Of a DNA stretch of 64,000 nt, positions 1-64,000 are shown piece by piece (the first letter of the stretch is position 1; every line of letters starts with the position of its first letter). A program made the position numbers and the translations under genes. The stretch spans positions 1-64,000 of the forward strand of contig NIVC01000672.1 in NCBI GenBank assembly GCA_002269645.1. Direction: 5' to 3'. The DNA comes from Macrostomum lignano. Its lineage: Eukaryota. The notes under the pieces are model-generated. The model did not search any database, was not told the DNA's origin, and worked only from the letters and a program-made list of their open reading frames with translations.

Positions 1-3000
1 TCTATGGCCCATCCAAAGCTACGAAAGCGAAAATCTGAGCTTAAAATTGAGTTCTTCGCATGCACTTGCAATTGAGAGAGAGAACTTTTATTCTTGCTGA
101 AACTAAATATCATGCCGAGAAAATGCAGCGTCATTTTTTGTTGTGCAAACTACAATAGTAACCGTGATCGGAATGTTGCAGTATTTTCGTTTCCTAAAGA
201 TGAAACTGAACGAGAGCTTGGCGACTGTCTCTGCCTAATCAACTGACGGTAAGAATTTCTTCAAATGTGCTTTGTGAATCAGATTTAGCCCGGCCACATG
301 AATTCATTAGCAATTTTGTTGTTGTTTAGACCGTGACAGACTACATGGGCGTGTGTGCTAAGCACTGGCCTCAAGATGCACCAATGATAAAAAAGGGAAG
401 AAATGAAAGGCCGCTACATCCACCATCAGTTTTCGACGGAGTCCCGCAGTCCTGCCTCGTTCAAACACAAGGTTTGTGAAGTTCTACTGCTCAAATATTT
501 GCACTCCATCAAATAGTGGTCGAAACGAAACACTAAGGTGCGTGCTTGGATATTGCAGTGCGTGCTAGTCGACAGGCTGAGGAAAGGGGCGTGCTGCTGT
601 CCGAACGATGCCTTTTCCAAGATGAACTAGTAGAATTTCGAGAGCGGGACACGCTGCCATCGTGGACTGAATTCCGAGCATCCATTCACTGTTCAGACGT
701 CATCAAAGCACATCAGCTTATTGTTACAATTGTTCAAGAGGAGGTGTTTATCTTCTCGTTAAGCGCCAATGCCGAAATGGTTCTGCGAGTTTTCGTTTCA
801 CCAAACCATTCCATGCGATGCTTTCGGTTACACTCACCAGTTGCGGTTCGAGATCTGCTTGGATTTCAACCTACATTAAAGTATTGGTCGCAACTTGAAG
901 CTATCATAAATCGTTGTAAAAACTCTACAGTGGACGTCGAAAGTGAGGTGAGGGCATTATCTAAGAACCTTTCTATTGCCTTTAACCACGATGGAGTTGT
1001 ACCGGACACATCAGTTACATTCATCCTGAAGCTACTCGAGTTCGCCACAACGCACCCAAACAATCGACGATACGACATTGCCACTATGCGCCAATCTGCT
1101 TTGCTTTACCTGATTAGCAGTTCTGCATACGCGCATGCACAGACGCTCCTTCCTTTGCCCCACCAACGCACATTACGCACTCAGTTGGCTGGTCTAGGAG
1201 AGATTGGCACTGAAAATGATGCACACGAGATCGTAAAGGTCACATTTGCCAAACTGAAACCGCAGCAGAAGTCTTGTGTGTTGATTTTCGATGAAATGTA
1301 TGTCCAGCCATCGATTCGCTATCGGTGCCAACATCTGCTCGGCCAAGCGTCAGACAATCATAACAAAACTGCTCGAACAGTGCTCGCAATAATGTTGAAG
1401 CCATTGTTAGGCGGTAAGCCATTTGTTCTAAGGCTGATACCGATTTTTCTTCTTTCCGCCGACTTTTTGTACCATCAGCTTCGAAAGTGCATTCAACTCG
1501 TCAATCAACATGGAGGCCTCGTTGTAGCGCTTGTGTGTGACAACCATCCCACAAAAAGAAAGTGCTTCTCGATGTTTGCTGCTCAACAGACAAAACCTTG
1601 GATCGGCAAATCTGAATCACAGGAGTCTACTTTCTTTTTGCTCCATGATGTTGTACACCTTTTAAAGTCAATTCGGAACTATTGGCAGTCTGAGTCTGAT
1701 GGAATGCTAACCATTCGTTTGCCCAAGTATACAACAGTCGTCACGGCTAAGTGGTCAGACATTGTAGAACTGTATAAATCTGAACAAATCACATTGTTAA
1801 GCGTACAGGCATTACATACGAAGCGTGTTTCCCAACAAATGTCCAAAAGACTAAAGTCAATTTAGCTCTTCAAGTTTTCTGCGACAATGTTGCTGCCGCC
1901 CTAAAATGCGACGGGAAGAATGGAACAGCTGCATTCATTGACGTTATTTCAAAATTCTGGAAAATTGTGAACTGCAAGAACCCGCATCTTCATGTTAGAC
2001 TTAATGACCCAGACAGACGGGCTGTCTATTCAGTTCAAGATCCAAACATCAAGTTCCTGCGCGCGCTTTGCGAATCGATTGAGGAGATGCGCAGTGGAAA
2101 GGGAAGAACAAGACACCAATCTCTGACGTCAGAGACGAAGAGGTCATTAGCTTACACTATTCATGCAATCATAGAACTATGCGAACGACTGCTCTGCGAA
2201 TCTGGTGCAACTTACATTCTCATAGCGGAGTTGCAAAGTGATCCTCTGGAAGCAGAATTTGGTGTTTATCGCCAAATGAGCGGAGGCAATTACTTTATCT
2301 CAGTAGAGCAAGTTCTTCTCAGCGCTCGACTCCGACGAATGAAACTCTACACAGTGTTAGAGCTGGATGGATTCGTGCACAACAAAGGACTTTGCTGCGA
2401 CACGCCCCTTTCAGACGAAGAACTTTCGACGCTCGATGACTGCTACGTCAAAGCTGAGAGCCTATCAATGGCCGAAAAGGCATCTGTTTATTATATTGCA
2501 GGTAAGGCATGCATTTGTGTTACTTGAACTTGGATGGAAATAACGATTGCTGAGGCGAAGGACAACTGAGGCATAATAATAACATTTCAGGCTACATAAC
2601 GTTTAAGGAGAAAATTGCCGGTGATGATCCTGCCGAAAATTTAAACACCCCGCCCGCTCGGTGAATTCACTGAAATGATTTCCCGGGGAAAGTTGAAGCA
2701 CCCGCCAAAGTGGCTGTTCAATTTTGCTTGCCTTTGTTTCGGATGCTTCATTTCGCTGCAATCACCGTCATGTGCTTTGCGAGTGCGCAAATTGTTTGCT
2801 GCCGTTGGCGAGTTTTACTTCCCTGAAGCAGATGTTCTGGGATGCTGCGTGCGCCTCACCAACTGTTTCTTCAAGGGTTATGTTCAACGAGGAGCAAAGA
2901 GCGCTCCTTCACCGGATAAAGTGCACGATAGAAAAATACTGAAGCTGAGTGGACAGTGAGCGAACCTGGAGCAAACACTTCACTATTTATCATGGTCAGC

Positions 3001-3278
3001 TCTTGTCCCGTTCTGTGACTGTTATTTTCCTCTCTGTTTGTAGTTCAGATGAAGAAAGAATCGTAAATTTTTCTCGAGTTTCCTTATACATGTGCTGCAT
3101 GTACAGCTTTCCCATTGTGTATTTTCACGAAGGTTACTTTATGTAATAAAACTATTCAACATTTAAGAAAACCGACCCTGCACCCGCCTTCTGACTGCCT
3201 ACGCTCGTATCAAAAAGTCAAATATGATACGCGTATACATTGGCAACTGAAAGCATGCGCATACGGATGGGCCATAGA
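1..3278 (+). mobile_element. P-element-superfamily DNA transposon (about 3.3 kb), left end at or just beyond the window edge
   Basis: Terminal inverted repeat TCTATGGCCCATCC (1-14) / GGATGGGCCATAGA (3265-3278) encloses a THAP plus P-type DDE transposase. TSD cannot be checked because the left flank is outside the window. Confidence 0.8.
112..2959 (+). pseudogene. THAP-domain P-element-like transposase, disrupted as assembled
   Basis: ATG at 112 gives MPRKCSVIFCC...FSFPKD; W...VCAKHW...PPSVF follows an intron at 249-329 (THAP C2CH). Core motifs: LIFDEMYV, LVCDN, HDVVHLLKSIRN, FPTNVQKTKVNLALQVF and LQSDPLEAEFGVYRQ. Frameshifts near 215 and 1800 and an unresolved disruption at about 480-545. 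Confidence 0.8.
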
Positions 3279-3393
3279 ACAATGCTTTTAAACGAGCCTC
3301 ATACTTTTTTCGCCATGAATTGGCTCGTTTCCGGTCCTGAGTTATCAAGTTGTCCTTGCCACAGTGACAGAACGCTAACACTTGAGACAACTA

Positions 3394-3894
3394 GCTTATG
3401 GCCCTGGAGTTTGACTGGTGAGCAAAGACTTTTTCATTGGAGCATAAACTTGGTCCATTTTCCGTTTTTGCATCTGGATTTTATTCTGCCTGAATCAGCT
3501 CCTCGGCATCATCATAATCATCATCATCAAACCTTTTGTCGCCTGATGGCGTGGTTTCATCTCCTGAAATCTGGCAGTCGTCGTCGTCTCGAAAAGGAAA
3601 TTGTGGTGCACTGTATTGGCCGGTCGCTCACCTCTGTCCAAGGCTTTGATGACTAAGATTGTGCATCTCATCACTGATTTTTGTCCATGCTCTTGGTTGC
3701 AGGCCGTCGCCCTGCTCGTCTGGGGTCGTTTCTTAGTTACGAGCGTAGTGTCGCTATTTTCATATTCCAAGCTCACATTATTGCTGACTTGTAGGTTAGA
3801 GAGCGATGCTAAGCCTTCAGCAGTCATTAGAGGACTAAGTTTATGCTCCAAAGATTAAGCCTTTGCTCACCAGTCAAACTTTTGGGTCATTGAC
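3394..3894. mobile_element. MITE-like element, about 500 bp, with imperfect TIRs
   Basis: AGTTTGACTGGTGAGCAAAG (3408-3427) is the reverse complement of 3861-3880; GGAGCATAAACTTGGTCC (3439-3456) pairs with 3832-3849 with 1 mismatch; TA/CTAG on both flanks; no coding capacity. Confidence 0.55.
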
Positions 3895-4539
3895 TAGGGG
3901 CAGCAGCATTTGTCTCGAGTGTAGCGTTCTTCCACTCTGGATTAAGTCAGCTGCTCCTAAGCTCAAACTGACTGCAAAAAGCTATACAAAAGAAATATAA
4001 AGGAAAGAAAAAAGAGAGGCAGTGTGTGAGGGCCGGCTACTGACATTAAACGATCTGATCTTCGACTTGGTAACGAAAGCGGCATGCAACAGCTAGCAAA
4101 ATCTTCGCTAGCAAAGTTCGGCTAGCTAGTTTCTCGGTAGCAAACTTCATAGAACCACCACAACTTGTATAACACAAAACCAATTTCAAGAATGAAAGCA
4201 AGAAACTCACCGTCAGCAGCAGCAGTTCTTTCGCAAAAGTTGTTGCTGGCCCACTAGCCGCTCTTTGACACAGTAGCCGATTTTTTGCAGTGGAGGGTTG
4301 AAATTTCTCCCTAGGGTGACTCTTGGCAGCGCTAGGCCTGTACGCCTAATCTGAAGAAGGCTGGGCCATCGATTTTAGTTTATGGCACAAACCTCCTCAG
4401 CCTTAGAGGCTTTTTTTCAACATGCCATAGACTATGAGCTCGCCAGTGAGGCTGAAATACTGTCTACATTTTGAATACTGAGTTTTTACAATAAGACACA
4501 AGATGATGGCCCAAACTGCTAACTAAGTCTGCCCCCCAA

Positions 4540-4580
4540 GTGTCTGTATGTCTGTCTGTCTGTCTACCTGTGTCTACCTG

Positions 4581-4630
<50 letters not shown>

Positions 4631-4644
4631 CCTGTGTCTACCTG

Positions 4645-4678
<34 letters not shown>

Positions 4679-4702
4679 CCTGTGTCTGTCTGTCTGTCTG
4701 CC

Positions 4703-4759
<57 letters not shown>

Positions 4760-4805
4760 GCCTGTCTGTCTGCCTCTGTCTGTCTGTGTGTCCCAGTGTC
4801 TGTCT
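4540..4805. repeat. (TCTG)n microsatellite
   Basis: Long TCTG/CCTG tetranucleotide run; source of the spurious SVCL and DRQT ORFs. Confidence 0.95.
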
Positions 4806-5579
4806 GCAAGCTCACTCAGGTTAATTGAATTTTGAGCCTTGCTCATTTCTGTTTCGCTCTTTGTCTGCTTCAATTTGGAAATTGAAGCTGAGACGCGTCT
4901 TTGAGCTCAAAGACTTTCATTAGAGAGGTGCCAGAGTGTTTATTTGTCCTTCGGGATTCGCAATGGGTGCCGGGCTGTGCCCGCATGCTTGAAGCTTTGG
5001 AAAATCAGCACTCATTCGTCTAAGTAGCCAAAAAGACTCAAGGCGCAATCCTGCTAATGAGTGGTTCTAGCGATGAGTGAAACAGTAAGATATTACAGAA
5101 ATTTCTGTCCCAATATTTCTGGGCGTGGCGCTCATGGTGCTGACAAATTAGTGGCAGGATACTGAATGGCCGGACAAGAACAGAAAAAGCAGTCACAGCA
5201 ATAAATTATCCGGGAAAATAAAACTCTACTCTATGCTTTACGCGTATAATAGGTGCGCAATCTAATGCTAGATGTGAAGTGGTACAAACATTTTATGCTT
5301 GCATGAACTTCTCTCACGGGGCGGGGGGGTTGGCATGGCCTGCGTACCTCCCTGGCAACGCATCTCGCAACTACGGCGAACAAAAAGGTGCAGGATGTTG
5401 AGTTCAAGTGCTGAGAACCTCTGTCTATCTATCTATAAGCATTTAATAAAGTAGAAAAAAATCCAATCCAAAGGATGCAAAAAGGTCAAAGTGCATTCAT
5501 ATTTGCGGTTGGTGCCCACACGACGAATGTTCTGCACTCGTTGAAAGCGGTCTTGTGGTCCGGAAAGCCGCCCGGAGTC

Positions 5580-7516
5580 CTAGTCGGTGTCCCATTGCGG
5601 CTCGCTCAGGTCTTGGATGCCAGCGATGGAGAATACTGGGCTCCTCTCATTCACGGAGCCGCAAGACAACAAGTAGAAAGGCTTCGTCTTGCTCTTGCAG
5701 CAGGGCGCGATCCTGCCCAGCGCAAACTTCACGAACTCCACCTGGCAGCCGAACTCGATGAGAAGCATAGCGCGGTGCTCATCGAAGAATTCCTTGACGC
5801 TGGACAGATGCATCGACAGGAGGCCGATGATGAAATTAATAAAGAAAATCGGCACCATCAGGATCAGCACAAAGTGAAAGAAGACAAGCGGAGAGTCTCC
5901 GCCTGCGGCACGAAGGATTCAATGTCCGGGACAATATTCAGCGTCAGCAGGAATGTGAAGTAGCTGGCGGGCAGCAGGTACTGGCTGATTCTGCCGGTCA
6001 GGCCCAGGTCGGAGCGCGCTAGACTCGTGTCATTGCCTGACATCGCCGACTGCACGCCAGAGGACAGGATCTGGCTGAACAAGCCAATCAGAGCGAGGTA
6101 CACGGACACGAAGACTATGAAGTTGTTGAAGCAGACTGTCATGCCGATCATGAATGTTTGGAACGGGCCAACAACGCGCAGGTGCGCGACAATCAAGTAG
6201 AACTTGACGAGGAGCAGCAAGCCGGTGAGCATTGCGGTAATGATTGACAGGTAGCTTGGAAATATTCTGGCTAAGAACTCAGGCAAGCTGTAAATTGCAA
6301 TCAGCGCACCTTGGAAGGCCAGGCACAACCCGATGGCGGCGCTGGCTCGCAGCATCTCTCTATATCCTTTTCTGGGATCCTTTGGGTAGCCGATTTTGTT
6401 TAAAAAGGTCTCGCGCGCACGGATAAAGGTGAGAGATATGCTCATATCAAAGCAATCGTAGAGCTCGTTTAACACCAGACAGATGATGGCAGGTGTGAAT
6501 GTTCCTGTGTCATATGGCACCTGTTCAATTTTCACTTCTCCATCACGCATCAACTGGCAAATTAGCCTGAGACTGTGTATGGGTCCGTTGGTGTCAAAGG
6601 CCAGCAGCAGCAGAGCCAGCAGCAGCCTAATAAGCAGACCTGCGTAGCAGAACCAAAAGGTTTTGTTCCACACCAGCTGAAGCCAGGTGTCCAGAAAGGA
6701 TCTACGTCGGAACACACCCAGCTGCCGCAGTCTCAGCAGGTCCTCACGCTCGGTATTGAATTTATCAAACAGAATGAGCAGTGGCGACACAAAGAATCGA
6801 GATTCTTTCTCCCAGCAGTTTGTGTGATAAACTGTCAAGTCAAATGTGCGCTGTTGGTAGCTGCGCACCAGCTGCGACGCGGCAAAATCGGCAGCAAATT
6901 TATGGTTCGTCACCTCGTCAACAGAGTCGGGCCGGTCTAGAAAGACCATCAGTTCATATGCAGACAGGCCTTGTTCCGGGTACATCTTGAGCTTTCTAAT
7001 CTCCTCACTGTTGAACAGTTCAGTGAGAAAAAAGCTGTAGAAGCCGTTGTCTTCTGCAATGTCATCGAAACCAGCCTTGATTGTCTGAAAGTGCATTCCC
7101 AGTAGCAGGTAATGATAGGCGTTCAGACCCCTCTCGCTGATGGAGCAAGAATCGGCGGCCAGCGACTCTCTCAGGAGCAAGCTGATCTTCTTCGCTCCGT
7201 AGTTGATAGCCAAGAAGAAGGGGTTGGTAGGCTGCAGATGATACGACACCCCGTCCAGGTTCGTTCGGAAAGAGTCGAGGGCCTGGTCGGCTCGGCAGAC
7301 AAGTGTCTGATCCCGGTGGTCTGTGCACCTGATAAACTGCTTCCACTTCTTCCTGCCAAGGTGCTGCCGCAGGGATTCAATCCAGTCTACTCTGTCCTTC
7401 AGCAAAGCCCAAAGAAACTTGGCGTGACTGGCTCCGGTCAGGAAGGTTGAGTAGCAGGGGATTCCATCACGCCCAGCGACTGACATTGTGTACTGGACTG
7501 ACCGGGCCTTTGTCAT
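5580..7516 (-). CDS. Intronless TRPV-like (ankyrin plus 6TM) cation channel; 1-nt frameshift near 5888 just before S6
   Basis: ORF 5864-7516 has ankyrin-like motifs (GLNAYHYLL, GLSAYELMV), several hydrophobic helices and pore-like YFTFLLTLNI. Shifting frame near 5888 gives LVFFHFVLILMVPIFFINFIIGLLSMHL (S6-like) and continues into ORF 5580-5870. Confidence 0.6.
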
Positions 7517-8589
7517 TCCTGCTGCATGAATTCAAGATGTAATGATTGTGGGCCCGCGGTTCGAGCTGCAATTCAGGCTTTTATGCGTTGGCTTTAAGGA
7601 AATTATACTTATTGAAAGCCATTAGTTTTATTAAGTCAAGGACAATATCTGCGTACCTTTGTGCAGGTTGTCTGATCGGGTCGGCACTTCCGGCTTTTAA
7701 GCTTCCAACAGCCGCCAATGAGCTTCTTTAATCAGTGAAAATTGATTTTCTGTTCTACTTCTAGGCGTGTATTTTCTTTTGTGGACCCTTTTGGCGACAA
7801 AATATTGTTTTTCTGTCATCTCGGGTATTTTTTAGGTACACTCTCTCCTGATTTCTGCTCCGTTCTTGAGTCGGCCTCATTGTTTTTCTCCAATTTGAAT
7901 CAGTTGCCTGTGAAATGTTCTATACGATTAATGCTCTATGTCCTTGGGTTAATATCAACATCTCTCTTCCCAAGGATGAGTAGAATGCATATAATGTGCC
8001 TAGTAGCGCATAGGTCTTTCAACCTCTTCCGGGTGCTGTTTTTCTTCACAAAATTTTCCACGGTATTTCCTTTGTATTTTTAAAAACTTCAGTCGTTCTC
8101 CTCGCTTTTCTACTTTTCAGTTTGTCATCATTAAAACAATAATTTTTACAGATTTTTATTTCACGGCATCAGTTATTGAAACGATGCGCTCCAAAGCAAT
8201 TAATGTACTAGTAATAAATGCACTAACGTTGCAACATGCACGGGCATTGGCAAAAAGTACACGCAGTTGATGTGCAAAAACTTGCCATTCCATACTCATT
8301 TAACTTTTGCAACTAGATTGCTAGATTTTATTGCAAGGCCATTTCTTTTTTACACTAAAACCAAACCAATGACACGTACCAGGAATGAATTGACTCGGGT
8401 CAGCTTACGAGCGTATTGCCTTCATTTTTGTCTTTTCTAGGTTGTGTAGTTAATACAGTTACAAAAATTCTAAGTAAAAAGTTTAAAATTCAGGTTTTCC
8501 TAACCCGAAAAATCCGTAAAATATACTCGTAGTTTATAACAAAAACAACAACAATACGCTCGTATACGCAGCTAGTCCCCTGTAAGTCA

Positions 8590-9160
8590 GTGGAGAAGGT
8601 GCACCAGTCTAGATGGCACACCGAAGCGCCGGCAGCGAAGAAACTCCGGCCAATTGACGGTGTCGGGCACCCCAGCGTCGCTCAGGATGCAGCCTACGTA
8701 TCTCCGAGTCCTCGCTTGACCCCGCCTGAACGGTCCCAGCAAAGTGAGCAGCAGGACGTCCTGGACAGGCTGAAGGGCAGTAGCTCTCAGCCAGGATCAC
8801 GTGGCCTGCCAGCTGGAGTCGCCGCCGGCGCAGGATGGTAGATGGGGCGTTGGCTCTCTCGTACAGCCTCGGACCCGACGTAGTCCCGAGTGCGCAAAGT
8901 CAAGCATGGCCGTAGCATCCACGTCTCGGCGTTGTAGAGCAAGACGGTTTCGATCACCGCGCTTTTTGCCACAGCCGAGCCCTCTGGCGATCGGCAGCGC
9001 TTTGGACTGAAGGACGACGCGGATCGACTGGTAGGCCACCCAAGCGAGTCCTCTGCGCCACCAGATGTCGTCCCAAGCGTTCGCACCAACATTCGGTAGG
9101 TGAACCGCTGGCAGCGCGCGGGCTTGGTCGTCTGCCCGGCATGTCATCTCCGCTGGGCTA
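8590..9160 (-). mobile_element. Degenerate RTE-type non-LTR retrotransposon 3' fragment
   Basis: AVIETVLLYNAETW and LRRRRLQLAGHVILAESYCP in shifting frames, typical of the RTE C-terminal region. Confidence 0.7.
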
Positions 9161-10215
9161 TCGGCCGAGATGGTCAACACGTAATTGTCTTCAGCGTGTT
9201 AACAACTAGGCTGGCACTTCATACCCCTAAGTTTATACTCCTAAACATTATTAGTAGTCGTTGGCGGAGAACGAAGTACGCGAGCCGACGCATTCTAAGT
9301 GCCTCAGGCAATATTTAAAGAGCTTTTTGGTTAATACGAACTGTATATTTTGATCACAAAATATTTGTACAAAACGATAATTTTAGCGATATTAATTTAT
9401 AATAATTTTCATAGAGGTATCAAGTCTTAAAAAACAAATTCCGTATCTAAACGTTACATTAGCCCAATCAGTAGCTCTTTACTGTAAACCTTACAGTCTT
9501 TTTAGTACTTTTTCAATAAAACAATAATGTATAAATTTAATACCAACTAAACAGACAATATGTTTTTGGCTTATCTTAATTTACTATGCATTTCACAAAG
9601 TTTAAATTTTGTTTTAGCTATTGAACAATTTGATTTCGTTAATTCCTGAGTGAAAAACTTTGTGCTGCACTAATGTCAACGAGTTAAAGTTAGTTAATTA
9701 GGCCTAATTAGTATCAATAAAATCGAAACAGAAGCGAAACGTGTTATCTTGTACAAAATCTATATTTGCATTCTTGTGACCGTGTTTTGACTATTGTGTT
9801 AGTTATAAGAATCTGCCAAGATAATGTAAATGTTTGTTTATAGATAGTAAACTATTTGGACTATTGTATTTGTGTTGGTATCTTGATATATTTCTAGGCC
9901 AGACCTATTAGTCTAATCCCAACTTGTGTTAATAGATCTTAACATAAAAATTAGAGGACCTATTTATTGTGTAAAATTGGAAAATGAATAAAGCTGACTT
10001 ATTTGAAAACCTTCTCAAATGGGTAAGAATTGCTATAACTTTTTTTATTATTTATAATATTTATTTGTATTTTGTATTAAGCAACAATCCTCGATTTCAA
10101 TTTTAGGCCCCTAGTATTTTTGTGAATAAAGACTTCTAAGGCAAGGGTTTTGTTTTGTGAATAACTAGGGCCTATAACTATGGCCTAAGATAATTTTGAC
10201 TTTATTGAATATTAG

Positions 10216-10894
10216 CCATAGTCAAGAAGGTGGCAAGTGCACGCGGGAATCAATTTATGGAAAAATCCTTGGTGCACGCCAATATACGCCAATTTTTTAA
10301 AACCCTTAACATGACATTTCTGCTGCACGCCAAAAATCTTGAATACCAAAAATCATGTACGCCTCATGTACGTGTGATTTGAATATTAACCATATTAGAT
10401 ACTATTTTTAAATAAATTTTCTAATTACATTAAACAAAGTTTATATAAAAAAAGGAAATTCGCTACAAAGAACATAGTGAGTATCAAAAACTTTTTCTTC
10501 AAATTTCAAGAAACAAATAAACTAAAAGTCTACAAGAGTCACAAAATAAGAGCGTTTAAAAGTTATTGGATATTTTAATTTTAATGTAGGCTGTAGAGTG
10601 TAGGCCTGGCTGTAGCCTCAACTAGTTGGTTTAATAAATATTCAAATTCAATTGTTCACGTTTAACTTTATATATTGTATATATATATAGTGTATACATC
10701 TATATCTGACTTGTTGATATACTATCAGTTTGTAATTGCATGCCAAGGTTACACGCCAAGTAAAAAACTTGTACGCTGAAAATTTAGGCGTGGCTTGAGA
10801 CCCCTATTTGCACGCCAACTTTGCACGCCAAAATTTTAGTGTGGCTTGTGCACGCGGGAAAATTCCCGCGTGCAGGCCACCTTCCTGAGTATGG
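10216..10894. mobile_element. Non-autonomous DNA transposon (MITE), 679 bp, 8-bp TSD
   Basis: TIR CCATAGTCAAGAAGGTGGC vs reverse complement CCATACTCAGGAAGGTGGC, extended inward by TGCACGCGGGAAT; TSD AATATTAG at 10208-10215 and 10895-10902; subterminal TGCACGCC motifs at both ends. Confidence 0.8.
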
Positions 10895-12779
10895 AATATT
10901 AGCCTATATCAATACAATAGTATTTTTGCTCTGTATATTTTTGCTAGCCATTGTCATTGGTCAATTTTTTGTTATTATATATTAGAAGTTAATATATATA
11001 TAATAATCTATAATAGTATATAACATAACATATCCATAGTCCAGATCATGCTGGGTGCACATAAACAAAAATCCAATAATTACAAATGCATGCCAAAATA
11101 AACTAAGTGCATGCTCATTCTCAAAACTATATTAGTATTGTGACAGTAAATGACCTTTTTACATTGTGACAATAAATGACCCTTTTTGAATTGCATAATT
11201 AATCCTTTTTGGTAATGGTAGATCATTTGGTTAATTTTTCTGCTTTTTGGTAGTACTCTGTTTAGTAAAAAATGATACATACAAAAAATTGTTTAAATGC
11301 TTCATTATAAGCTTTAAAAACCCAGAAAGCTTAAAATTTATGTTAAAAAGGATTCTTTTCATTTTTTCATCTTTATAATAACTCTTGCACAATTCTACAA
11401 AGTGTATGCCAGGTATATACGCACATTATTTTCTTAGGAGTGATGCATGCCAATTGTGCATGCTTACTTTTGGCATACAAAGCAAATTTTTGGGCAGATA
11501 TTATATGATCTAAAGTGTGATAACATATATCACGTTTATATGTCAATACTAACAATAGTATATATGGAAAAAATGATAAAATAGATTTATTATATCATGA
11601 TACATAGTTATAGTATATCTTTTTATAGTGAATAAAGATAATCTAGTCTTTTTGTAAGATGCTTAGAAAAAGACCTTAAGGCCTAGTCATTATATCAATT
11701 TTGTCTTATTAGACTAGTTGTAATGGTTTAAATAAATGAGATAGAAGGTGGTAGTTCTTAGTTAATTATATTATTGAGAACAAGATAATAATGGGCCAAA
11801 ACAAAAGCTTGCAACCATTTGATAATGAGTGCTTTATACCTTTATATTTATAGCTTTTTGATAGAACATTCCAAAAAAAGAATGTTCTAGAAAGAGTTAG
11901 TGTAGGAATTTAAGTGATTATATTTATTATATATTAACGATTTAGTACGTTTAGATTTATTATAGAAATTTCTAGAATAAAACGTTTATTGCATAGTCAA
12001 AAAGTTTACAAAGGTTTATTACAAGGCCATCACAAGGGAAGATAGAAAAGGAGTCTTATAGCTAATCGTTTCATCATGATATCAGTTATAAATATGAGAT
12101 CTAAATAGTAAATCATTTTTCAAAGATAACCTAGGCATCATTTATATATTATTTGTGTTATTGGCCCATGTATATATTAGATATTTATTGTCATTAAGTG
12201 AGACAATAGCAAAGTATGTGCCAAAACAATTTGTTTGAGACAATCTATGTATCACTTATATACTATATGCTATTGTCCTATCTATGTATTATCTATATGC
12301 TGTTTTATTGTCCTAACCTTTTAGGCCAACAACTAAGACATTTCCATTATATAATAATATTTTATTAAGAAAATTAGGCCAATACACTTTGGTTTTAGAT
12401 TGGGTTTATGTTAAAAATCAAGAAATAAAAGAAATAGAAAAGCAGCTATATTAAAATTGCATTTAATATATTATATTTAATGGTGTTCTTTTAAGGCAAT
12501 TATAGATTATTAGTGCAATTGTGATTTGGGTTATCAATCACATTTGATTGGTTTCTAAATGAAAACTATACCTTCACATTGTTATTGAAGTGGATAATTA
12601 TCTGTGTCCTCGTGAGTAACTTGTGATTCATTTGTGATTGACAATGCTACATCATGGGTAACATTTTAAATGGCCAAGTACCAACTGACTTATAACATTG
12701 ATGTGTCATACATACTATTAAAATAGTACCCATAAGACAATAATAGTAATAAATTCACCATGCAATAATAAAATTGTAG

Positions 12780-15700
12780 TTGCAAACATTTGAGTGTGCA
12801 TCAGGAGTGAGCTCAGCCCTTGAACTGTCTGATGGAGTCATTATTGCCAAGACTCTCCACACCATGTGAGTAGTGCTTGCATTGAATCCTATATTATAGC
12901 TTTGTCTCAGCTTTGCCACATGTCTTGACAATTTACAATGCTGAACTACCTCTGCAGCTCTTCAGACTGCTTCAGTGAAGACTGGCTGTCAAAAATTAAA
13001 CCGGACTCTGGCAGCAATTGGCGATTGAAGGTGAGTTGCCACTAGAGAGTTGTCCTTTTGCAAGCTTGCATTTTCACTCATAGAGCTATAATTCTCACTC
13101 ATAAACTTGCATTTTTTACTCATAAGCTTGTATTTTCACTCATAAGCCTGCATTTTCACTCATAAGCTTGAATTTTCACTCATAAAGCTATGATTCTCAC
13201 TCATAGACTTGCATTTTCACTCATAAAGCTTGCATTTTCACTCATAGACTTGCATTTTCACCCATAAAGCTTGCATTTTCACTCATAAGCTTGTATTTTC
13301 ATTCATAAGCTTGTATTGTCACTCATAAGCTTGGATTTTTACTCATAAGCTTGGATTTTTACTCATAAGCTTGGATTTTTACTCATAAGCTTGAATTTTG
13401 ACTCATAAGCTTGTGTTTTCACTCATAAGCCTGCATTTTCACTCATCGTAAGCTTGAATTTTCACTCATAAGCTTGTATTGTCACTCATAAGCTTGTATT
13501 GTCACTCATAAGCTTGTATTGTCACTCATAAGCTTGTATTGTCACTCATAAGCTTGTATTGTCACTCATAAGCTTGTATTGTCACTCATAAGCTTGTATT
13601 GTCACTTATAAGCTTGTATTGTCATTCATAAGACTTGGATTTTCACTCATGAGCTTGTATTTTCACTCATGAGCTTGTATTTTCACTCATAAGGCTTGGT
13701 TTTTCACTCATAAGATGGACTTTTGCATTGCCAAAGGAAGTAGCAAGATTTGGGGATTTGACATTTATCTGCTCTCAACTCTTACTTTTTTAGAATGTTT
13801 TGTTGAGTTAGGAATTGGTATTGATGCGGGCGGCCGCTTCGTTAGTACAATTGTGGTCTTGCTGCCAACAGATGGCATCAGGTGCCCATTGTTGACTCAA
13901 AAGCCGGGCACTGCGTGCAGCTTTAAAGCCTACTGTGAATGCTCTGCAAGATTCAATATTTACCTAAGACTTTTCCACTCTAATATTGGAGATGCAAATC
14001 CGGAAAAATGAAGACATTATGCTATGATGAAGGCTTTTATTTAAAGTGCAGTTTTATTTCAGTTCAAGCGTTTCAGTTAATGGCATTTATCTTAGGCTGG
14101 GAAACTCCCAGCAGTCTGAAACGATTCGAGTGGAATTCAGTGAACGGAACTCGGCTCAGTCGCATCCGATGTCTTCCTCCTTGCTGTTGCCGAGGGAGCG
14201 CTTGCCGTATCTGAGGGTAGAGAATTTGATGCGGCAATGGCATTCAGTGATTTTGTTGCTACAAATACTGTATTAGTACGGCCGCAGCCTCACCTGGGCC
14301 TGGCCAGTGTAGCGTAGTGACCATTGAGACTGCGCAGGTACTGTCTGAGTACTTCGGGATCGTCGAATAGCGGCGGCAGCAGGTCATCCATATCCGGCTG
14401 CTGATGCTGCAGCGCCTGCCGCTGCGGGCTGGCAGAGCCGAGCTGGCCGCTCGTCGTCAGGACGGCTACCGCCAGGAGGAGCGCCACCACTGCTGACTGC
14501 ATTGGACACCGAACTGCGGGGCTGGCTAGAGACTGAGATGGAGAGATCGAGACTCCTGCTGCTGATGGAGCAGGGTAGCTTCAGTTCTTGCTGATGAGTG
14601 GCTGGGGATCCCAGTGAGTTCGGCTATTTATCAGCTACAGGCGGGCTGCCTGTTTGAGACAGTCGAGGGTTCGAGTCGGCGTTGGCGCAGCTGCTGCCGT
14701 CAGCAGCCTGCCTTCAACTGCCAGATCCGCCCTGCAGCCCCCTGACGGGCAGTAAATTGGATTGGGGGGGGGGGCACGCTGCTGCTGCAAGCGTCCTGCA
14801 TGCCCCCCCCCCCCAAGGTGTCGTCAGCACCTGGAGCCGGTCTGGCCAGCTGGCTGAGAGGTGCTAATTATTGAGTCAAAGCCATTCTTTGTTAATCACA
14901 AATTTTCTGCATCGGAATTTTCCTAGCATCTGTTAGCACCTGGCGGTATTGTTAGATTTATATATTCATGGCTGGCAGAGATCAGTGCTCCGAAATTCAC
15001 CCGGCCCGTCTCCCAGGTGAGCAACCTGAAGAAGATTGTGAAGGCTGTCCGAGACTTCTACTCGGACTGCTTGGACATGCACATCAACGACTTCGAGACG
15101 CCGGACATCAACAGCATCGGGGAGAGCGCCTCGCCTGACGAGCTGGGCGCCCTGCTGCAGCTGGTGCTGGGCTGCGCGGTGTCCTGCGCGGACAAGGAGA
15201 AGTACATCCAGCTGATCATGGGCATGGAGGAGCAGTTCCAGCAGAGCATCATGCTGGCTATCAAAGATGTGAGTTGCTGTGGCAGTGCCAGTTTATCTGT
15301 AGTGCGCAGAGTGTGCTGATTGAGCAGTTCCAGCAGAGCATCATGCTGGCTATCAAAGATGTGAGTTGCTGTGGCATAGCCAGTTTATCTGAAGTGCGCA
15401 GAGTGTGCTGATTGAGCAGTTCCAGCAGAGCATCATGCTGGCTATCAAAGATGTGAGTTGCTGTGGCAGTGCCAGTTTATCTGTAGTGCGCAGAGTGCTG
15501 ATTGAGCAGTTCAAGCAGAGCATCATGCTGGCTATCAAAGATGTGAGTTGCTGTGGCAGTGCCAGTTTATCTGTAGTGTGCAGAGTGCTGATTGAGCAGT
15601 TCCAGCAGAGCATCATGCTGGCTATCAAAGATGTGAGTTGCTGTGGCAGTGCCAGTTTATCTGTAGTGCGCAGTGTGCTCAGTAAACTGGCCGAGATTCC

Positions 15701-18700
15701 TAGCTAGCGGGCCCAGGCACTGCATGCCAATCTCTAAGCTGCGGTGCAAAGCCGGTTTTTTCAAAGGCCCGCTGCTTATCTTGTTTTTGGTGTTTTCTTT
15801 TACACGCGCAATGCACTGTTTGAGCTGGCATGGATCTTAATTATTTTATTGTCATCTAAGATTTATTTTTTCAGTTAAATTTTGACTGCGTCTTTGTCCC
15901 AACTGCTGTGTGACAAAGACTGATTATCTCTGCTAACTTATTGATTCAGCAAAGTTTATTGTGACCTTCTTTTATAAGTGGAAATTTCCATTACTGAATC
16001 TGGCTCACCTGCCGCAGGACGCTCAGAGATTAGGGCTGGGGGGGGGGGCCGCGGCAGTTTCCAAGCGAGTGGCGCACCGAAAAACCGGCTGACAGATTCT
16101 AGCTGGGTCAAGCGCTTATCTGCGCTGCCAACCGGCGTATTTAGCCTTTAGACTTTGCCATTACGGCGCTGTGAGCTGATAAATAGGCCTCACTGTGGGC
16201 CCAACTCTGTTCTTCAATCTGCCGATCTCTGCTGGTTTCTGCTGGCCTCCGCTCTGTCCCGCTCTCATGACTGCCAGCTCTGCTGCTCGGGGCTCCGTGG
16301 AGCTGCTGAAGCTGCTCAACCAGCGGCCACCTTGAGAGAACTCGTGTCGCTTTAATAATGAGTGTCCGCATTGTTTTAACTATTAATGACCACTCTATTC
16401 TCCGTTGCTATGCCGCTGTAAGTTTGTTAGCGAGGTTTTGTTAGCGAGTTTTACTTAGCGAGTTTTTGGTAGCGAGTTTTACTTAGCGAGGTTTTGGTAG
16501 CGAGTTTTACTTAGCGAGGTTTTGTTAGCGAGTTTTACTTAGCGAGTTTTTGGTAGCGAGTTTTACTTAGCGAGGTTTTGGTAGCGAGTTTTACTTAGCG
16601 AGTTTTTCCTAGCGAGTTTTATCTGTTTTTGTAGCGTCCGCACGACCCGAATTTCCGGCGGTCTGCCGCCTCCTTTTGGGAGCGTCACGTGACCGACCCG
16701 GACCAGACAGCGTGCCAGACTGGCTAAGCGCTGCCGCCTCGGCGACTCACTCGTTCCTTTGTTATAGAATGAAATGAAGTCGCTCTATTGCGGGTGCCTC
16801 TTGGCGTCCCCGAGGCGGCTACAGTGACCTTTATTGTACTGTTTGAATAAACCAAGCCGGTGGTAGTCATAGCTTATTAAATCGCCCGTGTTATCTTTGG
16901 CACGACCCGAATTTCCGACCAGTCTGGCGCCACAATTAACTGGTGCGTCACGTGACCGGCCCGGACCAGACAGCGTGCCAGATTATGGTGAATGGATAAC
17001 TATTGTTAGCAATGGTTATCTCTGCCTGAGTCCTGAGGTGCGAATTCCACCTGCTGGCTATTCAGCTTTGCCTATATAAGCTGAGCTGGCTTGATGACTT
17101 GGCTACATTGCTCTTTGTTTATCAGCTGTATCTTCAATTATATCTGACAGTCCGGAGACTAATGGCCTCCATTTATCCAATTTTCAGCTCATGGACCGGC
17201 CCAGGGCGGAGAGCGATGTTGATGAAAAGGTGAGCCGCTTGTGTTGTCTGGATCGATTGCGGGAACGGCAGTACAGATACCTCAGCTTATTTCAATTCAA
17301 TATGTGTCCTATGGGGTTGCAGTGGACACACTGTCTCAGGGGTCACTTTGTGTCTTAGGAGGGTCGCAGTGGACAAATTTTGTCTTAGTGGGGTCTCAGT
17401 GGACACACTTTGTGTCTTACTCTTAGGAGTCGCAGTAGACACTGTGTCTTAGGGTGTCGCAGTGGATACACTGTGTCTTAGGGGGTAAATAGGCCTCCCC
17501 CTGATGAAAAGTTGGTGGACACACTTTGTGTCTTAGGAGGGTCACAGTGGACACACTTTGTGTCTTATTGGGGGTCGCAGTGGACACATGGTGTGTCTTA
17601 TCCTGAGCCGCACAGGCCCAATACCAGGCATTCCCAACCCCCAACTGCAGCTGAAGAAGGCCCTGGAGGACTGCTACAGCGCCGTGCAGGCCAAGGAGGA
17701 GATGTCCCAGCGCTGTCACGAGCTGGACTACCAGGTGTCCGCCCTGCAGGAGGAGCGGACATCCCTGCAGGCCGAGGTGGAGCGCCTCACCCGCCGAGTG
17801 GAGTCGCTGGAGTCGGCGCAGAAAGCGGAGAGCGGCGCCGCCTACAGGACGCGGGCGCTGGAGGAGCAGGTGGAGCTGATGCAGGAGGAGCTGTGCCGCC
17901 TGGAGGCGCAGCGGCAGGAGGCCAAGGCCCGGGCCGACCAGCTGGAGCGGGAGAAGGAGGACCTCCTGCGGCAGAGCGGCAATCTCGCGGCGCTTCGCGA
18001 CGAGCTCGACGTGCTAAGAGAGCGCCAGGCCACCTTAGCCAAGACTGAGGCCGCCTTGGAGCAGATGCGGCGCAAGGTGATGACTCACTCAGGCCGGGGC
18101 GGGGTCGGATGTCTCGTCTCTGCCTGCATTATTTATGCAAGTGGCTCCGGCGTAGAGGGGGGATGAGGTGAAGAGAGAAGGTTCTTGATATGAAAGAGAT
18201 TTGGGTTAGGGGGCTGAACGCTTGTCTGTTTTATTACTCAGCAAATAATTCAGAGTGAGAGAGAGAGTTCTTTTCCTACTCGCAAGCCCGTTCAAGCTAC
18301 TGTTAGTAGAGCATAAAACAAATATGCATTTTATTAACTTAATCTGGAACTCCCTTAGGCCGAGGACGCCAGCGAGTTGCGCAGCCAGCTGAAGCTGCTT
18401 CAACAGCAAGGCGAGGAGAGCCTCCGCCGCCGGCTCGAGCTGGAGGAGGAGAATGAGCGCCTGCTGGACAGCCGGCGATTGGCCGAGTCGCTGCGCGAGC
18501 AGCTGGCCGCCTGCCAGGCCGAGCTCAGCGAGGAGCGGAAGCGAGCCGAGCGGGCCGCACTGGATCTGGCGCATCACGTGAGCAGAGCGGAGACCCTGGA
18601 GCCGGAGCTGGAGAAGCTGCGCATCGAGCGCGACAGCCTGCGCGAGGCCAACGAAGACTTGGAGATGCAGGTTAGCGGCGTGGTTTGCAAATCTACGTTG

Positions 18701-20772
18701 AATTTCTTGACTCTAAGACCTGCCTTCTCAGATCTATAGACTCCAACACCTGCCTTCCCAGATCTATAGACTCCAACACCTGCCTTCTCAGATCTATAGA
18801 CTCCAACACCTGCCTTCTCAGATCTATAGACTCCAACACCTGCCTTCTCAGATCTATAGACTCCAACACCTGCCTTCCCAGATCTATAGACTCCAACACC
18901 TGCCTTCCCAGATCTATAGACTCCAACACCTGCCTTCCCCGATCTATAGACTCCAACACCTGCCTTCCCAGATCTATAGACTCCAACACCTGCCTTCCCC
19001 GATCTATAGACTCCAACACCTGCCTTCCCAGATCTATAGACTCGATCTATAAATTAATACACCGCCAATCCAGATCAATATATTCCACCATCAGCTTACA
19101 TCAGCTCAGGATCTACATGTATAGATTCGAACACCCTCACCAAGTCCATAGATTCTAACAACTCAATCCAGCTAAAAGTACATTCGTTATCCAAACCCCC
19201 GCAGGTGAAGCTGCAGGCGGACCCCAGCGGCAAGTCGCTGGCCCTGGAGGACGATGAGCCGGAGTTCCTCGGCCTGCCGTTGCGCGTCAAGGAGAAACTG
19301 CTGCGGTTGGAGCGGGACAACCGGCGGTTGAAGGAGAGCCAGGAGAGCAGCGAAGCTGGCGGCAACGTCGTGCAGGACCTGCGGAGACAGGTTCGTATCC
19401 GGGAATGCTGCAGGGGTGTGTGATAGGATATTGTAACTGAGTGGGTGATTGTGTGACTGAGAGTGTGATTGTGTGACTGAGAGTGTAATTGTGTGACTGA
19501 GTGGGTGATTATGTGACTGAATGGGTGATTGTGTGACTGAGTGGGTGATTGCGTGACTGAGTGGGTGATTGTGTGCCTGAGTGGGTGATTGTGTGATTGA
19601 GTGGCTGATTGTGTGACTGAGTGGGTGATTGTGTGACTGAGTGGATAATTGTGTGATTGAGTGGGTGATTGTGTGACTAAGTGGGTGATTGTGTGACTGA
19701 GTGGGTGATTGTGTGACTGAGTGGGTGATTGTGTTTTTGAGTGGGTGATTGTGTTTTTGAGTGGGTGATTGTGTGACTAAGTGGGTGATTGTGTGACTGA
19801 GTGGGTGATTGTGTGACTGAGTGGGTGATTGTGTGACTGAGTGTGTGATTGTGTGACTGAGAGTGTGATTGTGTGACTGAGTGGGTGATTGTGTGACTGA
19901 GTGGGTGATTGTGTGACTGAGTGGGTGATTGTGTGACTGAGTGGGTGATTGTGTGACTGAGTGGGTGACTATGTGACTGAGTGGGTGATTGTGTGACTGA
20001 GTGGGTGATTGTGTGACTAAGTGGCTGATTGCGTGACTGAGTGAGTGATTGTACGACTGAGATTGTGATTGTGTGACTGAGTGGCTGATTGTGTGACTGA
20101 GTGTGTGATTGTGTGACTGAGAGTGTGATTGTGTGACTGAGTGGGTGATTGCGTGACTGAGTGGCTTATTGTCCAACGGTCGCGCCGCTCTCCCACCGGC
20201 AGGTTTCGGATCAGCTAACGGCCCGCGGGCAGCTGGAGGCGGAGCTGCAGCGGCAGCGGCAGCGCATGTTGGAGCTGGAGGACCGGGCAAAGTCGGGCGC
20301 GGCCCGAGTGAAAGAGCTGTCGGAGCAGCTGGCCAGGCGGGAGGAGGAGGCGCGCGGGGCCGAGGAGCGCTACAAGCGCTACCTGGAGCGCGCCAAATCC
20401 GTGATCAGGGCGCTGGACACGCGCGCCACCAGCCACGGCTTGAACGAGACTGAGGAACTCGGCGCCCTGAAACAGCAGCTGGTGGAGAAGGACCGCGTCA
20501 TCGAGCAGCTGGAGCGGGCCCAGGAAAAGTCGCAGAAATGCCGCGAGATGGAGGACCGCCTGATGGTGTCTGCCTGGTACAGCCTGGGCATGCAACTCAA
20601 CCAGGGCGTGGCCGGCGAGTACGACCTGCCCGGCGGCGGCGGCGGCAGCCCCGGCCAGACCTTCCTGCAGCGCCAGCGCATGGCGCACCTGCAGCGCCCG
20701 GGGCCGCAGGGAGCCGCCGGGCCTGGCGGAGGTGCTGCCGCGGCCGCTGGCTCGGTGGCGGACCGGGACTGA
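12780..20772 (+). CDS. HOOK: Hook microtubule-tethering / dynein adaptor protein (first coding exon not located)
   Basis: GT-AG exons 12780-12865, 12958-13030, 15017-15268, 17188-17229, 17651-18076, 18359-18670, 19205-19390, 20203-20772 (1947 nt, in frame). Motifs: LQTF...ELSDGV, WLSKIK...NWRLKVSNLKKI, LLQLVLGCAVSC, long coiled coil, C-terminal EDRLMVSAWYSLG...QTFLQRQR. Confidence 0.92.
13070..13715. repeat. About 20-bp minisatellite (ACTCATAAGCTTGTATTKTC) in a HOOK intron
   Basis: Around 30 degenerate tandem copies, most with a HindIII site. Confidence 0.95.
14156..14502 (-). CDS. npy: Neuropeptide Y/F-family precursor (87 aa), nested antisense in a HOOK intron
   Basis: Exon 14502-14294, 83-nt phase-2 GT-AG intron inside the last Arg codon (AG|gtgag...cctcag|A), exon 14210-14156. 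Signal peptide MQSAVVALLLAVAVLTTSG; mature ...LRQYLRSLNGHYATLARPRY followed by GKR; AATAAA at 14053-14058 (minus strand). Confidence 0.93.
15230..15680 (+). repeat. Five tandem 90-92 bp copies of the HOOK exon end plus 5' splice site
   Basis: Units start at 15230, 15322, 15414, 15504 and 15594; each contains GAGCAGTTCCAGCAGAGCATCATGCTGGCTATCAAAGAT|GTGAGT. Confidence 0.95.
16425..16620. repeat. About 14-bp minisatellite (TAGCGAGTTTTACT)
   Basis: Tandem TAGCGAG(G)TTTT variants. Confidence 0.85.
17310..17600. repeat. Degenerate about 30-bp minisatellite (GTGGACACACTTTGTGTCTTAGGGGGTCGCA)
   Basis: Repeated GTGGACACAC...GTGTCTT units in a HOOK intron. Confidence 0.75.
18721..19042. repeat. 30-bp minisatellite (TGCCTTCYCAGATCTATAGACTCCAACACC), about 10.5 copies
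   Basis: Near-perfect tandem units visible in register in the 60-column listing. Confidence 0.97.
19437..20162. repeat. 20-bp minisatellite (GAGTGGGTGATTGTGTGACT), about 36 copies
   Basis: Fills almost the whole last HOOK intron. Confidence 0.97.
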
Positions 20773-21139
20773 TCGATAATCTCCTTTACTCCACAACTCC
20801 ACGGTCTCAGATAAGCTGCGACAATTGTAAATTACGCCGGAGTGCTCAGGATTTATCCGAGTTATTTGAATTCACGCTGCGTTTCTCTGTGCGTTCTTTT
20901 TGCACAGAACATTCGCTTGTCTTAGCAAGATTTGCTTCTAATAGCAGCGTTCTCTGGGTGATTCACAGCCCTGGCTGTTCGGAGGGAGTCCACCTGCTGT
21001 ACACATCCCGGCCTCTACTGGGCGCTTATTGTTTTTCAAACACATCTCTTGTGCTTATAATTGCTCGTTCTCTTCTGAATTGTCTTTTATAATCAGCGGT
21101 TTTAATCAGGCATTGGGAATTGTTATTGCTGCCGTCACT

Positions 21140-21495
21140 AATCTGTCTGTCTGTCTGCCCCTGTCTGCCTGTCTGTCTGTCTGTCTGTCTGCCTGTGCCT
21201 GTCTGCCTCTGTCTGCCTGTGCCTGTCTGTCTGTCTGCCTGTGTCTGTCTGCCTCTGTCTGCCTGTGTCTGCCTGTCTGTCTGTCTGCCTCTGTCTGCCT
21301 GTGTCTGTCTGCCTCTGTCTGCCTGTGCCTGTCTGTCTGTCTGCCTGTGTCTGTCTGTCTGTCTGCCTGTGTCTGTCTGCCTGTGTCTGCCTGTCTGTCT
21401 GTCTGCCTCTGTCTGCCTGTGTCTGTCTGCCTCTGTCTGCCTAGGTCTGTCTGCCTGTGTCTGTCTGCCTGTGTGTCTGTCTGTCTGTCTGTCCG
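21140..21495. repeat. TCTG/GCCTGT compound microsatellite
   Basis: Mixed TCTG and TCTGCCTGTG runs. Confidence 0.93.
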
Positions 21496-21939
21496 CCTGC
21501 TCTCCCCACTCTACACACTATAAATAGCTTGATACAGCGAGAGAATTTCTCCAACCCCTCAACCTCAACTCGTTGCCAAGCAAGAATTTTTCGCTCTCAT
21601 GTGCGGGTTTTGTTCCGTTATTTTGTCTCTGCGACAGACCTGCCCGCCGTGCGGTGGCCAGCTGCTTTGCCCAGTTGTACACGAGCCCCCGGGTGCTCGG
21701 CTGCCTGCCTGAGCACACAGAACAATCACTCTTGGCCTCTGCTGTCAGATGGCGACTCAACTGTGCTCTAATTCTCTTTTTTTGTTTTTTTATTAACAAA
21801 ATTTTCAATTGCTAACAAAGAGTTGCTTTGCTCTCCATTTTAATATTTGGATCTTTGTCACCATGTGATCACTGTTTTTAATATTGCTTCAGATTGTAAA
21901 ACTTTGGCTTGTTGTGTCTATTTTTTTATATCGAGGGTT

Positions 21940-22165
21940 TTAGATCTAGGGACACCCAATCCAGTAGATCTAGGGACACCCAATCCAGTAAATCTAGGGA
22001 CACCCAATCCAGTAGATCTAGGAACACCCAATCCAGTAGATCTAGGGACACCCAATCCAGTAAATCTAGGGACACCCAATCGTCCAGTAGATCTAGGAAC
22101 ACCCAATCCAGTAGATCTAAGGACACAAATCCAGTAGATCTAAGGACGCAAATCCAGTAGATCTA
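21940..22165. repeat. 24-bp minisatellite (CCAGTAGATCTAGGGACACCCAAT)
   Basis: About 9 tandem copies just upstream of P5CS copy 1. Confidence 0.93.
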
Positions 22166-22217
22166 GAGACAGTCAATCGCTGTAGATTTATAGGATATTA
22201 GTTTTGAGCCAAATTAA

Positions 22218-22225
22218 TGACGTCA
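22218..22225. promoter_or_regulatory. Perfect CRE/ATF palindrome TGACGTCA upstream of P5CS copy 1
   Basis: Exact motif 34 nt before the ATG at 22259; function untested. Confidence 0.3.
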
Positions 22226-22258
22226 CCCGCCTGCCCTCAGCCTTATTCCCAAGCCAAG

Positions 22259-25200
22259 ATGCTGGCCCAACTGCGGATGCCCGCCCTGACCCGTCAGGCC
22301 GCCGGCCTGGCCAAGCAGTGCCGCTTGCGCCACTCGCTATCCGGCCGCTCGCCCATCGCCGCCTACTCAGCCGTGCCGGGCTCGCCTGCCGCCGACCCCA
22401 AGACTCGGCAGGACTTAAAATACGCGGAGAACGTGGTGGTGAAGCTGGGCAGCGCCGTCATCACCCGCGCCGATGAGTGCGGACTGGCGCTGGGCCGCCT
22501 CGCCTCCATTGTGGAGCAGATCTCCGACATGTGCCTGCAGGTGAGCACCGGTGTTAGTGCTTGCTGCTAGCTGTGACTCCCAGGCGGTGTACACCCTCCC
22601 AGCCATCAGCTGCAGTGCACACCCTCCCAGCCATCAGCTGTGAACATCCTCTCAGTCATCAAGTGTGTACATCTAGTCATCAGCTGTGTACACCCTCCCA
22701 GCCATCAGCTGTGTACACCCTCCCAGCCATCAGCTGTGTACACCCTCCCAGCCATCAGCTGTGTACACCCTCCCAGCCATCGGGTGTGTACACCCTCCCA
22801 GCCATCAGCTGTGCACACCCTCCCAGCCATCAGCTGTGTACACCCTCCCAGCCATCGGGTGTGTACACCCTCCCAGCCATCAGCTGTGTACACCCTCCCA
22901 GCCATCGGGTGTGTACATCCTCTCAGTCATCAACTGTGTACATCTAGTCATCAGCTGTGTACACCCTCCCAGCAATCAGCTGTGTACACCCTCTCAATAA
23001 AGAGTGCGCTTTCATTATTCATAAAACTGAGTTTATTAACATGCAGGGAAAGCACTGCGTGCTGGTCACCAGCGGCGCGGTGGCCTTCGGCAAGCAGAAG
23101 CTCCGCCAGCAGCAGATGATGAGCATGAGCATCGGCGAGACGCTTTCAGCCGACGTGAACTCGCGCCGGAAGGCCTTTCAAAGCCAGATCGACCCCAGGG
23201 CCTGCGCCGCCACCGGCATGTCCGGCCTCATGGCGCTGTACGAAGCGCTGTTCATGCAGTACGGCATCCAGACCGCCGAGATCCTGCTCACCAAGCCCGA
23301 CTTCGAGGACGCCAACTCGCGGGCCAACCTGCGGAGCACCCTGGCTGAGCTGCTGCAGCTGAACATTGTCCCCATTGTCAACACCAACGACGCGGTGGCG
23401 CCGCCGCCCAGACACGACTCCGATATGCAGGGCGTGCTGAGGATCCAGGACAACGACTCGCTGGCAGCCCGGCTGGCTGTTGAAGTCAACGCAGAATTGC
23501 TGATCATCATGAGCGACGTCAAGGTGAGTCTCGGTGTCCAGGCCGAACATGGCTGGTCTCAGATTCAGATTTTGTTTTTTTCGCTTTCATTTTCACCTTG
23601 CCGTTATCCGCCGATCCGGCAGGGCCTGTACACTTCGCCGCCAGACCGCGAGGACTCCCGCCTGCTGCACACCTTCAATCCGGACTTTGACAGCGCCATG
23701 CTGCAGTTCGGCAGCAAATCCAGCGTAGGCACGGGCGGCATGGAGTCCAAGGTCAAGGCCGCCCAGTGGGCCGTCCGCAAGGGCACCTCCGTGGTCATCT
23801 GCGAGGGCACGGCCGCCAACGTCATCCCCAGCGTGCTGAATGGCAAGAAGGTCGGAACCTTCTTCACTCTGGCGCCACCCGAGGGCGTCGGCGTGGAGCA
23901 GCAGGCGTGGGAGGCGCGGTCTGCCAGCCAGCAGCTGCAGGCCATGCCAGCCAACGACCGCGCCAGCGTCATCAGGAAGCTGGCCGACCTGCTGGTGAGC
24001 CTTGAATATTCTCCTTGTGAAAGTGAATGCTTTTGGCGACACGTGAAATTAAAGAACCTCTCAGAGCCCTGCATACAGACTGGCTGACCAGACGCCCCGC
24101 TCTCATCACGCAGATCGAGCGCCAGGCGGACATCCTGCTGGCCAACAGCCTGGACCTTGGCAACGCCACTGGCCTCAGCCCGCACCTGCTGGCCAGGCTG
24201 AAGCTCACGCCTGAGAAGCTGCAGGTGCTGGCCGACGGGCTGCGGCAGATCGCCGACTCCTGCCCCGGCCTGCTGGGCCGCGTGCTGCGCCGCACCAAAC
24301 TGGCCGAGGGCCTCAAGCTGGAGCAGGTGACCGTGCCGATCGGAGTGCTGCTGGTCATCTTCGAGTCCAGGCCCGACTGCCTGCCGCAGGTAGCCATTTT
24401 TACAGCTTAACTACTTTGATCTGTTTTAAGTTTAAGTATTCCGTGTCTCTGCGGCCACAATATCACCTGAATCACTGTAATCACCTGTAATTACCTACAA
24501 GCACTGTATTAGCCGGAAATCATCTGTCAGCACTGTAATCACCTGTAATAATCGGTAATAATCTGTAATCACTTGTAATCATCTGTAATCATCTGTAATC
24601 ACATGTAATCATCTGTAATCACCTGTAATCATCTGTAATCACCTGTAATCATCTGTAATCACCTGTAATCATCTGTAATAACCTGTAATCATCTGTAACC
24701 ATCTGTAATCACCTGTAATCATCTGTAATCACCTGTAATCATCTGTAATAATCTGTAATCACCTGTAATAATCTTTAATAATCTGTAATCACCTGTAATC
24801 ATCTGTAATAACCTGCAATCACCTGTAATCATCTGTAACCATCTGTAATCACCTGTAATCATCTGTAATCACCTGTAATCATCTGTAAATACCTGCAATC
24901 ATCTGTAATCACCTGTAATCATCTGTAATAACCTGTAATCACCTGTAATCATCTGTAATCACCTGTAATCGTCTGTAATCGTCTGTAATAATCTGTAACC
25001 ATCTGTAACCATCTATAATCACCTGCAATCACCGCCCCCCCCTAGGTGGCCGCCCTCAGTATCGCCAGCGGCAACGGCCTGCTGCTCAAGGGCGGCAGCG
25101 AGGCCCACCAGACGAACGGCGCCCTGCACCGCCTGGTGGAGGAGGCTGTCCGCGCCCACGGCCTGAGCCCCCGCCTGGTCGGGCTGGTGGGCGGCCGGGA

Positions 25201-27480
25201 GCAGGTGTCCGACCTGCTGGCCATGGGCGAGCACGTTGACCTGGTGATTCCGCGCGGCTCCGCCCAGATGATCCGCGACATCCAGCGACAGAGCGTCGGC
25301 ATCCCCGTGCTGGGCCACAGCGACGGAGTCTGCCACGTCTACATTGACGAGCTGGCGGACAGGGACCGGGCCATTCGAATCGGTGAGTCCCTGCTTCAAG
25401 TCTCTGGGGTCTGTGATTGGCTTTGCTGTGGCTTTGCGGTATTGCAGTGCCGCTCCCTGTCTTCCTCCGGACTTCAGCTTTCAACTTGAATCGCCACTGA
25501 ACCGCCATTCAGTGTCTAAGCTATATCTCTACTCGTATTTGCTCTACGCAGTATTACTTAAAGTAGTAGTGGATCTTGACGCATGGATCCCCAATGCCAT
25601 TCCCGCAGTGCTGGACTCCAAGTGCGACTACCCGGCCGCCTGCAACGCCATGGAGACCGTGCTGCTGCACGAGAGCCACCTGAAGAGCGGCTTCTTTGAT
25701 GAGCTGTTCGACGCGCTCAGGTCCCGTGATGTGAGTCTAATTAACTGGTTCTGGCTGATCTTCTTTTGTAGACCATGTACATGCACATAGATAAGAATTT
25801 GTGACTTACACCTGTTTCACCCCCGCCCCCACCTGTCACAGGTGAAGGTGAACACCGGGCCCAGGCTGGCCAAGAAGATTCGCTTCGGCCCGTCGCCGGC
25901 CACCTCGCTGCGCACAGAGTACAGCAGCCTGGAGTGCTGCATCGAGATTGTGTCCGGCGTGGCGGAGGCTGTGGACCACATCAACACCTACGGCAGCCAC
26001 CACACCGACTCCATCGTGTCTGAGAACGGTGAGGGAGTGTGTGAATAGTTTGGTATTGTGTGAATAGCGTGGTATTGTGTGAATAGCGTGGTATTGTGTG
26101 AATTGTGTGAATAATGTTCCTAATGTGTGAATAGTGGGGAATTGTGTGAATAGTGTGGTTAATAAATATGTGAATGGTGTTGTTAATGTGTGAATAATTT
26201 TGTTAATGTGTGAAGTGTGGTTAATAATCTGTGAATAGTTAGAAGTTTTCTGAATTTCATTGTATGTAATGTGATTATCGTAGATTCCTGGACAAAATGT
26301 AAATGTTTTAAGATAGTTCTGAGTGTGTTAGAAATGTTTCAATATCCAAAAATGTATGAATGTCCTATTAAATAAGCAAGCACACGTATTAAGGAGTGTC
26401 AGCGTTTTCAAGATGTGTACATTGCAATAACAAATTTGATTGGAGTGTGCTTCCCGCCTCACCGGCATAATGCCAATTGATGGCCATTGTCACACATTGG
26501 AATGCCAATTGATGGCCATTGTCACACATTGGAATGCCAATTGATGGCCATTGTCACACATTGGAATGCCAATTGAAGGCCATTGTCACACATTGGAATG
26601 CCAATTGATGGCCATTGTCACACATTAGAATTCGATTGATTCTGTCTCCCTGACCCCACCCCCAGAAACCAGCGTCAACACCTTCCTGACCAACGTGGAC
26701 AGCGCCTGTGTCTTCCACAACTGCAGCACCCGCTTCTCCGACGGCTACCGCTTTGGACTGGGTGAGTTGCTATGAGTCAATCCTCTTACCCTTTCCTTCT
26801 TCATCATCTCAACCCTTATCCCTACTCAACCTCCCCATCATCTCAGCCCTTATCCCTGCTCAACCTCCCCATTATCTCAGCCCTTATCCCTACTCAACCT
26901 CCCCATCATCTCAGCCCTTATCCCTACTCAGCCTCCCCATCATCTCAGCCCTTATCCCTACTCAGCCTCCCCATCATCTCAGCCCTTATCCCTACTCAGC
27001 CTCCCCATCATCTGAGCTATTATCCCTGCTCAGCCTCCCCATCATCTCAGCCCTTATTTCTACTCAGCCTCCCCATCATCTCAGCCTTATCCCTACTCAG
27101 CCTCCCCATCATCTCAGCCCTTATCCCTACTCAACCTCCCCATCATCTCAACCCTTATCCCTACTCAGCCTCCCCATCATCTGAGCTATTATCCCTGCTC
27201 AGCCTCCCCATCATCTCAGCCCTTATTTCTACTCAGCCTCCCCATCATCTCAGCCTTATCCCTACTCAGCCTCCCATCATCTCAAGCCGCCTTCCCCCGT
27301 CCCGCAGGCGCCGAGGTGGGCATCAGCACCAGCCGCATCCACGCCCGCGGCCCGGTGGGCGTTGAGGGCCTCCTGACCACCAAGTGGCTGCTGCACGGCA
27401 GCGGCGACACGGTCAGCGACTTCGCCGACGGCACGAAGAAGTTCGTCCACGAGAACCTGCTGAGTGCGGACTCCGCCTGA
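22259..27480 (+). CDS. ALDH18A1: Delta-1-pyrroline-5-carboxylate synthase (glutamate 5-kinase plus gamma-glutamyl phosphate reductase), copy 1, 773 aa
   Basis: Exons 22259-22540, 23047-23523, 23623-23994, 24114-24389, 25046-25382, 25609-25730, 25842-26028, 26666-26761, 27308-27480 (2322 nt). Arg-rich presequence, [65 protein letters not shown]. Confidence 0.95.
22570..22995. repeat. 25-bp minisatellite (GTGTACACCCTCCCAGCCATCAGCT), P5CS-1 intron 1
   Basis: Tandem units seen directly. Confidence 0.93.
24470..25030. repeat. 10-bp minisatellite (ATCTGTAATC/ACCTGTAATC), P5CS-1 intron 4
   Basis: Tandem decamers fill the intron. Confidence 0.95.
26470..26630. repeat. 32-bp minisatellite (ATGCCAATTGATGGCCATTGTCACACATTGGA), about 5 copies
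   Basis: Contiguous tandem copies without spacers, P5CS-1 intron 7. Confidence 0.9.
26800..27285. repeat. About 32-bp C/T-rich minisatellite (CTCAGCCTCCCCATCATCTCAGCCCTTATCCCTA), P5CS-1 intron 8
   Basis: Same unit recurs at 38335-38550 in the equivalent intron of copy 2. Confidence 0.92.
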
Positions 27481-28124
27481 GCCGCTGGGCCAATCAACCG
27501 ACCTTTAGATTAACTTTAGATTAGCACAGCCATAATTAGTGTCCAGGTGTTCCATGCTAGCATTTCGGCCTGTCCAACTGTGTACATGCCGGACGGCGAA
27601 TCCATCGGGCCAGTCAGCGATGCCAATCCTTCACTATGACTTCCAGTTTATTTACAATACCGCACAGGTTTTTTTAATCCCAGAGCTCCCAGCCAGGACT
27701 GTCTGCTTAGCGTTTACAATGTGATAATTCTGGGCATTCCTCGTACCTGCAATGGTTGCTGTTTTACATTATTATGACAATTTTTACATCAATTTGGTAA
27801 AGGCAATATTTGAGCAATATTTTCAGCATGATAGTATATATTGGTAAAGGCAATATTTAAGCAATATTTTCCGCATAATAGTATATTTTTTTATCCGCAA
27901 TTTTGAACAAACTATTCCATGACTTAAAATTCTGATTTTAACAAAATAAACTGCCAATATCTTTGCTTTTACCTTTGTATTGACTTTTGCTTCTTTATGT
28001 AGAAAATACCGCTGTGCTTGCTTCTCTTTTTGGTTCATTCCGCCGGAAGTACCGTAGTAACTAGGGACCCTTGGTGACAGCTGCTGTAGGCATTCAACTC
28101 ATGCGATTCACCCACGTGCATCCT

Positions 28125-28440
28125 TAGCTGCTGTCACCTGCCCTTAGCTGCTCTGCTGCCTGCCCTTAGCTGCTCTACCACCTGCCCTTAGCTGCTCTAC
28201 CACCTGCCCTTAGCTGCTCTGCCACCTGCCCTTAGCTGCTCTGCCACCTGCCCTTAGCTGCTCTGCCACCTGCCCTTAGCTGCTCTGCCACCTGCCCTTA
28301 GCTGCTCTGCCACCTGCCCTTAGCTGCTCTGCCACCTGCCCTTAGCTGCTCTGCCACCTGCCCTTAGCTGCTCTGCCACCTGCCCTTAGCTCTAGCTGCT
28401 CTGCCACCTGCTCTGCCACATGCCCTTAGCTGCTCTGCTG
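28125..28440. repeat. 22-bp minisatellite (TGCCCTTAGCTGCTCTGCCACC)
   Basis: About 13 tandem copies between the two P5CS genes. Confidence 0.93.
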
Positions 28441-28658
28441 CCTTTCAAAACTTAATACCCTAGAGATTTGGCCAACCCCTTCCCATTAATCCCATTGTCA
28501 TTGACATTGTCAAAATAACTCACAAAAAAGTACAAATGCACTTAATCAAGCCAGGCTTCGGTTATCTCCGAAAACCCAGAGTTCTCTAAGCAATATTGCT
28601 TCACGGGCTAAATACATACGTTAGAATACGTAACCGCATTCAGCTTCATCGCTCGGGG

Positions 28659-31600
28659 ATGCTGGCCCGCCTGCGGATGCTCGCCCTGCCGCGCCAGGCC
28701 TCCTGCTGTCTGGCCTCTGTTCAGCGCTGCCGCCTGCGGCACTCGCTCTCGGGCCGCTCCACCATTGCTCCGTTCTCCGCTGTGCCGGCTGCCTTGGCCG
28801 TCGCCACGCAGCCGCCCAAGTCTCGGCAGGACTTGAAATACGCCGAGCACGTGGTGGTGAAGCTGGGCAGCGCCGTCATCACCCGAGCCGATGAGTGCGG
28901 ACTGGCGCTGGGCCGCCTCGCCTCCATTGTGGAGCAGATCTCCGACCTGTGTCTGCAGGTGAGCACCGGTGTTGGTGCTTGCACAATTCATCTCACCCTT
29001 TTCATCTAGTCTTCTATCTTGTAAACCAGTCCTCTATCTTGTACACCTGGTCCTCTATCTTGTACACCAGTCCTCTATCTTGTACACCTGGTCCTCTATC
29101 TTGTACACCTGGTCCTCTATCTTGTACACCTAGTATTTTATCTTGTACACCTATTCCTCTATCTTGTACACCTGGTCCTCTCTCCTGTACGCCCAATTTC
29201 CCCGACCTTTTCAATCAGTCACCGTCACCCATGAAATTTTTCAACAGGGCCGTCACTGCGTGCTGGTCACCAGCGGCGCGGTGGCCTTCGGCAAGCAGAA
29301 GCTCCGCCAGCAGCAGATGATGAGCATGAGCATCGGCGAGACGCTATCAGCCGACGTGAACTCGCGCCGGAAGGCCTTTCAAAGCCAGATCGACCCCAGG
29401 GCCTGCGCCGCCACCGGCATGTCCGGCCTCATGGCGCTGTACGAAGCGCTGTTCATGCAGTACGGCATCCAGACCGCCGAGATCCTGCTCACCAAGCCCG
29501 ACTTCGAGGACGCCAACTCGCGGGCCAACCTGCGGAGCACCCTGGCTGAGCTGCTTCGGTTGAACATCGTCCCCATCGTCAACACCAACGACGCGGTGGC
29601 GCCGCCGCCAAGCCAGGACTCGGACCTGCAGGGCGTGCTGAGCATCCAAGACAACGACTCGCTGGCAGCCCGGCTGGCTGTGGAAGTCAACGCCGACCTG
29701 CTGATCATCATGAGCGATGTCAAGGTGAGTCATGAATCTCACTGTTGGTAAGGTCTTATGTAGCATTTGCGCATCTGCCTACTCTAAGTAGAAATGTCAG
29801 TGTTTTAGTTAGTGATTTCACCCAATTTAACAATCCCAATCAGTGCCTATTCTCAAGCACCTCAGATATACCTGAGAATACTGCTTTGATTGAGCTCTGC
29901 TCTGCCATCCGCCCTTAGCTGCTCAGTGTTAGCACTGTGATGAACTTTTATTTATTAGAGAATGCACTTTGCTTAGTAGCCGTCAACGGCTGAGAATCCT
30001 ATTGATGTCTATGGACATTTGTACAGTTCAATTCGGTGGCTTAAAGAGTTGCCAAAATATGATTGAAAAGACCAAGTGTCTGCAGAGTTAAGCTAAAGGC
30101 TGAGACTCGATCAATTTTCTTACTCGTCCCAAAAAACGAACACTGGCGACGACGGCTGGTCTTATCGAGCCTCTGGAGACAGAAACCCCAGCGGAAATTG
30201 AGCGCTGGTTCCAACGCTTCGAAGCAGTTTCCAAGCTGAACAAGTGGGATGACACCGCTCAAAAGTTCGCCCTCATCGCACACCTCGGCAAGAAGGCCTT
30301 CGCACTGTTGGCGGATGCGCTATTGCCAGATAAGCCTGACGCCAAGACCTACGCTGATCTGAAAACTCAGCTGATCAAGGAGACGAAAGCGGCGAAATCC
30401 GAGATTGCATACCGGTACGCGTTCCATCACCTCAAGCAGGACGACGGCGAAGACGTTTCTGCCTACGCAAGAAGGCTGCGACTGGGTTCGGAGAACTGCG
30501 GCTTTTCAACCGCCGAACTGAATGGCCGCCTGCGGGACCAATTTATCTTCGGACTGTCGAACAAGGAGATCGTCAGAAAGTTGCTCACGGAGAAACTGAA
30601 AGATCTGACGTGGGAAAAAGTAACTACGGTGGCCAATGCATGCGAGGCCGTAAGTCGCGGCGAGAGACAAATCTCAGGAGGCGAAATTCTACATGTCAAG
30701 ACAGATCCTCCTTCGACATCGAAAGCCCAGAAGCCAGCGTACCAGAAAAGCGACCAGAAGAACGGCCAATTGCGCCAAGTCAAGTGCTTCTGCTGCGGCA
30801 AGGAAGGACATACAAAGGACCAGTGCCACCACCGGACTAAGACATGCCTTCAGTGTGGTAAGGTTGGTCATCTCAAAGCAGTTTGCAGGTGCGGACCGAA
30901 CAAAGGTGGACAACGGCCTTCAACGAGCAACAAATGGTCACAAGGAGGCGGACGGCATCCAAGGAGCAGAGTCAGAGCAATCGACGATGCAGCTGATCAA
31001 GTCGGGCACATTTTCTCGATGATGACGCCGGAAGATGGTCGTGGAAGCAGAAGGATAACGCGACATGTAGTAGTCAATGGTACGAAAATCAAGATGCTAC
31101 TGGACACCGGGTCGTGCTCAACGTTCGTGTCAAGCTCGGTGTTTCAAAGCCTACTCGAACCAGCAAATGTAAGGCCCACAAGCAGACGATTCGCTGCGTA
31201 TCAAGGGGATCCAGTGCTAGTGAAAGGCGAAGCTATTGTGAACGCCAAGCTAAACTCAGTAAGTTACGACCTAACTCTGTTTGTGGTGGACAACCCAAAA
31301 GCCGAATCTATCTATGGCCTAGATTGGATTGCTGCCCTTGAGCCAGACCTCTACACTTTTATTACAAAATGTACGGTGCCTGAGGAAGACGGCTCGAATC
31401 CTACAACGGCGTGCTCTGTAAAAAGATTTTCTGTATCATTGGTCATTGAGGCGGGAGCAAAGCCCATTTTTTTAAACCTCGGCAAATTCCATACGGGATT
31501 CAGGACGATGTCAAGGCCGAGTTGAAGAGAATGGAAGAGGCTGGACAGCTCTAGAAGGTGGAATCCAGCGAGTGGGCTACACCCAATGTCTGTGTTTGAA

Positions 31601-34600
31601 AGCAGTCTGGAAAGGTTCGGATTTGTCGTGACTACAAAGTTACCCTCAACCTACTGCTGAAAGACATGGTGTCAACAACGCCCACAATTGACGAAGTTCT
31701 GTCAAAACTAGGCCGTGCCCGCCGATTCTCTACGTTGGACCTATCAAATGCGTACCTCCAAGTACCGGTGGATGAAGACAGCAGCGTGATGCTGACGTGG
31801 AGCACTCCGTTCGGCTTATACAGGCCCACTGCATTGGCATATGGAGTAAAGCAAGCACCAGCAATTTTTCAGTCATTCATGGACAGGTTGCTTATAAACA
31901 TAGAAGGTGTCATTTCCTACCAAGATGACGACATTCTTGTGTGGGGTTTCAACCAACAGAGTCATGACAACCGACTGTCAAATGTGCTTCGAATTTTAAA
32001 GGAGAGTGGACTAAGCATTAACGAGGAAAAATGACTTTTAACAAGCCATCTATCATGTTCCTGGGATATGAGATCAGTGAAAACGGCATTCGTCCACCAC
32101 CAAAGAAAGCCAAGGAGATTGCAGGATTAGAAGAGCCAAAGAATCTCAAGCAGCTGCAGTCATTTATCGGGATGGTCGATTTCTACGGACGGTGTATCAA
32201 GAATCTCGCGAGCCTGAAAGAACCTCTAACGAAACTGACCAGGTCAGGAACGAAGTGGGCATGGGGCCCAATCAAGCAGAGAGCCTTTCAGAGCATCAAG
32301 GACGAACTACACAATGCAGTCGCTCTCAAGCCTTTTGATCCCTCAGATAAGATCGTTCTCACTACTGACGCGTCACCATCGGGACTTGGTGCAGTCCTCG
32401 AGTAGTCGTCCGGGCCCGTAATATTCATTTCAGACTCTAACTCAAGCAGAGCGCAACTATGCTCAAATTTAACGCGAGGCCCTCGCCATTGTATGGGCTG
32501 TGAAGCGCTTACACAAGTATTTGCTGGGACACAAGTTCGTCATTCGCACAGACCACCAACCGTTAAAGTTCATCTTTGATCCTTGCAGATCCTTGTCAAC
32601 TGTTGCTGCAGCGAGAGTGCAACGCTGGGCAATCACTTTGATGAGCTACGAATACGCCATTGAGTGCAAGAGATCTGCTGAGATTCCCGTGGCCGATGCC
32701 CTGTCAAGACTGCAGAACAGCACGTCTGAAGGGGAGCAGTTTGACATTAGCTCAGTGCAGGACTGCCTACTAGATTTTCCAATCAACAAGGAGCGTTTGA
32801 GAAGACAATCGAAAGAGGATTCAGAGCTCCGGAAGTTATTCTTGCTGGTCAAGAGTTCACATGGACTACGCAGGGCCTATGAAGGGAGGAAACTACATGT
32901 TGGTACTGATTGATGCGTTCAGTAAATGGGCTGAAGTTCACGTGACTAAGGGAACCACTTCATCTGAGACAATCAAGCGACTGCGAAGAACGTTCACCCA
33001 AGAAGGCGTGCCCGTGACTATTGTTTCCGACAATGGACCTCAATTTGTATCGAAAGAAATGCAAGGTTGGTTAAAAGGAATCAACTGCCCACATGTTCTC
33101 ACACCACCGTATCATCCAAGGTCAAATGGACTGGCCGAGCGCTTTGTGAGAGATTTAAAAAATCACGTCCGAGCCGCTGAAGAAGACGAAGAAGTCCGGT
33201 TTCTGCTTCAATACCGGAACGCGAAACATTCTACGACCGGAAAATCGCCCTCTGAGCTGATGAGAGGTCACCTACTTCGCACCCCTGTATTTTCTCTGGC
33301 ACGTGAGCCAGTCTAGGTGAAAACCTACAACAACGAGATGACAAAGTGGAAGTCTGGCGAAGTGGTGGCAACAGAGGGAAAGGTTGTGGTCGACGTTGAG
33401 CTGGAGGACGGAAGGCGTGGACGCTACCATCGTGAACAGACAAAGCCAAGGAGTTCCGGTTCCGATGACCTGGTGGAGATGGAGACTGAAGAACATGTGC
33501 ACACGGATCAAGAGTCTGGTCTTCGGAGAAGTAATCGCCATCGGCAAGTACCAAGGCGACTTGAGTACCGCAAGCTTGGTGTACCTACCTAGCTGTTAAC
33601 TAATGGGAAGGAGTGTTAGCACTGTGATGAACTTTTATTTATTAGAGAATGCACTTTGCTTAGTAGCCGTCAACGGCTGAGAATCCTATTGATGTCTATG
33701 GACATTTGTACAGTTCAATTCGGTGGCTTAAAGAGTTACCAAAATATAATTGAAAAGACCAAGTGTCTGCAGAGTTAAGCTAAAGGCTGAGACTCGATCA
33801 ATTTTCTTACTCGTCCCAAAAAACGAACACTCAGCTACCCACTATTAGCTACTCAGCTACCCCTATCCGACTCCCATTTCCGCAGGGCCTGTACACCTCG
33901 CCGCCAGACCGCGAGGACTCCCGCCTGCTGTACACCTTCAATCCGGACTTCGACGGCGCCAGGCTGCAGTTCGGCAGCAAGTCCCGGGTCGGGACGGGCG
34001 GCATGGAGTCCAAGGTGAAGGCCGCCCAGTGGGCCGTCCGCAAGGGCACCTCTGTGGTCATCTGCGAGGGCACGGAGGAAAATGTCATCCCCAGCGTGCT
34101 GGAAGGCAAGAAGGTCGGCACCTTCTTCACTCTGGCGCCACCCGAGGGCGTCGGCGTGGAGCAGCAGGCGTGGGAGGCGCGGTGCGCCAGTCATCAGCTG
34201 CAGGCCATGCCAGCCGATGTCCGGGCCAGCATCATCAGGAAGCTGGCCGACCTGCTGGTAAGTTAAAGCAGTCGTCTGGCATTCCCTTAAGCTGCTGGCC
34301 TTTCAGCTAGAAACCCCCCCCCATGCCACTTTGCAGATCGAGCAGCAGGCGGACATCCTGCTGGCCAACAATCAGGATCTGAGCAGCGCTGCCGACCTCA
34401 GCCCGCACCTGCTGGCTAGGCTGAAGCTCACGCCTGAGAAGCTGCAGGTGCTGGCCGACGGGCTGCGGCAGATCGCCGACTCCTGCCCCGGCCTGCTGGG
34501 CCGCGTGCTGCGCCGCACCAAACTGGCCGAGGGGCTCAAGCTGGAGCAGGTGACCGTGCCGATCGGAGTGCTGCTGGTCATCTTCGAGTCCAGGCCCGAC

Positions 34601-37600
34601 TGCCTGCCGCAGGTAGCTGAGATGGGGTTTAGCGGGTAGCTGAGCTGGGGGTTCAGCGGGTAGCTGAGCTGGGGGGGTTCAGCGAGTAGCTGAGCTGGGG
34701 GGTTCAGCGAGTAGCTGAGCTGGGGGTTCAGCGAGTAGCTGAGCTGGGGGGTTCAGCGAGTAGCTGAGCTGGGGGGTTCAGCGAGTAGCTGAGCTGGGGG
34801 GTTCAGCGAGTAGCTGAGCTGGGGGGTTCAGCGGGTAGCTGAGCTGGGGGTTCAGCGAGTAGCTGAGCTGGGAGGTTCAGCGAGTAGCTGAGTTGGGGGG
34901 TTCAGCGGATAGCTGAGCTGGGGGGGTTCAGCGGGTAGCTGAGCTGGGGGGTTCAGCGGGTAGCTGAGCTGGGGTTCAGCGGGTAGCTGAGCTGGGGGGT
35001 TCAGCGGGTAGCTGAGCTGGGGGGTTCAGCGGGTAGCTGAGCTGGGGGGGGGGTTCAGCGGGTAGCTGAGCTGGGGGGGGGGGTTCAGCGGGTAGCTGAG
35101 CTGGGGGGGGGGGGGGTTCAGCGGGTAGCTGAGCTGGGGGTTCAGCTGGTAGCTGAGCTGGGGGGGTTCAGCTGGTAGCTGAGCTGGGGGGTTCAGCTGG
35201 TAGCTGAGCTGGGGGGTTCAGCGGGTAGCTGAGCTGGGGGGTTCAGCGAGTAGCTGACTTAAGGTTCATAGCAACCATTTGCTCGCAATCAATTCTGCCT
35301 ACTATCAGTAGTACATCCGACTGATTTCAGTATAATTTTTGTTTCATTTTAGCTCAGCTTGTTTCACCTTATTTTATCTTCGCCCTTTAATGCACCGCTT
35401 GAGTCACGTCATGAATTTTTAGCTATTGTGTCAAGACTTTTTAAAAGCCTCGCTTTGTCACGTAGGTCTTCAAGTATTTACGAAAAAATTTTAATTAGTA
35501 ACTGTGCATTTAAAACCGTCTTCGACTGGCCGAGTTTACCGCGTTGACTCGTACAAGATAGAGAACAAGGTGTACAAGAGACAAGAGGCAGGAGACTAGG
35601 TACTCCAGCTTGTGCGCTCCCCCCCCGTCCCCCAATCCGCCAGGTGGCCGCCCTCAGCATCGCCAGCGGCAACGGCCTGCTGCTCAAGGGCGGCAGCGAG
35701 GCCCAGCAGACGAACGGCGCCCTGCACCGCCTGGTGGAGGAGGCGGTCCGCGCCCACGGCCTGAGTCCCCGCCTGGTCGGGCTGGTGGGCGGCCGGGAGC
35801 AGGTGTCCGACCTGCTGGCCATGGGCGAGCACGTTGACCTGGTGATTCCGCGCGGCTCCGCCCAGATGATCCGCGACATCCAGCGGCAGAGCGTGGGCAT
35901 CCCCGTGCTGGGCCACAGCGACGGAGTCTGCCACGTCTACATCGACGAGCTGGCGGACAAGGAGAAGGCGCTCCGAGTTGGTGAGTTTTTCACCGCTGCG
36001 GAATTTCCTGTGGAATGTGACTCGGGTTATTTTTAGTCCTTACAGCACCCCGGCCCACACAAACAATTTGTTTGTACCAAAAATGCACCAATTTTCCAGC
36101 CCACGCGGCTGTTTGGCATTCGGTTTAGTTAGTAGTTGGTGCACTCGCACTCAGCGAGAACCCCTTGGCACTCACGCCCACGCATCTAATTGGATAGTTG
36201 CGCCCAGCTCATACAGGTGTACAGTGGCCGCGAGGAATTAAACCTGGGTACTTAGCCCTCTAGCATTTATGAGATTCGTAACATTACTTGGCGTCATTGG
36301 CCATTCCCGCAGTGCTGGACTCCAAGTGCGACTACCCGGCAGCGTGCAACGCCATGGAGACCGTGCTGCTGCACGAGAGCCACCTGAAGAGCGGCTTCTT
36401 TGATGAGCTGTTCGACGCGCTCAGGTCTCGTGATGTGAGAGTTGCCCGAGCTCTGGTTGCTATGGCCTGAGATTTATTGCTGTCCTACCTGCTGCCTCTG
36501 TCTCATCCCCCTCCCTTAATCCCACATTCCCAACCCTCCGCCCCACATTCCCCACCCTCCACCCCACATTCCCAACCCTCCAATCCGCATTCCCCACCCT
36601 CCCTCCACTTTCCCCACCCTCCCTCCACTTTCCCCACCCTCTCCACCCCACTTTCCCCACCCTCTTCACCCCACATTCCCCACCCTCTTCACCCCACATT
36701 CCCCACCCTCCAATCCGCATTCCCCACTCTCCCTCCACTTTCCCCACCCTCCCTCCACTTTCCCCACCCTCTCCACCCCACATTCCCCACCCTCCACCCC
36801 ACTTCCCCACATCCTATATTTTAATAACCATCAAGAAGTAAAATTGGAGCTCCCAGGAGAGCGAATTACAATGCATAATTCATGGAGGGTTGGTTTACTG
36901 CTGACTAAAGTGCATCCTTGATGCTGAAGTCTTGACAAACTCTAAGTTATAAAACTGTCTGCATTCAGGATGTAAATTATCAAGCGCTTTAGGGCAGCCA
37001 GCAGACCAGATGTTTATCCGTTTCTTATCATGGTTTTAGCCACTCACCGCTTACAAGGATCAGTGATGTCACACCTGAATATAGAACAGGGATCCGTGCT
37101 TATCCTGGCTCAACATCTCTGATTCAGTTGGCGTATTGGCGGATCGCTCAGACACCTGTTTCACCCCCCGCCCCCACCTGTCACAGGTGAAGGTTAACAC
37201 CGGGCCCAGGCTGGCCAAGAAGATCCGCTTCGGCCCGTCGCCGGCCGTCTCGCTGCGCACGGAGTACAGCAGCCTGGAGTGCTGCATCGAGATCGTGTCC
37301 GGCGTGGCGGAGGCTGTGGACCACATCAACACCTACGGCAGCCACCACACCGACTCCATCGTGTCTGAGAACGGTGAGGGAGTGTGTGAATAGTGTGGTT
37401 AATGTGTGAATAGTGTGGTTAATGTGTGAATAGCGTGGTATTGTGTGAATAGTGTGGTATTGTGTGAATAGTGTGCTTAATGTGTGAATAATTTGATTAA
37501 TGTGTGAATAGTGTGGTATTGTGTGAATAGTGTGCTTAATGTGTGAATAATTTGATTATTGTGTGAATAGTGTGGTATTGTGTGAATAGTGTGCTTAATG

Positions 37601-38746
37601 CGTGAATAATTTGATTAATGTGTGAATAGTGTGCTTAATGCGTGAATACTTTTGTGAATCTCTTTTGTTTGAATTCGAGTTTTTTAGGAAATGTGTGATT
37701 TCTGTGGGTGATGTGTAAATTTTCCTGAGAACATTTAATAAAATTTGAACGAGTGCCGGATCTGTGCACGATGGTGAAATGTGTGAACATTGTTGATTCC
37801 GCGCTCACCACAGTAATCAAAGCCGTGATTACCCCCCCCCCCAGAACCCAGCGTCAACACCTTCCTGGCCAACGTGGACAGCGCCTGCGCCTTCCACAAC
37901 TGCAGCACCCGCTTCTCCGACGGCTACCGCTTTGGACTGGGTGAGTTTTGGGCGCGTCTGGAGAGGTCACGTAACAGACCAGGTGTTAGTTATGCATACC
38001 TATATATTGCGTGCGTCAGCATACCTGTTGCAGTGCGTTAAATAATAGGCAAATTCTATTTGATACTGCCTAGCTTACGGCCTCTACTCCTGTCTTTGTG
38101 TGATCGTAATTATTTGTTTAGCCTAAAAACACATGACTAACTTCGTTTTTTTGTTTTCAAAATGTTGTCAAAAACTTACTGCTTTTTCTACCCTTCTGAG
38201 AGCTGAGGGGAGACCGAACTTCAGTCTCTATTGTCTCTCCAGCTGCTTGCCACAGCTCAGCTCTGTTGTTCTCCCAGGTCTTCACCTGTCTGTCGAATTA
38301 TTCTTCATCAAATCTATTCCGCACTATTGTCCATTCTCCATCATCTCAGCTCTTGTCCCTGCTCAGCCTCCCCATCATCTCAGCTCTTATCCCTACTCAA
38401 CCTCCCCATCATCTCAGCTCTTATCCCTACTCAACCTCCCCATCATCTCAGCTCTTATCCCTACTCAACCTCCCCATCATCTCAGCTCTTATCCCTACTC
38501 AGCCTCCCCATCATCTCAGCCTTATCCCTACTCAGCCTCCCATCATCTCAAGCCGCCTTCCCCCGTCCCGCAGGCGCCGAGGTGGGCATCAGCACCAGCC
38601 GCATCCACGCCCGCGGCCCGGTGGGCGTTGAGGGCCTCCTGACCACCAAGTGGCTGCTGCACGGCAGCGGCGACACGGTCAGCGACTTCGCCGACGGCAC
38701 GAAGAAGTTCGTCCACGAGAACCTGCTGAGTGCGGACTCCGCCTGA
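28659..38746 (+). CDS. ALDH18A1: Delta-1-pyrroline-5-carboxylate synthase, copy 2, 779 aa
   Basis: Exons 28659-28958, 29248-29724, 33886-34257, 34337-34612, 35644-35980, 36313-36434, 37187-37373, 37845-37940, 38574-38746 (2340 nt). Same intron phases and catalytic motifs as copy 1, no stops. Confidence 0.95.
29020..29185. repeat. 21-bp minisatellite (TCCTCTATCTTGTACACCTGG), P5CS-2 intron 1
   Basis: Tandem copies seen directly. Confidence 0.9.
29927..33829 (+). mobile_element. Ty3/Gypsy (Mag-like) LTR retrotransposon, defective, in P5CS-2 intron 2
   Basis: 216-bp LTRs TG...CA at 29927-30142 and 33614-33829 (2 mismatches); 5-bp TSD CTCAG (29922-29926, 33830-33834); PBS TGGCGACGA (30144-30152); PPT GGGAAGGAG (33605-33613). 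Gag with two CCHC knuckles, protease [19 protein letters not shown], RNase [13 protein letters not shown], integrase DYAGP/SDNGPQF/SNGLAER in Gypsy order. Confidence 0.95.
34613..35260. repeat. G-rich minisatellite (GCGRGTAGCTGAGCTG(G)nTTCA), P5CS-2 intron 4
   Basis: Begins at the donor GTAGCTGAG; about 25 units with variable G-tract. Confidence 0.95.
36505..36810. repeat. C-rich low-complexity minisatellite, P5CS-2 intron 6
   Basis: Repeated CCCCACATTCCCCACCCTCC-like units. Confidence 0.85.
37380..37650. repeat. TGTGAATAGTGTGGT-type minisatellite, P5CS-2 intron 7
   Basis: Related array at 26035-26240 in the equivalent intron of copy 1. Confidence 0.88.
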
Positions 38747-39583
38747 GCCGCTGGCAGCCGCCTCATGCCACCAGAGTGGACCATGCTTTTCAATCAGGAC
38801 TTATCAAGACTTATTATTAATCAAGACTCGCGCGATTTTAATTTTCCTTTCTAGCCAGAAAGTGACTTCCGCTTTTTCGGTGTTTCCAGGTGTTGTTTTT
38901 TTTAACTGGCATTTCGTCACCTCTTATTGTGCAACAGAGATTCCGATTTGAATACAGAGAGCCGCGCCTACCAATGTATTCCTGTTTTATACAGCCTGCT
39001 TATTTATGGTCTGACGGTGTCTTCCTCTCTACTTTGCGTTTCCGCGGGCCGCGTGCAGAGACCGACTTGCAGTCCAGTGCGCTTCAATTGGTTTCCGCAT
39101 GCGGCCCGGCAGCTGGCCTCTGCGCTGGCCAGTTGCATTTCTCTCTCTAAGTCAGGCGATGCAACTTTTACTTTTTATTGTTATTTAGAAAGCCAAACTG
39201 CTTGATCAAATTTATTTAACACCACAACTTTCAAATTATGAGTCAAGTGCCATTTAGCAAAAATATACGGCCAATATCTTGGTTGTTGATTTTCGTTTTT
39301 TTCCTTGCTATAAGCCAGTGCGTTGGCATAATTTCCTGTGTAAGTATAAATTGAGTACAATGTGCAGCTTGTGTGCATCCAGGAAACTATACGCTCATCT
39401 ATTTTAAGTCCCTGATGTGCAGTTTTACCGTTAGCCAATAGAAATAAGACACAATTCAATGCTTACGAACACTTGTACCGCATGCAGTATAAATATAGAG
39501 GCTTTTACTGCAAAATACGCTAGCCAAATTCATTTCAAGATTTCAAGCCTAGAAGTGATTTGAACTGCCGCTCCAGCCTGCGC

Positions 39584-40796
39584 ATGTCCGAGCTGCCTTC
39601 AAGTGTGTCGGCAGCCCGGCCGGTCTCCGATCTGCCGGCTCACCTGCAGTGCAGCAGCTGCTCCAAGCCGCTCTTCAACGCCCGACAGACTCCGCACGGG
39701 TGCCGCCTGTGCCAGGCCTGCGTCACCGGCCTGCTGCACGAGGTGGAGAAGCGGCCCTGTCCCGGACACACCGAGGCCTGCACACTCAGAGGCGAGGGGG
39801 ACGATGGGGTCGAGATCGAGGTGAGCCAGGCTACCTGCTTTCCCGACATGGCGACGAGACGCGAGGTCGCCAAGCTGCGAGTCCGCTGTCCGAACTGCGA
39901 CGCCGGCTGCTCTGTCCAACTCGAATGGGCTCGCATGGACCAGCATGTGCAACAGAGCTGCGACTGGCACTCACTCCGCTGTGAGCAGTGCAAAGAGCTC
40001 ATCCTGAAGAAGGACATGCAGCGACACACCAGCAGCGAGTGTCGCCACAGGAAGGAGACCTGCGACCTGTGCTCTCAGCTGGTCACACACAGCGAGATGG
40101 AGACCAGTCACAGGAATCTGCAGTCCGATGTGTGCTGTCCGAGATTCTCAGCTCGCTGTCCTCACTGCTCGGAGCGGAGCACACCGATGGACAGGCGGGG
40201 ATATGTTGCTCACCTGTCGGAGTGTCCCGAGAGACCGGTAGAGTGCAAGTACTCTCACCTGGGCTGCAGGGCGATGGTGCGCAGGTCCGATCTGGAGAGG
40301 CACTACAGGGAGAGCGTGGACTCTCACCTTGAGCTCATGGACTCGAAACTCAAGCACACAGCGATAGCTCAGCAGAGTCCTGGTGAGATTTGTTTTCAAA
40401 GTGATGCGTCATGCAGAGGCTGCCATATTCAGATTTTGAATCACATTTTACATTTTTATTCATTTTTCAGCAGCCGCGGTCCCGCAGTCCTCTGTCGGTG
40501 CCGCACATTCCGCCCCCACAGCTGCCGACGGTCGCGAGGTGGCCGATGTGAAGCGGCGAGTCGGCAGCGTCTTCGAGCAGTTCAAGAAGCTGCAGGTCAA
40601 CGTGGCGAACTGGGCTCACAGCACCATGGAGCTCGAGCAGCTGGCTGACAGGTTCGGAGGCGTCTCGCAGCTGCGGACTCTGCTGAGCGGACTGGACGAG
40701 CGGACGAGGAGCGTCGAGCAGCTGCAGCAACAGGTGCAGCAGCTCCAGCAGCAGGTGCAGCAGCTCCAACAACAGGTGCAACAGCAGCGGCCCTAA
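39584..40796 (+). CDS. TRAF-like protein copy A (RING, TRAF zinc fingers, coiled coil; no TRAF-C domain), 374 aa
   Basis: Exons 39584-40382 and 40471-40796 (phase 1). RING CSSC...QTPHGCRLCQAC...CP; FPDMATRREVAKLRVRCPN; zf-TRAF repeats ending CKYSHLGC...DLERH...SHLELM; Q-rich coiled coil then TAA. TATAAATA at 39488. Confidence 0.85.
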
Positions 40797-41993
40797 AATC
40801 GTTCCAATATTTGTCTGCTTGCAGCTTTTCAATTCAAGCAGATACTGGTGCTATTGCTGTCAACTGTTTGCATTTTTGTCTGTGCATTTCCTGTCTGTGC
40901 TCTCTGGTGCTCCTGTTCAACTTCAATTTTTAACCAAGCCGAATTCAATTCAAACTGCAATAACTCCAGTCAAGACAATCCATTGAAATGCGGATGTTGC
41001 TGGAATTCAGTTCAGTCTGTATTGGAATCTCTGTTCCGACAGTCCTTCAGCCTTCAGCCAAAATAATACGTGCCAGCACTGCACCTGTCTGAAGCGGCTC
41101 TGACACTTTCAAGTCAGCAGCTGTATTCTGTTTAAACAAATTGACTCGCTTTCCTTTGTCTTGTTTCTGTTTCAAGAATTTTTTACAGAATTGGATGGCG
41201 TTGTGTGGGTTGAGCAAAGTCGTACCTTGCATTGTACAGTATGGCGCATGCGATTGCTACAATGTTATTCTAGTTTAGAAGGCCAGTTTGCAAGGACTGG
41301 TCCAGCCGGTTGCAGCCTCTGTGCCAGCTGTATTCTGCAGAATTGTTAGGGAGTTCCAGAATTGAAAGCTTCCAGCATGTAGCGACCGTTTGGTCAGATA
41401 ATGCCGGGTGTGCTTTGGTAAAATCATTCCATACAGCTCAAGCCGACGATGAGGGACTCGAAGTTTCCAAATTTCGGTCCATGGTAGCCGCTTTTGGATA
41501 ATTGGATAATACGCTTCCAGCCACTTTTCGACGCTTAACTTTCGGCGTGGTACGAGCTATAAAAACTCGACTCGAAAAGTTCGGGACCTGGTCACCACAG
41601 CCACTGTTTGGCACTAAATTCCCAATACCTCACCTCCCGGATTTCGGCATTGCAATTAAGATAGATAGGAACAGCTGCAATTTTGTCTGAACTTTACTGG
41701 ATTGCCAGTCGGATCAATTCGGGTAAAGACGAGCTTAGTGAAAAGTACACGCAATACCTACCAAGCAGCTGCTACGTTGAAAAAGTGGAACGCTTTTACT
41801 TGATGAATACTTTGGTTCCTTGGTACTCTTTGGTCAATTATTTAACCTGTTGAGTTGCCTCGATCAGCTCGTCATCAAGCAGGGATTTCTTTGAGCTCGT
41901 TTCACAGGCTCCAGGGCTTGCCTTTTTGACTTCACTTATGGGGTTGTGTGTGCAGTTCCGAGCTTGTAAATTGCAACAACATTACACTTAACA

Positions 41994-42270
41994 GTTGTAG
42001 CCTAGTGGTTAGAGCGTCGGACTTAGGATTGGAAGGTCGGGGGTTCGATACTCGACTCACTCGAAACAATTTGTGTCGCTTTGAGCAAGGCACTTAACTC
42101 GCTATTGCTTCAGCTTACCCAGCTGTAAAATGGGTGCCAGCATTAGTTGGGGAAATTGAGGGTGGGTCCTTGGGCTGAACAGCCGTACGCAGCTGCGGCT
42201 GAGCTGTCGGTAGCACATCTGCTCATTGGGACAGGTGTACCGTAATCAGTTGTTAATTACTATTGTGATT
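41994..42270 (+). mobile_element. tRNA-derived SINE with CORE/Nin-like central domain
   Basis: A box TAGCCTAGTGGTTAGAGC, B box GGTTCGATACT, then GTGTCGCTTTGAGCAAGGCACTTAAC...CAGCTGTAAAATGGG resembling the CORE-SINE consensus. Confidence 0.7.
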
Positions 42271-42664
42271 ATTTAAGTGCTACATGCAGCTTCTGTCTTC
42301 GACAATTCAAAGTTTCGATTCTGTAAAATGACCCAGTGTTTTCTAGCCAATAGGACAGTTTGTTCTCAGGTCAAAAATTTCTAGAAATTTGACAGCGAAT
42401 TGGCAGCTGTGGGTTTTCTGGTTTGGCTAGAAGTTGACCCAACCGGATTGGAGCAGCTCTTGTACCAGCTGGATTTTCACTGTTTACTGCTTGGAAAGCC
42501 AGTTTTTGTATGGCCAGTATTTTTTGAAAGTCTGCCCGCGTACGGCCAACCGACTATAATTAGCTTCGTGCGGGGTGGCGGCCAGAATTCATAATGCACT
42601 CCCGCACATAGGGTCTACTGTACAGCGCGGCCTATTCAGCCTTCAGCACAACAGGTGTGTCTCA

Positions 42665-42910
42665 GTCAGAGGATCTGAGAGGGTGGCTGCTCAGCCTGAG
42701 AATCTGAGAGGGTGGCTGCTCAGCCTGAGGATCTGAGAGGCTGGCTGCTCAGCCTGGGGATCTGAGAGGGTGGCTGCTCAGCCTGAGGATCTGAGAGGGT
42801 GGCTGCTCAGCCTGAGGATCTGAGAGGGTGGCTGCTCAGCCTGAGGATCTGAGAGGGTGGCTGCTCAGCCTGAGGATCTGAGAGGGTGGCTGCTCAGCCT
42901 GAGGATCTAG
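42665..42910. repeat. 29-bp minisatellite (GAGGATCTGAGAGGGTGGCTGCTCAGCCT)
   Basis: About 8 tandem copies. Confidence 0.92.
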
Positions 42911-43615
42911 CAGGATCAACTTTCAGTCCGATCAAAGTTGAGGGGTGAGATTGGCTCTCATTAGGCGCAAATGGTATAACATGCCCCAAGCCAGCTGTGG
43001 TCAGACGCGAACTCAAACGTCAATGATTCTGCTTGCATCTTGCGAAAGCCAGGCGAATTCACGATTCCGTAGTCAGCCTGTGGGGTTGGGTTTTGCTGGC
43101 AGGTCTTTTACATGTACATGCGCAGGTGCTCAAAATTTTTTTAACTGTTTCTTGTACTAAAATAAATACATAGCTAGATTACCTCTTGAGAGGCGAATAT
43201 CCAGGCCTGTAAGGACTTGGCAAGATTCTCTAATGCACTAAAGTTTTCAGTATTCGACTTTCTAGTTACAAGATTCGGTTTCATATTACTCAGAAGTGCT
43301 GATTCACACGAAACTAATACCTATATTTGACAATAAGCAGTGGGGGGGCAGCCTGCAATTCTGAGAAAGCAAAGTACGAGCTACATTCTTGTCTCGCAGT
43401 CTATTTTTGTCCATCGCCGTCATACGGCTCGTAACATTCTATGCTGTACTTTGCAATGAGCTATAAATATCCAATTGTGCAATGAGGACAGAGTTGTACG
43501 AAATAAGTACTGGATTCACCTTCCAAAATTATTAAACTGTATATATATCGAGGTTGGCGGCTCTGCTTCAAACTCAGTTTTAAAGTTGATCAAATTCTCT
43601 GCTTAAAGTTCAGCC

Positions 43616-46600
43616 ATGTCCGAGCTGCCTTCAAGTGTGTCGGCAGCGACCCCAGTTTATGATCTACCGGCGCACCTGCAGTGCAGCAGCTGCTCCAAGC
43701 CGCTCTTCAACGCCCGACAGACTCCGCACGGGTGCCGCCTGTGCCAGGCCTGCGTCACCGGCCTGCTGCACGAGGTGGAGAAGCGGCCCTGTCCCGGACA
43801 CACCGAGGCCTGCACACTCAGAGACCACCACTCGGAGGAGGACGGGGGCGGCGAGGTCGAGATCGAGGTGAGCCGGGCTACCTGCTTTCCCGACATGGCG
43901 ACGAGACGCGAGGTCGCCAAGCTGCGAGTCCGCTGTCCGAACTGCGACGCCGGCTGCTCTGTCCAACTCGAATGGGCTCGCATGGACCAGCATGTGCAAC
44001 AGAGCTGCGACTGGCACTCACTCCGCTGTGAGCAGTGCAAAGAGCTCATTCTGAAGAAGGACATGCAGCGACACACCAGCAGCGAGTGTCGCCACAGGAA
44101 GGAGACCTGCGACCTGTGCTCTCAGCTGGTCACACAAAGCGAGATGGAGACCAGTCACAGGAATCTGCAGTCCGATGTGTGCTGTCCGAGATTCTCAGCT
44201 CGCTGTCCTCACTGCTCGGAGCGGAGCACACCGATGGACAGGCGGGGATATGTTGCTCACCTGTCGGAGTGTCCCGAGAGACCGGTAGAGTGCAAGTACT
44301 CTCACCTGGGCTGCAGGGCGATGGTGCGCAGGTCCGATCTGGAGAGGCACTACAGGGAGAGCGTGGACTCTCACCTTGAGCTCATGGACTCGAAACTCAA
44401 GCAGGCAGCGATAGCTCAGCAGAGTCCTGGTGAGATTTTTTTTCAAAAGTGATGCGTCATGCAGAGGCTGCCATATTCAGATTTGGAATCACATTTTACA
44501 TTTTTACAATCATTCATTCTCCAGCCGCCGCAGCTACCACCGGCACCGCCGACGGTGGCGAGGTGGCCGACGTGAAGAGGCGAGTCGGCAGCGTCTTCGA
44601 GCAGTTCAAGAAGCTGCAGGTCAACGTGGCAAACTGGGCTCACAGCACCATGGAGCTCGAGCAGCTGGCTGACAGGTTCGGAGGCGTCTCGCAGCTGCGG
44701 ACTCTGCTGAGCGGACTGGACGAGCGTACGAGGAGCGTCGAGCAGCTGCAGCAACAGGTGCAGCAGCTCCAGCAGCAGGTGCAGCGGGGGCCTACGGCCG
44801 ACCTTCAAGAGGTGCCCCTGTTCTTAACTAACGGACCGTACCACCACCGAGCCTGCGAAGAAGACCAAGAGAACGCGTCGAACTCCGAAAACCTTCTATC
44901 CGTCATGCGACTCCGCGGCGGCAACAGTGATATCTCAGTCCACCGCCGCCGGCCGCGTAGGAGACACAGGAGAGCAGCGTCGCGCAAAGCCGAGCCGGTC
45001 CAAGAGCTCCTCGTGCAGTTTAACTGCAATGGCATCAAAAGCCGTAATACGGAGCTGGCCCACAGGCTGGCCTCCCTGCGCCCCGCCGCTATACTCCTTC
45101 AGGAAACCAAGCTTAAGAAAGAAGAAGATTATAACCCGCCGCGGGGATACGTGGTGGCCTCCAGGGAAGACGGAGTGCATAACGCCGGCCCCGATGACCG
45201 CGCTGTCGTGACACCTGCTCACCCAAATCGGCCACCCGACACTGACGGTACAGGCACCGCCGGGACACGACGCCGTACCAACCCGCGCTGCCGGCTGAGA
45301 TTCCCAGGACTCCGCGAAAACTGGTGCGCCGGATGTCGCAGCGGCCGTACCGCCTGCAGCGTCCGTTTCACACCATGGCATGGCGCAGACAACCAATCTG
45401 TTCAAACCAGTGCATCCGGACGAGAAACCACCAGCACGCCACCGCCAGCCCAGTCCACTATCCCAAAAACCAACAAAAAAATTACAGGACGGGGAGGTAC
45501 TATGGTGCTCGTCCGCGATGACGTCCAGTACGACAGACTCAAAGTCGATAGAGAACACGACCTCCTGGACGTTGCCACCTGCCGCATCCGCCTCAAAGGA
45601 CAGCAGCCGATCGTGATAGCATCTATCTATGCACCACCATCCAGCTGCCAACGTCCCGATAACACCTGGCAACCCAGCTTCACCAATCTCCCGACTACCG
45701 GTAGAGTCATCCTCGGAGGCGACTACAACGCACACGGAAGCTGGGACCGCCACATTGATGAAGATCTCAGAGGCCAGACCGTCGACGAGTGGGTCGCCCG
45801 CAATGGGCTCGTCATCTGCAATACCACCTGCCACACACGCACCTGCCCCAGTACTGGCCGCCTCAGTAGCCCAGACGTGACCATCTGTAGTAGCACCATT
45901 GCCGGATCCATCACGGACTCCTGGAAGACGCTACCAGACTGGGGAAGCGATCACCTGCCGATCGTTTTCGGCCTCCCAGCCTCTAACACCGGAAAGACCC
46001 GTCACTGCGGGCAAAAACGCTGGATCTATAAGAAGGCAGACTGGGGAGCCTTCAGGGAGTCGCTAAATACCTGGGCAGAATCCGAAAGCAACGACACCAC
46101 CTTAAACACAGAGGCCACACGCCTTGCCGAAGCCATCCTGAACGCAGCAAGACTTGCCATCCCGCGCAGCTCCGGGAAAGAGACGAGACGCCTGCCGTTC
46201 TGGAACGACGCCTGCGAAGAGGCCTCCAAAGCTACACGTTCCGCGAGACAATCCGCAGAAAAAGAACCGACACCAGAAAATATTATTGCCGCAAACAGAG
46301 CCCGCCACAACGCCTCAGGCTGTCTCCGGAGGGAGAAAAAAGCCTTCCTGTTCGACAAAGCGGCAAATTTCAGCCAGGACTCGGACATTTTTGGCTTACT
46401 CCGCGCACTGAGAGGCGATGGTTTTAAAACTCCGGACCCGGCTGCCATCGTCAGGGCCGCCTCCCCAGACTCGCCGGAGCGCACCGCCCGCACTAACAAA
46501 GAGAAGGCCGAACTCTTTTGCCAACTCTACGCCGAAGTTAGCCGAGTCCCCAGACGGAAAAATGACTCGGCCATCAGATACGAAGCGAACGAGGCCACCA

Positions 46601-49175
46601 CGCCTATGGGTGACCCCCAAACAGACGGCCCGGACGCCCCTTTCGAGATCGACGAGCTCCGCGCCGCTATCCGATGTCTCAAATCAGGGAAGGCTGTGGG
46701 AACCGACGGTGTCTCCAACGAGATGCTTAAACGCCTCCCGCCGGCCGCTGACAAAGCCTTACTCAGCCTCATCAACCGCACCTGGCGGGAGGGCAAAACA
46801 CCGACCAGCTGGCGAATTGGCACTATTATACCGATCCAGAAAAAAGGGAAAGACGCCGCATCACCGGATAACTACCGCCCCGTCGCACTTACCAGCTGCA
46901 TCGCCAAGTGCGCGGAGCGCATGGTTCTGGCTCGTCTTAATTATGATCTGGAGAGCCGTGGCGGCCTCACGCCCACTCAAGCTGGTTTTCGTCGCGGTCG
47001 TAGCACCGAGGAACAGCTCGCGCGAGTCTGCCAAGCCATCTTTGACGGCCTCGAGAGTCTACCGGCGCTACGCAGCATCCTCTGCCTCCTCGACTTCTGC
47101 CGAGCGTATGACAGAGTCTGGCGCCTGGCCCTGTATGCCAAAATGCACCGCATGGGCATCCCCAAGCGCATCATCCGCTGGATCCGCGGCTTCCTGTCGG
47201 ACCGTCACAACGCAGTCCGCTGGGTTAACGCCACGAGCCGCAACAGAGTCTTCCGCGAAGGTCTGCCACAGGGCAGTGTGCTAGCGCCCACGCTGTGGAA
47301 TATCTATGTCAACGATTTAGCCCAAGCAGTCGCCGAGGCGAACCCTTTGGTTAGCCTCAGTCTCTACGCCGATGACTCGGCCTTACTGGCGACCGCTCGC
47401 ACACTCGACATCTGTGCCAGAGAACTCCAACCAGCCCTGGATGCAGTGGCCGACTGGTGCCGAGATTGGAAAGTCTCCATTAGCACTGGGAAATGCTGCT
47501 ACTCCACCTTCACTCTAGCGGCAAATGAAAACAACGGCAAACGGAGAGTGAACCTCCAGATCAACGGCGACAAGCTTGCCTTCGATCCAACACCGACCTT
47601 CCTGGGACTCACTCTTGACGACAGCCTAAGTTTCAGCCACCATGCATCAAAGATCCGTAAAAAGATGGCCGCCCGCAGAAGACCTCTCACTGCCCTCGCT
47701 ACCAGATCGGCCGGTGCGGACAGTCAGATCCTCCGCATGGCTTACATCGCCACCGTTCGCTCTGCTGCCGACTACGCGTGCGGGGTCTGGGGGTCTTTCA
47801 CTGCAGCCAGCTCTAAGCTGCTGATCGACCGCCAACAGCACAGCTGTGCGCGGATCATCACTGGGTGCCTCCAACTTACTCACATCCGGGACCTGCTTGC
47901 GGTGGCGAACCTGTCGCCCTTCAGCCACCTGGTGCTACAACGTAGTGCGACGCTCAGAGAAAGAATCCTACGTCTCCCGCAGGACACTCCAGCACTTCAG
48001 GTCGCCAAAATGGACACCCGACCACGACTGAAGAATCGAGCCTTTGAGAGCCACCAGAGAACACCGAGAGACCCAAAGGACATCGTCACCGTCCTCCACG
48101 ACTACCAGCGAGAACACCGTGGTTGCTGGCGCCGCGTTAGCCAAGAGCTCGACAGACAGGGGCTGCTCAACGGCCCCACCAGGGAGCCCGCTCCGCAGCT
48201 CCAGCCGCCGTGGACGGCCCACGAAGCGATCACCTTCGACCTCAGTTTGGCTACGCAGTGCAGCCGCAGCCAGCCCCAGAGCCTCCGCAGCGATACTGCA
48301 CTGAGGTACCTCGAGGAGCGCGGCTCCCACCCGGTCAGCGTTTGGACTGACGGCTCGGCCGCCGGCGGCACATCGGACGGCACCAGCGCAGCGGTGATCA
48401 TCACCCCATGCTGGGGTCGGGTCGTCACCAGCGCTGCAGGGAACATCTGCAGCAGCACCCAGGCGGAACTTCAAGCCATACTGCTTGCCATCCAGAATAC
48501 CAGAGAGCATCAATGTATCGACATCTTCACTGACTCCCAGGCGGCCATTTACAACATCATGGCGAGCCAGCGCAGCAACAGCAGAATCGTCTCCGAAATT
48601 TGGAACCAGAGTAGCGATCACTCCATCCGCATCACCTGGATACCGGCTCACTGCGGCATCCCCATGAACGAACGCGCAGATAGGGCGGCAAGACTGGCGA
48701 CCGCAGATCAGAGCGACCATGGTGTCCCCATCATGGCAGCCAGCGCTTACCTCTGCCGGGAAAGACGTGATCTAGACCTCGAGCTTTGGGGCCGTAAGGC
48801 GCCATGGCCAAGACTCCCAACCTTGCCGAGGAAATTTGAGGTCCTGGTCAACCAGCTCCGCGCCGGCTGCAGCAACCTTGCCGCCGCCACTAGACTCCGA
48901 CTCGGCCTGTCCGACTCCGACGTGTGCCCGGACTGCGGAGCTCGCGACACCGAGCAGCACATTCTTTTCGACTGCCCACGTGGGTTCGCGGCCCGCCCCG
49001 GCGAACAAGACGCACTCCTGGTTGACGCGAGCCTCACCATCAACCTTCTTCGCAGGCTGGGGCGCATCTAGCGCCCCCGTCTCTTGCAGCTCAGCTGACA
49101 TCGAGACGTGCGGTGCAGAGAGAGAGAGAGAGAGAGCAGGTGCAGCAGCTGCAGCAACAGCAACAGCGACCCTAA
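43616..49175 (+). CDS. TRAF-like copy B, interrupted in its last exon by a LINE and fused in frame to the LINE ORF (predicted 1786 aa)
   Basis: Exon 43616-44429, intron 44430-44524, exon from 44525 open to TAG at 49069-49071. The orphaned host tail CAG GTG CAG...CGA CCC TAA lies at 49137-49175. TATA at 43540. Confidence 0.82.
44786..44840 (+). ncRNA. Predicted HDV/CPEB3-like self-cleaving ribozyme at the LINE 5' end
   Basis: P1 GGGGGC/GCCCCT with G1-U wobble; P3 ACC/GGT; L3 TTCAAGA; P1.1 C44806-G44820; short P4 TT-CTT-AA; J4/2 CTAA (C44828); P2 TACGGCCG/CGG(A)CCGTA. Folded by hand. Confidence 0.72.
44786..49134 (+). mobile_element. Full-length single-ORF non-LTR retrotransposon (APE-RT-RNase H-CCHC; Ingi-like, I group)
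   Basis: TSD AGCAGGTGCAGC at 44774-44785 and 49135-49146; (AG)10 tail. APE QFNCNG/LQETK/GDYNAH/SPDVT/GSDHLPI; RT NYRPVAL/QAGFR/LDFCRAYD/GLPQGSVLAP/LYADD (47365-47376); RNase H WTDGS/QAEL/FTDSQ/WIPAH/NERAD; terminal CPDC...HILFDC. No stop or frameshift. Confidence 0.93.
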
Positions 49176-50255
49176 TTTAGCTGTCCTAGTGATCTCACCT
49201 GGACTTTTTCACCTGGAATTCGGTGTAGCTCACATTTTGATATTCTCTCGCTGAACAGCATCTGTGGGATGGTTGCTGTATTCATGCTTACCTGCTGGTG
49301 CTGGCGCTCCACTTATTTTTAGAACTCTGATATTCGTTGTTAATTTTTGTAGGAACAAAATTTAACTGTCTTTTTCTTTGTTTGCTGCGCATTTCTCCTG
49401 GTTTCCACTTACTCACCCGGTGCTTTTTTGGGTTCCACCCTGGTGACTCTTTTGTGGTTTTCCGCCTTCTTATACTCGTAGCGTTGGATACAATCGAAAT
49501 GTCTGTAAAGCGTGCTTTATATAATTCTGAGTAGATGCTACTACACGGTTGGCATAGAATTCTTTACTACTCAAGTGAAGAAATGAAGAAATCTGTATGA
49601 AAAGTCTTGTTTTATTTTTACTTTGTTACTTTTTATAGCGCTGCATCGTATTTAACCGAGGCACTTAGCTTAACACTAAGTGGAAACTTCACAGGCAAGA
49701 TATATTGTGCCTAATTTCAGTTAAGCCACAAACTGTTCACTTGGTTTTTTCGGTTTATTTAAAAAGAACAGGAAACGAGTATATAAAACATAGGATTAAC
49801 AGACTAATTGTATGCAGCGTTAGTCAGAGACATTGAGTATGTTGCAATAGTCAAGTTACATTGAGACAGTTCACTCTTTCGGATTGAAGACAAACGAACA
49901 GTTCTTGAACTCGCATCCGGTTCCATGGAAGTTGGTCAGCGGTGCTACTTTTCAACTTGGCAAATCGGGCAATCGGTCTCCATGCTCAAACATCGGCATG
50001 GCATGGCGATTGGCATGATCAGCAAGATTGTCTTGTTCAGGAAGTCTAAATGAACCTCAGTAGCTGGTCATCGTTGGCTTCATTCCGTTCTCGCATGCTA
50101 AGATCGCTGAGAAAACTGACCTCACAGCCGGATAAGCCGTCAATGGAGTCAGTTGGAAGATTTGCCCAGTTAATCATGATATCTTTAAGTCTATTCTTGC
50201 ATTCCAATTAATTCATGATGACGATGCTGGTGCCCGTGCTATAGATTAAAGAGCA

Positions 50256-50289
<34 letters not shown>

Positions 50290-50334
50290 TAGGAGTCAGG
50301 AGTCAGGAGTTACGAGTCAGGAGTCAGGAGTTAC

Positions 50335-50373
<39 letters not shown>

Positions 50374-50593
50374 TACGAGTCAGGAGTCAGGAGTTACGAG
50401 TCAGGAGTCAGGAAACAGGAGTCAGGAGTCAGGAGTTAGGAGTCAGGAGTTAGGAGTCAGGAGTCAGGAGTTACGAGTCAGGAGTCAGGAGTCAGGAGTT
50501 AGGAGTCAGGAGTCAGGAGTCAGGAGTTACGAGTCAGGAGTTAGGAGTCAGGAGTCAGGAGTCAGGAGTTAGGAGTCAGGAGTCAGGAGTTAC

Positions 50594-50625
<32 letters not shown>

Positions 50626-50674
50626 TACGAGTCAGGAGTCAGGAGTTAGGAGTTAGGAGTCAGGAGTCAGGAGT

Positions 50675-50709
<35 letters not shown>

Positions 50710-50779
50710 TAGGAGTCAGGAGTTAGGAGTCAGGAGTTAGGAGTCAGGAGTCAGGAGTTACGAGTCAGGAGTCAGGAGT

Positions 50780-50814
<35 letters not shown>

Positions 50815-50912
50815 TACGAGTCAGGAGTTAGGAGTCAGGAGTCAGGAGTTACGAGTCAGGAGTCAGGAGTCAGGAGTTAGGAGTCAGGAGTCAGGAGTCA
50901 GGAGTTAGGAGT

Positions 50913-50947
<35 letters not shown>

Positions 50948-51073
50948 TAGGAGTCAGGGGTTAGGAGTCAGGAGTCAGGAGTCAGGAGTTAGGAGTCAGG
51001 TGTCAGGAGTCAGGAGTCAGGAGTCAGGAGTTAGGAGTCAGGAGTCAGGAATCAGGAGTTAGGAGTCAGGAGT
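50256..51073. repeat. Heptamer satellite (AGGAGTC/AGGAGTT/ACGAGTC)n, about 115 units
   Basis: About 820 bp of 7-bp tandem units. Confidence 0.97.
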
Positions 51074-52305
51074 GCTCCTAGCAAGGAGTAAATCGATTTT
51101 GAGTGCTATAGCTAGTTCAAGAACCAATAGTTTTGGAGTTGGCTAGGAGTTGTTCGATGGAGTGCAGCATGGGAGTGAGGAGGAATTCTAAGGAGTGTAA
51201 GGTGATTGGCTAGGGAGTCCTGCCAATCTGCGTGCGATATTTAACTCTTAAATGTACGCGCCTAGGAGTAATTCTAGGAGTAATTCAACAATGCAAGTGG
51301 TTGCGGCCCAAAAAGATGTACTTTTCGGTGCTTTCTCGCCTGCTATTACTAAAACCTGCTGCTCGGCACTAAAAGCACAGCTGCCAACGAGTCCGGCTTC
51401 AAATTCGATTCGTCCGGATAGTGAGTTGTTTCGCATTGAGCCGAAATCGTGACACAGTATGAAACTGTTCTAAAAAGTTTATCCTTTGCTTAGATTTCCT
51501 GGGTCGTCGGTCGTTGGTTGGTCGAGCCGAGTCCGAGCCGAGGTTGCTGCCCGAAAACATGATAAAATGACACTCTTACTAACCTAAGAGTAAGATTTGG
51601 TCCTTGGAGTTAGGACACTCGCTTGGATTTATGATTTAGGAGTATTCTACAGCAAAGGCCCCTGTATGCTGTGGACGCTCTTCTTAACTGTTCTTACAGA
51701 CTGCACTTGTTTTCTTTTGTCTATGGTATTTTCTTTCCGGTTGCGTCTCTTTACTTTCTTAACTCTGGTGTTGTCTGTGCAAAGTTCGTATTACACAATG
51801 ACATGCAATTGCCAAATGAGCAATTCTCTACCAAGGTATTGTGTCACAAGCTATTTTGTTAATGATTCTTTTTGAAAATTACACACAATAACACAATTAC
51901 GAGGTAATGCCTTATACACAGACCGCGTCTCGCAAAGCAATAGCCAATAGCTAAGGCGGAGTCAGTGGAGTCTTAAGGCACAGATTTCTTGTACAGTGTT
52001 TGCAAGAACAGAATAATTCATTGGGAAATTCCCTAAGCTTCCCATAAATGTACACACCATCTCTGGTCCAGTACAAGCGTATATGCGTGGTCGCTTCTAA
52101 AAATAGAACAGTTCCTTGTGGCCGTGCCATGGAATTTCCATTTCGGGCAAGCGCTATAAATAGATCGGCGACGCCGTACAGCCGAGTAAGAGAATCTAAT
52201 ATCCACCTAAAGATAGCGGGTACCACCGCATACCTAAGCAAAACAATTTAAACTCGACGCTCAAAACGAAAGCTAGTTGGATCAGCATCGCACCAAAAAA
52301 TTCAA

Positions 52306-53509
52306 ATGGCCTTTGAGCTGCCCCAGCGAGTGTCGGGAGCCCGGCCGGTCTCCGCTGTACCGGCCCATCTGCAGTGCAGCAGCTGCTCCAAGCCGCTCTT
52401 CAACGCCCGACAGACTCCGCACGGGTGCCGCCTGTGCCACGCCTGCGTCACCGGCCTGCTGCACGAGGTGGAGAAGCGGCCCTGTCCCGGACACACCGAG
52501 GCCTGCACACTCAGAGACCACCACTCGGAGGAGGACGCTGGCGGCGGTGGCAGCGGCGGCGAGGTCGAGGTGAGCCAGGCTACCTGCTTTCCCGACATGG
52601 CGACGAGACGCGAGGTCGCCAAGCTGCGAGTCCGCTGTCCGAACTGCGACGCCGGCTGCTCTGTCCAACTCGAATGGGCTCGCATGGACCAGCATGTGCA
52701 ACAGAGCTGCGACTGGCACTCACTCCGCTGTGAGCAGTGCAAAGAGCTCATCCTGAAGAAGGACATGCAGCGACACACCAGCAGCGAGTGTCGCCACAGG
52801 AAGGAGACCTGCGACCTGTGCTCTCAGCTGGTCACACACAGCGAGATGGAGACCAGTCACAGGAATCTGCAGTCCGATGTGTGCTGTCCGAGATTCTCAG
52901 CTCGCTGTCCTCACTGCTCGGAGCGGAGCACACCGATGGACAGGCGGGGATATGTTGCTCACCTGTCGGAGTGTCCCGAGAGACCGGTAGAGTGCAAGTA
53001 CTCTCACCTGGGCTGCAGGGCGATGGTGCGCAGGTCCGATCTGGAGAGGCACTACAGGGAAAGCGTGGACTCTCACCTTGAGCTCATGGACTCGAAACTC
53101 AAGCAGGCAGCGATAGCTCAGCAGAGTCCTGGTGAGATTTGCTTTCGAAGTGATGCGTCATGCAGAGGCTGCCATATTCAGATTTGGAATCACATTTGAC
53201 AATTTTACAATCATTCATTCGCCAGCCGCCGCAGCTACCACCGGCACCGCCGACGGTGGCGAGGTGGCCGACGTGAAGCGGCGAGTCGGCAGCGTCTTCG
53301 AGCAGTTCAAGAAGCTGCAGGTCAACGTGGCGAACTGGGCTCACAGCACCATGGAGCTCGAGCAGCTGGCTGACAGGTTCGGAGGCGTCTCGCAGCTGCG
53401 GACTCTGCTGAGCGGACTGGACGAGCGGACGAGGAGCGTCGAGCAGCTGCAGCAGCAGGTGCAGCAGCTCCAGCAGCAGGTGCAGCAGCTGCAACAACCA
53501 AGGGCATGA
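52306..53509 (+). CDS. TRAF-like copy C, 369 aa
   Basis: Exons 52306-53131 and 53226-53509; same domains as copy A; N-terminus MAFELPQ; TATAAATA at 52155. Confidence 0.85.
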
Positions 53510-54067
53510 GCCACTGACAGCCTGCTTCTTTTGAAGTACTGAGGCCAAGAGGTTTGATGCTAGAGAATAGAAAATCTGAAAAAGTATTCTCAATAAAAGT
53601 ATCTTTCAGAACTTAATATTATTGTTATTCTGCCATGCGCATTAGCGTTAGGAGGTGCAAAATTTGTCTCGAGCTTCAGTTTTCTCTTTCTGATAACTTG
53701 TGTCAAAATTCTTTAAGCGATTTTTGCCTATACCGGTATTGTCAAAAACTTTCTACCTTCTCCATGCGTTTCGCTGGCATTTGAAGCCTATTCTGATTAA
53801 GTTTTTTTTCAGTGTTTTGCAGCATTAATTGATAAATTTTTGGCAACTTGAACTTTTTATTTGACGACTAGCTTGCAATTTTATCCGATTGAGTTTAACA
53901 TTTAATCCATATGTAAATCATGGATTACACCGTAATAAATAATTCTCGATATAACCGATTTTTTACGTAAACATTAATGTATTTGAAATTTGATGCTTTA
54001 AATATATTGTTTCATTTTTGTGCTTTAACCAAGTTATGGCTTTGATTTGGGAGTCTTTGGGACTCCT

Positions 54068-54445
54068 GCTGATGTACCTGTGAGGTGTGCTGATGTACCT
54101 GTGAGGTGTGCTGATGTACCTGTGAGGTGTGCTGATGTACCTGTGAGGTGTGCTGATGTACCTGTGAGGTGTGCTGATGTACCTGTGAGGTGTGCTGATG
54201 TACCTGTGAGGTGTGCTGATGTACCTGTGAGGTGTGCTGATGTACCTGTGAGGTGTGCTGATGTACCTGTGAGGTGTGCTGATGTACCTGTGAGGTGTGC
54301 TGATGTACCTGTGAGGTGTGCTGATGTACCTGTGAGGTGTGCTGATGTACCTGTGAGGTGTGCTGATGTACCTGTGAGGTGTGCTGATGTACCTGTGAGG
54401 TGTGCTGATGTACCTGTGAGGTGTGCTGATGTACCTGTGAGGTGT
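54068..54445. repeat. Perfect 21-bp minisatellite (GCTGATGTACCTGTGAGGTGT) x18
   Basis: 378 bp with no variant units seen; lies between convergent copies C and D. Confidence 0.97.
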
Positions 54446-54604
54446 GCCGATGTTTAAAATTAGATTTCAATCTGGATATAACTTTATTGAATTTTCAAAT
54501 ATACTCGTACTTATGCAAAGTTTGAGATGCGAAGAAGACTCTCAAATCTCAAATCAGTGATTCTGTAGAGTCCAAAAGCGCTCCAAGCCGTGTCTGAGCG
54601 CAGG

Positions 54605-55957
54605 TCAGGCCCGATACGAGCTTGAAGGCTGCGCGGCCTGCAGCTGTTGCACTTGGTGCTGAAGCTGCTGCACCTGCTGCTGCAGCTGTTCAAACTGCCT
54701 TGTGCGCTCATCGAACAATCTGAGCAGGGTTTGCAACTGTGAGATGCCTCCCAAAGACTCAACCAACTTCTCAAACATGACGGTCCTGTGAGCCCAGTCG
54801 GAAACGCCTTTCTGCAGCGCCTTGAACTTGCCGTAGATGTTGCCGACCTGCCGGTTCATGGCGGCCGCTTCGGGGATGTCAGCGGGCCGGACAGTCGGCT
54901 GCGCGACTGCGGCTGTGGAAGAGGAGGTTGGCAACGAACTTGTATGGGGCTTTCGAGTTACTAATTGGTTCTGCTGATCGCAGCTAGAAAAGCAGCTATT
55001 GTATCTGCTACTCTGGTAGTGATAAAATTATGATTCATTAAGCGCAGCTTTGTAACACAACACTTTTTGTTATTTACTAGTAATTTCGAAAATAGCAACA
55101 AAAAACTGTCAAACTACTTCAACTAGCAGCTTAAAACTTACTATGGCTATTTTGAGCTATCGCTGCCTGCTTGAGTTTCGAGTCCATGAGCTCAAGGTGA
55201 GAGTCCATGCTCTCCCTGTAGTGCCTCTCCAGATCGGACCTGCGCACCATCGTCCTGCAGCCCAGGTGAGAGTACTTGCACTCTTCCGGTCTCTCGGACA
55301 CTCCGACAGGTGAGCAACATATCCCCGCCTGTCCATCGGTGTGCTCCGCTCCGAGCAGTGAGGACAGCGAGCTGAGAATCTCGGACAGCACACATCGGAC
55401 TGCAGATTCCTGTGACTGGTCTCCATCTCGCTGTGTGTGACCAGCTGAGAGCACAGGTCGCAGGTCTCCTTCCTGTGGCGACACTCGCTGCTGGTGTGTC
55501 GCTGCATGTCCTTCTTCAGGATGAGCTCTTTGCACTGCTCACAGCGGAGTGAGTGCCAGTCGCAGCTCTGTTGCACATGCTGGTCCATGCGAGCCCATTC
55601 GAGTTGGACAGAGCAGCCGGCGTCGCAGTTCGGACAGCGGACTCGCAGCTTGGCGACCTCGCGTCTCGTCGCCATGTCGGGAAAGCAGGTAGCCTGGCTC
55701 ACCTCGATCTCGACCTCGCCGCCGCCGTCCTCCTCCGAGTGGTGGTCTCTGAGTGTGCAGGCCTCGGTGTGTCCGGGACAGGGCCGCTTCTCCACCTCGT
55801 GCAGCAGGCCGGTGACGCAGGCGTGGCACAGGCGGCACCCGTGCGGAGTCTGTCGGGCGTTGAAGAGCGGCTTGGAGCAGCTGCTGCACTGCAGATGGGC
55901 CGGTACAGCGGAGACCGGCCGGGCTCCCGACACTCGCTGGGGCAGCTCAAAGGCCAT
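54605..55957 (-). pseudogene. TRAF-like copy D; 1-nt deletion near 55297 and a diverged coiled-coil exon
   Basis: Exon 55957-55142 is nearly identical to C/B but reads TGTCCGAG instead of TGTCCCGAG. Donor GTAAGT at 55141; probable exon 54960-54605 encodes RQVGNIYGKFKALQKGVSDWAHRTVMFEKL...QQQVQQLQ. Confidence 0.72.
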
Positions 55958-56299
55958 TTGAATTTTTTGTGCGATGCTGATCCAACTATTTTTCGTTTTG
56001 AGTGTCAAGCTTAAAACGGTTTGCTTGCATTTAGTTATGCGGTGGTACCCGCTATCTTTAGGTGGATATATGGACAGACAAACTATTTTAGTATATTAGA
56101 TTCTCTTTACTCGGTTGTACCGACTTCATGATTTATTGGGTAGTTCCCCGTTAGCGCTCCTACACTAATGGATGTCTTTGACTTTTGTAATTAGGTACGT
56201 CGCCTTTGTACAATAGCTTACATGTTTTGTGGTTCTCTTACTCCGTAGCCCCTTCAAGTAAAAAGTAAAATAGATCTCTTTTGCAACGTGGAAAAGCTA

Positions 56300-57110
56300 G
56301 TGGTTGAAAATGAACTTATCTCAGAGCTGGTTCCGCCTGACTGATAGTTGTGTTGCTCTTTAAATTTAAATTTGACTTTGTCGGGTCGTGCAGCATCAGG
56401 GTGGCTAGGGGGAAGGCATCCCCCCGAAAGCGGCCCACCAGGGCCAGTCGGCTCAGGGGCGGTGCTTGCGATCGGGCCGCCAGCTGCTCGTTGCTCAGCA
56501 ACTCTGGGTAGCGGCATCCGAGAGAGTTGCGCAGCAGTCGATGGTACGGTACTAGGCGTTCAGAGCAGCAAAGCGGGTTGCTGTCGTGCGGACCGCCTCC
56601 AGCCGATAGAGCAGGATGGGCTCCACAGCTCTCCTGAACAGCAGAATATTAGTGTTGTTGCTGAGCGGAAAAACTGCCGAGTTGGTGGGAGGCACGCCAA
56701 GTCTGCTGCAGCCAGTCCTGAATGATGACACTGGGTCGCATGACCGGGACGCCGAGGTATTAAAGTCCTGGCAGGCGGCTCTTGTCTCCCCATTGGGCAG
56801 CGGCTGAGGCGGGGCAGTCTCAGTGCCCACATGGAGCACCTCGGTCTTTTTGGCGCTGATCTGCAAATCCACGCGGGCACCTCCTCGAAGAGCCGGTTTG
56901 TCGCTCTCTGTGCTGACTTTGGGCCGCAGCAGACAAGGGCTATGTCGTCAGCATAGGCCAGTCAGGAGGGTCAGACCTTAGAATGCCGCGAGCTGCGGCG
57001 CTGGGGATTACAAAGCCATCCTCTTCCTGCATAATCCCGCGGAGCACGCAGTCCATCAGCAGGCAGGACGAACAGCTCGAGGGAAAGGGGGTGTCGCCGG
57101 CGGCACGCCA
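56300..57110 (-). mobile_element. Degenerate RTE-type reverse transcriptase fragment
   Basis: GDT...LLMDCVLR, LAYADDIAL, LQISAKKTEVL and AVEPILLY in broken frames. Confidence 0.75.
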
Positions 57111-57333
57111 GAGCTAATTGGAAACTATGCAGTGAAAACGATTGAGGCAGGCTCGACTCGAATCTATGGTGTGAATCAGCTGCTTTTATTGGTGTGAATA
57201 ATACGTTCGTAAGTTTACCAAAAACATTGCACTGTGTAGTTTTGAGATATGCATTGTAATTGTAATTTCGTCTATTACAATTACAATTATTACAATTACA
57301 ATTTTGACTTTCACACTAACGGGAAGGGCTGGG

Positions 57334-57400
57334 GGGCCGTAGCCCAGCGGTAGCGCAGCTGCTCTGTTGTGCCGCGACCCAGGCTCGATTCCAAGTGCAC
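57334..57400 (+). mobile_element. tRNA-like Pol III head (probable SINE 5' end)
   Basis: A-box-like GTAGCCCAGCGGTAGCGC and B-box-like GGCTCGATTCC at tRNA spacing; stems do not close into a full cloverleaf. Confidence 0.4.
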
Positions 57401-58290
57401 TCACATTAATTTGGGGCTGAATTGGAATTTCGGCTTGGCTCGCTTGTGCAATTAACGGCCTTGAGAGCCAACCCCCCAAGGCGCAGTGAAGTGTACATGC
57501 CTAACAGTTGATAAAGTTAGGGCCGCTGTACACTCCTGTGTGAGTGTGTGCCTGCGTAACGTATCCGCGCGCTTGTATGCCTGCTCAGGGGAGTCGGCGG
57601 AATGGGCAGTAATGCCTCTCGCCGGTTATGCGCCTATGTCGCTTAAAGTGCGCCAGGGTGCACACAACCCCCCTGCCTCTAATAAAAAAAAATAAAAAAC
57701 GGGAAGAGCTTTAATGCTTCTTTTATGCCTTCGAATCGCCAATTGCATCAAGATGGGTGCAGCCGCTGGGTAGTGCGAGTGTTTTTCTGCTATTTTGGTC
57801 CAAACTTGCAATCAATGGCACCGCTCTTACAGGTCAGGACCGCCTCCTACGCAACTCATTGACAGAAGTGGCCACAGCCGCAAGACAAGCGACTGCAAAG
57901 GGGATTCTGTCAGGTAGGAGTTTGCAAGAGCGCAGTATTAGCAAATGCGAGTATGACGCAGTACTGCACCAGAACTTGGTGCGCGAACCAACAGGAACTG
58001 CAAACTGAGCAGGAGCAGCGCTCTGTTTGCAGTTCACGGGTTTGCGTCTCGTGTTTGCCCAGCCGCAGTTCGGGGAGCGGGAATTAAACTCATGGAATTA
58101 ATGGCCTGGGTTTCAGCACTTGTTTGCCAGATCGCTCCCAATTTGCTGATCAGCTAAAAGACACTACGGACCTACGCAACCAACCGATGAAAGCTGCCTC
58201 AATCATCTCTCACTGTCTACAGTTTCCATCCAGCTGATCAACCTGAGCTGATGCGGCACTGGGAATGCAAACATCAACCTGACTACGAAA

Positions 58291-59985
58291 ATGGATTCAA
58301 GACAGGGTAGATTGTCTAAGAGAAAAAGGCTGGGCTCCGCAAGTGCAACCGCACGCTCCTCAATGCAGCACGCCTCACCGATATCCTCGTACCTGACCCA
58401 GTTCGCTGCCGAATCGTCCATTCGATCGCTACGTCGGACGGTTCATTCAGACAGCGCCCTGCTGCGCGCGTTCTGGACCTGCTTTGTGCTGGCCTGCTTT
58501 GTGGGCATGACCTGCCACCTGACGCTGCTGACTCTGAACTTTGTCAAGGGCGACCTGGTTGTTGATCTGCACTTTGCTTCCAGCGCGAACCAGCCATTCC
58601 CCAGCGTGTCCTACTGCGACGGGACGCGCTTGAGTCAAAGCGCCCTCAGTTACCTGTCGGCCGGCCGAGTCCTCACTCCGGCCGAATTTTCTAGCCACGT
58701 TCGCAATCGCGTGCAGAAGTTCTATCTGAAGCATCCAAGCGCTGACAGAGGCTTCCTGCTGCTCATCGAGAGCTTCAGAAACTACATAGCCACTGTGCTG
58801 GGAACCCTGTCGCGGGCCAATAGAAGTTTGCACGAAGTCTCCAGTCTGGGAGCAAGCATCGGGGCGCCCATCATTCGCATGCTGCAGGTGACAGGAAGAG
58901 TGATCTGGCTGGTGCCCAGCGATTACACTCTCGTGCCATTCCACCATCCAGACTACCTAAGCTGCTACACAGTGACTTTGCCAGCCGCAATGTCCAAGCT
59001 CACCCAGTCAATTGTTCTGGTGATTCCGACCGCTCCGGTCGCAGCAAACGCCACCAACTCGTCAACTGACAATCATTTTTCAACTGGATTCCCCATCGAC
59101 GGTCTCACTTCCACCAATGGCTTTGTTTTCGACCTGCACAGCGAGTTAGAGGTGCCCTTTACCCACAACAGACTGCTACTGCCAAGCAACTACTACAACC
59201 AGGTGAAGTTCACTCAGAGTAGGCTGCAAAGGCTGAAGTGCAACAGCCTGTCTGGATGGTCGACAGAGTACCGCGTAGACAACGGAACGGTGCGGCACCG
59301 GCACTTTAAGTACACAAAAGAGATGTGCATAGTGCAGGCGATTCGCAAAGAAGTGCATCGGCGATGCAACTGCACTCTCGACATCGGCCTGTTGAACCTG
59401 ACGGACCGCACGATGCGATGCAACGCTTTCACACCAGACGACTCAGTTGAAGCTTTCTCCAAAAGGGACTTCTGCGTTGACGACGTCCTGAGCTCGTCTC
59501 AGGTCTACGATGAAAACTGCGAGAGCTCCTGCCGAGAGTTCTGGTTCCCGGCCACGGTCTCGGGTGCCAGCTACGTCCCCATGAATGATCTCCAGCGCTG
59601 CGTGATGGAGCAGGCCATCTACGAGGTCAACTACCAGGGCGCCGGGATCTCGGATGTCGAAGCCGCCCTGCTGACCAACGCCAGCTCGAAGAGTTCAGCA
59701 GACAAGCTTTGCTCCAACGTCTCTCGACCACGGGCCTTCATGGCCGAGCTAAGCAGAAACCCCTTCATGCTGCAGAGCTTTCGCCAGACTCCAATCACCA
59801 CTCCGGCGGTCTTCCTGTGCCAGGTGGGCAGCATCTGCGGCATCTGGTGCGGGCTGTCAATCGCGATCATCGCCGAGCTGGTCGACCTGTTGTACAGGCT
59901 GGCGGGCTCCCGGCGGAAGGCGACTTGCTCCTCCGTGGGTTCGCTACCACTGACTGTGACGCAAGTGTCAAAAACAGTGGCGTAA
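58291..59985 (+). CDS. Intronless DEG/ENaC (amiloride-sensitive channel family) subunit, 564 aa
   Basis: TM1 RAFWTCFVLACFVGMTCHLTLL, post-TM1 FPSVSYC, Cys-rich ectodomain (YTKEMC...CNC, CESSC), TM2 FLCQVGSICGIWCGLSIAIIAELVDLL with GxS filter. Confidence 0.85.
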   Translation: MDSRQGRLSKRKRLGSASATARSSMQHASPISSYLTQFAAESSIRSLRRTVHSDSALLRAFWTCFVLACFVGMTCHLTLLTLNFVKGDLVVDLHFASSANQPFPSVSYCDGTRLSQSALSYLSAGRVLTPAEFSSHVRNRVQKFYLKHPSADRGFLLLIESFRNYIATVLGTLSRANRSLHEVSSLGASIGAPIIRMLQVTGRVIWLVPSDYTLVPFHHPDYLSCYTVTLPAAMSKLTQSIVLVIPTAPVAANATNSSTDNHFSTGFPIDGLTSTNGFVFDLHSELEVPFTHNRLLLPSNYYNQVKFTQSRLQRLKCNSLSGWSTEYRVDNGTVRHRHFKYTKEMCIVQAIRKEVHRRCNCTLDIGLLNLTDRTMRCNAFTPDDSVEAFSKRDFCVDDVLSSSQVYDENCESSCREFWFPATVSGASYVPMNDLQRCVMEQAIYEVNYQGAGISDVEAALLTNASSKSSADKLCSNVSRPRAFMAELSRNPFMLQSFRQTPITTPAVFLCQVGSICGIWCGLSIAIIAELVDLLYRLAGSRRKATCSSVGSLPLTVTQVSKTVA

Positions 59986-60513
59986 TATCTTTGTTAAAGA
60001 TATTGACTAGCTTTTCCAGGGTCTCGAATAGTAAATAAACCTTATTTCTAAAAGCTCAGGCAGTTAAACCACTAAGAGCAATTTTGTTTCCGAATTCCTT
60101 AGATTAACCTACGGTAGACTGTTCCGTACTTTGAGACGTCTGAATTTTTTGGTAATGATTGGAGCCTTACTGTCCCAGACAGCACTGGATTAGGGCAGTA
60201 TAATCGTTCTGCCAAGGACAACAATGAACCATTTTTTGTATATTTTGCATACTTATATATTTAGCAAAGGCTATCTGCACCAAAAAGAACAAAGATTTTT
60301 AATAAGCAATTTTTTCGGTTGTCACTTTTATGCTTGAAATACCATTGCAAAACAACACTCATGCAAGTTCCATTAAGATGCTAATTGGTGCTAGTGCTAA
60401 AAAGGCACCGATCATTGATTATTGGTTTAATCTATCAGGTAACGAATAAAATTCGAAGTTGTGTGCAGCTGCACCATCGGTTCATGAAAATCCGAGGAGA
60501 ACCAATGACAGCA

Positions 60514-61734
60514 TTAAATCCTTTCCTGTAGCTGCTGCACCTGCTGCTGGAGCTGCTGCACCTGCTGCTGCAGCTGCTCGACGCTCCTCGTCCGCTCGTC
60601 CAGTCCGCTCAGCAGGGTCCGCAGCTGCGAGACGCCTCCGAACCTGTCAGCCAGCTGCTCGAGCTCCATGGTGCTGTGAGCCCAGTTCGCCACGTTGACC
60701 TGCAGCTTCTTGAACTGCTCGAAGACGCTGCCGACTCGCCGCTTCACGTTGATGACTTCATGAGCATCGGTGGACGCTGTGGGACCGACGAAGGACTGCG
60801 GGGCAGCAGCTGTTATAAAAGAGAAAATTATATTTTATCAAGAATGAAAGCATCTGATACTGGCAGCTTCTCCTGGATGATCATTTTACTGATTTCGACG
60901 ATATTTCTTACCAGGACTCTGTTGAGCTATCGCTGCCTGCTTGAGTTTCGAGTCCATGAGCTCAAGATGAGAGTCCACGCTCTCCTTGTAGTGCCTCTCC
61001 AGGTCGGACCTGCGCACCATCGCCCTGCAGCCCAGGTGAGAGTACTTGCACTCTACCGGTCTCTCGGGACACTCCGACAGGTGAGCAACGTATCCCCGCC
61101 TGTCCATCTTCCTGCTTCTGTAGCTACAGTGAGGGCAGTAGGCTAAGAACAATGGACAGCACACATCGGACTGCAGATTCCTGTGACTGGTCTCCATCTC
61201 GCTGTGTGTGACTAGCTGAGAGCACAGGTCGCAGGTCTCCTTCCTGTGGCGACACTCGCTGCTGGTGTGTCGCTGCATGTCCTTCTTCAGGATGAGCTCT
61301 TTGCACTGCTCACAGCGGAGTGAGTGCCAGTCGCAGCTCTGTTGCACATGCTGGTCCATGCGAGCCCATTCGAGTTGGACAGAGCAGCCGGCGTCGCAGT
61401 TCGGACAGCGGACTCGCAGCTTGGCGACCTCGCGTCTCGTCGCCATGTCGGGAAAGCAGGTAGCCTGGCTCACCTCGACCTCGCCGCCGCTGCCACCGCC
61501 GCCAGCGTCCTCCTCCGAGTGGTGGTCTCTGAGTGTGCAGGCCTCGGTGTGTCCGGGACAGGGCCGCTTCTCCACCTCGTGCAGCAGGCCGGTGACGCAG
61601 GCCTGGCACAGGCGGCACCCGTGCGGAGTCTGTCGGGCGTTGAAGAGCGGCTTGGAGCAGCTGCTGCACTGCAGGTGAGCCGGCAGATCAGAGACCGGCC
61701 TCGCTGCCGACACAATTGAAGGCAGCTCGGACAT
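60514..61734 (-). CDS. TRAF-like copy E, 372 aa
   Basis: Exons 61734-60912 and 60809-60514 splice in frame (823+296 nt); same domains; variant finger CCPLFLAYCPHCSYRSRKMD. Confidence 0.85.
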
Positions 61735-62719
61735 GGCTGAACTGGAAGCAGAGAAGTTTGTTAACTTGATAATTGAATTGTTAGCATGGACCCGTCAATC
61801 TAAATATATACAGAATTTTAGTTGTGGGGTGAGTGAAATAGAGTGAGACTTTGCCTTCATTTTGCAAGGTGCATCCGGTACGTATTCTCTATTTTGCCTT
61901 AATGCACAATTGTGCAATGAAAGCAAAGAAGAGCGTAGATCGGAATGACGGCAGTGAACAAAAATAGAGGGAAAGATAACAATGTACTTGCCAAGGACAA
62001 CTGAAGTTACGTTATATATATACGTTATATATATATATATATACTACTTAAGTTGTCCTTGGTACTTGCTTGCTTACCCAGGATTGCCGCCATTTGCTTT
62101 CACCACTGGTTGCCAAATTAATTAGTTGTACCGTGTACAATGCTTTGTACACTCTTCCTTCTGGGGTGGGAAAGATTTCTTAGTAGCTCACCGCACACTT
62201 GAATAGACTGAGTTGTACCTTGTGCGTTCAGTCCTATTTGGTTTCCGTTTTAGTTGCTTTTCTCTACAGTATATCTTGGGCATGACGCATGCAGACGACC
62301 ACTTGTGATGCGAGCAGTACTACCGCATTAGTTTAGTGCGTGTTTTATACCTGATCGCCTTCAATGAGTAAGTAGCTGATGCCTAATGACGTAGTTATGT
62401 GGTACCTAAATTAGTGATTTGGAATCCAACACTTCTACTAAATGCGGAGCTAAAGCGCAAATTTCTGAAGTTTTCTTAACTGAATTGCGTATGTAAAATT
62501 ACTGAAGTAGCAGAAAATAGAATCAAAGACAGCCGTAAAGTTTGTCCCAAACTCCTCATTTTTGCTGAAACTGATTTTTGCGGACTGTCTTTGTCGAGAA
62601 TTTCAGTGCATTTAAAGTTTTCCATATTATAACTATGCTCAGGTTGCGTTCACAACAACAGCAAACAGAATAAGCTTTCCGGTCTTAATAAAGCAGCGTC
62701 ACAAGATGCGTCTCTGAGC

Positions 62720-63040
62720 AAACCTGAGTCTGGGACGCCGGCGTCATCCAGCAGGCAGTCGACAAAACTCTGAGTGCCTGCCTGTTCCCGCCGGTAGGGT
62801 GCCTACAGTGTCAGCAGCAGCAGCTCTTGCATCGGCTGCAGGCAGTGAGACTGGGCGCAGATGATGTGTCGGCGTAGCGATTGGGTGCCGCATTGTTGAC
62901 TCGCTCGTCGCTGGTCTTGAAGCGCGCCACGTTAACATGCTGTTCGAGCGAGTCCGTCAGCTTTCCAGTCTCGACATTGTAAAGCAAGACGGTCTCAAAA
63001 GCTGCCTGTGACGTCGACTCCCTGACGTACTAAGCTTAGT
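62720..63040 (-). mobile_element. Degenerate RTE-type fragment
   Basis: AAFETVLLYNVET-W motif as in the 8590-9160 fragment; frames broken. Confidence 0.55.
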
Positions 63041-63438
63041 CGTACTTGATATTTCAAAGTAATTTTCTGAATTCCTTTTTTTCTAGTAAAAATCCGAACC
63101 AGCTGAGCTTTTTAGCAAATTTTATAATGTAACTCTGTACAGTGGATGGAATGGAGTACAGTAGTATAATCATTTGTTCATAAAAAGCGCGAAAAAGTCA
63201 ACGAAGCAGTATAGTTGGGCAAATACTCGTATGTTAAATATTTAACACAACCTCGATAAAGTATATGCGTTTGCTCGTGACCCCTGGAAGGTTTTGACAT
63301 TTTCGTCAAAAGTGGTCCCTCTTCGGGTGTCTGTATAAAATCTATTTTCTATACTATTGAGCAATGAGATTACTAATACTGCTGAGAGCAGATTTTAAAT
63401 CTGAGTAATACGCCACAGACACTGAGTTCCGAGTTCAT

Positions 63439-64000
63439 TCAGACGCGCTCTGGCACTGCAAGCAGCTCCAGCAGCTGCGAGTCCGGATGCGGCAGGGGGC
63501 AGGCGGACAGACCCGGACGGTCAGACCTGCAGCTCCAGCTCTTTTCCGCGGCGCAGTCTATGGCAATTCTGCCGTTGACTTCGCACTCAAGCCACTGGCC
63601 AGTCTGGAATTTTAGCCGCAGGCCGAACTGGGCTAACCAGTGCCAGAAGTTGAGGTCCAGCTGCCTCTGCAGACTCTGGCCGGCTGCGATTCTGCATCCC
63701 GTCAGCTGGTGGCACGGCGACCTGGCGCCCCAGTCTTCTTCATCCAGGACCCACGCGACAACTCGAGTAACGGCCTCTGGCGTCGCGTTCTTTATCTTGA
63801 GCTGCATCTGCACGGGCAGGCACGAGCCCTCGGTGCCCCCCTGCATAGGCCACTGGCTGGGCAGGTACGGCTCCACCAGGATCTCGAAGCTCTCGTGCCA
63901 ACCAGCGGCTGTGCAGTCTCCGATCCACTTTAGGTACGGCTTCTTTCTGAGGAAGAGCTCCGTCTTGCTCTTCGCATCCCGGCTGTCGGATGTGCTTCCA
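63439..64000 (-). CDS. 3' end of an unidentified protein-coding sequence, open to the window edge
   Basis: Frame stays open from the window edge to TGA at 63439-63441 (GSTSDSRDAKSKTELFLRKKPYLKWIGDC...LLAVPERV), with the GC3-rich codon usage of local exons. No family recognised. Confidence 0.5.
   Translation of the reverse strand, partial: GSTSDSRDAKSKTELFLRKKPYLKWIGDCTAAGWHESFEILVEPYLPSQWPMQGGTEGSCLPVQMQLKIKNATPEAVTRVVAWVLDEEDWGARSPCHQLTGCRIAAGQSLQRQLDLNFWHWLAQFGLRLKFQTGQWLECEVNGRIAIDCAAEKSWSCRSDRPGLSACPLPHPDSQLLELLAVPERV

Follow-up and report, generated by a model that had tools for sequence, protein, structure and literature searches.

LINEs that combine an APE-type endonuclease with an RNase H domain are represented by the Drosophila I factor and the I, Nimb, Ingi, Tad1 and LOA group, and the 3' tail of the I factor is (TAA)n. 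A gag-like ORF1 is found in many LINE clades, though not in all. De novo LINE insertions in coding exons are known, for example that of human L1 in exon 14 of the factor VIII gene. Some LINEs are transcribed together with host genes. In R2 and L1Tc the element is set free by an HDV-like ribozyme within its 5' end, and others are translated via an N-terminal 2A peptide; elements processed in these ways are recognized by that ribozyme or by the peptide D(V/I)ExNPGP. Fusions of host genes with transposases, such as SETMAR and CSB-PGBD3, arose mostly via splicing into DNA-transposase ORFs; such genes are conserved, have reached fixation and no longer carry mobility features.

The locus studied here was a stretch of 64,000 nucleotides of Macrostomum lignano (scaffold NIVC01000672.1:1-64000, hereafter the window), in which a LINE interrupts a TRAF-like gene, copy B. 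The element shares with the I-like LINEs the APE-RT-RNase H order and a C-terminal CCHC motif, a likeness judged by domains, as well as a short 3' tail of simple repeats in place of poly(A), a target-site duplication and a 3'UTR stem-loop. However, it has no ORF1, only 119 nt being present 5' of its single ORF, and its APE domain holds an additional insertion with a Cys motif. As in the de novo exonic insertions, a LINE with a duplication has broken the coding exon in a single allele or copy, which is a mutational event; the element in copy B differs from cases such as factor VIII in being full-length, intact, sense and in frame, and in having hit one of several near-identical paralogs. A host domain is joined in frame to an enzyme of a transposable element, as in SETMAR and CSB-PGBD3, but none of their fixation, conservation or loss of mobility was seen at copy B, where duplication, tail and ORF are intact. 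The short stop-free 5' leader and the sense position within a gene resemble R2, L1Tc and the 2A-bearing LINEs, whereas their processing devices were not detected.

The TRAF-like host gene

The features of the locus are collected in Table 1. In exon 1 of copy B, zf-TRAF was matched by Pfam at 3e-11, and no Pfam call was obtained for the RING. Residues 21-181 of the protein aligned with the RING-zinc-finger structures of TRAF6 and TRAF5 at ~1e-10, this segment corresponding to residues 19-156 of the TRAF6 structure 3hcs. TRAF-type proteins of M. lignano were matched by exon 1 at 77-96% identity. The intron position was the same as in the transcript-based GenBank paralog models P0018 and P0020, reading ...AIAQQSP/AAA... 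across the junction. The product of copy B resembles the TRAF family E3 ligases TRAF6 and TRAF5 in its TRAF-type zinc fingers, in a RING-like motif at the N-terminus and in a C-terminal segment rich in Q. However, no MATH domain was found in it by Pfam, and the reconstructed protein stops after the Q-rich segment; the gene was termed TRAF-like because MATH/TRAF-C is absent. Other TRAFs of M. lignano, P0021 and P0022, carry MATH domains.

Table 1. Features of copy B and of the LINE inserted in it (window positions).
Feature	Position	Strand	Basis
TATA-like motif, ~70 nt 5' of the copy B ATG	43540..43546	+	motif reading only
Exon 1 of TRAF-like paralog B: RING-like C3HC3-type motif and TRAF-type zinc fingers	43616..44429	+	Pfam, structure and protein matches
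Intron, GT..AG, 95 nt, phase 1	44430..44524	+	junction as in annotated paralog proteins P0018, P0020
Exon 2, host part: Q-rich, CAG-rich, presumed coiled coil	44525..44785	+	alignment to all paralogs as far as 44785
Target-site duplication, left copy AGCAGGTGCAGC	44774..44785	+	sequence
LINE, full-length, single-ORF, 4,349 bp, 60% GC	44786..49134	+	paralog alignment, boundary reading; unique in 77 kb of scaffold
LINE 5' leader, 119 nt, stop-free in the ORF frame only; joins host frame to LINE frame	44786..44904	+	frame reading
LINE own ORF from first ATG, 1,388 aa + stop	44905..49071	+	ORF list; ORF of relative P0027 begins at equivalent position
APE-type endonuclease domain	45013..45966	+	Pfam, motifs
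Reverse transcriptase domain, YADD at 47365-47376	46834..47538	+	Pfam, L1 match, motifs
RNase H domain, residues D, E, D, H..D	48334..48699	+	Pfam, E. coli match, motifs
C-terminal CCHC motif CPDCGARDTEQHILFDC	48925..48975	+	direct reading
LINE 3'UTR: hairpin 49071-49116, then (GA)n tail 49118-49134	49072..49134	+	fold, sequence reading
Target-site duplication, right copy AGCAGGTGCAGC	49135..49146	+	sequence
Displaced original B C-terminus, (Q)LQQQQQRP + stop TAA at 49173-49175	49147..49175	+	sequence reading

Copy B belongs to a tandem array and is one of at least seven near-identical TRAF-like paralogs (>92% identical) within 77 kb, and at least six nearby are uninterrupted. A duplicated locus, NIVC01001049.1, is collinear with the window at 92-99% identity. 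In it, a 26-bp satellite stands for window positions 43167-49667, that is, for all of copy B together with the LINE, and its inverted TRAF copy is a mosaic of D/C type and not B. This locus was considered as an empty-site allele and rejected, since copy B is wholly absent and the locus is uninformative for genotyping. The fusion of B with the LINE was found neither in the paralogs nor in the duplicated locus. Copy B is redundant, and the cost of the insertion to the host was probably low because the target was one among so many near-identical paralogs.

Boundaries and mode of the insertion

The alignment of copy B to the paralogs ended exactly at 44785 in all four of those within the window, and host sequence picked up again beyond the 3' end of the LINE. 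The element lies 9 codons 5' of the B stop, in the last coding exon, and a perfect 12-bp duplication is present on both its flanks. The 5' boundary is uncertain to within 4 nt, as CAGC may belong to the element or to the target, giving a duplication of 12 or 8 bp; at the other end, the first AG of the duplication is shared with the (GA)n tail (microhomology). When the element and one copy of the duplication were taken out, an empty-site B of 367 aa was obtained, which ended in QQLQQQQQRP and was collinear with the paralogs. The sense, in-frame insertion in the CAG-rich exon of copy B, as described by the sequence-only reading, was thus confirmed. Its count of about 10 displaced host codons (49137-49175) held as well: 9 codons lie at 49147-49175, the first split by the insertion and the last being the stop. 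The window contains no N bases. From these features, the LINE in copy B appears to be a genuine transposition event and not an assembly gap.

We proposed target-primed reverse transcription as the mode of insertion. The bottom strand would have been nicked beside AG..., where the (GA)n tail of the element RNA could pair. Reverse transcription would then have proceeded up to the 5' end of the RNA, and a cut of the second strand 12 bp (or 8 bp) away would have produced the duplication.

Anatomy and relatives of the LINE

The APE domain was matched by Exo_endo_phos_2 (3.4e-14) and Exo_endo_phos (6e-8) of Pfam, and its catalytic motifs N..QETK, GDYNAH and SDH were readable. It holds an insertion of ~105 aa (45175-45486) with a conserved C-x11-C-x2-C-x6-C motif; insertion and motif are common to P0027, the nearest relative of the LINE, and P0001. 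The RT domain was matched by RVT_1 (1.4e-32) and by the RT of human L1 ORF2p (1e-13), and the RNase H domain by RNase_H (1.9e-16) and by E. coli RNase HI (6e-8). The hairpin of the 3'UTR folded at -24.3 kcal/mol (z = -2.1). The catalytic motifs of the LINE were therefore intact, as had been claimed. APE catalytic residues, a YxDD motif in the RT and a duplication combined with a simple-repeat 3' tail, all of them marks of autonomous APE-type LINEs, were found together, and an RNase H domain lies 3' of the RT, as in the I-like group. The LINE inside copy B is apparently a recent, autonomous, full-length element that encodes APE, RT and RNase H. The frequency and age of the insertion were judged from the intactness of the sequence alone.

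The same LINE with the same 5' end was present at another locus, represented at the protein level by UniParc UPI0007A11279 (P0001); no further copy was detected within the 77 kb and 27 kb of DNA examined. With the frameshifted stretch of P0001 left out, it differed from the LINE in copy B by 8 substitutions in ~1,060 aligned residues. On this comparison, the LINE family would be young. The nearest database relatives are environmental proteins, 35-38% identical, from contigs of ~4.5 kb and with the same architecture. Nothing specific to the clade of the LINE was found in the literature.

In P0001, too, the LINE 5' end is reached in frame by an ORF that begins upstream. Its host part matches A0A1I8G7C1 up to '...INYMPP' and continues for 36 more codons before the LINE, and internal deletions and a frameshifted stretch are present. 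P0001 was considered as an independent in-frame exonic insertion and rejected, because its host part overruns the normal exon of A0A1I8G7C1 and because of the deletions and the frameshift. It is most likely a read-through or a gene-model artefact of an older assembly and was for this reason withheld from the evidence on frame bias, although it leaves slight room for open-leader fusions as a habit of the LINE family.

The fused reading frame

An ORF of 1540 aa extends over 44449-49071 (+). Joining exon 1 (43616-44429) to 44525-49068 gave 1786 aa without an internal stop, comprising RING, zf-TRAF, coiled-coil, APE, RT and RNase H. Hence the sequence-only reading was correct in predicting a host frame that is stop-free to 49071 and, after splicing at 44429/44525, a protein of this length. 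The host frame continues directly into the LINE ORF because the 119-nt leader happens to be stop-free in that frame. Shuffled leaders were stop-free in 27-31% of cases, and the estimate of about 1 in 6 for a coincidence of orientation and frame was upheld; chance alone accounts for the in-frame arrangement. The leader did not align with P0027. The ORF of that relative begins 23 residues upstream of where the alignment starts, compared with 14 for the ATG at 44905. The leader of the LINE is thus predicted to be non-coding.

No ribozyme was detected at the 5' end of the LINE by an Rfam scan of 44600-45200 at E <= 10, which returned only two chance matches, to a lncRNA and a snoRNA model. The whole window gave 0 Rfam matches at the gathering threshold, and the leader folded no better than its shuffles (z = +1.3). 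A 5' HDV-like or other ribozyme was accordingly rejected. The leader segment ..FLTNGP.. was considered as a 2A 'skipping' peptide and also rejected, as the NPG(P)/NPGP motif was not found. The earlier wording 'uncleaved mRNA' is not supported by these results.

A sense AATAAA or ATTAAA was found nowhere in 43616-49700, so that transcription could read through the LINE. The allele would either lose the normal function of B or yield a read-through transcript, and the LINE protein would most likely be made from the element's own transcript, with translation beginning at the 44905 ATG. What had been called the TATA promoter of the TRAF gene amounts to a TATA-like motif, and similar motifs also lie upstream of paralogs A and E. 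Transcripts overlapping repeats were left out of the GenBank annotation (PMC5730564). The GenBank models were considered as evidence against expression and rejected, because such transcripts had been removed ahead of submission and because copy B is passed over by the local models, which are chimeric. An exact-sequence look-up of the window ORFs (1540, 1539, 1388 and 278 aa) and of the P0001 contig in public assemblies returned no record.

Discussion

Based on these results, the LINE in copy B was most probably (roughly 85%) a recent chance insertion that hit a redundant gene of variable copy number, and not a fusion gene that has been selected or fixed. This conclusion follows from the perfect duplication, the near-identical second copy of the LINE, the uninterrupted paralogs, the absence of copy B from the duplicated locus and the unconserved leader peptide, and the same observations favour the suggestion, already made from the sequence, of 'a recent accident rather than a domestication'.

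It could be argued that a LINE read was wrongly placed within a TRAF paralog during assembly, as Mlig_3_7 is very rich in repeats and highly redundant, its duplicated blocks amounting to 180 Mb (PMC5730564), and the paralogs are so similar. Such an artefact is highly improbable: a mis-join would not produce a perfect duplication of the exact target sequence, and a clean 5' end common to another copy, a complete 3' tail, a base-exact empty site and sequence free of N bases were observed. No more credible is a newborn or domesticated chimeric gene, expressed as a RING-TRAF-RT protein with a function in the host. Its frame is unbroken with all domains intact, and a TATA-like motif lies upstream, yet the duplication, the 3' tail and the near-identical mobile copy indicate an element that has not aged since insertion, and the fusion is missing from the paralogs and the duplicated locus. 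Moreover, no protein of RING-TRAF-RT architecture was among the relatives listed, and RING or TRAF domains were found by Pfam in none of five relatives of the LINE.

Exploitation of host transcription by the LINE family is also unlikely, if somewhat less so. Here, the stop-free leader would allow translation fused to host exons, or the element would be separated from host pre-mRNA, with spliced-leader trans-splicing as one conceivable route, and sense in-frame exonic copies would be a strategy. Both copies seen (the window and P0001) are entered in frame, across the shared 5' end, by an ORF that begins upstream; the leader is short, ORF1 is absent, and CTAAC followed by AG dinucleotides can be read in the leader, which is speculative. 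Trans-splicing is common in M. lignano, with 38.8% of genes trans-spliced (PMC5730564). However, chance would leave the leader open in ~30% of cases, P0027 does not share the leader peptide, and neither a ribozyme nor a 2A motif is present. In addition, P0001 entered the database owing to its long ORF (ascertainment bias) and is not a clean exon insertion.

As a recent chance insertion, the element in copy B marks a LINE family that is active now or was recently active in the regeneration model M. lignano. It provides an intact reference copy for this family, including the unusual conserved Cys-motif insertion in the endonuclease. The gene models across the TRAF-like array are chimeric and should be used with caution. 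There is only a slim chance that transcripts from the B promoter cross the LINE and encode a RING/TRAF-zinc-finger/coiled-coil protein with active endonuclease, RT and RNase H, as a first step towards a chimeric gene, or that the family routinely uses its stop-free leader or spliced-leader trans-splicing for expression from host genes. If the fusion were expressed, or if the LINE family proved biased in frame or orientation, the locus would offer a rare view of a host domain gaining a LINE reverse transcriptase.

Reading Frame and Boundaries of the Insertion

The sequence-only reading had described an in-frame fusion of a TRAF-like RING gene (copy B) with a LINE, and overall this description proved to be real and accurate. 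The 1540-aa ORF was confirmed. When exon 1 (43616-44429) was joined to the sequence from 44525 onward, 1786 codons were translated without interruption up to a TAG at 49069-49071, and the proposed RING-ZnF-coiled-coil-APE-RT-RNase H frame was thus upheld. The predicted junction peptide of this frame was ...QQQVQRGPTADLQEVPLFLTNGPYHHR. The 95-nt GT..AG intron of copy B matched the paralogs in position, and the transcript-based GenBank proteins of the paralogs read ...AIAQQSP/AAA... across the junction (slash).

The element was flanked by a target-site duplication, AGCAGGTGCAGC. In silico deletion of 44786-49146 gave ...QQQVQQLQQQQQRP followed by a stop, a sequence that aligned with the uninterrupted paralogs at every column; the element bounds listed in the table follow from the duplication together with this reconstruction. 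In the self-comparison, the alignment of the in-window copies A, C, D and E to copy B ended at 44785. The 5' boundary was ambiguous by 4 nt. A UniParc model of the same element at a different locus (UPI0007A11279, hereafter P0001) also has Q-R-G ahead of the common leader peptide, hence the CAGC at this boundary may be derived from the element, in which case the duplication would be 8 bp long. The empty site was reconstructed identically with either boundary. Near the opposite end, a 3'UTR hairpin (-24.3 kcal/mol, z = -2.1) was followed by a (GA)n tail overlapping the AG at the start of the right-hand duplication. Such an overlap is the microhomology expected from pairing of the LINE RNA tail with the nicked target.

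Positions of the insertion, the TRAF-like paralogs and other features of the window
Feature	Position (nt)	Strand	Location	Basis
ORF of 1540 aa	44449-49071	+
LINE (4,349 bp, 60% GC)	44786-49134
Target-site duplication, two copies	44774-44785, 49135-49146
LINE leader	44786-44904
Insertion of ~105 aa in APE domain	45175-45486
Paralog A	39584		in window	self-comparison
Paralog C	52315		in window	self-comparison
Paralog D	55948	-	in window	self-comparison
Paralog E	61734	-	in window	self-comparison
Paralog F	67298	-	just beyond window	protein match only
Paralog G	75353	-	just beyond window	protein match only
Mobile-element ORFs: P-element/THAP9-like transposase (TNP-like RNase H fold) and LTR-retrotransposon gag-aspartyl protease	546-1865, 30308-31525
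AT-rich block (GC 29-34%, vs ~50% elsewhere in the window)	10001-14000
Two ORFs with glutamate-5-kinase (P5CS-type amino-acid kinase) domain	22957-24084, 29143-29748
Satellite (818 bp, 7-bp unit GGAGTCA, ~90% matches)	50256-51073
Intronless 564-aa ORF, DEG/ENaC (amiloride-sensitive sodium channel) family, between copies D and E	58291-59985

The LINE and Its Relatives

Pfam matches to the APE endonuclease, RVT_1 and RNase_H were obtained for the element, and a PDB search matched human L1 ORF2p RT (1e-13) and RNase HI (6e-8). The catalytic motifs, previously described as intact, were all readable directly in the sequence, as was a CCHC at the C-terminus. The first ATG inside the element, at 44905, opens a 1,388-aa protein; no ORF1 was present within the element.

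At E ≤ 1e-30, an exhaustive profile search returned ~8,900 relatives, of which the nearest (35-38% identity) were located on contigs of ~4.5 kb and had the same APE-RT-RNase H layout. Residue 24 of the best relative, P0027, aligned with residue 54 of the leader-inclusive query, so that the P0027 ORF begins about where ATG 44905 lies. The leader peptide had no counterpart in P0027 in the pairwise alignment.

The insertion in the APE domain is placed between the QETK and GGT motifs and contains a C-x11-C-x2-C-x6-C motif (CRLRFPGLRENWCAGCRSGRTAC); in the alignment with the 38%-identical P0027, both the insertion and its motif (CRARFPNQPEEWCGGCSKKKKC) were conserved. The alignments of most other relatives began only just downstream of it. 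In this LINE lineage, the insertion may serve as a zinc-binding module. The window element lacks two domains seen in some 35%-identical relatives (P0028, P0035): a PHD finger at the N-terminus and, in a single relative, an OTU protease domain located between RT and RNase H.

The Host Gene and Its Array

The copy B protein comprises a RING-like motif, TRAF-type zinc fingers and, after these, a Q-rich tail, and it matched Pfam zf-TRAF (3e-11) and TRAF6/TRAF5 RING-zinc-finger structures (~1e-10). No MATH domain was present in this protein, hence TRAF-like is the right label. All matches to the reconstructed protein, at 77-96% identity, came from Macrostomum lignano. Two GenBank loci reached via these matches overlap the window and agree with it at every base, which places it at positions 1-64000 of scaffold NIVC01000672.1 (assembly Mlig_3_7, GCA_002269645.1). 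At least seven RING/zf-TRAF copies without a MATH domain were arranged in tandem and inverted within 77 kb (39584-61734, and 64001-77298 of a longer record of the same scaffold). Their coding parts were 92-99% identical while introns and flanks had diverged, a pattern that suggests gene conversion among the copies. A 1-bp deletion near 55295 shifts the frame of copy D.

A second locus, NIVC01001049.1:281841-308565, was collinear with 34600-63200 of the window at 92-99% identity. There, a 26-bp satellite, (AAGAAACTGGCGCCCCCCCCTCTAAA)n, occupied the place of 43167-49667, that is, all of copy B and the LINE, and the neighbouring TRAF copies were rearranged, with one D/C-type copy inverted. This locus represents the window locus in duplicated or homeologous form, and it shows structural variation inside the array. 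Since copy B and the LINE are missing from it, copy B is either dispensable or recently gained. A glutamate-5-kinase-domain (P5CS-type) gene also flanks the array at this locus; the two such ORFs in the window probably correspond to exons of P5CS genes that have been duplicated.

M. lignano is a free-living flatworm with a repeat-rich, partly duplicated genome, and trans-splicing affects many of its mRNAs (PMC5730564). Transcripts overlapping repeats were filtered out ahead of GenBank submission (PMC5730564), and the annotation is therefore uninformative on a copy B-LINE transcript. The GenBank models P0020 (39577-53509) and P0018 (54605-67298) are chimeras in which exons from separate paralogs were joined across 9-14 kb, and the former omits copy B and the LINE entirely. 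Exact-sequence look-ups of candidate copy B-LINE products gave no match. No canonical poly(A) signal was found in sense within the element, so transcriptional read-through across it is possible.

Origin of the In-Frame Arrangement

We consider it the best reading, with a probability of about 0.85, that an active LINE recently inserted by chance, sense and in frame, into a redundant gene copy. The earlier suggestion of a recent accident is favoured by the perfect duplication, the intact ORF, the near-identical P0001 copy and a leader that could be open by chance. The leader lacks stops in the ORF frame only, and 27-31% of shuffled 39-codon stretches of its composition were stop-free; given an open leader, the probability of a sense in-frame insertion is 1/6. 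Misassembly of the locus is very improbable, and the empty site was restored exactly.

An expression strategy by which the LINE exploits its host is unlikely, if somewhat less so than misassembly. In P0001, too, an upstream ORF reads into the LINE leader. The similarity between the host part of this model and the secreted Cys-rich protein A0A1I8G7C1 stops at the end of an exon (...INYMPP), after which 36 unrelated codons follow. P0001 was not counted as evidence of frame bias, because it is in the database solely owing to its long ORF. No device for processing a co-transcript was found: there was no Rfam ribozyme family at the LINE 5' end (E ≤ 10) and none across the whole window at gathering thresholds, the leader fold was no better than shuffles, and no 2A motif was detected. 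A nascent functional fusion gene is as improbable as misassembly, and all three alternatives are unlikely on present evidence.

The 1632-aa P0001 model, most likely from an earlier M. lignano assembly, differed from the window element at 8 of ~1,060 aligned residues, a count that sets aside a single frameshifted stretch and the three segments deleted from P0001. The LINE and its exonic insertion both belong to already known kinds. The near-identity of P0001, the perfect duplication and the intact ORF jointly indicate, at the level of sequence, that the LINE family is very young and probably still active.
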